Shown piece by piece: positions 1-64,000 of a stretch of 64,000 bases of DNA. The notes under the pieces were generated by a model that saw nothing but the letters and a program-made list of their open reading frames with translations, searched no databases and was not told the DNA's origin. Within the stretch, counting starts at the first letter, position 1. Every line of letters begins with the position of its first letter. Source of the DNA: Chlorokybus atmophyticus (Eukaryota > Plantae > Mesostigma and Chlorokybus algae). Both the position numbers and the translations under genes were made by a program. The stretch spans positions 105,712 to 169,711 of the forward strand of contig RHPI01002048.1 of assembly GCA_009103225.1 (NCBI GenBank), given 5' to 3'.

Positions 1-872
1 AATGTTATGCCAAGCGCACAACAAAACACCCACAGCACAACGTTACTCTTAAAATATCATCACTTTTGTATCTGGCCTACAGGGGCTCCACTCTACTCCA
101 CGTGAATGCAAGTGCGTGGGTAGGGCAGGACATGGCAAGCAGAGGGGAGCAGCGGGCTTGACCTGCAGCAGAGCAGAGCAATGAGCTGGCGTGGTGGGCT
201 TGATGGTTAGGCGTGCATGCAGTGCTTGTGGTTATTGAAACTAGCAATAGGGGTCCTATAGCAACAGACACTACCATTGCCAATTAACCATTAGTCGGTC
301 ACAATTGGTGGTTGAAGCAATACGACAGTGCAAACTTCATATCGCGTTGGGAAATGCATCATTGGCAAGAATGCTACGCTTATATATGTGTGGTGTGTGT
401 CAGTAAAATAGCCATACAAGTACAAAGTCAAGCAATAGGCGTGCCATAACCCTAACCACATCATTTGCATGATATACCGAACGAAGTTGCCATGAGCAAC
501 TTGTTAAGTGGGATTGGCGGTTCGAACCCTACTTTATTTATCAGCTTTATTCTCGTTGCGGCCATTGCAACTACCATTGCGGTGGTGGGCACGCAAAAGT
601 CACTAAAAAAGGAGCGCAAACTTTGCGCTTTAAGTCCGACATGCCAAACTTTCAAGATCTCAAAGATGAAGTGCTGAAAGAGTATCCGTCGCAATATGTT
701 TTCCCTGCCGGCCGACTAAATATTGGCAATGGCCGTGCACCTGAGGACGCTAATTTAGACTGTCGTGGCTCAGGCCACCTGTAATCTTGATACAGGGACC
801 TAATAGTAACTTTCGTTACTGTAAGGCCCTTTTTGTTACAATTTAGTTTTTAACAGTTGACTTTGCCTAACT

Positions 873-1075
873 AACAGGCGCCTGTTAGTTACCTATCAGG
901 CTTTATCAGGTGACTTTATAGAATAAACAGGCACCTGTTAGTCACACACCAGGCCTTAACAAATGACTTTCTGTAATTTACAGGCAACTGTTAGTTACAC
1001 ATCAGGCCTTGTTAGGTGACTACGATTAATCAACGGGCACCTGTAAGTTACACATCAGTCTTACCTAGGTGACTC
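873..1075. repeat. Four degenerate 53-bp tandem units with a palindromic core
   Basis: Units start at 873, 926, 979 and 1032 (exact 53-bp period). The core AACAGGCGCCTGTT is a perfect palindrome in unit 1, followed by AGTTAC..ATCAGGC..GGTGACT and a variable 10-13 nt tail. Confidence 0.85.
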
Positions 1076-1639
1076 AGCCTATGTGACACCCTCCTTGAGT
1101 CAACACCCTCGTAAATGATCAAAACAACAATGCAATAATTACCGCCCGTTAATGTAACAATGCGTGAGCAAAAGCGCTTGTTGCAGCTTTAGTATGTCAG
1201 TATTAACTTAATAATTGAGTATTACTATAATACTTGCAAGATTGTAGCAAAACAGAGGTGACCGGCTGTTTATCACCAATTACGTTTTTTTAAAAAGGTT
1301 ACAAAGCCAGCTAGCCAGAGTTACTGATGGCTGAAGAGGATCAATCCTCAATCCTTGTTTAACAAGTTAGTATAAGTTAGTACAGCCGCGGCGCAGGAAA
1401 ATGAAAGAGTTCATAGGCGGCGCTGCAAGCAACGGCGCTAAGGTAAGTTGCATGTGCCATATGCAACTCTCAACTCTTGCGATGAGTACGAGTGACAACT
1501 CTTGCCGAGAGTTGGAAGTTGGGAGTATCCAAAAGTGAGTGCAAGAGAAGTAGAATGTAAAAGCATATAAGAATTGCTGATGTTTAAGATTTCCTTAAGC
1601 TTCTTATTTTGCTAGCCGATAATTGTACTATGATTGTTA

Positions 1640-3100
1640 TTGCTTTGATGCAACTTAGGTAACATGTTATGATGAATGTACTCGACTTAATGTTAATGCT
1701 CTCAGGAGAGCATTCCTTATGAGGTGTGCATTTATGGAAAAACACGCGTTGAGCTGATTGGCACATAAGTATGGCGGGCAATCCATTTAGCTACTCCTCA
1801 TGCAGCTGCGCAACGTGCTATAGTGTTTTCACTCGACTTGAGTGAAATCATTTGGTGCTCGGAGCACCATATTTAATTGGACAATATGTGCGCAATGAAT
1901 TTGGCACGTTTTGGTTGGCGTGTATTAATGTTATTGCAAGTTCAGTAGCCATAAAATGTTTAATATATATCATGTGTTATCTCATATGTATAATTGCCCA
2001 CTGGGTCATGCTGTGCTGCACTTTTAAAATGACTATGACATAATAATGAAATCATCGTGAAAGTGCTACATCATTAACATTATCAACAAACATCAACATT
2101 ACCAACTAATATCAACATTGCTTTTCTCGTGTTGGCCTTCAAGTCATGGTTTTGCTCATATATGGCACGAGTATGAGTCAATACTGCACAGTTTGCAACT
2201 CGCAGAGAAAAGAAGTACAATATTCAATAATATGTTTGCAACATATATTACGATTCTTGATACATCCATTATTTTTGTATTAATAATGGTATAGCAACCA
2301 TCCTAGTGCTACTTCGCGCTGGCTGGTGTAACGACGCTAGTTTTAAGTGGTTATGCATTTCTAATTAATGAACCAATGGGTTGATTGATGGTGGTTATCT
2401 TGTTAATGATTATTGTGGAGCTATGTTCACGTGTGCATGTGTACATAATAGGGACTTGCAACCGCGATTAGCTCACGTGACACCATATGCAAAGAATTCA
2501 CGGATGATGACGGAATCGTTTTAGCCAATAAATAACTCGAATAGCGAGGACAGCCCTGCTACCACTACCCCATGATGCGACATGGTGCCTAAGCAATCAT
2601 TGTTGTAAGACGGTAAAACCTACGCACTGAATATGAGATAAGAACTTAGATGGATGAACATTTGGTAATCACTTGTACCAAGTATTGCTGCCGGGATTTA
2701 CTCGTAGCGTGGGACTGTACTCGGACGTGTATTGCTATGAGAATCATTAAGGGTCATTATGATCATCATGATGTACCGCGAATAGTATGAACTCAAGACA
2801 GTACTATCGCGACGTTGAATATGCTTCGAGCGTTGCAGTGGGCAATAACTTGTTCATGATATCGCGAGAAGCAGCAGCTTGCATTTGCAAACCCACGATC
2901 ATGTAATCAACTCCTTGGTTGAATTATCACTAGGCTTTGACGGGCTCGTGAAGTCGCTCGGATATGACGATTGCCGCATGAAAAGCTACTAGAGATCAGG
3001 GTAAGCAAGGCTTGTGAAGGACAAAGTTAGAATTGGAGACCTTCTATGGACGCGGCTAATCCTTTCGCTAATTTGTACAAAAACAGTACTTGGCGTGAGT
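1640..3100 (+). pseudogene. Highly decayed Ty3/gypsy integrase-like remnants
   Basis: Stop-riddled frames give HGA*AIIV (~2581) and RMKSY...KVRIGDLLW (~2978-3050), resembling gypsy HG.P..IVSD and RMK..AD..R..F.VGD.V. A weaker LAHKYGGQSI*LLLM match lies near 1760. Confidence 0.3.
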
Positions 3101-4782
3101 TGTTGGTTCTCATCGTGTGTGGATGCTGTAGCCTCAACACTTTGGAGCAACCTTCTGCGTGCCAATCATGTAATTGAAAAATCTATGCGGTGAGGTAGGT
3201 GCTCCGTCCGCAAAGATACAGCAAATTAGGCTAAAGCCTAAGATGGGACTCGAATGGTAGTGACAAGCATAAACGAAATCACTACTTAAGTTCCGAGGTT
3301 TTAAGGGATCCGATACCTCTTGCGGTGTGTGTATGAAGCCTCGGTAGGAGGTTAGCGTACGACGGGTCTATTAGGTCAGAACCGAACAAACCGTAGCACC
3401 TAGTTTATTCGAAGGAGGATACCCCTAAGACTCTAGACGGGGAGGATTAAGCAAAGTCGCTGTTATCTTAAGTTTCCCCGTCCATCGAACCGTGGTAAAA
3501 ATCTCTGAGGCATTTGCTAGCTTTTTAAAAGCGCAAGCACTAAACTAGCGCGCTTCCCATGTCCACAGTAGGAATTAGCGATTTTTGCGGATTTGTGGAG
3601 ACACAGATATAAGCAAAAAAAGTCAGATTCCTCTAAGCGAGGTTGGGGGAGATAATTGGAACTTGAGTAGTAGGGTTCTTCATCTTCCTTGCCGTTCGCA
3701 CTGTTGTGTGGTGAAGCGCCTTCCCGCACTTAGAAAATTTAAGGGCGTAAGCCCTGCTTAAAATCAAGATTCATAGTTCATGAAACTTGAGTGAACTATT
3801 GTGAACCTAGTGAATCAATGGTTGAGTTGGTCGGTGAAGTATTTGTCGAAGTTGCGAAGTTGTAAATTTCGAGAATCGCCAAGTGTGACTCTTAGCAATT
3901 CTCGAAGTGAATTGTGCTAAGTCCGTGTAGACAATTACGGTCGAATTCACTGAGTGAAGCGCTTGGTAATCAAGAAAAACGGCCTCCGTTACATTGGACT
4001 CGGAGCTTGGTTTAATTTATAAGAACAAACACTCCTTCACGCTTCCACAGATACGGAATCATGCCCAAGCCGACGGCACCCCCGACCTTGAGCTCGAGGG
4101 AGGGGTTGATGAGATTCAACCGAAGACTGAACAGAGGATATGTTTGAAAAGGGGATACCTTGACTGATTTGGCAATAGACTGACGGCTGCAATCACTCGA
4201 AAATTCATTGAATCGTTTCATATCTAGTAAAACGTCTTCAACGAGCGAAGTCGTCTTCGGAAAATGTGGTTCCCCGCCCGATGATAATATGACAAAGCAA
4301 CCCCAACCAACGGCTTAGGCAGACACTTTGGAGGAGTCTTCCGAAACAAAGTCCGATAGTAGGGGCGAAGCGCCTATCCCACCGATGGCGTTGGTTGATG
4401 GACCCGGCGAGTCCTCTCGAGCGCTGAGAACCTTGGCCATGACAGATACCAAAAAGGGCCAGCTCACAAACGTGGAGTTAATCTCCTTACTTGCGAGTTC
4501 TAGTCTGCTGGATGTGAACAACCAAGCGTTGTTCAATCTGCTCATGAAGAGTCAGGAAAGCGGTTTCGCGCCTAGTTTGATGGGTTTTCTAGCGGCCAAA
4601 CAGGAGAGTGATGAGATGGTGTTATCACTCGGAATTCAGCTCTAAGATGTGTCTCAAGCACATGAGTTCTTGGAGAAAAAGGTAAAGACCACACGAAGGA
4701 GTGATGGCGGGCTGAGCCGGCTAATGAACACTCCCACATTCCGGTTTAAACCTCCCAAACATGCAATTGAGACCACACCGCC

Positions 4783-5132
4783 TGACGTCAAAGGACCATG
4801 AATGGTTTGTGCCTTGAGACCAGGATTTTCCCCTGCTCAGTGAGATTGGTGGACCATATCTGGTCCGGCTGTCATTGAAAGTCGGACCATGCATGCTCTT
4901 AAGTTCACGTGAACGGTTCCATATGTTTTTGGGGTCTCACCATGTATGGTGCGCGATTCCACCGAGTTGTATGGACCATGTGTGGTCCAAATTAATCATG
5001 TAAACATGGAAGGTCCATGCATGTGTAATCACGTGTGGACCATGTATGGTGCAAATTCTACATGTAATTGTGGACCAAGGTTGGTCCATGCATGTGAGTG
5101 AATATGCACACGGACCCGACCAGATCTGGTCC
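4783..5132. repeat. Array of GGACCA-N4-TGGTCC palindromic boxes (transposon subterminal-repeat-like)
   Basis: Boxes at 4851-4866, 4973-4988, 5072-5087 and 5118-5132, plus half-sites. The reverse complement of 4783-5030 aligns colinearly with 49345-49616. Confidence 0.8.
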
Positions 5133-5239
5133 GCAGATCATTACACATGTGCAAGAAGACCGTAGACAGGAATGCATATATCAATATCAGATACAATCAG
5201 CTAAAGTAAACACAATGCTCTACGCCTATCAAGGCTATC

Positions 5240-6760
5240 TACATTGCAACCTCATCCTCCAAACTCCAAGCTTGTGTCATCATTTGACTTGCTGGGCCTG
5301 CGCACATGTTGGTGTTACAGTGCAGGACTCTATGCATGTGTGCGCGTGCGTGCGTGCGCACGCGCATGCGTCTGCAGAGCTGTGCATTGGTGTGCAACTG
5401 TACATGCATGCGCGTTCGTGTGCGCATGCATGCGTGCGTCTGCAGACCTGTGCATGGAGTAAGTCCGAGGTGACAGGGCCTAGTAGAGAGTGCAGTCCTC
5501 CCGCCACTATGTAAAGCTTCCGCACATTCGCACATAGTAGCTGACACATATGCACACTAAGAAACACACACAGACAATACACAAGTACCTGCCACAGCAT
5601 GACGGCCACCCCTCACGCCATAAGAAGTTTTGAAGGCTACACCATGGCTCAGCGGCTTGGCGCAGGGCCTGCACGCACGTTTACATGCGTTATTGTGCGC
5701 CGCACACAATGACAGTCGGACTGATAATGCAAGTGTATGCGTGTGCGTGCGCAAGGGTGCTTTATGGTACCTTGTGGTGCGTACCTCACAGGCAGCTGTC
5801 ACATGCTAAAGGTACCCAGTCTTTCTTCTTCCCTTGCCCAAGTGCTGCTACACCTTGAGCTAGTGGGCAGGGCCTGCATGTGTGCGTGTGAATGCACATG
5901 CGCTTATGTGAGCATGCGCGTGCCTTTGTGTTTCTGTGTGTTATGAGCTTGTCACAGTGCATGCGTACACGCTTGCGTGTAACCTGAGCACGCTTGAGCT
6001 TGGGACAACTGTCAGTTACTTATCTGAGCAAGCATGTGCGCGACTGTCAGCAGCCAACAGTCCTCGTTTTGACAGCCCTCGGCGGCCAAGGGCTGTCAAA
6101 AGAACAGCACAGGGCTGTTGCAAGGACAGCCCTTCCCACAGCCCTCAGCTGGTGGAAGGACTGTCCTTCCAACAGCCCGTCAACCTCGACGGCCCTCGAC
6201 TGTCAAGGACAGCCAAGGGCTGTCAAGGACGCGCGTGTTGTGGTTGTTGGTGGTCATGTGCACAGTACTCCATGCTAGGCACTCCCACAACACACTCACG
6301 CACTCTGACGCGCAGACGCGCACAAGTACCCTACGCATACACACACACACACGCACCTGTTGATGTTGCTGTGACCGACAGTCCAGCAAAGGGAGACCAC
6401 ACACTAGTGCGCGTTAATGTGCCCTTCAACAGCAGCCCGGCTGTCCTTGAAGGGCAGAAGCGCCACGCGTGGATGCAGAGTGTATATTGCAGCGCCTGCA
6501 CGTGCTTGCAAGTGTGTGCCACTGTCAAAATGAGTGCATGCACGTGCGTGTGTGCCTGAATTGCGTGTACATGTGCGTGCACGCCTTGCATAGCCCCACT
6601 GTGGCTGGTGCAGAGCCTGCGCCCGTGTGTACCGTATCATAGTGACTACATAGAATTTCAGCAACTGCTGACATGCATAGGCTTTCCAACAATGCATGTG
6701 TACGCACCGGCGCACGCGAGCATGTCAACAGAGGCTAGGTGTGTTCTATTGCAGCGCATA
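5240..6760. repeat. Low-complexity alternating purine/pyrimidine (GT/GC/CA) tract with GACAGCCC/GGGCTGTC inverted boxes
   Basis: 5331-5371 is 41 nt of perfect RY alternation. Clustered gacagccc/gggctgtc motifs occur at 6070-6230. Confidence 0.75.
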
Positions 6761-7079
6761 CATGCGCAAATGTCAGACAAAGGGCAGGGCAGACCTGTGC
6801 GCGCACCTTGCTGGATGGTTGATGCACGACATCCTCGGACTGTTAATTCTTAACAGGTCGAGAGACACCTGGCATGGCTCTCGACCAACAGTCCCGGACT
6901 GCTGGTCGAGAGCTGCATTGCAAGTGAGCTGTCGAGGAAGGGCCTGATGAAGGCTTTAATCGCGATGTTCTCATACAAATATAACTTCAACAAATGTATG
7001 AGAGAATGTACACATGTGTAGTGACAAGGCTATCAATCATGTGATGTGATGCATAAAACAATGCATGAAGACCTGCAAA

Positions 7080-7470
7080 GGTAACAGATCGCAACTCTGC
7101 TCCTCATGCCACGCTTTTTGAGTTCACGGAAGTACTCTCACCTCGTCAAGTGAAATTTGTGTCAAGATTTGTGTCTACTTGCTACGCGCCAACTATCCAC
7201 AATGACTATAGCACAATTTGATTGAGCACATATAGCCGCATTGAAATGCATTCGACAATTGAAACATGGTTGCAACCGATGGTTTTCAGCTATATTTGTT
7301 TGGATCCAAACCTTTACAATCGAGTTGTCACAGAATGACTGCAAGGTTTTCAGACTATCTATGCTGCAAGATCCTTGTATACTCATGGGAAATGATAGCT
7401 GGATGACCATTACAATTCGTATGTTGCAAAAAATCTCGCATCAACTATCACCAGCGAATATCACGGTGCA
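7080..7470 (-). pseudogene. Decayed gypsy integrase core fragment
   Basis: A minus frame reads YSLVIVDA...HFP*VYKDLAA*IV*..SHSVTTRL*RFGSK, which follows the integrase VVVD...F..V.KLHG.P.SIVSD..F.SHFW..LW..LGTK pattern. Confidence 0.3.
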
Positions 7471-7735
7471 AGTACACTGCAGTGTATGAAATACTCGCAA
7501 GTGGGTGTGTCGAGCAAGGCACAAGTCCGCATGCATAATAACGCAGGCTGGATGGGCGCAACAATGCCCTTCATACAAGTACATGGTATCTACCATGATT
7601 GCCAGCTAGCCTTATGCGCCAACACCCAGTCTCATGCACACAAGAGGCAAGCCAAACACATGCACGGTGCATACCTGAAGCAACCAGTCCAACAAGCAGT
7701 CCATGCCCTCAGTGCAGAGTTCTGCTTGCTAGTTC

Positions 7736-10700
7736 TCAAGTGACCCTGCCGCTAAGAATGCGAGAAGCTCTTACAATTACACGCGCAACTCTATGGACTT
7801 CATGTTGCACTGGTTTCCAGTCCCCGGTTGTCGCACTCTCTGTCACAGCGTCAGTGATGCCAGGGAACTCTGAGGAGCCGTAACTGTTGAACTGCGCGGG
7901 TGCGTACACCTGCAAGCGCACGACATGACCCTTAGCACTGTTGTCGCCACGACCAATGTAGTGTACACCTACAGCAATGGCATAACACCACAGCCTCTCA
8001 CGTGTTTCTGTTTCTGCTACAATCGCATGCACTTGCGCAAAGTGCCTGACACACACAAGCAATTGAGCTTCTCACCAGATGGCGGAACCACGGGCGCCCA
8101 GCCAGGCCATCAAAGTCGAGAAACCCTCGCTCCGCTAGCAGCAGTCTCTGATTAAGACAAGCCATGCGCTGTGCATGTTGGGCATCACGCTGTTGGGGTG
8201 CAGCCAACAGCAGCCTTAACTCAGCCTGCTCTCGCGATGCTGCTTCTGCAGCTTCATGTAGCTCTGACAATGCCAGGGTGATCGGCGACAGAGACACAGT
8301 GCTGAAGCCACTGGAGGTTCGCAACATGTCATGCAGCTTGCTTGTCTGCTCGGCAAGAACGAAAGCATAGTTCGTGAAGTTGAGCGGCAAAATGTGATCA
8401 TCAGCAAAGCGGAGCGCACTCATGCCCCACAATTGGGCCATGGCAACGTGCTTGTGAAACCCTGGATCGCCAAAAGTCGCCATCCAATGGTAGTCATCAT
8501 AGACGGAGTGATAAACAGGGAATTGCTCGTCTGCAGGAACGTCAAAGCCGGCATCGAACACGGGAATGCCAAGATGGTGAATGAAGGCACTGTGGTCTGC
8601 ACGCAGAGCATGATGTGAGTCACATGTGCACATGCCATGATATCACGCAAGTGCTGCATCAGGCGGTTTGGTCACGCTAATACCTGACCCGTCATCGCCA
8701 ACTCGCTCAAGTACAGGCAGAGACGACGCATTCCCTGCAGTCGCAGCCTGCCACCTGTTGCACACGTGACAGCTTCAAGTTACTACACATGCATGTGCTG
8801 ATTAGGTGATAGCCTGCAACATGGGCGTAAAAGGGCTACCTTGCATACAGGGTTCCATTAGTGGCAGGGTCCTTGATCTGTGCTGCAACAGAGTACAGCA
8901 AGTGGTCCAGCGTTGGACTGCTGGCGACACGCACTGCGTCTCCTGCAACTGCCATATCGACATTTAGGTACACGACAGCATTGCTGCTGAGGACGGCCTC
9001 ATTGTCTTCAGCCCACTCGACAGATCCAAGCAACCCCTGTTCTTCCCCGTCCCAGCTGCAACACATATCAACTGACCTTATAGTTTGTTTGAAATGCTGA
9101 TTGGGCATACTACAAGCTCATAACACTAGGTGTTACCTGCATAACAATATAGTTCGCCGTGGTTGCCATCCTGACTTGAGCAGCTGTCCGAACCCACGTG
9201 CAACCTCCAGCATAGTGGCTGTTACACAGGTGCTCACAGTGTGACATATGTGACACGGTACGCTCCTCCTTTGGCTCAAAACAAAACACAGCTGGACGTA
9301 CCTGTCCCGCTGTTTGGATCTGATGCGCCGTACACCCAGGCATCACGGTGGTTGCCAATGATAACAAACCTGCCAAGGAACCCATGCTTGAGTTGGTGCT
9401 GTGTGCGCAAGCCAGTCAATGCAGCTGCAACTGCACTTACTTGTTGGGCTCCTCACGACCAGGAATATGTGCAATCACGTTGTGTATGGCCGCCAGCTTG
9501 TTGTCCATTGCAAGCTGTAAGTGCACCTTCAATGGCCCTGACAGATCAGCTGTTATTGAAAGGATGCACTACTGGAAGCACAACAAAACTTGAAAGCAAC
9601 ACATGATATTTCGTCATTGCAGCGCTGGCAAGCAAAAGCTACAATGCCTGGGCCGAGCCTGTAGCCGGACTTCACAACCACTCCTCCTTGCCAGTCCTGC
9701 GGTGCTTCAGTACCACCCAGCACCTCGAGAAGCGGCTGCGCATCGCCATATGAGATGGGCAAGACTGGGATGGTGGGTAAGTTTGGCAGAGGAAGCTCCA
9801 ACCGCTCGCAACCCAGCGTGGAGGGCCAGCCCGGGGTGAAGGGGTCACCTGAGCCCTTGTAACATGTGCCTCGCTGCAGCGGAAATAATTACTTGAGTAA
9901 CGCTTCACTGACAGTCTGACACTCCACGGCCATGCATCATGCATGATACAATGTTGCTCAAGTGTTTATACCTGTACGCCTGAAGGTGGCAACCATCGCT
10001 GCCTGGGGTACACGTGCTCAGCATCTGTGCCGTGCGGTGCATAGTCGAGTGGATCTGAGTAAAGCAGGACTGCAGCTGCTCCCGCGTGTGCCGCATTGTC
10101 TACCTGGTTAATAGTAAGGTAGTGAATTCGTACCAGCCATGCAGACCATCAACCAAAAAATGAACTGTGCACTCCGAGTTCAGTTGATCGTACCTTGTTT
10201 GCTCGAAATATCTTGCCATAGCGTACAAGAACAATTAAGCCCTTTACGGAAACATTCAGTGTCTTCAGCTTGGCAAAGTCTTCCACGCGGCCATAATTTG
10301 CATAAACGACCTTCGAGATGACATCGCCTGCACTGCATGCACACGAGAGCTCACAACAATTCTCCTGCTCGTGCTCCCCGCACACAGCTATACACAAGGA
10401 CACCGTGCTCACCAGATGGGGAATAGCCAGCAAATGTGTCCACAACGCGGGGGTCGGCAGTCTGCGGATCCTCATTATATGCAGCCTCCTGCGCAAGCAT
10501 GTGTAGACACTTGTGACTCATCAATCTGTGCAAATGTAAGCTCACAACAGGTGGGTTATCATGGTGACTGCTGCTGCACATGCCCTGGATTCTAATTGCA
10601 CTAACAAGATTACACTGCCGACCTTGAGGATGGCATTGAAATGGTGAGGATACACTGCAGTGAGGGACCGCTTCAACGGATATGTTCCCAGTACATCGTA

Positions 10701-11513
10701 TGAAGTCAAGTGCGCGTCCAAGCCGTACTGCTCAAACTTCGACTTGACATACAGCGCACTACACAGCACCAGTCAGTACTGTTCTGAACTTGCGTTTGGC
10801 TTAGGGTTCACAATGCCATTACACTAGCTGGCTTGCTCACAATGCCTGCAAACGCAAGGCGGAGCCTGGATGCATGAACCAGAGAAACTGTCGCTTGTGA
10901 ACACTGTACTGTGCAGCAAGCTTGTAAGGCGTGCAACACTGCCGTATACTACAGCAAGCAACTGCTATTTTGTAGCCAGGTGCCTAGCGGCCCTACTTGC
11001 CTGTAGCAAAGAAGCTGCGTAGCATACACCAACACGGCAAGCATTAGTCTGCAGGAAGTACACTGTGTGACTGAAGACGAGTACGCCCTCATTCACCTAA
11101 CATGCAAATGTGCAATCACGCCGCGCGTACGTTCGGTGGTTGGCGGGTGTGCCAGCGAGGTGCGGTTCGCTGGTGAGTTCTTTAAGGTGCATGCTGGCGG
11201 AGGTGTTGTCGGGGACGGTCAGGAATTGCTCATGGAAAGGGTTGTCGCCTCCGCCGGACGCCTTGTGGCCACGCTTCTTGTCCAGCAGGACGCCCGCCAG
11301 CACGGAGAGGGCGGCGAGAGCGGCGACGAAGCAGAACGCCCTACATGCGGCGGCGACGGAGAACCCCAGCCAGGACGACTGGGAGGACGCGTCGCCCGGC
11401 AGAGGCGTCAGCGACGTCGTGAACATGCGCGAAGATGACGGCTCAGGGCTGAGCTCCACCTCCTCCTCCTCCAGCAACAGCGGCTCCCGCGCCGACGCTG
11501 ACCCTTCCGCCAT
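7736..11513 (-). CDS. AMP1-like: Glutamate carboxypeptidase II / peptidase M28B (AMP1/LAMP1-like), 13 exons
   Basis: Exons reconstructed from splice sites: 11513-11131, 10758-10623, 10487-10413, 10327-10194, 10103-9972, 9873-9648, 9537-9441, 9369-9302, 9218-9137, 9055-8840, 8754-8684, 8596-8076, 7909-7736. N-terminal TM; PA domain ([20 protein letters not shown]); Zn ligands [43 protein letters not shown]; TfR-like dimerisation domain ([23 protein letters not shown]). Confidence 0.95.
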
Positions 11514-12601
11514 CCCGCCGCTCACCGCATCCACCACGCCACTGCGCCCTAGTGCAGAAACGCAGCACTCCGCTCCGCCTCAGGTCAGCCCCAACGCCAA
11601 ACTCAATGCCCGCACGTGTAACTTCGCATCACTCAGTGACTCGCAAGTGACTTACACAGGCACTTGTACTCACACTCACAAGCACAGGCATAGGCATTCC
11701 AACCATACATGCACTACTACTGCCTGACTTGCTCCTTGAGTCCACCAATGTTCATGCAGCCCCCCCCTCCTTCAAGTAGAAGTGAGTCTCAAAGTACTCT
11801 CCATTGGTAAGTGACCAAGTTACCGACTTTTGTTCTCTCGTGTATTGAATATGAAAAGTATGTAATGAACGCGCACAGATTTAGTTAAATGGGAGCATTT
11901 GGATGATAAACTTGCATAGCCTATGCGGATTTACTATAGACTTGCAAATTTGCACTTATGTTTGATATCATTCATTAAATAATCATTCGTGTGAAGCATT
12001 TCAGTTTGGGTCTAATTAATGCAACCTAATGGTGTGGTTCTCATACGCTATTTGGTGTTGAGCGTAAAATGTTATACGATCAACACCCGAACGTGTATGC
12101 ACGGCAGATCCCGCGCAGGTCAGTATAGCCACATCATCACTTATGTACAAAAGGAGTATGCTACTGTGTAAGGCAAGTGAAAGGTTCAGGTTTTAAATCC
12201 TTTACCTATACAGCCGATTCAAGTTGACGATGTTATATAATGTATAATGCTGCTTTAATACTTAATTTCACAAAGGCGTTGTGTACCTCAACTAAAGTTA
12301 TGCGTCCCAACTTGCCATCCATCGTGGTTGCCGTACTGCAGCTGTGGTATAAGTCGTTCTACTTACACGTTATTCCAATCATATTAAGCATTTTTTCTAC
12401 ACCTATATGTACATGGTTGTGCTTTCTTGCACCAGCAACACCTGCAAGCTATACATCAAGGCTTTGAGTTTGCACAAGTAAGCGTTGTGCTACAGACATA
12501 ATACATTTAACGACTTGTTGGTATCAACGCCACATTTCCCTCCATTACACACGAAATGTTGCAAAGTTTACATAAAATGAATCACATTAATATTTTATAT
12601 T

Positions 12602-14681
12602 GTGCCATGCATTGCATCATGTCACAATTTGCATGTTGGAATGAGGGACTGCAGCGCTGCAGCAGACATGATGGGACTACCACGCATCCTAGCTGAACCT
12701 GCTCTGAAGTTGCATCTGCCCCCGAGTCTTCAACAAAGCTGGCAACCCCCTGTCATCCGCTGGCGATACAGGGAGACTATGGGTCAAGTCATATGCAATC
12801 GTTCATTAATTGCATTGCGTGTGTCTTTTTCGGAGCAACAGTCCGTGGTCCAAGCAGAGTGCTTGTGCGTACAGTCAACATACCAACAGTATGTGCATAC
12901 CCAGTTGCAGCACGTTGTGACATGTGACTATGCTCTCATGCAATCTGCGACACTGCGCCAGCTACTAACAGCAGGAACAAAGTATCGTCCCCCTGCTGCT
13001 GCTTGTGTGACCGCCTGTACTTCGTCTATCATTCGAGGCGTTTATGATTACGCAGATGGCTTTGCTGCAGGTACAGGTTGCAACACCATACTGGCAGCGT
13101 GGGCAGATGCAGTAGCAGCACGGGTGCGCATAGCTGCTGCTGAGATCAATCCCACCCCACAGCCAGGGCTGGCAACTGCACCTCCTCCTGCATATACCGC
13201 CTCAGATCGTCACCTGGTCCGTGCCCTTCATGATGGTTGGGTGTTCACAGATGTGGACAAATGCAATGGTGTCCTTGCCATTCTGTGCAAAGCATATTAC
13301 TTGACCCTGATGCACGCTGAACTTCTGACGGCTACTTATGAGCTGGTGCTGGATGAGCCTCGCACACAGGTGCTACATCGCCACAAAGCCTTCTGTAACT
13401 CTCTGGGTTACAAGTCATCACCTCACGCTGCACAACGGCTTCCCCACCTGTACATGACCCTAAAGCTACACAAGGACCCACCGAAACCCCGATGGATTGC
13501 TGCTGCATACAATACATCACTATCAGTCATCAGTGTGTGGCTGACACGCACATACAAGATACTGTCACCAGTGTTTGATGAACTGTGGGCAAGTTCTGTA
13601 GGTGTGCAAGGTGTGACCAAGAGCTGGGTGCTGCAAGACTCATTGGGTGTACAAGGCCTGCTACAACACTGGAACACCAGCCGCTCAACCGCAGATAAGC
13701 TTGTGCCGGTGTACATGCACTCATATGATTTCACAAACTTGTACACGAACATTGCACATGCAGATCTGCTGGCGTGCATGACAGAGTTGGTGAATGAGTT
13801 GTTTGTGTATGCTGCAAGCTCACACAGAGGGTCCACTGTGCTAAAACTGACATTTGCCAAGGGTGTGCTGCAGCACCAGTGGGTGCGACCCAAACCAACC
13901 CACAAGGATACAGCAAGCGTGAAATTCTACACAGCACAGTCCATGTCAATGCTGCTAGAGTACTTGCTGGCTAACTTGTTCGTGAGTACAGCAGGTGATC
14001 AGCTCCACAAGCAAGCCATTGGAATACCCATGGGAAACAATGCAGGGGTCTACCTGGCTAACCTATACCTGGGTTCCAAGGAGCTCAAGTTCATACGCAA
14101 TCTGAAAGTCAACGAGTCAGAAACTCAACTGCGCCTGTGGTGTAACTCAGTGCTACGGTATGTTGATGATGTCTTGGTGCTGGGGCTGCCTGACTTTGTA
14201 TCAGTCATGTATAAGGGAGACGTTGTGCTGGGTGGGGGATCTACCCACCACAGACCCTGACACTCACCCAGTTAACAGCGGGCACTTCCATACACTTTCT
14301 AGATATGACACTGTTTCAACCCAAGATGTTGGCTTATGCTCACGAACGTACTGCAAGCTCAATGACAGGCAGTTCGCGGGCATTCCACGACGCCGTGCAC
14401 CACACCCACACACAAACATTGCCAAGCAAGCGAAGATGGGGGTGATAGTGTCGCAATGCATCCGTTTTCTCAGATTGGATGCCTACTGTGCACACTTTGT
14501 GCAAGACATGCTGGCGCTTCTCACTGCCATGCATGCCGAGGGCTACGCGAAGAGCACACTGTTGGCAAAGTGGAGGAGGTGGATGTACGCACAGAGAGGG
14601 CAAGTCTACGACAACACACACCAATACCTATTCAAGCTGGTGTGTGCACGATGGCAGTCCAAATCAGCAACAAACAGGTAA
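12602..14681 (+). mobile_element. Penelope-like retroelement RT, Naiad/Chlamys type, 5'-truncated, two frameshifts
   Basis: CLC...QHVVTCD...LRQLLTAGTKYRP, DKCNGVLAILCKAYY, PHLYMTLKLHK..KPRWI, YDFTNLYTNIAH, GIPMG..AGVYLANLYL and RYVDD. Frameshifts near 14235 (G run, giving GIYP...HFLD) and ~14320 lead into the thumb (KMGVIVSQCIRFLR...EGY). No GIY-YIG seen. Confidence 0.85.
12630..12651 (+). repeat. 22-bp direct repeat, left copy (candidate TSD of the PLE)
   Basis: TGCATGTTGGAATGAGGGACTG is identical at 14805-14826. Confidence 0.8.
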
Positions 14682-14804
14682 GTGAGGTAAGAAGGTGGTA
14701 AGTATGTGTGGGGAGCAGTATGACACTGCCCGCATGTATGTCGAGGGCAATGCATGTAATTGCTGTAATTCGTAATATTCAGTGCGGGTAGACTTATGCT
14801 GGTA

Positions 14805-14826
14805 TGCATGTTGGAATGAGGGACTG
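14805..14826 (+). repeat. 22-bp direct repeat, right copy
   Basis: Identical to 12630-12651. Confidence 0.8.
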
Positions 14827-16108
14827 GAATCATGTCATGACTGCTACAGAGCGCTGAGTCAGGGCTACAGTGAGCCAAAGCTGCAATGCAGCCATTTCAA
14901 GCTGGCATTCGCACTGCAAATGGCCTGTCTAAGCTAAACTGGGCCCTAGCAGTCAGGTGTAAGACCAGAAGGCGAGGATGGTGGCAGCATAACCCTCCGC
15001 GGGCGCAGAGCTGGAGCGGGGGCCAAGTGTCTAGGCGTCCATCAGTCCACGCTTGCCGCTGCTGTCCAAGGCCCGGTCTCACCTCTTTTCTGCTCTCCCC
15101 CTGCGTACTGCAGGTTGCTACCCTCTTCCCTTGCCGTTCCAATGCTTGCACCCCACACCGTCGCTGCCTGAGGGTCTAGCTTATTAGTGTCACGTCTAGG
15201 CTAGAGTCTTAGCTCTACCTTGGCCCCCGCCTAATTTATTGCTCTGACTGTGTGTGCTCATACTCGTGTGCGTGCATGCTTGCTCTATGGTTTGCCTTGT
15301 GCATACATTTGTTTCTCAGAGCGTGCTTCGCGCAGCTCTGCTGTAAGTTATGTGACGTTTGGCATCACACGATTGGCTGACCCTCAATGTTAAACCTTTC
15401 TTTTTTACCAAAATGCACACACTACATCTTGGCAACTACAATTGCTTAGCTGCTGTGTGTACATGCCCCACCACCCAACCCCACCGAAATCGTGTGCTAC
15501 GGAGGCATAGAGCCTGCGCGGGGAGCACTGCTAACATATGCAATGCATAGTGAGGGTTGCACTGAAGGGAGAGGGGAGCTGAGTGGCGGGCAGCAAACGC
15601 GGAGCTGCTCTCGACGAAGGCGGAGGGGGAGGGTTTGGGAGCCATTGCTGCTGCACTTGTGACCATGCTTGCCAACAACTTGTGTCTGCTTAGTGACTAG
15701 GCCTATGATGTGCAGGTGATTATTGCGTATGCATGCTCCATGACTAAAGCGTGTTAGTGATTGTGTTGGTAGCAATGTAAATGGAGTTGTTTTGCCCGGT
15801 TGTCAGCATAAAATCATGGTTGCTGCTGCATGTATGTCGCGCCCATGCTTGTACTACGCATGTGCAGACTATGCATAGGCAGGTGCACTCCACATTTATG
15901 TGTATATCAACCTCAAACGCTCACCCCTGTTCATATGATGCGGATTGTAAGTGTGCTTAACCACTAGCTTCATTGCAATCAGAACGTAAACGTAGCGCAC
16001 ATGATGCAGAGCTAGCTCTGGCCTAACCCCGCAAGTGCTTCCTCCTCAAGCTGAGGTGCGCCAACCTCAATGTCTGTACATAGGCAAGCACCACTACTCG
16101 AACACTAG

Positions 16109-18210
16109 TCAAATGATAGTCCAGTCATCATGTCCATCCCTATCTTTAGCATCTGACTGGTCCCAAGACTCATCGGCCCAGTCAGTAGCCTGCGCAAAAT
16201 CTTTATGCGTGGACGTGTCTTGCACAGTAAACACTGGAGCGCCTTGTGAAGTTGCCACCAATTCCTTGGCGCTCGCGCAGAAGCTCTCAAAGTCCGCCGG
16301 ATCTCTTATGTAGAACCCAAGGGCCACAGACGGGTCAATCTCCGCCAGAGGCATGTGCCTCACATCACTGCGACATAAGGGCAACTACTTAGGGGCACAC
16401 AATGCACATGCACATACATGCATGCGCACACACAACACCAGGCGCAATATACCTGCAGAAGTATAATGGAGTGTCATTTTCGAGAGCGTCTGCTTTTGTT
16501 GCAACTTGCACTTCATGCGGGTCAAGGAACAGCACGTGGTCTCCTCTTGTGCCAACAAAGTAGTGGCTGCGCTCGGGCTTGCCGCCAACCGCGCCGGTGG
16601 ATTGCGGGAACGAAAGCGCTTGCCGCAGGAGGGGAACGTAGTGAGGGTTGACTGTGGCGCCCGTGCCAAGCAGTACAGGGATGACCAGCAGCACAGCCCT
16701 CCAGCTACCACCAGAGCCTGCTTGCATGGACATGCATGCATCAACTCGCATATGCATCATCACTAGGATAGCAAGGTTCAACCCCGCGAAACGCTGTCAT
16801 TGAACACCTGTGGGCATTGCCCACGCACAGGTGGTGGAGACGCGTACCTGTGCAGGACTGCAAGATTTTGTCAATGCACAGTGCTGGCGCGCCTCCTCTG
16901 CCATCCTCAGCCTCGCCAGCCACAACATGGACCAGTACTGACTGTGCCAGTGAGTCTGGTGCAGCTGCAGAGCACGGCAAATAAACTGTTATCCTATGAC
17001 AAGGGGTGGGGCAACTGGCACCAACTTCGTGCCCACACTCACCTGCAAGAGATGCAGCTTCCATCGCTTTGCACAATGCATACGGACCGAGCCAAGCGCC
17101 AGCACGAACGCCATGTGGCGCTCCATAGTGTACAAGGTTATGTATTGAATAAGGGTGTGCCAAGCCTGGGGCATCAAGAAATAATCTGATAATGGGCAGA
17201 AGCGCCTGGACATCTACATTGCGGCGCCAGGTGCGTCCTAGTTGGTGCGTCAGCAAGGCCTGCCATTGATACACTGAAGCTTAGCTACTTTACAACTGCA
17301 GGCATGATCACTGTGCATGTTGCCAACCAGGTCTACATTTGCAACGCCTATTCACCCATGGATAAACACCCACCATGGCACTGTATCAATGACCAAAAGC
17401 TTTACCTGTCCAAGTAACATCTGTCCGCTTCGCAGCATGCACCCCCACCCGACATCACTTGTAAGCTCTGTGCCTGCTATCACCTCAAAGTCTACAGAAC
17501 AGAAACAAGCGTGTCAGCACAGCAACCAGCGGTACGGCGGCCCTGCTGAAGTGTATGCTTCTATTGTAATTCGAGCGCGGGGTCCAAAACACTAGGATCA
17601 GAGCACCAAAACAGCAGAAGCAGGATTCAGAAAGTTTGAAGGCGCTGACATACCTCGTCGGTAAGTAAACCTAAGCCGGGATGTGAAGTCCCGGTAAAAT
17701 GCGGCAAGTGCAGTGCCGTCTTCAGCGTCGTCCTTATCATTGCCGGGCTCAGAGCCTTTCTCAACCGCAGCGGTTGCTTCCTGGTCTCTGCTTGCTGGGA
17801 CAGCTATATCAATGTTGTAAGGAACTCCCAGCAGGTGCAGCGGCCCGTCACACAGAGGGATGCCGGAGGTATCGCTACTGCTCCCCCTTGAGAATAATTC
17901 CTGTGACCGTAGCATGAAAGCACTTGTCATCCGGTGATGACAAAACACGGCCCTCTCTTGCCGGCACAACCAAGAAGGCAGGCGTATGTCTCCAGAAAAA
18001 ACCAAGCGCCCACGTGACACAGTGCACATGCATCATTACTGCAGAAGCTGCTACTTTCAACAATTCACAAGCATTTCAACCATGAAGACTATATATGACG
18101 CGCAACATCAAGCGAAATCCAAGCAGCGCACTGCTGCTTGTGGCTACCCAAAAGCTGCGTGCAGGCAAGCTCAGCTCAGCTCAGCTCACCGTCAGTCGGT
18201 GGAGCGGCAT
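16109..18210 (-). CDS. ATG4: Cysteine protease ATG4 (peptidase C54), multi-exon
   Basis: [15 protein letters not shown]; catalytic [18 protein letters not shown] (~17405-17460); HPYSIH; [20 protein letters not shown]; LFLDPH; [10 protein letters not shown]; C-terminal LIR-like DDWTII*. The start codon (18210) is tentative. Confidence 0.93.
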
Positions 18211-19433
18211 GCGAACCGAAGGAGGCAGCCGCAGAAGCAAAGCCCGCGCCAGCCTTCGGCAGCCTCGTTGGCCTTCCAGTGTTGTTACTTGCTGCTGCTA
18301 TTCCTTACCACCGCAACACCTGATAAGCTATCCAGCAACTACCCCTCTTTACCCTCTTTACCAATGCCCCCTGCTCCTTCCCACACGCCCTATGGAACAA
18401 GTCACAGCCTCAAACATGCCCGCCTCAGCAAGCAAAGCTCCTGGCAGCTTCATGCTTTGCGTAGGGCAGACCAGCACAGTAATGTAAAGCACAGCAGGGC
18501 GGGGAATTGAGGGAGGTGTCGCTTTCAAGCTGCAAGTCTAGCGTCGCTCTACGGCTGTCGCCCCGCCAAAGCAGCAATTCCGCAGAGGCGGCTAACCTCC
18601 AACGTTCTGAAAGTCGCCAGCTCCCCGGCGCGGTGTTCACAACGGCAACAAGAATAACGACACCAACGACGGCAACGCTGACGCCGTCCTCCTTACACGC
18701 TGGCGCAGCTGCTGCCACGCACGTGGTTACAACTAACCGCTCCTTCCAACTTCAACCTAACGGAGTTTCAAACTCTCCAAGCATCTCTGGAGAAACCGTA
18801 CAGCGCAGCACAGAAGCAGCTTTCAAGTACAGTGCTGCTTGCGTTGGCCGCGGCATACAGTGTATGACACTGGTCACGATGACACTACCGCGGCACGGTT
18901 TAGCAGGCGGCGGCGCAGGCGGCGGTGGCGGCAGTGGTGTAGTTGAGGCCGGGTGTCTCCGCTGTCTCGGCAGTGGCTCCCGACAAGGCTTCCTCAACTT
19001 GTATCCTGCAGGTGAGAAAAGCGGTCGTGTGCAGTTGTTGTATGGTGGGGCCGACTGTGCCTTGGACATGCTGCTGCATGCCGGTGGCGTGGCCGAGGCA
19101 ACCCGCTTTTCTGCTAAGAACCGCCTCGCCTGCGCCTGTGGCTACGCACAATCCAGATGTGGCTGGCTGCAGCTTTCCATGCACGCTGATCGCTTCTGAA
19201 AGCGGTTTGGTTTTCAGACAAGGCATGGTTGTCAGTGGCATGCCGGAGCAGCTGTAGCTTCTGGCTTGCAGCAATGCTTGGCAGGCTTTGGAACGTGTGC
19301 ATTGTTGCTACGCTTACAGGAGCTTGAAGCAATTGTTGATGGCTCCTGTCTGTCTGTGCCCGTTTCTTGCTTGCAGGGGTGTCGAGGCACCACCCCTTGA
19401 ACAAAAAAACACTTCTTCTCCAAGCATCCGGCG

Positions 19434-21499
19434 ATGGAGAACATGGAAGAGGGCAATGCAAATGGTCAGTCCTCCAAGCCTGCCAAGAACGGCATTGCAA
19501 CTGAAGCTGCCTACAATGATGTCCCAGACTCACTTACGGTAAGTTCTGCCGAGTGATGCATGCTCAGGAAACTTGCAGTGTGTGGCCATGCACTCATGCT
19601 ACTACTGGAATTGAGGTGTCTTTCGCTGCTTGTCAACAGCAACTGCCTTTGGCCTGCTTCGTGCAATTAGTGTGAGAGGCAGCTGACGAGAGTTTTTTGT
19701 GCAGGTGCGCAAGCTGCAGCGGCGTGTCTCTTTCCAGCGTATTGCCCTCATGCTGCTGGGTCTCATTGCCGCGGTACTTCTGGCGTTGACCATCTGGCTG
19801 GCGGTCATCCGTCATGAGTAAGCAGACGACCTCACGAACATGTCATAACTTGCAGGCTTCAGTCACAATGTTCACAATTGGGTCTCTTGCAGCTATGCGT
19901 CAAAAGACCGCCTCAACTATGCGCTGAATGGCGTGGTTTTGTCCGCTGATCCACGCACCAATGTTGACAACTACATTTATGGCGGAAGCATGTTTGCTGG
20001 CAGCGGCTTCTGGGCTCAGCGCATCACCATGCCCGGTAAGGCTACCACAAGTTCGTCTCCATGACAACTGCCTCCTCGCTTTCTGTATGCTAACAGTCTT
20101 TGCACTGTATTGCTTGCAGAGGCGCGAAGTGACTTTGCAGCATTACCTGTGGGTGGCTACATCTACATCATAGGCGGTGCCGACAGTGACGGCAACGTAA
20201 TGGACACCGTGTTGCGGTACGATCCGCTGCTGCATGAGTACCAGCCCATGGCAAGCTTGCTCACTCCACGCTGGCGCTTTGGGGCAACCGAGCTGAATGG
20301 TGCGCCAAGAAAACAAGCCGAATTCCTTCTCTTTGATTGTCCGTGCGCAAAACAGCACTAAATACTCGTATCGACCTTCAGGCCTCATTTACATTGTTGG
20401 AGGGTACGTTGGCACCAGCGATGCTTTACAGGATGCCTCCGTTGAGGTCTATGATATAGCGAATAATAGAAGCTCTGCGGGGCCCTCACTAAATGTTCAA
20501 CGCGGTGACAATTGCGCTGCTACCGCAAACGGCAAGGTATGCTGCTGCTACTGGATATATTCATGGGGTTGTTGTTGCCGTCAACTTGTTCGTGCCCCGT
20601 TCACGCTGCAGGTGTACACATTTGGTGGGTACGGCTATGAATATGCAGACACGCTCAACAGCACGGAACAGCTTGACCCGGCCACTGGCAAGTGGTCGTT
20701 GGTCGCTGAGATGCCAACCCCACGTGGCGATGTTGTCTGCCTTGGGCTTTCATCAACGAATAAGATCTACGTCGTTGGTGGCTTCTATGTGAGTGCAACC
20801 TGTCCTGCATCTTGGCAGCGTCGTTGCAAACACATTTCTCGCCCGCAACGCTCACTGTTATGTGTTGACAGGACCCCACCAATCAATTCAGCCCCAGTAG
20901 TTTTCTCAACACTATGGATATATACGACCCTGTCCAGGACAATTGGTCCCCTGGTGCAAACATGAGCGCAGTGCGCGGGGACGCGGTAGGGGCTTAAGAA
21001 TGTACAACCGTTGCTCTGGCATGCAGTACTAGATGAATGCGGGCACATGCATGCATGTGCATGCAGAGTGTGTTTAGCCACTGACATTGATGTTTTTGCA
21101 GGGACTTGCAACAACACCTAGTGGAGACCTGATGGTTGCTGGAGGTGAGACGCACGACGGCGAGCAGTATACACAGATTCCGCAGCACAGTGTTGAGGTC
21201 AGTTTCCGACTTGCTTTATTGTATGGAGGGTTTCATGGTTGCTGCTCGGTGGTCACCAACGGCGTGTGCAGGTGTACTATCCCAAGTGGGACGTTTGGGT
21301 ACCCAAGGCGCCGTTAGGCACGGCACGCTTCCGTCATGCCCTTGCGAGCGCGTATGACTCCATCTACGCATTTGGCGGGCAGGAAGTATGTCCAACAGGT
21401 AACTGCAGCGCCACGGCTCTGTCCACAGTCGAGAACTTCCTGGATGCGTTCCACACGGAAGTCTTCATCAATGTTCGCGCCAGTGATGCTGTTGTCTAG
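19434..21499 (+). CDS. Type II membrane-anchored Kelch-repeat (beta-propeller) protein, ~9 exons
   Basis: Spliced product: short N-tail, TM RIALMLLGLIAAVLLALTIWLAV, then about six Kelch repeats (IYIIGG, IYIVGG, VYTFGG, IYVVGG, LMVAGG, IYAFGG, with W..VAEMPTPR-type ends). Confidence 0.85.
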
Positions 21500-22214
21500 G
21501 CAGCATAGTAGCCCATTCGTTGACTGTTGCGAGTACAACAGCACAACTAATGTAGTACACTTGGCGCTGCTCTGGCATTAACAGCCATAGTGCGTGTGTC
21601 TTCCGCACTGACCGTGCCAGTTGTGATTGATCATACAGTGAAGTCTCTCACAGTCTCGCTCAACAGTTGTTGTGCACTTTGAGTGCTACTTCTTGCTGTT
21701 TGGCTGCCAGCGTTGTGCTTGTTCTGTTCTCTGTAGCCTTGCATGTGTGCCATGCAGCATGCTGGCCTCAAAGGAGGCAATCGAACCATTGGAGATGTTT
21801 AGTAAACGGGCACAGCTGTAAACAACTGTGCACCGAACAGAAGCATGTACACCTCTACCTCCATACCCTGACAACATTGCAAATGCAGGCATACAATTCC
21901 GTTGTGCATTGTTTGAACATCACATGCGCAAGGCAGCAGCTGCTCTTGGTGTTGAATAACATGGTCATTCACGTGTAGTCGCTGAACGTTATCGTGACTG
22001 CAACTCTGACTGGATTTGGTAGCATAGCAGTGCAAGGATTGCAGAGTGTCTTTGTGCATGCGATTGTATACGGGTCGCTACAGCTTCACCAACTGCAGAG
22101 TAGCAGCCAACCACATCGACTACATAGCAAGTGCCGCGTTCAAACTGCCGCGAGAAGGCGCCTTGCTTTAACGTTACGCTCCCTATGCCCAAGTCTCCTG
22201 AGGCAGCCCGGCGC

Positions 22215-22984
22215 ATGGCGGCGGTGAGGATGGCGGCGTCGGCGTGGTGCAGCGGAGGCACGCCGCTGTCGGTGGGCAGCATGCCGCCTGTAGCCCTTCT
22301 CAGTGGCCTCGGGCGGCGACGGAGCTGCAGCCTGCTCTGCAAGGGCATCAGCAAGGGCGGCAGTAGGATGGATCAGCTGCAGCTGCTGACTCTAGGCAAA
22401 CAGCAGTTGGCTTCTCCTTGCTTCTGCAGCTATGAGGAAGCGTATAAGAAGATCCGAGAGCAGCGTAAGGTGCGCAAAAGCTCTGGAAATTGACCGTTGC
22501 GAGCGTCGCAGAAGCCAAGTCCCCTCTCGTATGGCTGGTTCACTCGCTTGAATTTACGCATGCGGCCTCCGAGCGTTGCCCAAGACGTTGAAATTCTTGA
22601 AAGATTCTTTTGTATAACTGTACATTGCTACAGGTCTTTTCAACTGAACCTTGCTAGGCCAGTTGTCTTTAACGTATTGTCTTACATGCTGGTGATGTTG
22701 GTTTGCAGGCTGCCAAACAGAAGCGGGATGCCGCAAAGCGTGAGTCGACTGCGGCCGCCGAGCAGGCGGCAACATCAGCCAATGTATATACGCAACGATG
22801 AAACGGCGCTGTCATCACAACCTCACTGCATCGCCCCATGTTGGCTGATCCCTTGCTTGCAATTGGCAGCAGGCAGAACAGAAGTCAGCTGCGTTGCCTC
22901 GAGTGGTTGCACAGGTTGGAGACGTGGCTCGACTGTCATACACGGTTCACCGCCAGGACAATGGCGAGGTTGGTCTCGCAACAA

Positions 22985-23025
<41 letters not shown>

Positions 23026-24968
23026 TGAGTGGCTTTACTCTCTTCAAGGTCGGGACTAAGGCTTACAGCGTCTGGTAGTGATGGTTGACAGGAGGTTGAA
23101 TCCTCGGCCGACGTGTTACCTAGCTCGGGGGGTCTGGTTGAGGTACAACTCGGCTTAGATGCAGGTTTCACTCCCAAACAAGGTACATGCTTTTATAGAC
23201 AACATTGACATGCACACCATGTGCGCATGGTGTTGATGTGCACTTGGTAGGTCTTGCCCGGGCCATGCACGACGCTGTACTGGGCAAAGAACTTGGGGCT
23301 GTTGTGACTGTGGAGGTAAGGACTGTGGGCGCACGCGCGCCCCCCCCCACCCCCCNCCATGCTGGTACCAAACTGCCTCTTCCGTGTTGGTGGTGCTGCC
23401 ATCCTGTTGTCAAACAAGCGCAGTCTTCGGCGGCGCTCCAAGTACGAGCTCTTGCACACAGTCCGCACTCACAAGGGTGCCGATGAGAAGTGTTACACCT
23501 GTGTTTACCAGGTATGTCCATTGTGCAACAGGCCCCTACATGTGCAAGTGCATTGGTAGGCGGACAGTGCTTGTGCATGCCTGTGCAAGGCATGCATGGC
23601 AGGTTTTCTGATTGTCGTTGGTGCGCAGATGGAGGACTCTGAGGGCAACACTGGCGTGTCACTTTCCAAGGAAGTAATGGCTGTTGCTGGAGAGGCTCTG
23701 AAGACCAACATCACAACTTTGGGTCCTCTGGTGCTGCCCTTGTCAGAGCAGTTGATTTTCTTCGTTATGCTAATTGCACGGAAGATTTTGAAGATGAAGG
23801 TCAAGCCATATATCCCTGACTTCAAGCTTGCGTTTGAGCACTTTTGCATCCACGCCGGTGGTCGTGCAGTTATTGATGAGCTTGAAAAGAATTTGAGCCT
23901 CACTCCATATCAGACCGAGCCTTCTCGCAAGACCCTCTGGCGCTTTGGCAATACCTCGTCTTCCTCAATCTGGTATGAGCTGGCTTACTCGGAGGCTGCC
24001 GAACGAGTCAAGCGAGGTGACAGAGTATGGCAGATTGCATTTGGCAGTGGTTTCAAGTGCAACAGTGCTGTGTGGCGCGCACTGCGCAACATTAAGCCTT
24101 CCCCCGATAGCCCATGGGCTGACGAGGTTGGCCAGATGGCCGTTGCCGGGAAGGTTGACCTGTCATGATTGATCAAGTAACCACAGCTCGTCTGAGCATA
24201 AGCGTTGAGGACATAGCGGCACCAACTCCATGTGAGTTTTGCACACAACAATAAGCAAGCAGCGCCTTGGGTCCACTCAGGCATGACAGGCTGTAAGTGA
24301 CAGGCTGTCATGTGCAGTGACACAGCGTACATAAACAAGGAGGTAGCTACCTCAACCTAATAGGATTGTATTGACAGCTCAGACTCTGTAAGGATTGTGC
24401 TGGGCTGCTGTGGCCATGATTTTGTTCATTATTGCAGGCGATGTGTCTTGTGCAAGTTGTGCAGTCATAGTCATTCAATGCTTGCTTTCTGGACATACAC
24501 TACACCCCCCCCCCACACACACACACACCACCACGCATGAATGCCATTACGCATCTGTTTAACCTTAGTGCGTTATACTTCTCAGACATGCGCGTGGACT
24601 TCGGCGCCAGCATTGATAGTGTTGACTGCTTGTTTGTTGAACCGTGTTATTGTGTAGGCTCGACCAGCAGGGTCATGGCTGTTCAAAACAGTGGAGGCGT
24701 ATGTGAACGGGGCATTTGTGGCTACGCTCACAGCAGATGAGCAGCGAAGACCATGGGCTGATACTGTGAGCGTAATGCAACACATGGATGAGCAATATCC
24801 CTTGTGTTGCAACTTGAACATGCACTATTGCTTATGTGATGCATCATGTTCTTGTGTATGTGGCAGCCTGTTCTTGTCAAAGTGAAGGTTGTGGCGTTGG
24901 AGCCGCCACGAGGCCGGCGGTTGGGTGAAGGTGGCAAGCGGGCGTATAGTGAGTTTGGCTGCGAATGA
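22215..24968 (+). CDS. FKBP/SlyD-fold (PPIase-like) protein with putative organellar transit peptide; short exons; one intron contains the N gap and the duplicated KCS block
   Basis: Joined exons read ...[14 protein letters not shown]|[13 protein letters not shown]|[26 protein letters not shown]|[21 protein letters not shown]|[21 protein letters not shown]|[16 protein letters not shown]|[14 protein letters not shown]. This follows the FKBP/SlyD layout GD.V...Y...GE, G...G(L)..A..G..VG, HPLAG..L.F.VKVV. The first exon junction is uncertain. Confidence 0.6.
22988..23020. repeat. (CT)n microsatellite in an intron
   Basis: Direct reading. Confidence 0.95.
23357..24502 (+). repeat. Exact 1,146-bp duplicate of the KCS 3' half and 3' flank (28419-29564)
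   Basis: Constant offset of 5062 and identical ORFs in both copies. It begins immediately after the N at 23356 and is flanked by C-tracts. Confidence 0.95.
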
Positions 24969-26848
24969 GTATGCTGCAAGTGCAAATGTGTCACGCGGGC
25001 TTGACCGCTGGGCTATGCCGGTAAGGCACCGATACGAGGTAGTAATGTATCAATAGAAGCTTAGTGGTCGTTGGTCTTGCTCATGAAGTTGGAGAGTAGG
25101 ACAGAATGTCAGCTTGTCAAGTGAGTGCGATGGCGCATGTTATTGTCCATTCGTATTTGTGGTCAATGGAGATCGCTAAATGTACTTGTGTTCATCACAC
25201 TCGTGCATACCCGTCACACACTGCCTTGTGTCTATCTTGCACAGTGTATGTAACATGTATGCTCAATTTCTTATGCTGCAAGTAATATATCATGCAAACA
25301 TGTATTCGGCTGACGCGTGAGGAAAACAACACTCACCGACGGTAACCCAACTCGATGCTTCGATGCTGACACCCATGTTAGTTAGCATTCATTCCCATCA
25401 AAACTTATGTTATAGAACCACATCCCGTTAAGGAGTCACTAGATTGTTAGTACAATTATATTCTCATTGAATGATTGGCGATTTTAAACTTAAAAATGGA
25501 AATTGGATTTTTAATTTGATCTTAAGCCTGTGTTGATGATTGATAATGATCCGCATGCATTGACTCCACGTCATGTAAAACAGCATGACTCTACAAGCGT
25601 GTTCAGCTTGCTGGGGCACAAGCGCATACTACCCGTATTCGCGCTTTCGTTTACCAGGCTATGATAGCAAGGTTACTATTCTACACAAGAAAACATACCC
25701 GCAGTCTTCATCTTACCCTACGACAAGGGCATACGATTAGCATACATATGCATGTCTTTGTCATTTGATTGCGAGGTGCTTATAATGTTGGTATAACTTG
25801 CACTGTGTCTCCTGATACCGTATAAGCAAACATCGCACATCGTATGAATTGCACATGAAGTGCGCAATGTCAAAAGACTCTGAGCGCATTTGCCCTCGCA
25901 AGTGTAATTGCCCTCTCTTTTGGCAGTGACTAATTCAGCACACTCCTTTTGTTTGCCTGGTTTAAAGCACCACAATTGTTGTGGGTGATGGGCACTGCCA
26001 CTGCGCTTGATGGCGCTTCAAGCGCAGTGGCAGTGCTGTGGCCGGCATCTGACCCGGAGACGCGCGATCGTCGATCAGTGACTGCATCAGCGCGGATCTC
26101 GCTAGCAATTGACAGCTGCGCAATGTTGCTTGCTTGCCCGCTGACACTCTGACCGGAACGGCGCTTTGAAGTCTGTACCTCCGCGTACGGTACGCCACCT
26201 TAGCTTAAACCAATCGTTGCGCATGGACATCCTGTAGGCTCTCTACACCGCAGCGCGTACCGTCGACATACTACTTGCACAACCGCTGCACAGTTTACGT
26301 TAGCTTTGAAGATTGGCGCACCACGCTACAAGCTGTGGCAGCTTACACCCGAGCCACCGAGGACTAACGTCGGTGCTGACTTTGTTAGCGTTGACAACAA
26401 CCTCGCTGTACGCCGCAGTGGCTACAATTGTAGCCAGTACATTGTTGCTGCATGGGTGACCAGCAGGCACCGCTGCATTGCAATTATTATCCGTGCGGAC
26501 AAAGTCAGGCCAACGGTCAAAAGCGCATCACTGACCGAGATCTTGTTGGACTTGAGCGGACACTAGCAGGGCTGCAAACCGGGCGTGTGTCCCCAAAGCC
26601 GGTGTACTTCGGCCATGCAACAGAGGGTTCAACTGGAATGGTTCGTTTTGCACCAAACGTCTGTTTGCGCGCGAACCATGCGAAATGCATGGCGCTGAAA
26701 TTTTCAGCTGCGTCCTGCCAGCTGGCATGCCGTAGCAGGTGGTGGTGGAGCGGCGGCGGCGGCCGTGTTGGCGGGGTCGTTGGCGCGGGAGCCGGCGTTA
26801 GTGCTCGTCGTGCTTTGTGAGGTAGCCTGATAAGCTTACCGCCGCCCC

Positions 26849-29230
26849 ATGGGCAATCCTCGGCCTCGTGCCACCGGCGGTGCGGGCCACGGCGCCCCCG
26901 CTGGGCCTGCAGGCGGCGAGCCTGACGCCGAGCAGCCCACTGTGCTTGAGAGTGCTTCGCTTCTGCCTCTGCACAAGCGTCTGCCCGATTTTCTTTCCAG
27001 CGTGAACATCAAGTACGTTAAGCTTGGCTACCATGCGCTCATCTCCCACGCATGGAAGCTGCTGGTCGTTCCCCTTGGTCTCGCCATCCTCGCAGAGCTT
27101 TCCGCCGTGCAGAAGGTAAAAAGCCTGCCACGCCTGGCTTGTGCAAGCATCTTGAACTTGGTGTAGCGTGCATGCGCGATCCTACTGGCAACAATCTTTT
27201 CCATTAAATCTTGCCTGCCTGCGCTGCATGCACTGGCTCCAGCATCTTCTGATTTCCCGGGCTAGCGTGACTATGTAAAGTTCAAGTATGCTGTCAATCG
27301 TCATCTTGCCCGCTTTTCTTTGAATTGTGAACTCGACTGTTCTGCGCTGTCCTTTTTTTCTCATTGGCAGCGCAGTGTGGCTGGTTAACCAAGCAGGCAA
27401 GTGCATGTCCTAGAGCTACAATGGTGTACACCTAGCATTGCCATAACTCACACGCGCTGGCACTTCGCCGTGGTTCAACAGCTGCTTGAACAAGTTGGCA
27501 TAGTGGTTGTTTTGGGCCAGTCGTTGCGGTGCGGGCGCTTAACATGCGCTGGTGGCTCTTTCAGGTCGATCTGCTCGTGCTGTGGGAGCATCTACAGTTT
27601 AATCTGGTTGCGGTTGTATTATCGGCAGCCGCCATAGTGCTTGCTGCAACACTCTATTTCGTGCTAAGACCTAGGCCCGTGTTCCTGGTAGACTTCTCTT
27701 GTTACAGAGCTGAGGACAAGTACAAGGTTAATCACGATGTCTTCATGGAGGGCACTCGGGGTGCTGGTTGCTTCACCCCGGCAAACATTGAGTTTCAAGA
27801 AAAGATCGCGCTGCGCTCCGGTTTGGGAGAGCACACGTACTTGTCAAAAGGGCTGATGACTGTCCCCAAGGACACATCAATGGAAATGGCCAGAGCCGAA
27901 GCAAGGGATGTTATGTTTGGAGGTACAGTATTGGTGTGTGAGATGCAGTTGTGCTACTCTGCGTGCAGTTGCATGTACATTGTGAGCATCATCCTGCCAT
28001 GATGATGATTACTTGCGTGCATCACTTGCAGCTAAGGAGCTGATTGGATTTGCATGCAGCTCTGCAGCAGCTGCTTGACAAGACGAAGATTCGCGCCAAA
28101 GACATTGATATCCTTGTTGTCAACTGCAGTCTGTTCAACCCCACTCCCAGTTTGTCGGCAATGGTTGTAAACCACTTCAAACTGCGGTCCAATGTACGCA
28201 CGTACAACCTCTCCGGCATGGGTTGTTCGGCTGGTGTTATTTCCATTGATCTTGCCAAGGACCTACTGCAGGTAAGGGGTTGTGTCGCTGCTCCAGCTCG
28301 CGTTGAGCATGCAATGGCCCTAATGTTTTATGTTGCTGGCAGACACATGGGAACTCTCTTGCGGTGGTGATTAGCACTGAGAACATCACGCAGAACTGGT
28401 ACTTTGGCAACCAGCGGTCCATGCTGGTACCAAACTGCCTCTTCCGTGTTGGTGGTGCTGCCATCCTGTTGTCAAACAAGCGCAGTCTTCGGCGGCGCTC
28501 CAAGTACGAGCTCTTGCACACAGTCCGCACTCACAAGGGTGCCGATGAGAAGTGTTACACCTGTGTTTACCAGGTATGTCCATTGTGCAACAGGCCCCTA
28601 CATGTGCAAGTGCATTGGTAGGCGGACAGTGCTTGTGCATGCCTGTGCAAGGCATGCATGGCAGGTTTTCTGATTGTCGTTGGTGCGCAGATGGAGGACT
28701 CTGAGGGCAACACTGGCGTGTCACTTTCCAAGGAAGTAATGGCTGTTGCTGGAGAGGCTCTGAAGACCAACATCACAACTTTGGGTCCTCTGGTGCTGCC
28801 CTTGTCAGAGCAGTTGATTTTCTTCGTTATGCTAATTGCACGGAAGATTTTGAAGATGAAGGTCAAGCCATATATCCCTGACTTCAAGCTTGCGTTTGAG
28901 CACTTTTGCATCCACGCCGGTGGTCGTGCAGTTATTGATGAGCTTGAAAAGAATTTGAGCCTCACTCCATATCAGACCGAGCCTTCTCGCAAGACCCTCT
29001 GGCGCTTTGGCAATACCTCGTCTTCCTCAATCTGGTATGAGCTGGCTTACTCGGAGGCTGCCGAACGAGTCAAGCGAGGTGACAGAGTATGGCAGATTGC
29101 ATTTGGCAGTGGTTTCAAGTGCAACAGTGCTGTGTGGCGCGCACTGCGCAACATTAAGCCTTCCCCCGATAGCCCATGGGCTGACGAGGTTGGCCAGATG
29201 GCCGTTGCCGGGAAGGTTGACCTGTCATGA
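26849..29230 (+). CDS. KCS: 3-ketoacyl-CoA synthase (very-long-chain fatty-acid elongase condensing enzyme), 5 exons
   Basis: Exons 26849-27115, 27565-27922, 28060-28271, 28343-28573, 28691-29230. [41 protein letters not shown], catalytic GMGCSAG, HAGGRA, GNTSSSS and [15 protein letters not shown]. Confidence 0.97.
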
Positions 29231-29747
29231 TTGATCAAGTAACCACAGCTCGTCTGAGCATAAGCGTTGAGGACATAGCGGCACCAACTCCATGTGAGTT
29301 TTGCACACAACAATAAGCAAGCAGCGCCTTGGGTCCACTCAGGCATGACAGGCTGTAAGTGACAGGCTGTCATGTGCAGTGACACAGCGTACATAAACAA
29401 GGAGGTAGCTACCTCAACCTAATAGGATTGTATTGACAGCTCAGACTCTGTAAGGATTGTGCTGGGCTGCTGTGGCCATGATTTTGTTCATTATTGCAGG
29501 CGATGTGTCTTGTGCAAGTTGTGCAGTCATAGTCATTCAATGCTTGCTTTCTGGACATACACTAGTATATACATTGTGTACGACGGTACACTGCTGGTTT
29601 GTTGATACCGCTACTGCCTCCATGAGCGGAACTGACTGTGACGCAGCTGTGAGCAGGTGATTAAGTAAAGTCAGTCATACATTACATGGGCAACATGGTC
29701 CATCGGGTCATACTCATGCTAACAGCGCTACACGGCTAGCTACACAA

Positions 29748-32030
29748 CTACACCAGCGCATCTAAAGGCAAACCAGCAACGTCCGCCAGTGCTGTCAATT
29801 TCGTCAAGCCAGACACTCCTTGTGCGGCTGCCAATGCCAACGCCAACAACGCGGAAGCCAGCGTGCGCTGCAGCGCAACAGCCACACGCTGCCGGTACTG
29901 CGTCACGAACCGGGACAGGTAGCGAGCCTCCAGACAGCGATCCTCAATCGCGCGACGCGCATACTGCGATATCACACCCACCAGAGGCTCGCCCATAAGC
30001 CGTATGTCTCCAGTGCCAGCGGTACGAATGTGTCCGTCGGGGGGCAATCGCTGTACTTCGCGCGCTTTGCCTGCTCCGCTGCCCGCGCACTAGCACCCGG
30101 CAAAGCACGAGCGCGTGTGGTAGTGACATTCAACAGTAGACGAGCGTCACGACCCATCTCCGCAGCCACGTTGTCCATGCGACGTCGACCGCCGCCCGCG
30201 CTGGTGTCAGGCAAATAGCCAACCTGCTCTCTGCTGACGGAGTAGCCGGCCTCGCGCATGATGTCGATGAGAGCGTCACGCACCACATTGTGAACCCGCG
30301 TACGATGACCCTCCCACATGCAGTCCGTGAGATGAAGACCTCATGCGTCGTGCAGCTCCTCACCGCAAGCGCACGCCTGCACGCCCAGCAACAGCGGGTG
30401 TGGAAGCCCCAGCAGGTGGCGAACGGCAGTGCGAAACTCAGATTCAGACATCTGCAACTTCCTCCGCACAGGCACGCATAGTAGCCAATATCCCGCCCCG
30501 GTGCCTGCCGCTGACTGCAGCCTCATAACATCATCAGGTGTCGCGGCTGCTACGAAGACGCCCTGACCGCAGAGTCTAGCCTGTCGGTGAGATCCTCCTG
30601 TACGCGGCGACACTCGCCAGCAGCAAACGCCACGAATGAGCTGCTCTGCATTGTACTGACTGGTAGCTGCTTCAATGCGAGACGCAGGTCGTGCTGGAAC
30701 TGCAAGGTGGCGGTTGCCACCTCGTCAATCGCGCTGGGTAGGGCGAACGATGCCACGGCTACAGGGATGAATCTGCGTTGAATGACGGAGGCAACCGCTG
30801 CTCAACCACCAATGAAAGCTGCGGGGGCCACGGCAGCACAACTCCGAATCCCGATGCCTCCCATCGTCACAGGCAGCGTCAGCTGTATGGCACCGGTGGC
30901 GTGTACGTCGGTGAGCTGCATGAGAGTGCCAAATATATCGCGCACAGCAGCGTCGAACGCTGTCAGCTGCTGCAAGAAGGTCTCGGACGGTGCCACTGTC
31001 CGCATGAGGTACGAGGGCGCGTGGCGATGCAACGGGATAATATCAGCAAAGCGACCTGTGTGTCTCTCATGCCTCCCAAAGTCTCCAACGTGGCTCGAGC
31101 GTCCGAAAAGCGCTCCTCATAGTATGCCTAAATACTTGCCGTCGTGCCCACGGGAACGCTCAATGGACTGATGCCCTTGGTGGCGATGGTGATGCTATTA
31201 GGGATGGGCATGGAGCGAGCATTGCGTGCTACGGTGCCGGGGCAGATCGCAACTGTCTTGTCCAACCTCACGCGCAGACCAACACCCTGCAATGCATCGC
31301 ACAACTCTGCCAGTGCGAGCAAGACGTCTTCGTCTGGGCCGATAAGGAATGTGTCATCAGCCGGTGACAGTCGGGAAACGCTGCACCACCTCCGAGCCGA
31401 CGCGGGTGTGCACCAAGGCATAGAGCAGGCCTGCTAATGGGTACCCCTGCCGAGTCCCTATGATGGAGGGTACGGTGATGACGGCGCCGCCGCGACGGTA
31501 AAACAACGAGGACGGCGCCGAGTAGAACAAGCGCACGAACGGGATAAGGTATGCGAAAGGTCCAGTTCGCAGCAGCTCAAACATGGTAGTACAATCAACA
31601 CTATTGAAGGCGTTTGCAACATCAAGATGCAGCAACATGTGGTCCGGATGGGCCCGGAGAGCAACTCTGATGCCTTGCGCGACACTCTCAGCGCCGTTGC
31701 GGGTGGCTACGCTGAATTGCATTGGCTCGAAGTAGGTTGCCGCAATGTCCCGATCTTGACACGCCAGCATCCGCACAATCAGACACTGCAATATCTCCCC
31801 CATAGCAATACGCACTCCACCAATGGGCTTGCGCAGAGCAATGAGAGTGCAAGCAGCCAGAGCTGTTGGTGCCACTACAGGGGCACTTCCTCCTGCTAGC
31901 AACGAGCATACTCGAGAAAGTGACCAGAACGCCTGTTGTACTGGACTTGGCACTACAGCTGTTCTGGACTCTGCATAACGACATGCAGACGGCACCACGC
32001 CAACCCGCACCAGTCCGTCATGTGAGCCCA
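29748..32030 (-). mobile_element. CRE-clade non-LTR retrotransposon (RT + CCHC + restriction-like endonuclease), 5'-truncated and decayed
   Basis: RT motifs LIALRKP.GGVR.IAMGE, QFSV..RNGAE, LDVANAFNS, GTRQGYPL, ADD, LP...GGIGI; zinc knuckle CACGEELHDA*GLHLTDC; RLE motifs HNVVRDAL, RRMD...LLLNVT, KRAKY, FVPLALETYG. Several stops and frameshifts. Confidence 0.85.
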
Positions 32031-33420
32031 GCCCACTGAACACGTATTGGGACCGGCAAGCCAACGTATAGCAGCACATTGCTGATACAGCCGACATGCC
32101 TCTGCGTGACAACGAAGCACTGAGGCCCCTGAATACCGTTCAACTTCATGAGCGCTACACCGCGCTGGAACCGGCGTTCAAATGGCGACAAGACCAAGCG
32201 GCAGCAATCGACGCAAGAGCGCACGCCCTTGCCAATGCTCGCGCTGGCGTTCTTCAACCCACAATTGCTAGCCCATCATCCAGTACGACACCTCTCGCCG
32301 GTGGGCCCGACATTGATTAGACGAGGGCGCTGGCCCAACAGATCAGGGGGGTGATCGCCCCGCTGCTACCCGCCTTGTTGGAAGACTTGCCTGACGATCA
32401 ACGGGATCCATGGAGAGGCTACCTCACACCGCAGAAGTGGACACAACGAGATGGAGCAGGTTCAATCGAAGAACAGCAACTTCGCACTGCCCTGTTGCGA
32501 CAAGCAACCATACTGCACCGACAGAAAGGCATCGGCCTGAGACGGATGTTAAGGATGCGAGAAGATGGTACTGCGGCTCGAGTAAGACTAGTGACTTTGC
32601 TAGTCACCAATCACCGCGCAGTCCCCCTGATCGCCTTCGGCACCGGATTGTTCTGGTTGGACGCCTTCCTGCGCTCGCTACGGCAAGCCTATGACGAGGT
32701 TGCCTCGGCAGCCACTGACACCCTAGAAGGAGCACAAAAGGCCATACTGAGGTTGCCAGGGGTGGAAGCAGCGCGGCAATGCAGACGCATCGAAGCTCCT
32801 TATGAGCAGCATGTCCAACAGCCAGAGATTTACCTCACTGTGCGGGCGCGAGCAACAACAGTGCTGGAGGTGGGAGTGGTCGATGGCAGATGGGATGCCT
32901 ACATGGAAGGGATCCTAAAGGTTCCCACCATCACCCACGACATAAGAGCGCGGCTCCTGCGCGCAGTGTAGCTCCTGCCCATGCCTTAAAATCACCGCTG
33001 ATGTGACGTGGTCAACAACCCAACAGCCACTTGGGAAGGTACGCTGGTCAGGAAGGCAGCTCATGCAATACGCTGGACTTTTGTGGAAGAACAGGCTGCA
33101 CGAGAGGCGGGCCCACAAACACCCGGTCCTCCAGGGTTTCCCCAACAGCCATTGGCTACGCCGCCAAGAATCACCCCGGCCACACAGAGACGCAATCCCC
33201 CTGCGCCAACCAGGGCAGCCACACGCAGCACCGCCAGCACCCAGGCCACAGCGTGTTTATCAACAGCCAAGACAAGGACGATTCGGGCCAGGCCGCGGTT
33301 AAGGAGGTGCTCAAGACCCAGCGGGTTGAGGGGCGCTTGCCGCACTGTGCTCGACACCACCGGAAGAGACTGCAGCACCAAATACCCCACGCACACGCTA
33401 CCGACGGTTCAAGCGGCTGC
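32030..33420 (+). pseudogene. Gag-like region of the DNMT-gypsy element
   Basis: Long coding-like frame (ORFs 32096-32320, 32351-32971, 33008-) broken by stops. A frameshifted CCHC-like knuckle C.HCARHH.KRDC lies near 33330-33375, directly upstream of the protease. Confidence 0.6.
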
Positions 33421-33440
33421 GCATCCACGCCAATGCAGCC

Positions 33441-33880
33441 ATGATCGCCAACCAAGGCAAGCATGTCACTATTAATGGACGAGCACTCAAGCGGGTGATG
33501 CTATACTCCGGAGCCCAGCCCGTCATCATCGGACGTTACCCTGCACGTGACCTTGGCATCACCAGCGCTGAGCAGATGCCGTGCCCATACGTACTCGACA
33601 CCGCAACCAACAACCATGACAAGGTGATTGGCATCACCAAGCAAGCCCTCTGCATTCGCTTGACAGGAGTGGACCCGTCCCATAGCACCGAGGTCATACA
33701 GAAGTGTGTGGTCACCGATGCAGTATCCTTCCACCTGTTGTTGGGACAGGACTTCAACTTCCCTGTTGGCATGGGGCTGGACTGCTGGACAAAGAAGGCA
33801 TGGTTTCGTTCTCATTGGGATGAGGAGGACGGAGAGGTTCAAGGATATCTGCCTGTCGAGATGGTGGCTCGCACTCGTTC
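33441..33880 (+). pseudogene. Retroviral-type aspartic protease (catalytic D mutated to Y)
   Basis: VMLYSGAQPVII (for LDSGA) and the C-terminal LLLGQDF motif. Confidence 0.75.
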
Positions 33881-34200
33881 CCACCGGAGGTCAGCTGCCA
33901 CAGCTACCTACAAGTCGTTGTCGGCAACCACTAACAGGTCAGCTGCGACAGCCACCCATAGGTCGGGTTCGACAACCACTGACAGATCATCTGCGGTGGT
34001 CACCCACAACTTGGACCAAGACTCTCCTATCCCATATGACGAGTCTCACGAAGATGCCACTGAAGAAGTGGCCCACCAGAAACCAGCGGAACGCCGGTAG
34101 CGCGCACACGTGGTCGCACATCTACTACTGACCAGACCATGGCTCACTTCACGGTTCCCTCTCTACAAGGACCAAGCTGCTGTCCAGGAACAACACCGGG

Positions 34201-34485
34201 TGTCAGGAGATGGGGTGCTCCCTCCTCCCTTTAATCCCCTACCTCATCACCACCACCAGCCACGTCGCCCACGCCGCCGTCGCCAGGGGCAACTGCCGAA
34301 GCAGAAGATCCCCTGGCTAATGGCGGCCGCTGCGTTAGCAGCGTCGCCATGCGCGCTAATATCGACATGAGACTCATGTCTCATGTCGATATTGGTGTTA
34401 CAGATAAGTAACACTACATTAGGGCCTTAACATAGGTTAACGGCCCTAATATGGCTTAATAGGCTGTACAATCCCGTTGGGACCC
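34201..34485 (+). repeat. Direct repeat, copy 1 (pol linker + hairpin cassette + chromovirus LTR end)
   Basis: Matches 40173-40456 with scattered substitutions and indels (low-to-mid 90s % by eye). Confidence 0.9.
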
Positions 34486-37420
34486 CTATTTCATCCTAAA
34501 TAAGGGCGGGGAACCTCTATGGAGGTAGCACACCGTTACATTCCCCCCCACTTAGGTTTCAATGTCCTCATTGAAGGGTTAGCAAAGCCCCCCCACGAGT
34601 AAAGGAACGAAAGTAGTATGAGAATCAGGGCCGAAGCGGTAAAGATGTCTGCCAGCACCCTTTTACCGTCCGCGTGTGGACACAGTACTCCAGTACCCCC
34701 GAAGAATCTCCTGGCAATTGGTAAGATTCCTTTCGGGCTCCCTTGTATTGTGCTCAACACCATACCCTTTCCATTTCAGCAAGTAAAACGGCGCGTGTCC
34801 GCATCGAGGCTTACGATGAGTTAGGATTGCTTCCACCTCATACTCGAAAGTATCGTCGCCATCCACTGCAACGGGGGGTGGAGGAGGTTGAACCCGACCG
34901 TCAGAACGGTACGGTTTCAGTACACTCACATGAAACACATTGTATATGCGTATCGATTTTGGCAAGTTCAAACGATACGCGTGAGTGCCGACCCGATCAA
35001 TCACTCTTAACGGGCCTATCCAGCGAGGGAAAAACTTGCGGGTACCCACTCTCTTGATGAATATATTTTGGTGCTGAGAAGCACCGAACAGCCCATATCG
35101 TAATTGGCCTCTCTACGATGCGCATCAGCATGGGCTTTTTGTCTGTCTTGCGCTGCGCGCAGACAGTCCTTTGCCAACGCCAACCTATCCTGCATGGCCG
35201 AAGCCATCTCGTGCGCTGCAGGTATGCGAGTCATGTCGGTAGCGGGCAACTTAATGTTTGCATGACTCAGTGGATGCACTCCATAACTCAAACAGAACCG
35301 GGTTTCCTGCACGCTCTCTTGCCATGCATTGTTAATCGCGAACTCAGCCATTGGGAGATAAACATCCCAATCAGATTGGTTCGGATTTACATAATGCCGG
35401 ATGGTTTCCTCAATCACTTGATTGGCGCGCTGTGTCTGACCATCCGTCTGTGGATGGCAAGCTGTGCTCATGTTCTGCTGAATATGTAAGAAGCTGCATA
35501 GCGACTTCTAAGATTGAGCTACAAATCGCGGATCGCGATCAGACACGAAGTTACGAGGCAAGCCATGTAACTTAAACACAGAGGCGACAAAAACCATCGC
35601 TAACTCACGGAGCCTATTTCCGTGCGGCAAGGGACAATGTGAACCACTTTTGTTAAACGATCCACAAAAACTGCAACCAAAGTGTGCCCTAATGCTGTCT
35701 CCGGGAGCTCAATAATTGGGTCCATACTCACACTTTCCCACTTGCCATCAGGAACAGGCAAAGGTCGCAGCAACCCAGCGGGTTTCTGACGTAACGGCTT
35801 GTCACGCTGACATTTGTTACACGTGTCAACATAATGCTTCACGTCAACAGGCAACGATGGCCACCAGTACAACTGTTGCGCTGCTTTAGTAGTCTTGCGA
35901 CCCCCAAAGTGCCCAGTATACAGTGGATCGTGTACTTCAGCTATGCATTCTATGCGCAACCCAGCGTGGTCAGGTATCACCAAGCTGGCGCTCATATAAT
36001 ACAAGTTGTCTCTTTTGTCAAGCTTTTGTACATTCTCTTGTATAGCGAACCATGGGTCTAATGCATACCCCTGTAAAACAGCTTTCACAAATTCATCATC
36101 AGGAGGCAGTGTACCCTGCGTTGCAAGCAACTGCGCACGCATAACTGCCAACAATGACGGACAGCGACTCAGAGGATCGGCCATGTTGGTTCTGCCCGGC
36201 CAGTATACCCATTCAAAGGTAAACCGCGACAGGAACTCATTTCCAGCGAGCTTGCCTACGCGACAAGTTTAGCTGTGTTGAGAAGTACACCAACGGGTTG
36301 TGATCAGTCACCACTGTTACCTGAACTCCCTCGAAGTAACATCGCCATGTTACAAGAGCATGCACTATACCAAGCAATCCTTGCTCAATGGTAGTGTAGT
36401 TCACCGCTGCTGGGATGAATCCTACTCTCATAAGCACATGGTCGGCCATCCTATAGCAATACTGCACCACACCCAAGGGTGGAGGCATCGCTAATCACAG
36501 TGAAGTGTTTATCCCAATTTGGCAATGCCAAAACTGGTGCCGAAGTCAAAGCCAGCTTCACTTGTTGCATAGCAGCTTCTTGTGCTGCTGTCCAAGAGAA
36601 TGGGGCATCCTTTCGCAACAGTTTTGTCAAAGGCACCACAACTATAGAGTACCCCATCACAAAATTGCGAAAGTAGTTTGCCAACCCCAAGAATGATCGC
36701 AACTGATGGATGTTCTTAGGTTGAGGCCAATCTTTTACCACTTGCATTTTGCGAGGGTCAGGTTTGACACCCGCACCACTCACAATATGCCCTAAGAATG
36801 GCAACTCTGTCTTGCAAAGTCACACTTTGACAAGTTGGCAAACAAGCGATGTATACGCAGCAAGGCGAACACCGCTTTCAAGTGCTGCTTATGCTCTTCC
36901 TTGGTTTTACTAAAGACAATGATGTCATCCAAGTAAACCATAACATACTTGCCAAGTATGCCACCAGAAATCTTATTCATTTCCTTTTGAAACACTGCGG
37001 GCGCATTAGTCAATCCAAAAGGTAACACTTTGTATTGATAATGGCTCGAAGGTGTTCTGAATGCTGTCTTGTAAATATCAAAAGGATGAATCCGGATTTG
37101 ATGATACTCACTTGTCAAGTCCAACGTAGTACGCATTTCCCGACAGTTTATCAAACACATCATCAATCCGGGGCAACGGGTATCGATTACTTACCGTAAT
37201 CTTGTTCAAAGCACGGTAATCCACACACAAGCGCAGCTTTCCATTCTTTTTCATCATAAACAAGATGGGCGCGCCAAAGGGTGAAGAACTTGGTTCAATC
37301 AATTCCCCCGTGTAAGATATTGGGCATGGTGAGACAAACAAGATATTCGTGCACTTGGAAACACCTCTTGCACATCCACTTGTAAGTAAGTAATGGTAGG
37401 CAGTTTCACGGTAAGGTACC
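34396..37420 (-). mobile_element. Chromovirus (Ty3/gypsy) 3' half: RT-RH-INT-chromodomain, PPT and 145-bp 3' LTR
   Basis: LRLCVDYRALN, LDLTSEYHQ, PFGLTNAP, YLDD, SDAS..GCG, TDHNPL, GHFG..KT, SMD, TDGQT; chromodomain [23 protein letters not shown]; PPT AGTGGGGGGGAA; LTR TGTAACGG...TGTAACA at 34540-34396. Confidence 0.92.
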
Positions 37421-37858
37421 TTTCATAGATATCAATGAATGTGGTTGCAGAGCATGGTGAGGCACAATGTAGTCATTGCGAGCAAGCCCAACTTGAACAT
37501 GGTAATTTTTTAATGCCGCTGTCTATGGGGGATGTTGTACTGTTCCAATTTGTACTCAAGTTTGTGAATATTAGTGTGATCGCGTTGAAACCCTTGAAGC
37601 GTGTTTTTAACATTGTGAAGAGCAATCATTCACAATTCTACAGGAGGCTAGTTATGTTACAAGAGATTGTGCATGTACACATTGAGATAACGGTTGGGTT
37701 TATGATCACGTTATTATACCAATGTACATAAGGGTAGTAGATTGTTTGCAAAGATACTTCACCTCCCACATTGCATTGCAATATATGCACATGCACATTG
37801 ATGAACTATGTGACATGTTGCAGCATGTACACCGCAACTGTTAATCAACAATTAACAT

Positions 37859-40172
<2,314 letters not shown>

Positions 40173-40456
40173 TGTCAGGAGAGGGGGTGCTCCCTCCTCC
40201 CTTCAATCCCCTACCCCAACACCACCACTAGCCACGTCGCCCACGCCGCCGCCGCCAGGGGCAACTGCCGAAGCAGAAGATCCCCTGGCTATGGCGGCCG
40301 CTGCGTTAGCAGCGTCGCCATGCGGCTAATATCGACATGAGTCTCATGTCGATATTAGCCGCATGGTGTTACAGATAAGTAACATTACATTAGGGTCTTA
40401 ACATAGGTTAACGGCCCCAATATGGCTTAATAGACTGTATAATCCCGTTGGGACCC
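40173..40456 (+). repeat. Direct repeat, copy 2, containing a 49-bp perfect palindrome
   Basis: Matches 34201-34485. The palindrome at 40318-40366 has 24-bp arms and a 1-nt loop. Confidence 0.9.
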
Positions 40457-40457
40457 T

Positions 40458-41535
40458 TGGGACCTAAATGGCCACAAAACACACTTCGTGCTTTTGTGGC
40501 CTAGTGGTCTGTTACACCAGGTGGCCACTTGAGTAGTGGAATTTCACGTATTCCGGCGACAACAAAGTGTCACCGTGTTGGAACTATCTGGAGGAATAGG
40601 TAGTGGCCTCGCCGCTGTCCTCAACACCGGCGCGACGGTCACCAAGTACTTCTACTGTGACCCTGATCTCCATGCACAGATTGCCCTGGGCCACCACCTG
40701 CGCCACCTACACAAATGCTACCCGCAGCGACTGCCGCTATCGGCACTGCAAGGCAGTCTGAAGGCACTGCCACATGCCATCCGTTTAATTACTGCGGATC
40801 ACCTCCTAGCGGTGGGCAACATCGACCTGCTGATAGCAGGATGGGAGTGTCAAGCACATCCAGAGCAGGCAGCGACCAAAGACTCGCTGATCCTCGCTCA
40901 CAACTGTTCTGGGAACTGATGCGTGTCATTAAGATCCTGCAGAGCAGCCAGCTGTCCAGGCCTACAGGATACATCATCGAGAATGTGCACTTCGAGGACG
41001 ATAAGCGCCATCACGTGGCCAACAGCTTCCGACAGGTGTGTTCTTTATTAGGGCATCCTCTCAGAATTAATGCAGCGCGGCATGGCTCCCGGGCTCAGCG
41101 CGTTCGCGCCAAGTGGACCAACCTGGCAATAGTTGAAGATCTCTTTGCTGCTGAATATCTGCACAGCAGTAGTCCACGCGATCTGACCGTTGACACTATC
41201 CTGGATTCTGGGCGCACAGCACAACCTGTCACCCAACACAATCACCAGCACTTCTACCCGTGCAACCAGCCTGGTCAACTACGTCGTGCGCTCCCCACTC
41301 TGATGTCTTACCCGGGTTCATACGCCTTCCGCAACCACGGCTCAGGCATGGTGTTGGATTCCAACACAGGCTAGCTAGAGGAACCCAACGCGCGTGAGCG
41401 CGAACGCGCCATGGGCTTCTCTCAAGGCAGCATCACAGGTTCCACGCTGACCAACAGTCAGCAATGCCAACTATCGGGACGCGCCATGGATCAGAACAGC
41501 ATGGTATGGTTACTGGAAATGTGCTTTGCTCTTCA
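40458..41535 (+). pseudogene. C5-cytosine DNA methyltransferase domain inside retrotransposon pol
   Basis: Motif I VLELSGGIG; IDLLIAGWECQ (motif IV, Cys retained); after a 1-nt frameshift near 40856, SRAG...DPRSQLFWE; motif VI GYIIENV; motif VIII HGSRAQRVRAKWTN; ALPTLMSYP; EEPNARERERAMGF; motif X GRAMD. Intronless and runs into RT in frame after a TAG at 41372. Confidence 0.92.
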
Positions 41536-41789
41536 AAACCGCCATGTGTCCTTTCAGGAGCTCGGATACCTGGCAGCGGGGTGGGCAGATCGCGTGCAAG
41601 AGACCAAAGCGGCACACACCGCCCTCGAAATCGCCCATATGGAGGAGCAGGCAGCAGTCACTGTGAATAACATCCCAGTGATCGCCAACGCCACCTCTTG
41701 GTCCCATGCCATAAGACCACTGACTACAAGCCAAACGCGAGAACAACTGGAGGCTTTCCTCAACAAGTGGAGAAGTCAGTTCAATTTCA

Positions 41790-44448
41790 GCGTACTGGGG
41801 GTTTGCTCAGTCTACCAAATGGACATCAAGTTGGTGGACACCGAACCGGTGTTTCGACAACAGTACCGACTCTCCAAGTTGGAAGAAGACTTGGTGGAGC
41901 AGAGGTGCAAGGCTCTGCTAGATGCAGGCCTGATCGAGGAGTCCACATCGGACTTTGCGGCCGCGACCGTCATGCCCCTGGAATAGGATTTAGCAAGCAA
42001 CTGGACAGACTGGGGCATGTGCGGCGACTATCGCCCCCTCAACAACAAGACCAAACAAGACAAATATCCAATGCCTACTGCAGAAGGTATCTTTGATGAT
42101 GTAGGAGACCGCACCGTTTTTAGCATCCTGGATATGCGACAAGGGTACAACCAGACCGTCCATCAAGGAGGAGGACAAGCACAAGACCTCTTTCTGGGGC
42201 AACCGGCAGGTGTACCAGTGGAAGGTCATGCCCTTCGGACTAACGAACGCTCCTGCCAAGTTCCAGCGCGTCATGAACAAAGCCTTGAAGGCGCTGGACG
42301 TCGCGCGATGCTACGTTGACGACATTCTCATCTTCAGTCGCAATAACGACGAGCACCTGCAGCACATCGAGGAAGTGCTTGAAAGACTCAAGGAGGTGGG
42401 GATGACAGTGCACCCCGACAAGTGCACTTTCTTCACTCGCAAGGTACCCTACCTAGGGCACATGATTGTGCCCCACGGTGTGTACGTATAGCAGGCATTG
42501 GTGGAGGCTTTGGCGGCTATCCCTGCTCCCACAGACCTTACCCGTCTGCGTGCTTTTCTGGGCCATGCCAACTACGCTCGCTGGTTCGTGAAGGACTCCG
42601 CAAAGATCGCGCGACCCCTCAACGAGCTTCTGGAGAAGGAGGTGGAGTTTGCCTGGAAGGAGCCACAACAGCAGGCGTTTGAGGAGCTAAAGGGCAGGCT
42701 CACCGCCGCTCCCATCCTGCAACGTCCTGACTACAACAAGCCCTTCATCCTCCACACCGACTGGAGCAAGCTTGGGATGGGGGCTGTGCTGGTACAGCAC
42801 GATGAAAACAAGAAGGAGCGGGTGGTGTCGTACGCCAGCCGAAGCAACAACAGCGCTGAGGCCGATTACAGCAGCTACGAGGGGGAGTGCCTCGCTGCAG
42901 CATGGGCTATCTTCTTCTTCAGACCTTTCCTCTTTGGTCAACAATTCCAACTGGGTACCGACCATCAGCCACTCAAGTGGTTGATGACCAACTAACATCT
43001 AATAGGGAAATTTGCTCGCTGGGCCCCGTTGCTGCAGGAGTATGACTTCGAGATCGACCACCGCGCAGGCCTCACCAACCAGGACACTGATGGCCTCAAT
43101 CGCAACCCTCGCCGCAGTACCAACAATGCAACCGGAGCTCGGCACGAGCTCGGCCCCGCAGCAGCAGCTCCCACCATGGCGGCCATGTTTGCTGTGACCG
43201 CGTTACAATCAGGGCGCCAGATCAACACCACCTCAACGACAGAGGAGATTCTTGCCCTTGAGTCTACCGACCCCACAGTGACCACACCCCTAGGGGACGT
43301 CCACGCGGTCGCTATCGATGTCGACGACACCGAGCTGGCACCCACCGACACCAGGCAGGACATATGGCTGGACAAGCCATCACTCTCTTTCCTGCAAAGT
43401 GGCCGGTTTCCCTCCAACATGAGTGCACGAGAGAAAGATCGTGTCAGTCAACGCACCCGCCACTGTTGGTGGGCGGATGACAAGGTGTGCCGCCGCGTTA
43501 TGGACAAGGACAAGGAGGTGCCAACACCAGCCACACGCGAGGGCAGCATCGCTGCCCTCCACACTGAGCTTGGACACTTCGGTGTCAAGCGTACCGTCAG
43601 CCTGGTAAAGGCGCAATATTGGTGGTATGGGCTGTCTAAACAGGTGCAGGGGTTTGTCAGTCGTTGCCAGCAGTGCGACATGGTACGCGCCAGCCTTAAT
43701 ACACGTTCTATTGCCGAGGACTCGACATCTTCGGAGACTTGGCAGCCTCGGCACGGGGCAACCGCTACATCCTGGTCATGATCGAGCACTTCTCCAAATG
43801 GGTGGAGCTGGTGCCATTACCCGACAAGAGCAGCAGAGGGGTGTCTCGAGCCTTCCGCTCCCATGTCCTCAGCCGGTTTGGCAGCTGCGCTGAGGTCATC
43901 ACCGACCAGGGCACTGAATTCAGAAGGGAGTTCGATTCCCTTCTAAACAGATGCTACATCAATCATCACCGCACTTCGCGTGACCACCCTCAAGCCAACG
44001 GTCTCGCCAAGCGGACAGTACAGACTATCAAGAAGACACTCCGCAAGTACGTGCTGGAGTATGAGAGGTGGCTCTTGGATACCGACTGTTAAAGCAGGCG
44101 GCTTTGCGCGAGTACAACCCATACTACCTGCTCTTCGGGCGTCCGCCATTGCTTCTTCTTCTTGCACAGCAGGAAGCAGACCGTGTGGTGAACAACCTCG
44201 ACGATCCCGACAGGATGCACCACAACATTACCACACGCGCCACGCTGTTCGAGCAAACCGTCCTGATGGCCTTCAACAACCTGCGCATCGCACAGCACCG
44301 CGACACCCTGCGCTGCAAGCGCGTGCGGAGCGGCTTCTACAAGGAGCGTCAACGGCGGTTTCAAGCAGGGGCCTTTGCCTACCGCATGGCAGCCACCAAA
44401 GACACGCTCGACACTTCGGTGCGCCGCACCGTCTACAAGGTACTTTAG
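41790..44448 (+). pseudogene. RT-RNase H-integrase of the DNMT-gypsy element
   Basis: MCGDYRPLN, LDMRQGYNQ, MPFGLTNAP, YVDD, FLGHANY, TDWS, YEGECLA, TDHQPL, HTELGHFG..WW..C..C, TDQGTEF and QANGLAKR (catalytic E to K). Stops, frameshifts and a deletion near 43710. Confidence 0.92.
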
Positions 44449-44592
44449 GTGTACCCCACTGGAGTGCTGGATCTTCTTGGTCAGAATGGCGAGAGGTTGA
44501 AAGACAACATGGTGAACTGCGCGCCATGTCACCTCCCTTACATAGCAGGCTTCGCGCGCATCCAGCACCCTCGCCCCGCCCGCAGCACACGC

Positions 44593-44727
44593 TGTGAACG
44601 CTGCGGCAGTGCCGGCGACGACGCAGTCATGATGCTCTGCGATGGTTGCAACAAGGGCCTGCATTGCTACTGTCTGGAGTCCCCATTGGACGCAACACCC
44701 ATGGAGGAGTACTGGTGCGACAATTGC
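44593..44727 (+). CDS. PHD finger at the integrase C-terminus (part of pol)
   Basis: CERCGSAGDDAVMMLCDGCNKGLHCYCLESPLDATPMEEYWCDNC has an intact C4HC3 pattern with the conserved W. Confidence 0.9.
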
Positions 44728-44806
44728 CGCACCAACAGTCCTTCTCACCTGCGTTAACAGCTGAGCTCTGGAGCTAGAACCTCCCCAGAAGCTCGGAGGG
44801 GTGGCT

Positions 44807-46564
44807 TGTTGACTGTGTGTCCTACAGCACAGCATGTACACTAAGGAGGACACCGCCTCCACATGTCCGTGTGACTCAGCACCGGTAGAAATGGATTTCG
44901 GCAAATCAGGTTGGATCCGCAACTTTGTAATGGACGAAGCCGGACATTATTTGCGGATTTCGCAAAGTTTATAACGGATCCGTATATATGTTGTAGCTGC
45001 AGCCAGAATTTTATTGCGACCGGTCACAAACGGCAATCCGCCGGTGATGATCGTAAGTACCGGATCCCCAACAATGTTAAGGATGCGGTGTTTACGTAAT
45101 CAAGGGTTCAGGCCGTGAGAAAGACTTGTACAAGTCGCAATTACAATTGTGACCAATTCGTTAACAGTGCGTCTTTACTCCCGAACGCAATTGAGGACTC
45201 GACGATAATATTATAATGCATTCAGGTTGCATGCTAAAGCTGTACACATCATCATTGAAATCGTGACCGGCTCCATCAATGATACGAGACTTTATACTTA
45301 ACAACGCGAAACGCTAAGATCGAGCCTTCCATTGATATAAACCATATTAATGTTACGACCACATCATTGCCAAATTGTCAGTTCAACCCCGCGGCCTGCT
45401 AGTAGCAGGCCGCGGGGCAAGCAAGTAGAAGGCTGCGACTTGCATGTATAATTATTGGTAAACCGTGGTAGCACATGAGGTAAACATGTAAAGACTTGAC
45501 TAGAACTCCGCAACCAACCTTGCGCCAGCAGGTGACGCAGGGCGCATAATGCAAACATTTGCCGGTCTTCCGCGCTGTGATTGGACAAAACGGCAAGTCG
45601 AACAAAGTCTCCCTCCCCAAGTCACCTTTATAGTGGTACAGTCCACCTTTATCTTTTTGATACCAGTGGTATATATATGTAAATACCGCGGTGTATATAT
45701 GTATATACAAAAATATATATATATGTACGACTATATATGTATATGTATAAAAACATATATTTGTATATGTATATATATATACATATATATATGTATATAT
45801 ACATGTATATATACATATATATATGTATATATGCATATACCGGTAGTGCCGTTGTATGCAGCTGTTGGTGCATGCGTGATGCATGCATTGCGGCATGTGA
45901 GACAATTTGAGGCAACAGGTAGAGGTTGTATGCTTTACCAATGCGATAATGGGCGTCTCGTGTCGTCGTAGTCTAGTTGGTCGGTTGTTAGGTCGTATGA
46001 TGTTGCTTAATCCAACAGGTGCTGCCGCGCAGGTTCGAAACTCGATGGAGACACGAAAATCCTTATGCTGTGGCTCTTTGGGTTTTTCGCCGCGAACTGC
46101 GGCCATAACATTTCTGGTTAGATTACGCATCAAGATTAATCTCCTTGATACATGATCCAACCAAAAAATGGTTTATGATGTGACTATAATTAAGTTCAAA
46201 AAAAGACGGATACCGAACTTAATGCACACCAGCTAATTGACCTTAATAGCAGCTCGATATCAAACAAAGTTGTGGCTGCAGCCGCAAAGAGTGCAAAAAT
46301 GGATATGTTGCTTGCATATGGATCTCTAAGTAAGTTATAGCTGAATCTCCAATTAATTTGTGGGCAAGGCCGAACTGTTGGGGGGCCATTTTTACAAGTG
46401 CAGCGGCAGTGGAGCAGCTCCAGCAAGCACTCCTTGCCATACGAGCTGGGTTATCTTTTACTGTTGCTATACGTTATAACATGTTGCAGCGACAGGGTTA
46501 GCAAGCCTGTCTCTTCCTGTAGCGGCCCGAGACAGTGTGACCCTCGACTCCCCTCAACCCGACA
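44807..46564 (+). repeat. 3' LTR of the DNMT-gypsy element, split into 44807-44879 and 46401-46564
   Basis: The two halves match the uninterrupted copy at 47163-47400. TG...CA ends, preceded by a PPT. Confidence 0.85.
44880..46400. mobile_element. CACTA/CMC-like DNA transposon (1,521 bp) inserted in the LTR
   Basis: Imperfect TIRs CACCGGTAGAAATGG and CACTTGTAAAAATGG (12/15), with 3-bp TSD CAG at 44877-44879 and 46401-46403. Contains an internal (TA)-rich tract at 45665-45838. Confidence 0.75.
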
Positions 46565-47162
46565 GCTGCCATGCCTAGTGCCTACACATACCAGCCTTCA
46601 TTGGGCATGTCTACATCGAAACCGTCGCCCGGCCTACCAGCATACCAACGCGCGCGCGTCCCTGACCAGTAGCTAGGTCATGACTTCAGGGTAGCTCACG
46701 ACTATAGCCTACATAGGCACCGCGCGTAGCTGTTCAGTTGTGAGTTCAGTTATAAGTAGTGTTCTATATTGAAAGACAATCGATGTGGAAAAAGCCTCGA
46801 TATGACCGTTAGCGTATGTTCTAAACAGTCATAATTTGACTTGTATAAGTGGTCACAGTGTTCACCGGATCAGCTGGTGACACTGTGAGTGAAAAAGCTA
46901 AGAGCTTGTGAAACGACTTGAACTGCGAACACGCCATCCCGGTTACCAAGAACCCCCTCACTGTGTGAGAGCCTGTGCATGCTCGTGTGTGCATCATGAT
47001 TGTCATCGCTGTGAGCTTGATGTGCCTGGTTGCAGTGTGTTTGTTGGCATCAGTCAGGGCATAGTATCCACGTGTTGCTTGCTCATTCACCTCGCTTAAC
47101 AGTGTAACACAATTTTTGCTCATGCAAAGAACTGTGTAAACGGCACTACCTATAAAGTGGCT

Positions 47163-47400
47163 TGTTGACTGTGTGTCCTACAGCACAGCATGTACACTAA
47201 GGAGGACACCGCCTCCACATGTCCGTGTGACTCTCTCTGCGGCAGCGGAGCAGCTCCACCAAGCACTCCTCGCCATACAAGATGGGTTATCTTTTACTGT
47301 TGCTACATGTTATAACATGTTGCAGTAATAGGGCTAGCAAGCCTGTCTCTTCCTGTAGCGACCCGAGACAGTGTGACCTTCGACTCCCCTCGACCCGACA
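47163..47400 (+). repeat. Second, uninterrupted 238-bp LTR copy preceded by a PPT remnant
   Basis: The first 71 nt are identical to 44807-44877 and the rest matches 46403-46564. GTGGCT precedes both LTRs. Confidence 0.85.
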
Positions 47401-47959
47401 TTTGAAACACCGTCTGTGGTAGCTACCCCATCAGCACGCTGCTCGCAAGCGGGCAAGGCGGTTGGTCTGCTATACCTGTCCGCTAGCGCGAAGAAGACAT
47501 CGTGACAATTAACGCGCCACAGCAGATGTACGCGGACTATGGCCTCCCAAACATCAGGGGCGGGATTCTGCATGGCAAACAGCGCTGGAAGTGCCATGGA
47601 TGACCTCAGCCGTACCCATAGCGAATGCAGTTCCTCTAGCATAGGACGTCTCATACTTGATACCATGGATATGCGCTGTGACTACCCTCCTGTATCATCG
47701 AACTATGAGGCTCGGGTGTGGTGCACAGTCGTGAGGCTTAATGCCACACTTTCAACTGATTGTTTCATGTTGCATTCACCATCCGATTGTAAAAACAGTG
47801 GTGCAATGATAGCTGCCCATTAATGTACACGCCCACATGCAAAAGTTTTTAACATTCCATTAGCAATGCCTAACTGATTGCTATGCTCCTAATTCATAGT
47901 AGTGAGACGAGTACACGTGGTACGTGGCAGTGCAGTGATTGTTTACCCATCACTCGCCC

Positions 47960-49361
47960 TCTTGTACACGAACGCTGTCTTTACTCAACATGGGAGCAGT
48001 TGTACAATGCCTTTCACTTGCTTTGGAGTCATAGCATTGAGATGTGGACCCCCTCGACGCTCTTCCCATTCCAGAGCGATGCACTTTGTGCGCTTTGAAC
48101 GTCCAGCTTCATGAACTAGCGGATAAACACAACCTCCTTCCACACGCGCTCGCCGTTACCACCCCACACTACCACGCGCAAGAAAAGGAGTGCCCGAGCC
48201 CACCACATCATGTTCACGCTGTTCTCATCACCTTTCCAACTCAAGGGTAGACAACCAAGGCCGCCAATAAAACATCCCAGTTACGCGCGCCATGTGGACT
48301 TTTTATGTTATGTACACCGCTGCGCCAACGTTCACCACACGAACAGCACGCCACCCGTCGGCCAACACCAGTTGTTCTCTCTTCAACCAATTGTTCAGGG
48401 TGGCAAGCAGCTTGTTGAAGAATGGAGTTTTTAAGGCGACTTGGCGGCTACGCGCAGAACCGCTTCAGTACGGGCTAGACTCCCTCCTCGTAAGCGCATC
48501 CATCCGTAGCAGCTTAGCCATCTTTTCCATTACAGCACTGCTGCTGCCGCGCCTGCGCCATGCCCTACCGCATTTTTGGATCCACGACCGCTCCATCCTC
48601 TTTCACGTATTTCGCACAGCTCCAAGCCTTTGGATGCGCGCCTGATAGTCCCGTTGTTGACGCCACCCGCCCACTGTTTGTGAATACCTTGAGCGTGCGT
48701 CTACTACCATGCTGCCATGCGGTTGGCGCTGAACTAATCTAGGTGTCCCGCTGCTGTTGCCGACCCGTGAGCTGATGCAACTTTTCAATCTTCTAGCCTA
48801 ACTTTTGTGTCGAATATGACGACAATAGCGGATGTAACAGTGCACATTTAAAGGCAGCCAGCTCGTATCGGCTGTGGTAAGGGTCTCTTGTGTGTTCGTG
48901 CGCCTTGAGCGACTTTGTATTCCATGGGCCAACAACGCGGCAGCAATTGTAATGTAAATGTTGCCGTCACTGTCGAGCAGCAAACCGTTTGCAAGAATCG
49001 GCAGCAGCTGCAGCACCGCCACTTTCTCCACCACCTGAAGAGAGTGGTCGGACATGAAGGAATCTACTGTGCTTATTGATGCCTTGCAGTGCGAAACTTG
49101 TAAAGTAGCCTTGCAAGCATTTATCGTATGCACATCCGCAAGTGAGCACGTGTCGTTGCTTTTTGTGTTAAAGATAAAGGCAACACCAAAGACGTACATG
49201 GCTTGCAAAATCTGTCTCGTGGATGGAAGCTTGCGTTCCTTTGCAGCATCGTACACAGTAGCAAGCAGGTGGTCAATGATGCCTCCCAGACACACATTGC
49301 GTAAGGGGCAAGGCGTGAGTAGCAGTACATACATGGTCGATACATGTTTGCTCAAGTGCAT
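47960..49361 (-). pseudogene. Decayed Plavaka/CMC-like DNA transposase
   Basis: Across frames: (W)KIEKLHQL...GHLD*FSA..W*.THAQGIHKQW..VN (K.H..H..G...E..H..K..N motif), and a C-terminal GMFYWRPW...WWARALLFL...VVFIR*F...CIALEW...VKGIVQLLP pattern typical of Plavaka-type C-termini. Confidence 0.5.
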
Positions 49362-49616
49362 GGACTTTGGTCCATTTTTACACGAATAGTTTGGACCACA
49401 TATGGCCCATACAACTTTTTGGAATTGCGCACCATATATGTATGGTGCAACCCCAAAATAACCTGGGATTGTTTACGTGAGGTTTGGACAATACATGGTC
49501 CGACTGTCATTTACGGCTGAACCATATGTGGTCCACCAATTTCACTTATCAGGGGGAAGTCCCGGTTCAGCGGTACGAACCATTCATGTTCGGGTGATGT
49601 CAATTCGTATGGCACA
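49345..49616. repeat. Second GGACCA/TGGTCC palindromic array adjoining the transposase 5' end
   Basis: Colinear with the reverse complement of 4783-5030 (roughly 70% by eye). Confidence 0.8.
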
Positions 49617-51275
49617 CACATGATGTTTAAGGCCACTTAGGCCTTATCATTATGCGCTATCATTATTCATCATAGATTACGACCAATGATACGACACCAA
49701 CCTCGCATTGTGAAAATCGTCATGCTTCCTTGATAGGCGGTGGGGCTTTGCAAAAGGGGAGGTGTGTACAAGTGTATACGGCAATCCGTCATATGCATGT
49801 ACAATAAAATCTTTAACAATGCCAATATGATTGCATAGAGGCCATGATGGAGCGGCAAAGCATCCGCTCTTTGAACTTGGAAGGGGGGTGGTGGTGGTAA
49901 AACATGCAAATAAGCCGATGCGCTCGTATTACGAGTGCCGTAGCAACATCTGTTGCAATAGGTGTTAGCTAATTACAATTTGTCTAAAAAGTTATCAAGA
50001 TTAATGTGCTTGAAAGAAATTTAAACAGCCGTATCTGTTACTTGCTTTTGATTATTTGACAGCTAGGCAAGCATATGCAATGTCATGTTGGCTACCCGCA
50101 TCTATCAATGTGCCGTAAAATCTTTGTATTTCGTGTTAGCTTCGAGATTGATGTCAATTTCGTTGGTATCCCGTGTAGCTATGCATTTATATACACTAAC
50201 TAGGATGCATACAATTGGCCGTCGGGTCGGTGATTTTCGTCTATGTGTGCTCAACGAAGTTGTCGCGGCACTACGGTATTGTTGCATGTGTTCTTGACTT
50301 GGCATCTGGCATGCTTGAATTTCATGCAATGTCTGCAACAAGGTGAGCTTGGGTGACCTGTAAAGCACGACGGTTTTGCCATTTGCGGAACATGCGTGAC
50401 AACTTTTCGGCTTTCACGCTTGCTATGAAGTGTCGCGTAGGTCGCGCAGATCCTGAACCAGATCCTGAACCAGATTCCGGGGCTGAGCGTACGGCAGCTG
50501 GTGCACTGATAACGACAACTACCGCGGCAGCCGTACTGCCTATGCCACGTGTCCGCCTGTGACAGTCTGTTCGGCAACATCATGCGACGCGCCAGAAAAA
50601 GTGCAGTGCTGCCACACAGCACCGGCATCTACCGGACAACAACCTGTGGGCCGGTCTGACATTTGTACTTCGATGCATCAACAGCAATCAATATGCACTC
50701 GATTGACTAGATACTTACAACCATGCTCATGCATGCCACCGCTGCGGCGCCGCACTCTTCGGGCCGCATTGCTGGAATGCGTCACACCTGACATTTCATA
50801 ACTGCCAACGCCCCTTCAGCGGACACCTCATCTCGCTTCGCTGACAATTGAATGCATGGATCTTTGTACGGTTGCGCATGGCAATGATGGCGGAAACGAC
50901 GACGGTTCGCGGCGCGGCACACTAGGGTACGATATCTCGGTCTTTTGTTGAACGCACACTTGTGCAGGCGGTTGAACGCTGCCCGGCTGCTGCAGGCATT
51001 CAGCAACCCGCAGCGCGCGTCGCGGCTCAGCACCTTAGAGAATTGCCACGTGAGACGCCGACTGTGTTGCTTCGCTTCCCGCAGCAAAAGTTTCAAAAGC
51101 CAAATCTTCGCTAAATCTTCCTGCCTGCGGACAGGGGATCCGAGGTTAAACAGCGGGAAAACCTTGACCGAGAACGGCCGATGGGGCGTGCAGCGCGGCT
51201 GAGTAACCGCGAACCCCTTCCTCATCGACCGAGTTGTGACGTCAACCGAAGTGTCTAGGTCTGACCGGACCGCAG

Positions 51276-51284
51276 TTAGGGTTT
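51276..51284 (-). promoter_or_regulatory. Telo-box (AAACCCTAA) upstream of the CCCH gene
   Basis: TTAGGGTTT lies ~170 bp before the ATG at 51455. Confidence 0.3.
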
Positions 51285-51454
51285 CCAAGCCGCCAGCAGT
51301 AACTGTAGTCGAGTCGCCGTGGCGGCGGCAGGGGTGCAGAAGGAGGCGGCGGCGGCGGCAGGGTTGGGGAGGTGCAGCAGGAGGCGGAGGATGTCGGCGG
51401 CGATCCGTAGCAGTAGAAGTGGGTTGGGGGTTGCGTGGCGCGTGTGGCGTTGAC

Positions 51455-53792
51455 ATGGCTATGGCCGCAATTCAGCCCCTGGTTTGGCAGCGCGGGTATT
51501 CCGGCGGGCCGTACGGCGGCGGACCTGGAGGCGGCCTCCTGTTTGGCTACTACAGCAATCAGTCCTTTGCGGCTCCCCTTCCGGTGGACGGCGCTTCTCC
51601 AGCGGAATCAGGCGACAACAGCTCTGCCGCTGCCGCTGCGGCGCTATCTGCTTGGCTGGGCTCGGGCAAGCGCGCGAGTGATGATACAGGTCAGTGTTTG
51701 TCTTTAGTGTGTCATCAGCTATGAGCTTATCTAAGCATCCGATTGCCGCAGCATGGGTTTTGCGTACCTTGACTTGACTGCTTGCAATTAGCGGTGGCGC
51801 GTGTTTGTGCCGCCGATTGGCTTCTATGGAGCTTGTGTAAGATTGTGGTCCCAAGGTTTTGTGCTGGCGCTCACATTTTCATATTTTACGTGACCGGCAG
51901 TTCCCTTGACTGTGTTTGCCGTAAGACGTGCTAACGAAGCTTTCCCGGGTTTTGCCCCGTTGCTTCTGCTTCAGCCTCCATGCATGCCTTGTGCTTGTGC
52001 TTCCGGTTGCCGCGAATGTCCATTGTGCTTCACTTCATGAATGATATCATGGGTATGACGTTGGGTGTAATATTCACATGAATCTGTTGCAATCTGGGCG
52101 ACTTTTACTGGTCAATCACATAAGCAGTGGCTGCAACATTGCTGTTGCTAGAGTTACCAGATGACGGCGGGTTGTGTTTGTCAGTGATTATGTGAGCAGT
52201 TTGTCATGTATGGTTGAGTATCCGCAGCACTTTGTGCGTGCAATCTCACATTATTAGCAGTTGTTTCAATGCTTGACTGGTTTGTGCGAGGAAAGCTGCG
52301 CGAGACCATTGCTGACGGCCAGGGGCATGTACAGGTCCTTCGCCGCTGAAGCGTGCAAGGTCTGGTGTTGGGGAGCTTACAGAGCAGCTTGATCAAGCGC
52401 AGCTGGAGGAGACTAGGGGAGCCGCACCTGCAGGCGCGTTGTCGCCAGCAGGTTACCCTCAAAGGCCAGGCGAGAAGGACTGTGTTTTCTATTTGCGGAC
52501 GGGGACGTGCTCTTTTGGGGAGGGTTGTCGTTTCAACCATCCCGTCCGTGTTGATCGCATGGACAATATGGCGACCACTGTGCACCCTGAGCGTCCAGGG
52601 CAGCCAGAGTGTCCTTACTACATGAAGACTGGAACATGCAAGTACGGCGCAGTGTGCAAGTTTCACCACCCTTCCATTCTTGGGTTGCCAAGGGAGCCTC
52701 CAGAAGCCTACGGATCTGGGGGGCCACCTGCACCTCTCAACTCTGCTGGCCTGCCCCTGCGGCCTGGAGCCCAGTTGTGTTCTTTTTTCATGAAGACCGG
52801 CACTTGTAAGTACGGATCAGGTTGCAAGTTTGACCACCCGGAAGTAGTATTGCGCCATGGTGCAGCGCCCGCCCCATACCCTGGCCCCTTTGTGCAAGAC
52901 CTGTCGCACGCAGCGCCCAGCTTCCTCGAGCATCAGCTTCGACCACATGTGTCGGGCATGCAGCCACCGCCACAGATGCTTCAGCACCAGCATTCGCTAT
53001 CTAGTTTACTGCCCGCTGACTTTCCCTATGCCTCGTCTCAGTCGTTTCCCTCTCCGAACCAGCCCTTCGCTTCAGTGCTACTGGCCCCTGAGCCCACTGG
53101 ACCCCTGCCTCAACGCCCAGGAGAACTTGACTGCGCCTTCTACATGAAGACTGGGAAATGCAAGTATCTATCTTCCTGCAAGTTCAACCATCCCCCTGGC
53201 ATTCGCCCTGGTCAGCCCGGTGATTATCCTATAGCTAAACCCCCTGTAAAGCTTAGTGCCACTGGTCTTCCACTGCGCAAGGGAGAACCGGCGTGTGCGT
53301 TCTATATGAAGACAGGCAGTTGCAAGGTATCACGTGGTTTGCAAACTGTGATGCGGACATTGCAATCTGTCCTGGTGTGTGAAAACAGTTGTCCTGTAAC
53401 CAAGCTAGCAAAAGCTGCTGTTTTTTTTTCCTGGTTTTTCGCTCAAGTATCTCAAGTATCTCGCTCAAGTGAAGCTGTAATTTTATTTTTGGTGGTTTCC
53501 TTGCCCACTGATGTCTTGTGTTGCGCAGTTTGGGGCTACTTGCAAGTTTGATCATCCTTCCCCGGCAGATGCTGTGGCTGCTGCTATGGCCGCAGCAGCG
53601 GCCGCCGCCAACTTCAATGGGATAGTGGTTGCTGTTGGAGAACCTCATGGTGTATCACCACCAAGAGGAGCGAGCCCTGGCGTTGGACCAGAAGGTAAAC
53701 ATTGGGGTTTTTAGTTCAACCTGGTGGCATGGCAAGTGGCCGAATGGTTGTGGGTTCCTGACACGCTGGCTTGTGCAGAGCGCATGAGTTGA
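51455..53792 (+). CDS. Tandem CCCH zinc-finger RNA-binding protein (plant ZFN/HUA1-like), 5 fingers
   Basis: Exons 51455-51689, 52335-53326, 53529-53694 and probably 53779-53792. Five C-x8-C-x5-C-x3-H fingers, each preceded by a P.RPG-type lead-in. Confidence 0.92.
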
Positions 53793-55870
53793 TTTTGGCA
53801 GGGATGGGGGGCTTAGAGCGCGGTATGCTATACTCTATGGTACAAACGCCTAACAGCATAAGGCTGGTAATGGGGATAAGCTAGCAGCTGTATATGCACC
53901 ATCACCTTCGTTCTATTGCACGATATGGAGCCGGGCAGAGGGTTTATCAATCTAATATGATCTCATTATGTAGTTGTGTAAAAGTTGGTACGGGACTTAA
54001 TTACTGGTGAACTGTAGCAGACTTGTATGTAAGCAGGTTGCAGCTATAAATGTTGCAGGTTGGTGTATAGCAAGTGAGATATTCATGACCAGATCAGTTC
54101 ATGAATTATAGTTGTGTCAGTGTCACAATTCAGGTTGATGCTGGTTGGGATGAAGTGTTATCAGCGTAGCGCTGCTATTTTGCACAATGAACACTGTGTG
54201 ATATCATGATGTCATGGGTGCAGTATGCATGCGCATACAGTCCGCATTGTTTGTACACTGTCTGTAGTGCAGGTAATTGACATTTTTATGCATTGCATAT
54301 AAGCCACTTGTGGACAAAGATTGTATGCCACATATAGCGCATGCATGGTACATCAGTCAGTCACCACGATGCATAGGGTGTCGTTACAAGCGGCACACGC
54401 CACAGATGCTCCACCGCAACTTATATCAGCTACCACCGGGCTACTCTACCTACGCTACCACACTACCTATTCACCGTCACCGTAAGTCATACAAGCATGC
54501 AAGTGCTCAAAGTCATGACCTGTACAGCATGAAGCAGCAGCATCAATGACGGTCATTGTGGACAATAACTCCAGCATGCAGTCAGCAGCATGTGCAAGCC
54601 TTCCGCCCCTCTCCCTCCTCCTCCTCCCACCCCTCCTCCTCTCCGTTCTCTCCTTCTCTTCCCACAACGGCTGCTGCATGGAGACGTTGTAACCCTCATT
54701 GCATCGTAGGTCAGGGCCCCTCTGCCCCGCCCCTCTGCTCTGTCCCTCCGCTTCCTGCCTCGGTGCGCAGTGTGGTGTAGGATAGGTGGTGAAGGCCCTG
54801 GGTATATGAATTGTGTTGGTGTGGATGGTGTGTGCTTGTGTGCTGACTACTTGCAGATGAGCATGTCTGTGCGGTGACTACGATGCATACCCTAAGCATG
54901 TATCCATGTCTTAGGGGGAGGTCTAGGGTAGTGTAGCATGTTAGGTAGCAACAAGCAGTAGATACTAGCCCGGTGGTGGCATATGATCATGCTTGCGTGC
55001 TGTTTAAGCATACGCTAATGTGCTTCTGCAAAATGCATGTACAAAACTGCCTCGAGCATATCCTGTACAGGGGCATCTCATGTGAGAGGGTTTTGCAAGT
55101 CGCAGCTTGCATTGTGCAAGGAAATTCAACTTTGACTTGGTGGGTTGCGTTGCATGGCAAGATCACGGAGTTGATGTTCGTGCCAACTTTTGCACAGTTA
55201 CACATCAGTATTCAGAAGCATGCGTTGCTGCAATAGCTGGTCGTTATTTTGCCCCTCCCCCCACCTCGCTCAACAACTCCCTATTCCACACTCGTATGTG
55301 ACTTGTGTTTGCACTCTACAGGTATCCTTTCCCCGTCCTGCTGCTGCCCTGCTCGTCTTGCACACTGCATAGGAAATAGCCCCCGAATAGTGTAGTTAGG
55401 TTGCTTGCAGTTGTGTTTGGTAATATACTGTGCCTGCCTACCTATGCATATGCCTATTCTTATTCTTATTCTTTGTGGCCCCTTTCATTACACTACCGTA
55501 TGCGACTGCCCGCCCTGCTGTTTGCTGCCCTCCCCCGCTTGCAAGTGCTGCCTGTGTAACTGAGCGGCACTTACCGCCCAGGCGTTGCGACAACCATCAC
55601 TCACTGTCACACTGCGCTACCACCTCCTAACTGCTACTGCTGTTGTTACACTACACCCGCCACTCCTACCACTGCTAAGGTGCGCGAAGGCACACCTTTG
55701 TATTGGTCAGTACAACCTTTGTCCACAATCGGCATCCTGTGCATAGGCCCCATGCTCAGCACATGAATAGATTTGCAAAACATACTGCCTGCAAGTAGCT
55801 GCCTGCAGTATCTGCAACATTGCCCCGCGCGCCCTTGGGGTTGGGGAAGAGGAGTGACAATCCAGGACTA

Positions 55871-57353
55871 TCAGCACAGCACATTTGGGCAGTACACCAA
55901 CTGAAATTCTTGAAACTCCCCAATCACCATATACCATTGCTGCCTGCAATCGCGTTGCCGGCCACTTTACACATACACGCACAGTTAAAAAACCCAGCAA
56001 GTGATGCATTGCACACTTACTTCAGAACCCTCAGGCCCACTTTGAGCAGCCATCGCATAAGTTCGGGATGCTGTTTGGCAGGGAGTAGAACCCGCAACTC
56101 GGACGAGGCTCGCGCACGTGCACTGCTGGCCACCAGAAACCTGTCAACAAAAATTTTATGTGTTTAACACGTTACGAGATCATTTTACACAGGCACACAA
56201 AGAAAACAAGACCATTTCCAGCCTTACTTGAACGCCTCATCAGACTCTGCAACCAAGTGGCCCATAACACCCAACCCTGTGGTGTAAGCCCTGTGCAGAG
56301 AGCAATTAGGTAGGTTTGGTATAAAAGCCATCACATTCAGGTAGGCAAGGTGATGGTGACACCGAAAAACACGCCATACTCACACGATCTGTGAACTCCC
56401 ATCCTTTGTGACCACCATTGCCCCCATGTCCATACCCAGCTCCCACTCCATGCCCCCTTGACCGCGCGAGAACCCCGTAGCACGCATGTGTAAGTTGTCG
56501 CACGCTGGGATGTCGGACGGGTCCAGCGGGCGAGCACTGTAACTGTCATTGTCCGCATCCGATGTATCTTTCAACTGCACGCGTGCACGCCATCGTAAAG
56601 AAAAGGTTGCTAGGTACAGCCAACAACAGGTGTTCAAGTTGCAGACGTACTTGCCCTATGCAGGCTGTAATACACTCGCGAGGATTTAAGCCCAACTTGC
56701 AATAGAGGGAGAAGCTCTTGGTGTTATGGCAGGTCTGTATAGGAGCAAACAAGACCTTTGTGTGCAAAACAGATTGCTTCTTTGGCGGCGCAAAGGTGGT
56801 CCTCACGCACATACATGTGCGCAAACAAACATACGCACAGGCACAGGCACAGGCACGCAAATGCTGGTTGCACAGACCTGCAGTAGGCGAATCGACTGCG
56901 CACCGTTAGCCTTGGCCGCATCAATAACAGCACTCGTAACAGCCCGGGCAACACCTCCGTTTGCTGCTTGTGGACTCGCAAATACAGGGCCGATCGGATG
57001 TGCCCATATGCCTGTGTGCTCATCAGACAACACACTCAGTCGAAGTTCCAGTCCGAGCAAGCAAACACCACACCACCCTTTGCTTCATACTCACCAAGGT
57101 TGATCATGGCACCACCGATGACCTGTTCCTTTTCATCAACAGCGACAAAGCTTCTGAAAGTGCGCTGCTTGAAAGGCCACTCGGCCACGTGAATGGCCAC
57201 TTCCAGCTTTTCAAACTCAGGAGGGAGTCCCACGGACTCATTGAATGCGCCAAACGCATCCTGCAAGCCCTTGCCAAAGCCGGCTGCGTCCGCGGGAGTC
57301 GCTGCCCGCACCGTGAAGGAGGCTACGCTGGAGGGCGGTGCTGCCGCAGCCAT
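55871..57353 (-). CDS. Two-domain GNAT-family acetyltransferase (bacterial-type), multi-exon
   Basis: FTVRAATPADA; IGPVFASPQAANGGVAR (acetyl-CoA motif A); SIRLLQ|TCHNTKSFSLYCKLG; RPLDPSDIPAC; TTGLGVMGHLVAE; PELMRWLLKVGLR; C-terminal YGDWEFQ..VYCPNVLC*. Confidence 0.8.
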
Positions 57354-58576
57354 GTTGTGTGCGGGAGTGGATGCTGATATCGCCTCTCCAATGCGCTGCG
57401 GTTTTGTACACAATTTAGCACTGCCTGTTAATGTTGAAAGCTCGTGTGCTGCCGGACATGTGCATACTCAGTACATGCACAGTGTTGAGCAAGCAGGCGG
57501 GTCCATGATACTGGCAGTTGTCAGAATCCACATACAGTTGCAAGGTGGCATCCGTCTGGCAATCTGTTACATACTAGCAGTACCCTGCGGAGCTGACCTT
57601 GCTGGGACAGTGTTCGGTTGCTTCTTAGGGGGCGGCGGACGTCTGCATGTAAAGCATGGACCAAGAAGTGGACACTACTTCTGCTGCATGTCAGTCCACC
57701 CGGCAGAGCTGGCGTCGTACACCTGCTGTCTGACTTGCTCTGCAAGAGCAAGACTATGTTAGGCTATGCTAGGCTCTGTGTTATAATCTGCTGCGTAGTT
57801 ACAAGCATACCTATGCAGCTATTGCCAGTGCTGAGGCCATATTGTATCGTATATGCGTTTGAGCGGCCAGTTGGCAACTGGCAGCAAGACGTTTGCGTAC
57901 TTTCAAGTAGTTACATAAGCACTGTTCATGTTGCTGCCTAGACCGTGTCAGAGACAACACTGGACGCAGTGCAAGCAGGCATTTTCAACGACATGCTGTC
58001 GAAGCAGCTTTTGGGGACGGCTCACCACACTGTCATGCCGTTTACAGGCAGTCCTACTCGTCAAACACGTCAGATTGCATGCTCTGCAACCATCTCACCT
58101 TATGCGTGCACTGGCCGGGCGACGCTGTCAACCACGCCAGCAACACCCTCAACGTCAGTCACTCGCTCGCAGTGATCCGGACGGACACGAGTAGCCTGGA
58201 TGCCGCCCTCGCCGCCCCCCGCCGCCGCGTCCAGCAAACGGCGCGCAGAAATGACCAACCGAGCTGTAGCAGGCGGCATGCTAGTGCAATTTGCTACGCG
58301 CTGTTGCTCACGTCTAGTCAGCAGTAAGTACCGCATAATGTCGTCATTGATTCGTCGGCCGGTGACACTTGGTGGATGGCGCTACATGGGCTGAATGGTG
58401 AGGCATGTTTGTACACAAGATGCAACGGGGATGTCATGTGTGTACAAAAGTTGGTAAGCCGCATGCAAGGTGTCAAATACAATAGCAACACAACATGCAG
58501 CAGTGAACACATACCATGCTTACACTCTACACCAGCAGTTCACCACCTGCCTACCTACTCTACCTAGCACGCTGTG

Positions 58577-58578
<2 letters not shown>

Positions 58579-58665
<87 letters not shown>

Positions 58666-58666
58666 N

Positions 58667-58711
<45 letters not shown>
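58579..58711. repeat. (GA)n microsatellite spanning an N at 58666
   Basis: Direct reading. The length is unreliable because of the gap. Confidence 0.95.
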
Positions 58712-58713
<2 letters not shown>

Positions 58714-59014
58714 ATAATGCTCTGTGGATTGTTAGTGCTTGTGGGGCTGCATGCAGCCGCATGCTAGTCATTTTGTGCAGGTTTGCTACCTACGCTGCTT
58801 CTACATTGTCCCTACATCTGCCACCAGCACTGCAATTACTCCACATGTCCTGCACTTCACCAAAATCCGCTGTTGCATCTGAGATTGAGTGTGCAGTACA
58901 AGCGGGTTCAACTGTAAGCGCTAGCCGCAGCTGAACAACAGGCCACACAGCAACCTTACAGTGCACACCACAGCAGCAGGTTGTCATGTTTTCAGTCATC
59001 CGGTATTGTTATTA

Positions 59015-61708
59015 TCAGTCAGACATGTCATCGTCACTGCTACACCTTGTGCTATAGGCTTTGACAACCTCCGCCAGATGCTCTCGGACCTCGGCCACCT
59101 CTTCAGGGCCGAAACCCCAGGCGGCCAACTCGCGCTGGTTGCTGCGAGAACACGTTGCAAACTTGCTGGCAATGTCGGCAAGCCATGGCTCCAGGTGAGG
59201 TGTAACTGCCAGAAGTGTTGCGACAGGTATGGACTCCACTTCAGCCGGTTGAGGCGCAGACTCGCGCTGGGGTGCGGTGTGCTCGCTAGCACGAGGACCG
59301 AAGAGGTTTGGGAACGGTAGCGGCACAGGCATTGCCTGGTTTACGACAGCGTACTGCCGCACGCAGCGTGGCAAGCGCCTGAGCTCAGCCTCAAGCACCC
59401 CGACAACTCTATCACGATTGGCAACCTCTCCTGTGTGAACAAACAACCAAGGTTAGAGCTTTGATTTAGCTGATAAGCCTGCGGACTTCATGAAACCATA
59501 GTGCGTCACAAGATGTTGAAGTTCAGTCCATACGCTATACAACCGGCAACAAAGCTCTTAAGGCTGCTAACTCAACCCTGTCAATAAGGTGAATGGTGCA
59601 TCTTGGACCGATACAGGGGATGCGTCACACGAGTGCTACAACAGTGCAGCCTCCAACACAACAACAGAGAGGCGTACCTGCTATCTCTACGCCGCGAAGT
59701 ACCCAAGACTCTGAGAATGATGACGTGCAAGGCATGACACCAGGTGTGAGCGGTGCTAGACGATTGCAAAGCTGCATTTGCTGCGCATTTGCGCTCAGCA
59801 CGGGTGCAGGAAAGCAAGCAAAGCCGGCAGCAACGTTCTGATGTTCATTGTACGCCAGCTGGCGCAGAAGATGGTTCATGTCCTTGCTATGCGGATGATC
59901 TTGTCTCAATCGGTAGGGAAGCGTGCTTGTGTCGATTACGACTGCGTCAACTGCGCTGGTATGAAACCTGGTGTCCCGCAATGATAGGTGCGGATACAGC
60001 GCAGAGTAGTCAGCTTCGCCGAGGGGAACGTATGTGTTACTCGCAGCAGTGAAGCTGCGAAGCACGAGTGCACGATTCAACACTTGCTGCGCGTCAACAA
60101 CAGCGACAGGTGCGGCAGGTGGGTGCGGTCTAACTCCATAAACTAATACTGCTGCAGAGCGGTACTCATCGCGAACTTCTTGCAAAACCTGTCAACATTG
60201 ACCTGTTGATTAATTGAGAATTGCAGCTGATGCCGCATTGCTTTACCTCGGAAGCCACTCCAGCAAAGCCACTGTTGGACTCAACCCAGCATTGGAAGCC
60301 CTGCGCATGCAACAACAAGCTGTTGATGATAGCAATGGCTAAAGAATAACAGATGAGCAGCTGTACCTGTAAGTGGTCACACTCTTCGGCAAAAAATCGC
60401 AGGCGGTCTAGCAAAGCTTCGCGCGTCTCTTCTGAAGACATAACAGCCTGTCAAGCACAGAGAGCGTACGCGTACATGACCATGGCACGTACTATCATCT
60501 GGATTGTCCTCAGTTGCAGCAACCTGAGACTGAACCATAAATCGCATACAAACTCACCAGGCCGTCACCAAAGTTGTCGAACGATGTGACATCATGCCAC
60601 AATCCTGGCAACTCGTATACAGTCTTTGGATGTAAGTGCGCCTTGAGATAGTCCGTCCAGTACCGCACAGAAGCTTCAAGGTCTAAACAGCCATGCATCA
60701 GCATCAATAGAGCCTGCTAGCCAGCGCCAAGCTGCAGCAACCTCCAACAACAGAAAGGTGTTTTTGTACTTGCTTACTGGCTGCGACATTCTCAGTGCCG
60801 TTGGAGGTTGACGGGGCTTCTGCTGTGTGAGGAGACGATGCGGTCGCACGCTCCGCTTCCGCATCTAAGCTGCGCAGAAACTCGTTGCGCTCAATCGGCT
60901 CGGCACGATGCACGTCAGCTCGCCCTGTCCTGCAAGGTCACTGTTGGAGTCAAACGCTTTAACAGGCACCAGGAGGCTCGTGTGATTGTATGTCCTCACC
61001 ATGTTGACGTTGAGGTCAAAGACCCTTCTCCTGAGGTGTCGTATAAGCTGCCAGCAGCTCGCATGGAGCCAAGACTGCCTGCACCACGCGAATGAGCATG
61101 CACAGCATTGAGTTTGGAACCCCCATGCCACCCCATGCACAAGGCAACATGAACCAATATCCATGCAAGCATGTGTTTCCTCCAATATGTGATGGAAGCA
61201 AGGGCAATTGCTATCGGTGCAGATGGGCTGTTGATCTGCGGTTGGATTCAGAAGTACCTCTCATGTCCAGCGCCACCAGTCGGGGAGTGTAAGTCGCCAC
61301 CCCCTGAGCCAACAACGCTGAGCATGCAAGGCAGCCACAAAATGCAACTGAACCCAAACATTGCATGGAGAAACAGCAAGGCACACAAGGCTTGCCGGAG
61401 TCGGAAGTTTCTCGTTTACCTGTGGCGTTTCACCAACACGGTAGACGATGTTTGAGTCAATCTCCTGCTCAACTCCCATCTGATCCGCAAGGCCAAGCAG
61501 CTCATCCTGTAACACAACGATGTACACCCTAAGCCCTGTCTGCTGGTGCATGCACAGGTGCAAGCAGGAGCTGAAGCAGTCCACTCGCTGCCAAGAATGC
61601 AAGCGCAGTGCTCCGCCTTGCTTGCAATGCACATGCCTGAATGTTCCAGAAATGAGCGCCGACGAAGTTGGCGTACGTCCCAAATTGCAGTGTCACCACC
61701 TCCCTCAT
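59015..61708 (-). CDS. MSTO1: Misato / DML1 tubulin-like protein
   Basis: MREVVTLQFGTYANFVGAHFWNIQ|DELLGL, GVATYTPRLVALDMRG|SLG, VRYWTDYLKAHLHP, DRLRFFAEECDHLQ|GFQ, FHTSA..A..ID..TLPYR, PVPLPFPNLF. Confidence 0.92.
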
Positions 61709-61902
61709 GGTCACCGCTATGGTCCAGCCACCGCACGCCGCCAGCCACACGCCCAGGGACACCGCCGCCCTGCTTCACGCATGCACAAATTAAGCTTCAA
61801 CCCTCGCATACAATTGAAGCGGATATCCGACTCCCTTCTGGTGGACAAATGAGGGGCACAGAGTCTTGCAAGAGGTGTCATTCGCAAACGGGGTCATTGG
61901 GG

Positions 61903-61912
61903 TTTAGGGTTT
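61903..61912 (-). promoter_or_regulatory. Telo-box in the Misato / downstream-gene bidirectional promoter
   Basis: TTTAGGGTTT lies in the 248-bp interval between the divergent ATGs at 61708 and 61957. Confidence 0.35.
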
Positions 61913-61956
61913 GCTTGCTTGCTGTATGTTTTGTAGCAGCGTTGGTGTTGGCGGCA

Positions 61957-62231
61957 ATGGCGGCGGTGGCGAGGGGTCTGCGTGCGGCCGTGAGGCGCTG
62001 CGGGAGCATGGGTGGGATTGGGGTGAGCGCAGCGAGGGCTGAAGCGCAGGGGGCTGTGCGCGGCGGTGGGCGTTCTGCTGCTGGTTTGCGAGCAGGTGAG
62101 GCTATGCAGCCTCCTTCAGCAGGCAGTTGGAGGCGAGGTGTGAGGGGTTTTCTGCCACGCGGCCCTTGCGTGATGGCAACGCTCTCTGCACAGGAAGTGC
62201 TTTCAGCGGCTACCAGGCAACGTCTTCGGTT
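61957..62231 (+). CDS. First exons of an unidentified gene with Ala/Arg/Gly/Ser-rich organellar transit-peptide-like N-terminus
   Basis: MAAVARGLRAAVRRCG...GLRAG|GTGAG donor, then CACAG|GSAFSGYQATSSVAATSLR|GTAAG. The continuation was not resolved. Confidence 0.45.
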
Positions 62232-63689
62232 GCAGCTACCAGCTTGCGACGGTAAGAAGCAACAAGCTTGGGTTCTGCTCTGCACAGCAACACGTCAAGT
62301 TGCATCCTGCCAGCTTTACCTGCATTGCGCCTTCTTCGTATGCCTGGAAACAAATCTCAACGCCACTGCGTTCCGCAAACTGCAGCCATTAAAACTGGTA
62401 ATGCAGTTGTTGCAATGGACAACAGGACCCGCTTGCGATGATGTGGGTAGTTCACAATGCAAATTATCTGCATTGTGCATTGATCCGCATTGTGCGCTAG
62501 CATGTTATTAAAATTGCTAGTGCATGTGCTTGGTGCGCATCTGTTGCTTGCGGCAGTCAAGCGTTACCGCAATATGCTGGGGGCAAGTCGGGTCCCCATG
62601 AATAGATGTGCATGGTCCTGAAAGTCTCTGCAACATGAGATGGCCGCTTACTTTCTGTCCATTGTGTAGGGTATTGCGGTGACCGCTAGCATTGGTTGGT
62701 GGTTGCGGCATTACGGAAGTGCGTGCGCGTATTAAGCTCAGTAGCAGGTGCGTCAGGCTGCAGGACATCAGCAGTCAAGGAAACAGTTATTGAGACATTA
62801 TATCTGTGCGAAAGTGAAAGAAGTGTTGTTGTTGCATATGGTTGGGAGCCGTTGCATTATCCATGGATGATCAATCGACGCATGTTAATGTTGTGTTTGT
62901 ATGCGTAGGTGACGATGATGGCGTTTGATGATGGGCAGCAAGAATATTGAAGGCTGACATCGCATCAAGTTGCAAGAGTGGGCGCCATCATCAGTTTACT
63001 TGATGAACTTGAACGTGTGCCTGTGGAATGCTGGTGATATCAGCTGTCAAAAGTGTGGTTTACACCGATTGGTGATGGTGTAGACAGCCTGTATGGCATA
63101 CCAACAGCAGGTTCTTGCGCAAGCTCAGTTTAGAATAGATGCCATTATAATAGTGTATGCACGGCAGTATGTTGTCACAGACATGTGCTTACATAATCGG
63201 TGCAGGAGGGTGGTTCACTGTTTGGGTACCAAGCACATCTCAAATTAGTTGCTGCAGTACAATGATTTGTGACGAAAGCAGTTGCTTTACACATGCGCAT
63301 GGCTTGGTCAGCAAATGCTTCGAGTGAGATAGTTAGCCATGCATGGTGCAGTGAGTAATGGGACAGGTGAGAACAGCACAAACGTTGACAGTGCATGCGC
63401 ATTGCAAGGATTCAACAGGCAACTACTCTGAGTACTGTACCACGCATGCCGAGAATGGTGATGAGAAACGGAATGAGCAACACAGATGTTCACAGCATAG
63501 AGTACGCAGTATTCTCCATTCAATGGATCGCAAGGAATACAGCTACAACTTAGGCTAGCATGGGGAATTTGTACAAGGGTTGTTGGCGGGTGGCATTACA
63601 ACACAGAGTGGCGACCATCACAATGGCCGAATTGTATTTCCTATCAGAACTTGCTGAAGGCAGCCATCGCAGGGGGCGCTAGCAAGTCC

Positions 63690-63940
63690 CTTCATGGCCA
63701 TGGTCTCTTAGTAGGTGGCATGGCGACTGCGCGAGATGCGGTGCCAGAATGTTCTGATATATGCGAATGGGTTGAGCGAATGCCTTCGCCTTCTATGAAC
63801 CCCCGCTGCATGCGGGTGCGCCGCCCTGTGTCCAGCACGCTCCACCCTGCAAAGGCAGCACTTTCAGTCTCTACTCCAGTCTCTCAGAGTAGACTGCGTA
63901 AGGAACCATGCGAATGCCACATTGCACTCAAGTATGGCAG
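63690..63940 (-). CDS. Possible terminal exon(s) of a gene entering from the right edge
   Basis: Acceptor TTTGCAG then VERAGHRAAHPHAAGVHRRRRHSLNPFAYIRTFWHRISRSRHATY*. No family recognised. Confidence 0.25.
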
Positions 63941-63961
63941 CTGAACTGCGAATGTACACCA

Positions 63962-63964
<3 letters not shown>

Positions 63965-64000
<36 letters not shown>
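63965..64000. repeat. (GA)n microsatellite at the window end
   Basis: Direct reading. Confidence 0.95.

Follow-up and report, generated by a model that had tools for sequence, protein, structure and literature searches.

KnitGypsy-Dnmt3 of Klebsormidium nitens, described by de Mendoza et al. in 2018, carries a Dnmt3 domain within a gypsy Pol and has repeats in the arrangement A-coding-B-A-B, "as in DIRS" (PMC5890265). According to the same account, the Klebsormidium Gypsy-Dnmt3 domain showed no methylation in the only published assay of it, which was done in yeast and judged inconclusive, whereas the DNA methyltransferase (DNMT) of SymbioDIRS-Dnmt3 from Symbiodinium methylates CG de novo in yeast (PMC5890265).

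Here we analyzed a 64,000-nucleotide stretch of Chlorokybus atmophyticus DNA (the window) and conclude, with a probability of roughly 0.8, that one of its loci is a single degraded copy of a Ty3/gypsy-derived Gypsy-DNMT3 retrotransposon. The protease (PR, 33492-33911), the DNMT (motifs at 40581-41497), reverse transcriptase (RT), RNase H (RH), integrase (INT) and PHD finger (to 44757) form one element on the plus strand, and both the Pfam domains and the shared frames bear out the proposal of the initial annotation that a DNMT lies inside a gypsy-type pol between protease and RT. The element probably encodes one polyprotein in the order (Gag)-PR-DNMT3-like methyltransferase-RT-RNase H-DDE integrase-PHD, and its repeats are likely laid out A-coding-B-A-B rather than as paired LTRs. 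Because the window copy has neither Gag nor the 5' repeat, the full architecture rests on its relatives.

The DNMT3-like C5 cytosine methyltransferase (PF00145) occupies 40522-41545 on the plus strand. Motifs I (ELSGGIGSG, 40581-40607), IV (IAGWECQ, 40833-40853), VI (YIIENV, 40970-40987), VIII (RVRAKWTN, 41099-41122) and X (41474-41497), all reported in the initial annotation, were recovered together with motif IX (ERERAMGF, 41396-41419), but motif IV is mutated, with ECQ in place of PCQ. One fragment matched PF00145 at E 5e-5, while matches to relatives reached E 7e-69, with 44-46% identity to the nearest DNMTs (P0001-P0005). The window copy alone had no match in the PDB and only a weak one in Pfam, and its structure prediction had a pLDDT of 35. 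When the family profile was compared with the PDB, the best matches were DNMT3C, DNMT3A and DNMT3B (E about 1e-15), ahead of bacterial methyltransferases by about 7 orders of magnitude (HaeIII, 9e-8), with DRM2 at 6e-4. Judged by this profile, the family DNMT is of the DNMT3 type. As originally noted, the domain has no intron and lies in the pol frame; it shares its frame with the upstream protease (frame 0) and with the downstream RT (frame 2).

The aspartic protease (33492-33911, plus strand) was called on a Pfam match that is weak by itself (Asp_protease_2, E 0.0097, within 33330-34097) and that is supported by relatives such as L002, whose protease is 40-42% identical. Its catalytic D(S/T)G reads YSG (LYSGA, 33501-33515), where the aligned relatives have DSG or DTG. 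The left half of the protease-DNMT linker follows at 34101-34200 (plus strand, frame 0). The Gag that had been assigned upstream was not recovered: the plus-strand 5' remnant where it would be expected (32140-33491), which holds open stretches including 32321-32968 and somewhere within which the 5' truncation point lies, gave nothing in Pfam with the cut-off relaxed to E 5, lacks a CCHC knuckle and does not resemble Gag from the relatives L002, L003, L008 and L009. The start previously placed at 32030 falls inside a LINE-like RT on the minus strand upstream of the element (29700-32139), and the element's own 5' end is missing.

The domains of the element all lie on the plus strand, as the initial annotation held, but their succession is interrupted by a chromovirus on the same strand (34201-40516), which is unrelated to the DNMT element and does not belong to it. 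This 6.3-kb insert, which separates the protease from the DNMT, had been overlooked. It has TG..CA ends and is flanked by CCGGG (34196-34200, the last 5 nt of the left linker half and the left target site duplication, TSD) and CCAGG (40517-40521), which match at 4 of 5 positions. Its 3' LTR is 344 bp long (40173-40516, TGTCAG...TGTTACA), and its 5' LTR breaks off at 34485. Within the chromovirus, a head-to-head inverted duplication makes 34456-36765 the reverse complement of 37859-40172 (arms 97% identical over 2317 nt and LTR copies 92% identical by self-BLAST), with RT, RH, INT, SH3 and Chromo domains found by Pfam on both arms. Removing the chromovirus in silico places the protease and the DNMT in one frame (frame 0), and across the local join of 34200 to 40522 this frame is open into the DNMT except for a single TGA stop.

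Downstream of the DNMT, Pfam confirmed the previously named RT, RNase H, integrase and PHD domains on the plus strand. The RT (41720-42488; RVT_1, E 1.2e-27) has YVDD at 42312-42323 and is followed by a Ty3/gypsy-type RNase H (42492-42992; RT_RNaseH_2, E 1.9e-33; RT_RNaseH, E 8.8e-29) and a DDE integrase (42996-44445) with an H2C2 zinc domain at about 43533-43691 (Integrase_H2C2, E 1.4e-13) and an rve core at about 43745-43987 (E 2.1e-9). The C-terminal PHD finger and the end of pol occupy 44449-44757 (PHD, E 3e-9; C4HC3 at 44593-44727), with the natural TAA stop at 44755-44757. The best matches to the family PHD profile were the PHD fingers of CHD4, KMT2C/D, KDM5, ATXR5, BAZ2, PHF21A and UHRF1.

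The 3' end of the element is a split-repeat block, B1-A2-B2 (44801-47400, plus strand). B1 (44801-46564) consists of 44801-44877 and 46403-46564, with an unrelated insert of 1.5 kb between them (44878-46402); a 2-nt spacer (GC) and A2, which starts with TGCCATG at 46567, follow at 46565-47156, and B2 (47157-47400) ends in ...CCCGACA, the element's 3' terminus. The two parts of B1 are 100% (44801-44877 versus 47157-47233) and 91% (46403-46564 versus 47239-47400) identical to B2. The segment formerly read as an LTR, 46403-46564, is thus the end of B1 and not one of a pair, the element running on through A2 and B2. What had been called a polypurine tract is no more than a short purine/G stretch, GGAGGGG, right ahead of B1, with a similar G-run before B1 in two relatives. 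No second A copy was found in the window, either with up to 3 mismatches or by sensitive BLAST, and because the 5' A repeat (A1) is absent the copy is 5'-truncated. The junction ...CGACA / 2 nt / TG... also occurs in the liverwort Calypogeia fissa (L001), where A...B-A-B is complete and accompanied by a 4-bp duplication, AATG, and in L002, which has B...B.

The initial view that this copy is dead was well founded. It contains at least four frameshifts, namely a 1-nt shift in the DNMT (40854-40858), one in the RT (near 42155-42170, frames by tblastn against the L002 pol) and two in the integrase (near 43709 and 44060), as well as seven in-frame premature stops at 34098, 40530 and 41372 (both in the DNMT), 41984 (in the RT), 42489 and 42993 (bounding the RNase H) and 44446 (TAG). 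Two catalytic motifs are also substituted (DSG to YSG in the protease, PCQ to ECQ in the DNMT). With these frameshifts, stops and substitutions, the window copy is therefore unable to move or methylate. It lost its 5' end (A1 and a recognizable Gag) and was hit by the chromovirus and the 1.5-kb insert.

The order PR-DNMT-RT-RH-INT-PHD was found in nine other loci, one in Calypogeia fissa and eight from metagenomes (L002-L009). At E<1e-30 we obtained 411 clusters, most of the long ones being polyproteins; PR-DNMT-RT members were named from Closterium spp., and the whole order from PR to PHD recurred in many metagenome contigs, some with single intact ORFs. One protein of 2188 aa (P0134) is a single-ORF polyprotein reading CCHC-PR-DNMT-RT-RH-INT. 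The DNMT is thus a stable part of pol in this family. A second layout, RT-RH-DNMT-INT-PHD, is exemplified by the "pol" KAF8056149.1 of Scenedesmus sp. PABB004, and the two layouts formed separate DNMT clades in a neighbor-joining tree without bootstrap support. Among relatives, dN/dS was 0.06-0.13 in the DNMT domain versus 0.39-0.78 in the adjacent linker, and the catalytic motifs PCQ, ENV and RxR did not vary among P0001-P0005, the five close relatives in the alignment. The family DNMT is therefore under strong purifying selection.

Three other accounts of the locus appear very improbable. The DNMT open frame begins at 40533, 17 nt past the end of the chromovirus 3' LTR, as might be expected if the DNMT belonged to the chromovirus; however, neither that LTR nor the flanking duplication includes the DNMT, a chromodomain closes the chromovirus pol at 39961, relatives have no chromovirus between the DNMT and the protease that directly precedes it, and no chromovirus of this family with a DNMT beyond its 3' LTR was seen elsewhere. 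Equally improbable is that a host gene fragment or a separate DNMT insertion came to lie beside a gypsy pol by accident. Although rearrangement of the window copy is extensive and other elements adjoin the DNMT on its upstream side, the frame common to the protease on one side and the RT on the other, together with the recurrence of the order at nine further loci and within intact single ORFs, argues that the link is no accident of the locus. A DNMT that had inserted independently and bore a TSD of its own, named beforehand as the finding that would overturn the proposal, was not found; the DNMT segment itself has no flanking TSD or repeat, and the sole TSD-flanked insert is the adjoining chromovirus. 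The A-coding-B-A-B repeats are typical of DIRS, PAT and Ngaro elements and could point to a DIRS-like element moving by tyrosine recombinase, but Pfam gives Integrase_H2C2 and rve and no tyrosine recombinase, the order RT-RH-INT is that of gypsy, and the copy in Calypogeia has TG...CA termini and is bordered by a 4-bp duplication of the kind produced by DDE integrases.

If the locus is a Gypsy-DNMT3 copy, active copies would make the methyltransferase together with RT and integrase. The enzyme could then methylate the element's own new cDNA or freshly integrated copy, probably at CG, so that a new copy would resemble host-methylated DNA from the outset; we infer such self-methylation of cDNA or insertion site, as the initial annotation did. 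The family PHD profile resembles PHD fingers of the H3K4me0-reader type, which bind H3K4me0. The integrase-fused PHD finger may likewise read the unmodified H3 tail (H3K4me0) and would tether integration to chromatin without H3K4 methylation, a role that could resemble that of the chromodomain in chromoviruses and the ADD domain in DNMT3. An appreciable minority possibility is that the same element carries the enzyme for another job, which might be to act in trans on the chromatin of the host, either around insertions or across the genome, to act on RNA, or to serve as a non-catalytic DNA-binding or decoy module. The published yeast result for the Klebsormidium domain (PMC5890265) favors this, as do the absence of the PWWP and ADD domains found in DNMT3 and the lack of special CpG depletion in the element (observed/expected 0.72-0.78 versus 0.76 in the rest of the window, with no element-specific methylation footprint). 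However, the invariant catalytic motifs and a dN/dS of about 0.1 argue for a working family enzyme, the profile is a far better match to DNMT3, which is DNA-specific, than to DNMT2, a tRNA methyltransferase, and the related DIRS-borne Dnmt3 domains are reported to methylate CG de novo (PMC5890265).

Compared with known systems, the family DNMT aligns with the catalytic domain of host DNMT3A/3B/3C, its best structural-database matches, at motifs I (LF-GI-TG), IV, VI (ENV), VIII (R-R-.W.N) and IX/X, but it has WPCQ where these have SPCN, lacks PWWP and ADD domains and is embedded in a retrotransposon polyprotein. As in chromoviruses such as the nested one, the integrase of this gypsy pol bears a fused chromatin reader at its C-terminus, but a PHD finger takes the place of the chromodomain, a DNMT is present as well, and the repeats are split rather than arranged as paired LTRs. 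The RT-RH-DNMT-INT-PHD elements share its DNMT family, gypsy RT, RH and integrase and C-terminal PHD finger, although their DNMT lies between RNase H and integrase rather than between protease and RT, and their only named host is a chlorophyte (Scenedesmus). As published, SymbioDIRS-Dnmt3 likewise carries a domain of the Dnmt3 type within Pol, its repeats are also A-coding-B-A-B, and it too occurs in two domain orders side by side, but it is a DIRS element with a tyrosine recombinase, from a dinoflagellate host and an independent capture, and CG methylation in yeast is shown for its DNMT (PMC5890265), an activity that the gypsy type is not known to have. Closest is KnitGypsy-Dnmt3, which we compared through its published description: it too has an intronless Dnmt3-type DNMT inside a gypsy Pol polyprotein, a streptophyte host, A-coding-B-A-B repeats and conserved catalytic residues, with Ka/Ks <0.2 (PMC5890265) versus 0.06-0.13 in the relatives here. 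The host differs, however: its best KCS match is only 75-79% identical, so it is probably not K. nitens. By its sequence features, the Chlorokybus element thus appears to match the kind already described in Klebsormidium. In public data this kind occurs widely among green algae and in one liverwort at least, and the PR-DNMT-RT-RH-INT-PHD layout, initially thought perhaps undescribed in this host, is that of a widespread streptophyte lineage and not private to Chlorokybus.

Domain calls were made on the plus strand between 32 and 47 kb of the window, which was translated from stop to stop, and the pieces were scanned with Pfam. The outer element, the gypsy-type retrotransposon with a cytosine methyltransferase domain (DNMT), yielded on this strand a weak aspartyl protease (PR) match at 33330-34097, a C5 cytosine methyltransferase (PF00145) at 40667-41371, a reverse transcriptase (RT; RVT_1, E 1e-27) at 42105-42488, a gypsy-type RNase H (RH; E 2e-33) at 42492-42992, an integrase (INT; Integrase_H2C2 and rve) at 42996-44089, and a PHD finger (E 3e-9) at 44449-44754 with a TAA stop at 44755. 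PF00145, RVT_1, rve and PHD, which the initial annotation had put forward for checking, were thus all recovered. RT, RH and INT are gypsy-type by their Pfam domains and by the RT-RH-INT order. The C-terminus of the integrase is the PHD finger, with no chromodomain; the chromodomain at 39713-39961 belongs to a nested element.

The set of C5 methyltransferase motifs was complete as claimed, every listed motif being found in the normal order, far beyond chance. On the plus strand these are motif I (ELSGGIGSG, 40581-40607), IV (IAGWECQ, 40833-40853), VI (YIIENV, 40970-40987), VIII (RVRAKWTN, 41099-41122), IX (ERERAMGF, 41396-41419) and X (41474-41497), and their order from I to X is not rearranged as in DRM. 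The window DNMT alone gave no match in the PDB, and a family profile was needed. Built from the window DNMT and five relatives, this profile assigned METHYLTRANSFERASE by kind to the DNMT3C, 3A and 3B catalytic domains (E about 1e-15), compared with 9e-8 for M.HaeIII, 6e-4 for DRM2 and 0.03 or worse for DNMT2, and the alignment with DNMT3 spanned motifs I, IV, VI, VIII and IX/X. An AlphaFold model from a 5-sequence DNMT alignment was unusable (pLDDT 35). Among four relatives, dN/dS was 0.06-0.13 over the 320-codon DNMT domain and 0.39-0.78 in the linker just downstream, with dS saturated in some pairs and a ratio of 0.09 in the cleanest pair (dS 0.70). By this measure, selection on the element maintains the DNMT, which in the family is under strong purifying selection.

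The simple colinearity that the initial annotation saw across the span did not hold, since self-comparison of the window revealed a separate element at 34201-40516 that parts the protease from the DNMT. It has a 344-bp LTR at 40173-40516 (TGTCAG...TGTTACA) and a partial, 92% identical copy of this LTR at 34201-34485, and RNase H, integrase, SH3 and chromodomain matches of its own (37856-39961, Pfam) mark it as a chromovirus. Internally it is rearranged, with 34456-36765 repeating 37859-40172 in reverse complement (97% identity, head-to-head), and the minus-strand arm extends into an RT. The switch point of the inverted duplication falls within a 30-nt LTR-end stretch, of which a second, inverted copy lies immediately before the 3' LTR. 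Either a genuine fold-back rearrangement or an artefact of assembly or reads could account for the head-to-head duplication.

The chromovirus is flanked by CCGGG (34196-34200) and CCAGG (40517-40521). Joined in silico, the flanks read ...QEQHRVAT*VVEFHVFRRQQSVTVLELSGGIGSG..., such that the linker after the protease continues to DNMT motif I, both in frame 0, with a single TGA between them. With the insert removed, protease and DNMT are ~350 nt apart, compared with ~280 nt in an intact relative. The DNMT is therefore intronless and in the pol frame, as had been proposed, sharing its frame with PR upstream (nested insert removed) and RT downstream. Two other origins for the DNMT were weighed. 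That it is part of the nested chromovirus was rejected on account of its position outside the LTR and the flanking duplication and of relatives that have no chromovirus at this place. That it is an insertion independent of the retrotransposon was rejected on account of the frame common to PR, DNMT and RT, together with the same domain order in relatives.

Ten database proteins, 40-46% identical, matched a DNMT query stitched from the window sequence with X at both breaks. The contigs of a locus from the liverwort Calypogeia fissa (L001) and of seven metagenome loci (L002-L008) have the same protease-DNMT-RT-RNase H-integrase-PHD order, though L008 extends no further than the DNMT and the contig of L007 stops within the integrase; a further metagenome locus, L009, has this order from protease to integrase, where its contig ends before the PHD. 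In P0134, a 2188-aa relative, a single ORF encodes CCHC-PR-DNMT-RT-RH-INT. Searched with a profile, 1.84 billion representative proteins yielded 411 clusters at E<1e-30, a large family; many of the clusters are polyproteins of 1300-3400 residues. The proposal that DNMT and RT belong together would have been undermined if no other copy linked them, and the linkage recurs in L001-L007, L009 and P0134. Since the order is the same in the relatives' contigs and in the single-ORF P0134, the DNMT-RT linkage is a family trait, and the family is still intact in some genomes. In L004-L007, from JGI metagenomes, protease and RT are separated by a DNMT of which no more than the C-terminal part can be detected; at least 16 contigs, drawn from several samples, carry this same degraded copy.

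An alignment of an intact relative's proteins against the window located the frame changes of the window copy. The pol frame shifts from 0 to 2 at 40854-40858, from 2 to 0 near 42155-42170, from 0 to 2 near 43709 and from 2 to 1 near 44060, and in-frame stops lie at 34098, 40530, 41372, 41984, 42489, 42993 and 44446. The catalytic DSG of the protease has become YSG, and in DNMT motif IV the PCQ common to all five relatives is replaced by ECQ. The copy is dead, as initially annotated, in view of the four frameshifts, seven stops, YSG, ECQ, nested insert and missing 5' end. Five of the seven premature pol stops are TAG (34098, 41372, 41984, 42489 and 44446), a small count that might reflect decay of C to T in CAG codons, where the cytosine is in a CHG context for methylation. 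No CpG observed/expected signal specific to the element was detected within the window.

At the 5' side, the Gag and the start of the element had to be given up. Position 32030, taken as the start, falls inside a different, minus-strand element. The truncated 5' side is adjoined by a degraded LINE-like RT (29700-32139, minus strand) with a weak RVT_1 match (E 0.0017) and visible motifs. For the presumed Gag at 32140-33490, Pfam gave no match at E values up to 5, a CCHC pattern scan found no knuckle, and phmmer and tblastn with the Gag of four relatives showed no likeness. A CCHC-knuckle Gag is present upstream of the protease in L002, L003, L008, L009 and P0134, so the window copy has lost its Gag through decay or truncation.

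At the 3' side, the "LTR", annotated as far as 46564, proved to be the last part of a repeat, B1, rather than one of an LTR pair, and the element runs to 47400. An unrelated 1.5-kb insert interrupts B1 (44801-44877 and 46403-46564, plus strand). After B1 come 2 spacer nucleotides and A2, a 590-nt segment (46567-47156, plus), which is followed by a second B copy, B2 (47157-47400, plus). The repeats of the window copy thus form B1-A2-B2 (44801-47400), without A1. Neither word-7 BLAST nor a 26-mer search with 3 mismatches found A1 or any second A copy across the window, which indicates that the 5' end of the element is gone, and no repeat joins the 5' and 3' sides of the outer element within the window as paired flanking LTRs would. 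The 3' terminus is ...ACA at 47400 and A begins with TG, the 5' terminus being missing. The insert that splits B1 (44878-46402) has 42% GC and a TA-rich microsatellite core (45647-45841); a short, imperfect terminal inverted repeat was seen by eye, the repeat finder reported TA-rich low complexity only, and no protein domain matched within it. Taken together, the annotated element stands in part: its protease, methyltransferase motifs, RT, RH, INT, PHD and death hold, its LTR, start and simple colinearity do not, and its Gag found no confirmation; its reading as a dead gypsy-type element with a DNMT in pol is upheld, and that as a paired-LTR element is not.

The full arrangement is seen in Calypogeia L001, with A1 at 1861-2197, the coding region, B1 at 16367-16468, A2 at 16467-16802 and B2 at 16802-16903. 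Its termini are TGTCAC...CGACA, with a 4-bp duplication, AATG, on both flanks; TG...CA ends and such a duplication are what a DDE integrase produces. The stretch from A1 to the protease in L001 (2198-9240, ~7 kb) is far longer than in L002 or L009 and may be an exceptionally long 5' region, or other insertions may be nested there. In the window copy, Calypogeia L001 and L002 alike, the internal B|A junction consists of ...CGACA, 2 nt and TG..., as if the element's two ends had been joined. A short G-run lies just before B1 in the same three.

Domain placement on all hits distinguished a minority, including the window copy, with PR-DNMT-RT-RH-INT(-PHD) from a majority with RT-RH-DNMT-INT-PHD. 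The named members of the former are four Closterium strains and Calypogeia, and the sole named member of the latter is the "pol" of Scenedesmus sp. PABB004. The two layouts part cleanly when 109 DNMT domains are placed in a neighbour-joining tree, where the window copy lies in the PR-DNMT-RT clade; this tree carries no support values and is indicative. We tentatively propose, with a probability of about 0.4, that Gypsy-DNMT3 is old and diverse across green plants, has two fixed layouts, one streptophyte and one chlorophyte, and may replicate through joined ends resolved by a DDE integrase. PR-DNMT-RT-RH-INT-PHD would be the streptophyte layout, found in Closterium, a liverwort (so in a land plant too) and the host of the window, and RT-RH-DNMT-INT-PHD that of chlorophytes such as Scenedesmus. 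Replication may proceed via a joined-ends intermediate whose junction the DDE integrase may then resolve; the intermediate is proposed because the B|A junction ...CGACA-NN-TG... occurs in three distant members. The breadth of the group, its two layouts and the conserved joined-ends junction are not described in the literature searched and may be new, and they come from the database survey rather than from the window copy.

The PHD finger of the family has the consensus C-E-V-C-x-x-P-D-x(4)-M-L-L-C-D-x-C-x(2)-G-x-H-x(2)-C-L-x-P-P-L-x(2)-V-P-x-G-D-W-x-C-P-x-C and best matches the fingers of CHD4, KMT2C/D, KDM5/Lid, WSTF, ATXR5, BAZ2A/B, PHF12, PHF21A, UHRF1 and AIRE, most of which bind H3 tails that are unmethylated at K4. 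Hosts silence transposons mainly through cytosine methylation, and a transposon with its own de novo methyltransferase reverses this usual logic. The window copy, being dead, adds little alone, and it is on the family that the follow-up informs. The presence of the family in Zygnematophyceae and a liverwort offers tractable hosts (Closterium, liverworts) in which to ask whether a retrotransposon does methylate its cDNA and how the PHD-tagged integrase picks its targets.

Elsewhere in the window, the flanking genes are plant-like: a 3-ketoacyl-CoA synthase (KCS), a CCCH zinc-finger gene, an M28 peptidase and ATG4-like exons. The best database matches of the KCS exon reach 75-79% identity at most, with land plants at the top, which points to a streptophyte host, probably other than K. 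nitens NIES-2285. The last KCS exon lies in a 1146-nt direct duplicate (23357-24502 and 28419-29564, 100% identity), whose first copy has poly-C with an N at one end and poly-C/(CA)n at the other; these bounds suggest that the duplication arose in the assembly and is not real. A 559-aa open frame at 12581-14257 (plus strand) has no Pfam match and contains the motif LYMTLKLHKDPPKPRWI, which we take to resemble the start of the RTs of Penelope-like or other retroelements; this frame may be another retroelement.

Compared with known systems, the outer element differs from classical Ty3/gypsy elements (Metaviridae) in lacking two identical flanking LTRs and in its B-A-B 3' end, from chromoviruses in its PHD-tagged integrase, and from host DNMT3 in lacking the N-terminal PWWP and ADD, Pfam finding PF00145 only in that part and a lone PHD at the far C-terminus. 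A DIRS identity was rejected, as no tyrosine recombinase (Phage_integrase) was found in the window pieces or the intact relatives, which have rve and Integrase_H2C2 instead. The closest published system is KnitGypsy-Dnmt3 of the charophyte Klebsormidium nitens, in which intronless Dnmt3-type DNMTs lie within a gypsy Pol polyprotein, with conserved catalytic residues, Ka/Ks below 0.2 and repeats "the same as that of a DIRS retrotransposon", namely A-coding region-B-A-B (de Mendoza et al. 2018, PMC5890265). That group also mentions "streptophytes (Gypsy-DNMT3)" in a preprint of 2026. In yeast, the Klebsormidium domain gave no methylation, a result called inconclusive, while DIRS-borne Dnmt3 domains methylated CG (PMC5890265); self-methylation by the gypsy type is therefore an inference. 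No named Klebsormidium relatives occurred among the homologue and cluster matches. All features tested match KnitGypsy-Dnmt3, the likeness being one of description rather than of Klebsormidium sequence or domain order; against its A-coding-B-A-B, Calypogeia L001 has the full A...B-A-B and the window copy B1-A2-B2. On the features compared, the window copy is a dead, truncated, doubly interrupted member of this known Gypsy-DNMT3 kind.

Follow-up and report, generated by a model that had tools for sequence, protein, structure and literature searches.

Positions 44593-44727 of the window, the whole stretch of 64,000 nucleotides (64 kb) of Chlorokybus atmophyticus DNA analysed here, encode a genuine PHD finger. 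It closes the pol of a decayed Ty3/gypsy retrotransposon that also carries a DNMT3-like DNA methyltransferase (DNMT), and it is no peculiarity of this copy: the integrase PHD is a standard part of the whole lineage. In sequence and modelled fold the finger resembles those that read the unmodified tail of histone H3, and we lean, at slightly better than even confidence, towards a role as the chromatin tether of the integrase in this DNMT3-carrying lineage, reading H3 that bears no methylation on K4.

A PHD finger at the end of pol

The finger and its immediate surroundings comprise the following features:

44446-44448, + strand: in-frame TAG, separating the integrase C-terminal region from the PHD piece (sequence and translation)
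44515-44532, + strand: N-C-A-P-C-H motif, about 20 residues upstream of the PHD (two family alignments)
44593-44727, + strand: PHD finger, C4HC3 (Pfam PF00628, alignment, PDB searches, structural model, shuffle control)
44755-44757, + strand: TAA stop closing the pol frame, 9 codons past the last cysteine of the PHD (sequence)

Read in frame 0 on the + strand, 44593-44727 translates as CERCGSAGDDAVMMLCDGCNKGLHCYCLESPLDATPMEEYWCDNC, with the ligands spaced C-x2-C-x11-C-x2-C-x4-H-x2-C-x14-C-x2-C, the canonical C4HC3 arrangement. In the open piece 44449-44754, PF00628 aligns with residues 49-93 (E=3e-9, 37.2 bits against a curated cut-off of 24) and its profile is covered end to end (1-47 of 47). 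A C4HC3 regular expression finds this single site in the six frames of the 64-kb window, and no match at all in the 200 block shuffles that served as chance control. The initial annotation had described a perfect C4HC3 finger at the integrase C-terminus, which holds: the PHD piece 44449-44754 is in frame with the integrase C-terminal piece 44068-44445, past the one TAG that lies between them, and the alignment shows no interruption in homologues at the position matching this stop.

All eight zinc ligands and the invariant Pro41 are retained, that is, nine of nine invariant positions, while the window copy departs from the family consensus in having Leu for Trp/Tyr before the histidine, SPL for PPL and Tyr for W45. 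The upstream motif has the form H-x3-C-A-P-C-H in the family, the window copy showing Asn for the first His; the A, P, C and H of C-A-P-C-H are invariant or nearly so in the family alignments. The motif may be an extra zinc knuckle.

A dead copy of a DNMT-carrying Gypsy element

The pol to which the finger belongs, hereafter element B, is a 5'-truncated Ty3/gypsy copy on the + strand with the order PR-DNMT-RT-RNaseH-IN-PHD, interrupted by a second element, A:

33441-33911, + strand: aspartic protease (PR), the 5'-most recognisable part of element B (tblastn map, Pfam)
34201-40456, + strand: nested chromodomain Gypsy element, element A (terminal repeats, Pfam domains)
40533-41545, + strand: DNMT3-like cytosine-5 DNA methyltransferase domain (PF00145, E=6e-9, pieces joined)
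41810-42488, + strand: reverse transcriptase (RT; Pfam RVT_1, E=1.2e-27)
42492-42992, + strand: RNase H (Pfam RT_RNaseH_2, E=1.9e-33; RT_RNaseH, E=8.8e-29)
43359-44445, + strand: integrase (IN; Pfam Integrase_H2C2, E=1.4e-13; rve, E=2.1e-9)

The PHD thus shares a pol with the DNMT, as had been claimed from the letters, the DNMT, RT, RNase H and integrase all lying upstream of it on the same strand. The integrase divides into an H2C2 zinc domain (43359-43700), a catalytic core (43700-44059) and a C-terminal region (44068-44445). At the other end, the protease shows 40% identity to that of a relative (L003) and a weak Pfam match (Asp_protease_2, E=0.006); a search upstream of it for gag and a 5' repeat found neither. 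Element A, 6.3 kb long, splits the protease from the DNMT. Its terminal repeats (34201-34485 and 40173-40456) are about 92% identical, its flanks read CCGGG upstream and TTGGG downstream, and Pfam recognises in it RT_RNaseH, Integrase_H2C2, SH3_Tf2-1 and Chromo (E=8.9e-17). Pfam shows no Chromo match in element B.

Nine lesions are spread over 40533-44757 (4225 nt). Four are frameshifts, one in the DNMT (between 40853 and 40889), one in the RT (42141-42154) and two in the integrase (near 43700 and at 44059-44068); the other five are in-frame stops, one breaking the DNMT (41372-41374), one the RT (41984-41986), two flanking the RNase H (42489-42491 and 42993-42995) and the last being the TAG at 44446. 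The DNMT is 40-48% identical to metagenomic DNMTs, and its motif IV reads ECQ; this Pro-to-Glu change was considered as a further lesion and dropped, an intact relative (L071) having the identical motif.

The window copy is a dead relic from which no product is made now, given its nine stops and frameshifts, the stop between integrase and PHD, the nested chromovirus and the missing gag and 5' repeat. The initial annotation stressed that the finger stayed intact where other domains carry lesions. This is true as an observation, but uninformative: at such a lesion density a 135-nt stretch escapes with a probability of about 0.75, so intactness in the window says nothing on selection, and the TAG at 44446 severs the PHD from its integrase in any case. 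The window copy matters just as a pointer to its family.

The integrase PHD across the lineage

A query made of the integrase and PHD retrieved 250 homologues, the best at 43-46% identity, from Klebsormidium nitens, the liverwort Calypogeia fissa, Chromochloris, Tetrabaena, Tetraselmis, Closterium and many metagenomes; compared with any relative found, the window copy is 36-46% identical. PF00628 is present in about 47 of some 50 homologues that cover at least 90% of the query and so include its C-terminus, the named carriers being Klebsormidium nitens, Calypogeia fissa, Chromochloris and Tetrabaena. We also scanned metagenome contigs and collected 80 loci with search patterns that represent the core and C-terminal region of the integrase and leave out the PHD; these loci were ranked by similarity to the PHD-including query, which may slightly favour PHD-bearing copies.

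Far from being missing in most copies of the family, a prospect that the initial annotation had raised against its own proposal, a region homologous to the PHD according to the family PHD profile stands directly after the integrase in all 86 related loci with at least 230 nt of sequence beyond it. Strict C4HC3 matching finds all eight ligands in 25 of 83 loci, an undercount since many copies are decayed. The eight zinc ligands and one proline are invariant among fingers otherwise 30-45% identical, and the pooled dN/dS of the finger is about 0.33 in ligand-intact copies, a value biased low because it was computed just on copies keeping all ligands. Five relatives are near-intact (L022, L092, L071, L058 and L061), and some relatives have further conserved domains past the PHD.

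Could the finger nevertheless be a chance pattern of cysteines, or a motif private to one decayed copy and without function in the family? The copy is dead and three conserved non-ligand positions of its PHD are changed, which would suit such a view. The Pfam score above the cut-off, the absence of any match in 200 shuffles, the 86 of 86 related loci and the invariant ligands refute it, the fold can be modelled with confidence, and we regard the chance as negligible.

What class of PHD finger?

The PHD part of an AlphaFold2 model of 44458-44754 has a pLDDT of 86-92 and is predicted to adopt the PHD fold, with two interleaved zinc sites and a small beta sheet. According to Foldseek, it lies 0.9-1.1 Å from the BAZ2A PHD in complex with unmodified H3 and from the ATXR5 PHD in complex with H3; the DPF3 finger is also about 1 Å away.

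Searches of the PDB with the window sequence and with the family profile had as their best matches KMT2C/D, CHD4, PHD1 of KDM5A/B/D and of Lid, WSTF, ATXR5, PHF12, BAZ2A/B, DPF2/3, KAT6A/B, PHF21A (BHC80), UHRF1/2, ORC1b and AIRE. The best sequence matches are the KMT2C/D fingers, which are not classic H3K4me0 readers. Most of the matched solved fingers bind the unmodified N-terminus of H3, and methylation of K4 abolishes the binding; we took these specificities from PDB entry titles and established knowledge. The 60 top PDB hits of the family profile include no finger of the ING, BPTF or TAF3 type.

H3K4me3-reading PHD fingers have a cage tryptophan two residues ahead of the zinc-binding histidine. 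Both the window PHD and the family consensus have Gly at this place, so that the aromatic-cage Trp is missing from the window PHD, and an acidic pair (D14 D15) stands before VMMLC, ahead of the first beta strand. A comparison with H3K4me0 and H3K4me3 readers, which the initial annotation had proposed, therefore puts the window PHD on the H3K4me0 side. It groups, by sequence and model, with readers of the unmodified H3 tail such as BAZ2A, ATXR5, KDM5 PHD1, UHRF1, BHC80 and AIRE. These cellular fingers are its nearest in sequence (E down to 1e-20 with the family profile) and in fold (rmsd about 1 Å, target TM 0.83-0.88 for the model), but their identity to the window or family PHD is just 28-38%, and the window copy differs from them in the Leu before the zinc-binding His, where the family has Trp or Tyr. 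It is from this resemblance alone that we infer H3K4me0 as the mark read by the family PHD. Profile searches gave no match to an ADD domain (PF00628 and a weak PF23004 were the only hits), and no ADD chain appears among the PDB matches.

A proposed tether for the integrase

What would such a finger do on an integrase? In an active copy, the integrase would bear the PHD at its C-terminus, and this finger would recognise histone H3 by its free N-terminus, provided that lysine 4 carries no methylation. The integration complex would thereby be kept on nucleosomes away from active promoters, and new insertions would be biased toward silent or non-promoter chromatin. The DNMT would be another module of the element, made separately, and the chromodomain of chromoviruses, acting via H3K9 methylation, would be the parallel by analogy.

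Several observations argue for a tether. The PHD directly follows the integrase C-terminal region, in frame, and keeps this place in every related locus; its ligands do not vary across lineages of low identity, and its dN/dS is low, with the bias given above; the nearest solved fingers and the modelled fold point to the unmodified-H3 class, with Gly instead of the cage Trp. A chromodomain at the same position of the integrase directs integration, a precedent by analogy. Finally, one relative (L061) has an intact 1461-residue RT-RH-IN-PHD frame and no detectable DNMT, so the PHD can be kept independently of the DNMT. The initial annotation offered two uses for the finger, a DNMT3-like reader and writer assembled from separate parts or the choice of insertion sites, and the second is the better supported.

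Some points count against a tether, besides the possible biases in the dN/dS value and in the ranking of the loci. The best sequence matches, as said, are fingers other than classic H3K4me0 readers; fingers of the same class can bind non-histone ligands; and the nearly constant co-occurrence of PHD and DNMT (38 of 42 loci, see below) could mean that the two work jointly and not separately.

The second of these points leads to another reading, in which the PHD mediates protein-protein contacts that have nothing to do with histone marks; its partner might be a host factor or another part of the element's own polyprotein, or the finger might serve nuclear import or integrase assembly. The UHRF1 PHD, of the same class, is found in the PDB also with the non-histone partners PAF15 and Stella, which mimic the H3 N-terminus; the invariant C-A-P-C-H upstream suggests that the finger may be part of a larger zinc module, and the conserved domains that follow the PHD in some relatives fit the same view. 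[quoted passage not shown] We give this reading only a slim chance.

DNMT and PHD: one system or two modules?

Of the 42 loci in which 4.3 kb or more of sequence precede the integrase core, 38 contain the DNMT, in one of two positions. The order is PR-DNMT-RT-RH-IN-PHD, as in the window, in 33 loci, and RT-RH-DNMT-IN-PHD, with the DNMT directly before the integrase, in five (L058, L071, L002, L090 and L091). Conversely, when the search started from the DNMT, the PHD was present in all three loci with enough downstream sequence (L002, L003 and L092); a DNMT-first scan of viral contigs gave distant phage methylases only. The DNMT of a relative has the catalytic domain of DNMT3A/B/C as its best solved match (E about 4e-8). 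Across 15 elements, pairwise DNMT identity tracks that of the integrase C-terminus (r=0.89), the integrase core (r=0.85) and RNase H (r=0.90), as expected for co-inheritance.

These figures bear on the proposal that reader and writer are coupled, the PHD recognising H3K4me0 and bringing the element's own DNMT there, or licensing it, as the ADD domain does for the catalytic domain of DNMT3. The enzyme might act on the freshly inserted copy or on its neighbourhood. H3K4me0 is what the ADD domain of host DNMT3 recognises, so the class of the PHD matches, and PHD and DNMT have been kept together across a deep clade, diverging in step. The second gene order brings the DNMT next to the integrase and, in L071 (2178 residues) and L058 (1891 residues), RT-RH-DNMT-IN-PHD is a single uninterrupted ORF, which makes a DNMT-IN-PHD polypeptide conceivable. 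Retrotransposon DNMTs of the Gypsy-DNMT3 kind, according to PMC5890265, methylate CG de novo in yeast, which also speaks for the proposal.

Against coupling, about 1,000 residues, made up of RT, RNase H and integrase, lie between DNMT and PHD in the window order, and protease processing would normally separate the two. In L003, L022 and L092, one in-frame stop splits gag-PR-DNMT from RT-RH-IN-PHD and places DNMT and PHD in different frames, while L061 has the PHD and no detectable DNMT. The PHD has no similarity to ADD domains. The observed/expected CpG ratio of element B is 0.78 against a window average of 0.76, and this equality leaves no trace of special self-methylation. Co-inheritance, moreover, is expected for any two pol domains and is no proof of interaction. 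All in all, we judge coupling to be an outside possibility. Part of the DNMT3-like logic put forward in the initial annotation thus survives, in that the reader is of the H3K4me0 class and, being a PHD and not ADD-like, fits an assembly 'from separate parts'; the distance between the domains and the DNMT-free L061 weaken the rest.

Is it conceivable that PHD and DNMT have been retained together, as one system, since before the sampled lineages split? The integrase-borne PHD would then find H3K4-unmethylated nucleosomes and the element's DNMT would methylate the new copy or its surroundings, the adjacent DNMT-IN-PHD of the one-ORF relatives acting as a single polypeptide. We find this doubtful. 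If true, a retrotransposon would have built its own counterpart to the targeting of host DNMT3, as an element that chooses and sets its own chromatin state.

With the PHD acting as an integrase tether, the reading that we prefer, the lineage would be a candidate for a second kind of histone-guided integration, by H3K4me0 rather than H3K9me. What we see is that a DNMT3-carrying Gypsy lineage also bears on its integrase, in every related copy examined, a PHD finger that resembles the unmodified-H3 class, and that members of this lineage occur in an early-diverging streptophyte alga as well as in bryophyte-like and chlorophyte-like lineages. One may ask, then, whether a single element is able to read the epigenetic state at its landing site and also to write it.

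Relation to known elements

DNMT3-carrying Gypsy retrotransposons (KnitGypsy-Dnmt3) were described in Klebsormidium nitens and other streptophytes by de Mendoza 2018 (PMC5890265), and Gypsy-DNMT3 is named again in a preprint (10.64898/2026.05.21.726589). The sequence evidence makes the window element a divergent Chlorokybus member of this kind. It shares with KnitGypsy-Dnmt3 the Ty3/gypsy order RT-RNaseH-integrase and the DNMT3-like methyltransferase inside pol; the best named homologue of its integrase-PHD is a K. nitens protein, at 43% identity, and in L039, a metagenome copy of Klebsormidium-like type, the DNMT precedes the RT. The legend of Figure 4 in PMC5890265 gives KnitGypsy-Dnmt3 a layout of split direct repeats, A-coding-B-A-B, which recurs in four of our relatives (L042, L062, L067 and L082). 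The window element differs in its host, the early-diverging streptophyte alga Chlorokybus atmophyticus, and in its low identity to all relatives found. No K. nitens protein is among the matches of the DNMT search, and the two K. nitens contigs with integrase-PHD genes (L004 and L088) both begin within the integrase; what ties the window element to KnitGypsy-Dnmt3 is therefore best-hit evidence, the repeat layout and L039. The text of the main article and supplements of PMC5890265, Figure 4c aside, makes no mention of a PHD.

Chromoviruses offer a functional analogy. Integration is steered into heterochromatin by a chromodomain at the integrase C-terminus (Gao et al. 2008, cited by PMC6673714); in both cases a histone-tail reader is attached to the C-terminal end of a Ty3/gypsy integrase, with a presumed choice of insertion site. 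Element B, however, has a PHD and not a chromodomain, and its predicted mark is unmodified H3K4 instead of H3K9 methylation. A chromovirus, element A, is itself nested within element B.

Transposable elements, those of green algae above all, have repeatedly been found with a PHD finger as accessory domain. One was reportedly described in REM1 of Chlamydomonas (Perez-Alegre, 2005), and CR1 LINEs are said to carry another (Kapitonov and Jurka, 2003). Chlamys Penelope-like elements carry a PHD as well (PMC8557442). Unlike the finger studied here, these belong to other element classes or sit at other protein positions, and none has been reported with a DNMT.

EpiLTRs, LTR elements of Cymbomonas and Euglena that combine DAM, DNMT and a chromodomain (preprint 10.64898/2026.05.21.726589), likewise pair a DNA methyltransferase with a reader of histone marks. 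They have a chromodomain, a DNMT4-related enzyme and an extra adenine methyltransferase, whereas the window element has a PHD and a DNMT3-like enzyme, and the authors of the preprint keep EpiLTRs apart from Gypsy-DNMT3. With host DNMT3, the lineage shares a DNMT3-like catalytic domain and, by resemblance, a reader of H3K4me0 type that belongs to the same set of gene products; but the element's reader is a canonical PHD and not ADD, it is located on the integrase, far from the catalytic domain, and the PWWP domain is absent.

Known, then, are Gypsy elements with a DNMT3, transposable elements with a PHD finger and, from the EpiLTR preprint, LTR elements with a reader plus methyltransferase. On Gypsy-DNMT3 with Chlorokybus and PHD, de Mendoza 2018 and the 2026 preprint were the only papers that a literature search brought up. 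We found no text reporting, for the Gypsy-DNMT3 lineage, that the integrase PHD is universal, that it is of the unmodified-H3 class, that the lineage occurs in Chlorokybus and in bryophyte-like genomes, or that the DNMT has two alternative positions.

Terminal repeats and other features of the window

Downstream of the pol stop, the 3' end of element B shows the following features:

44801-44877, + strand: first part of the 3' repeat 'B1' (self-BLAST, 100% identical to 47157-47233)
44878-46402: AT-rich, microsatellite-bearing block of 1.5 kb interrupting B1 (junction sequences)
46403-46564, + strand: second part of repeat 'B1' (91% identity to 47239-47400)
46565-47156, + strand: presumed repeat 'A2' (by analogy with L042, L062, L067 and L082)
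47157-47400, + strand: repeat 'B2', likely the 3' end of element B (self-BLAST, layout of relatives)

The interrupted B1, A2 and B2 would fit the 3' part of the A-coding-B-A-B layout. A sensitive search of the window found neither the 5' partner A1 nor any second copy of A2, and the junctions of the 1.5-kb block in B1 show no target-site duplication.

Elsewhere in the window, a pair of 1146-bp repeats, 100% identical (23357/28419), was considered as a young LTR element and set aside: there is an N and poly-C run at the junction and there are no TG..CA ends, so an assembly duplication is at least as likely. That the window comes from Chlorokybus atmophyticus is borne out by an exon-like ORF (52439-53300), whose entire length matches the JGI Chlat1 protein Chrsp80S07802 at 100% identity.

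Domain order and reading frames among relatives

The decayed PHD/DNMT element has the domain order PR-DNMT-RT-RNase H-IN-PHD. Related loci of interest for their organisation are:

L003 2911-2913, L022 5083-5085, L092 3489-3491: in-frame stop between gag-PR-DNMT and RT-RH-IN-PHD
L071 3612-10148, L058 4614-10289: RT-RH-DNMT-IN-PHD as one ORF
L061 24-4409: intact RT-RH-IN-PHD ORF, 1461 residues
L005, Calypogeia fissa CBCUJL010000007.1, 10141-11580: integrase-PHD gene
L004, DF237449.1, and L088, DF238006.1: Klebsormidium nitens integrase-PHD loci

The first three loci are near-intact, come each from different samples, and have their two coding regions separated by a single in-frame stop. This stop may be one of programmed readthrough, in which case the methyltransferase would be far more abundant than the integrase-PHD protein.

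L071 and L058, both apparently intact elements, place the methyltransferase between RNase H and integrase, and extend beyond the PHD finger by a tail of about 370-400 residues with no Pfam match; L058 also carries a G-patch domain ahead of the integrase. Motif IV of the methyltransferase reads W-E-C-Q both in the window (40840-40852) and in L071, versus W-P-C-Q in most relatives and the usual P-C-Q. L061 seems to be a PHD-bearing relative devoid of methyltransferase, this domain being undetectable at both positions known for the family.

In C. fissa, RT, RNase H and DNMT are all absent from the 10 kb upstream of the integrase-PHD gene, which is either a copy truncated at its 5' end or a free-standing gene, possibly domesticated. 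At both K. nitens loci, the contig breaks within the integrase, and about 1.5 kb separate the 3' end of the element from that of a convergent host gene. As insertion context, this proximity is no more than anecdotal.

Sequences flanking the PHD finger

A C-A-P-C-H motif about 20 residues N-terminal of the PHD finger is invariant in all relatives (alignments A1 and A4). Its family form is H-x3-C-A-P-C-H; in the window copy (44515-44532), Asn replaces the first His. The motif could form a third zinc site comparable to the pre-PHD of UHRF1.

Additional parts after the finger occur in the set of integrase-PHD homologues P0049, P0043, P0045, P0055, P0076 and P0079. P0049 has a SAM-methyltransferase-like motif (DPCAGSGG) C-terminal of its integrase-PHD; in several chlorophyte-like homologues, the PHD finger is followed instead by a conserved domain some 60 residues long (WG...YRGA..RP.YF.V...DG).

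Other features of the window

34201-40456: chromodomain-bearing Gypsy element, nested within the PHD/DNMT element
12602-14260 (+): RT-like ORF, 552 aa, YVDD motif
31357-32112 (-): RT-like ORF, weak RVT_1 match (E=0.0017)
23357-24502 and 28419-29564: direct repeats, 1146 bp, 100% identical
58579-58711, 63965-64000, 22988-23020, 45670-45840: long (GA)n/(TC)n microsatellites, plus a palindromic block of low complexity, rich in TA/CA

The nested Gypsy element has an unusual internal structure: 37859-40172 is the reverse complement of 34456-36765 at 97% identity, so that two 3' halves, each with RNase H, integrase and chromodomain, stand head to head, flanked by both terminal repeats. The RT-like ORF on the forward strand has no Pfam match of any kind, and that on the reverse strand lies immediately upstream of the protease of the PHD/DNMT element. 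The 1146-bp repeats represent either a very young pair or an assembly duplication; their termini are not TG..CA, and the left junction has a poly-C run as well as an N at 23356. The palindromic block falls within the 1.5-kb stretch that interrupts the 3' repeat of the PHD/DNMT element.
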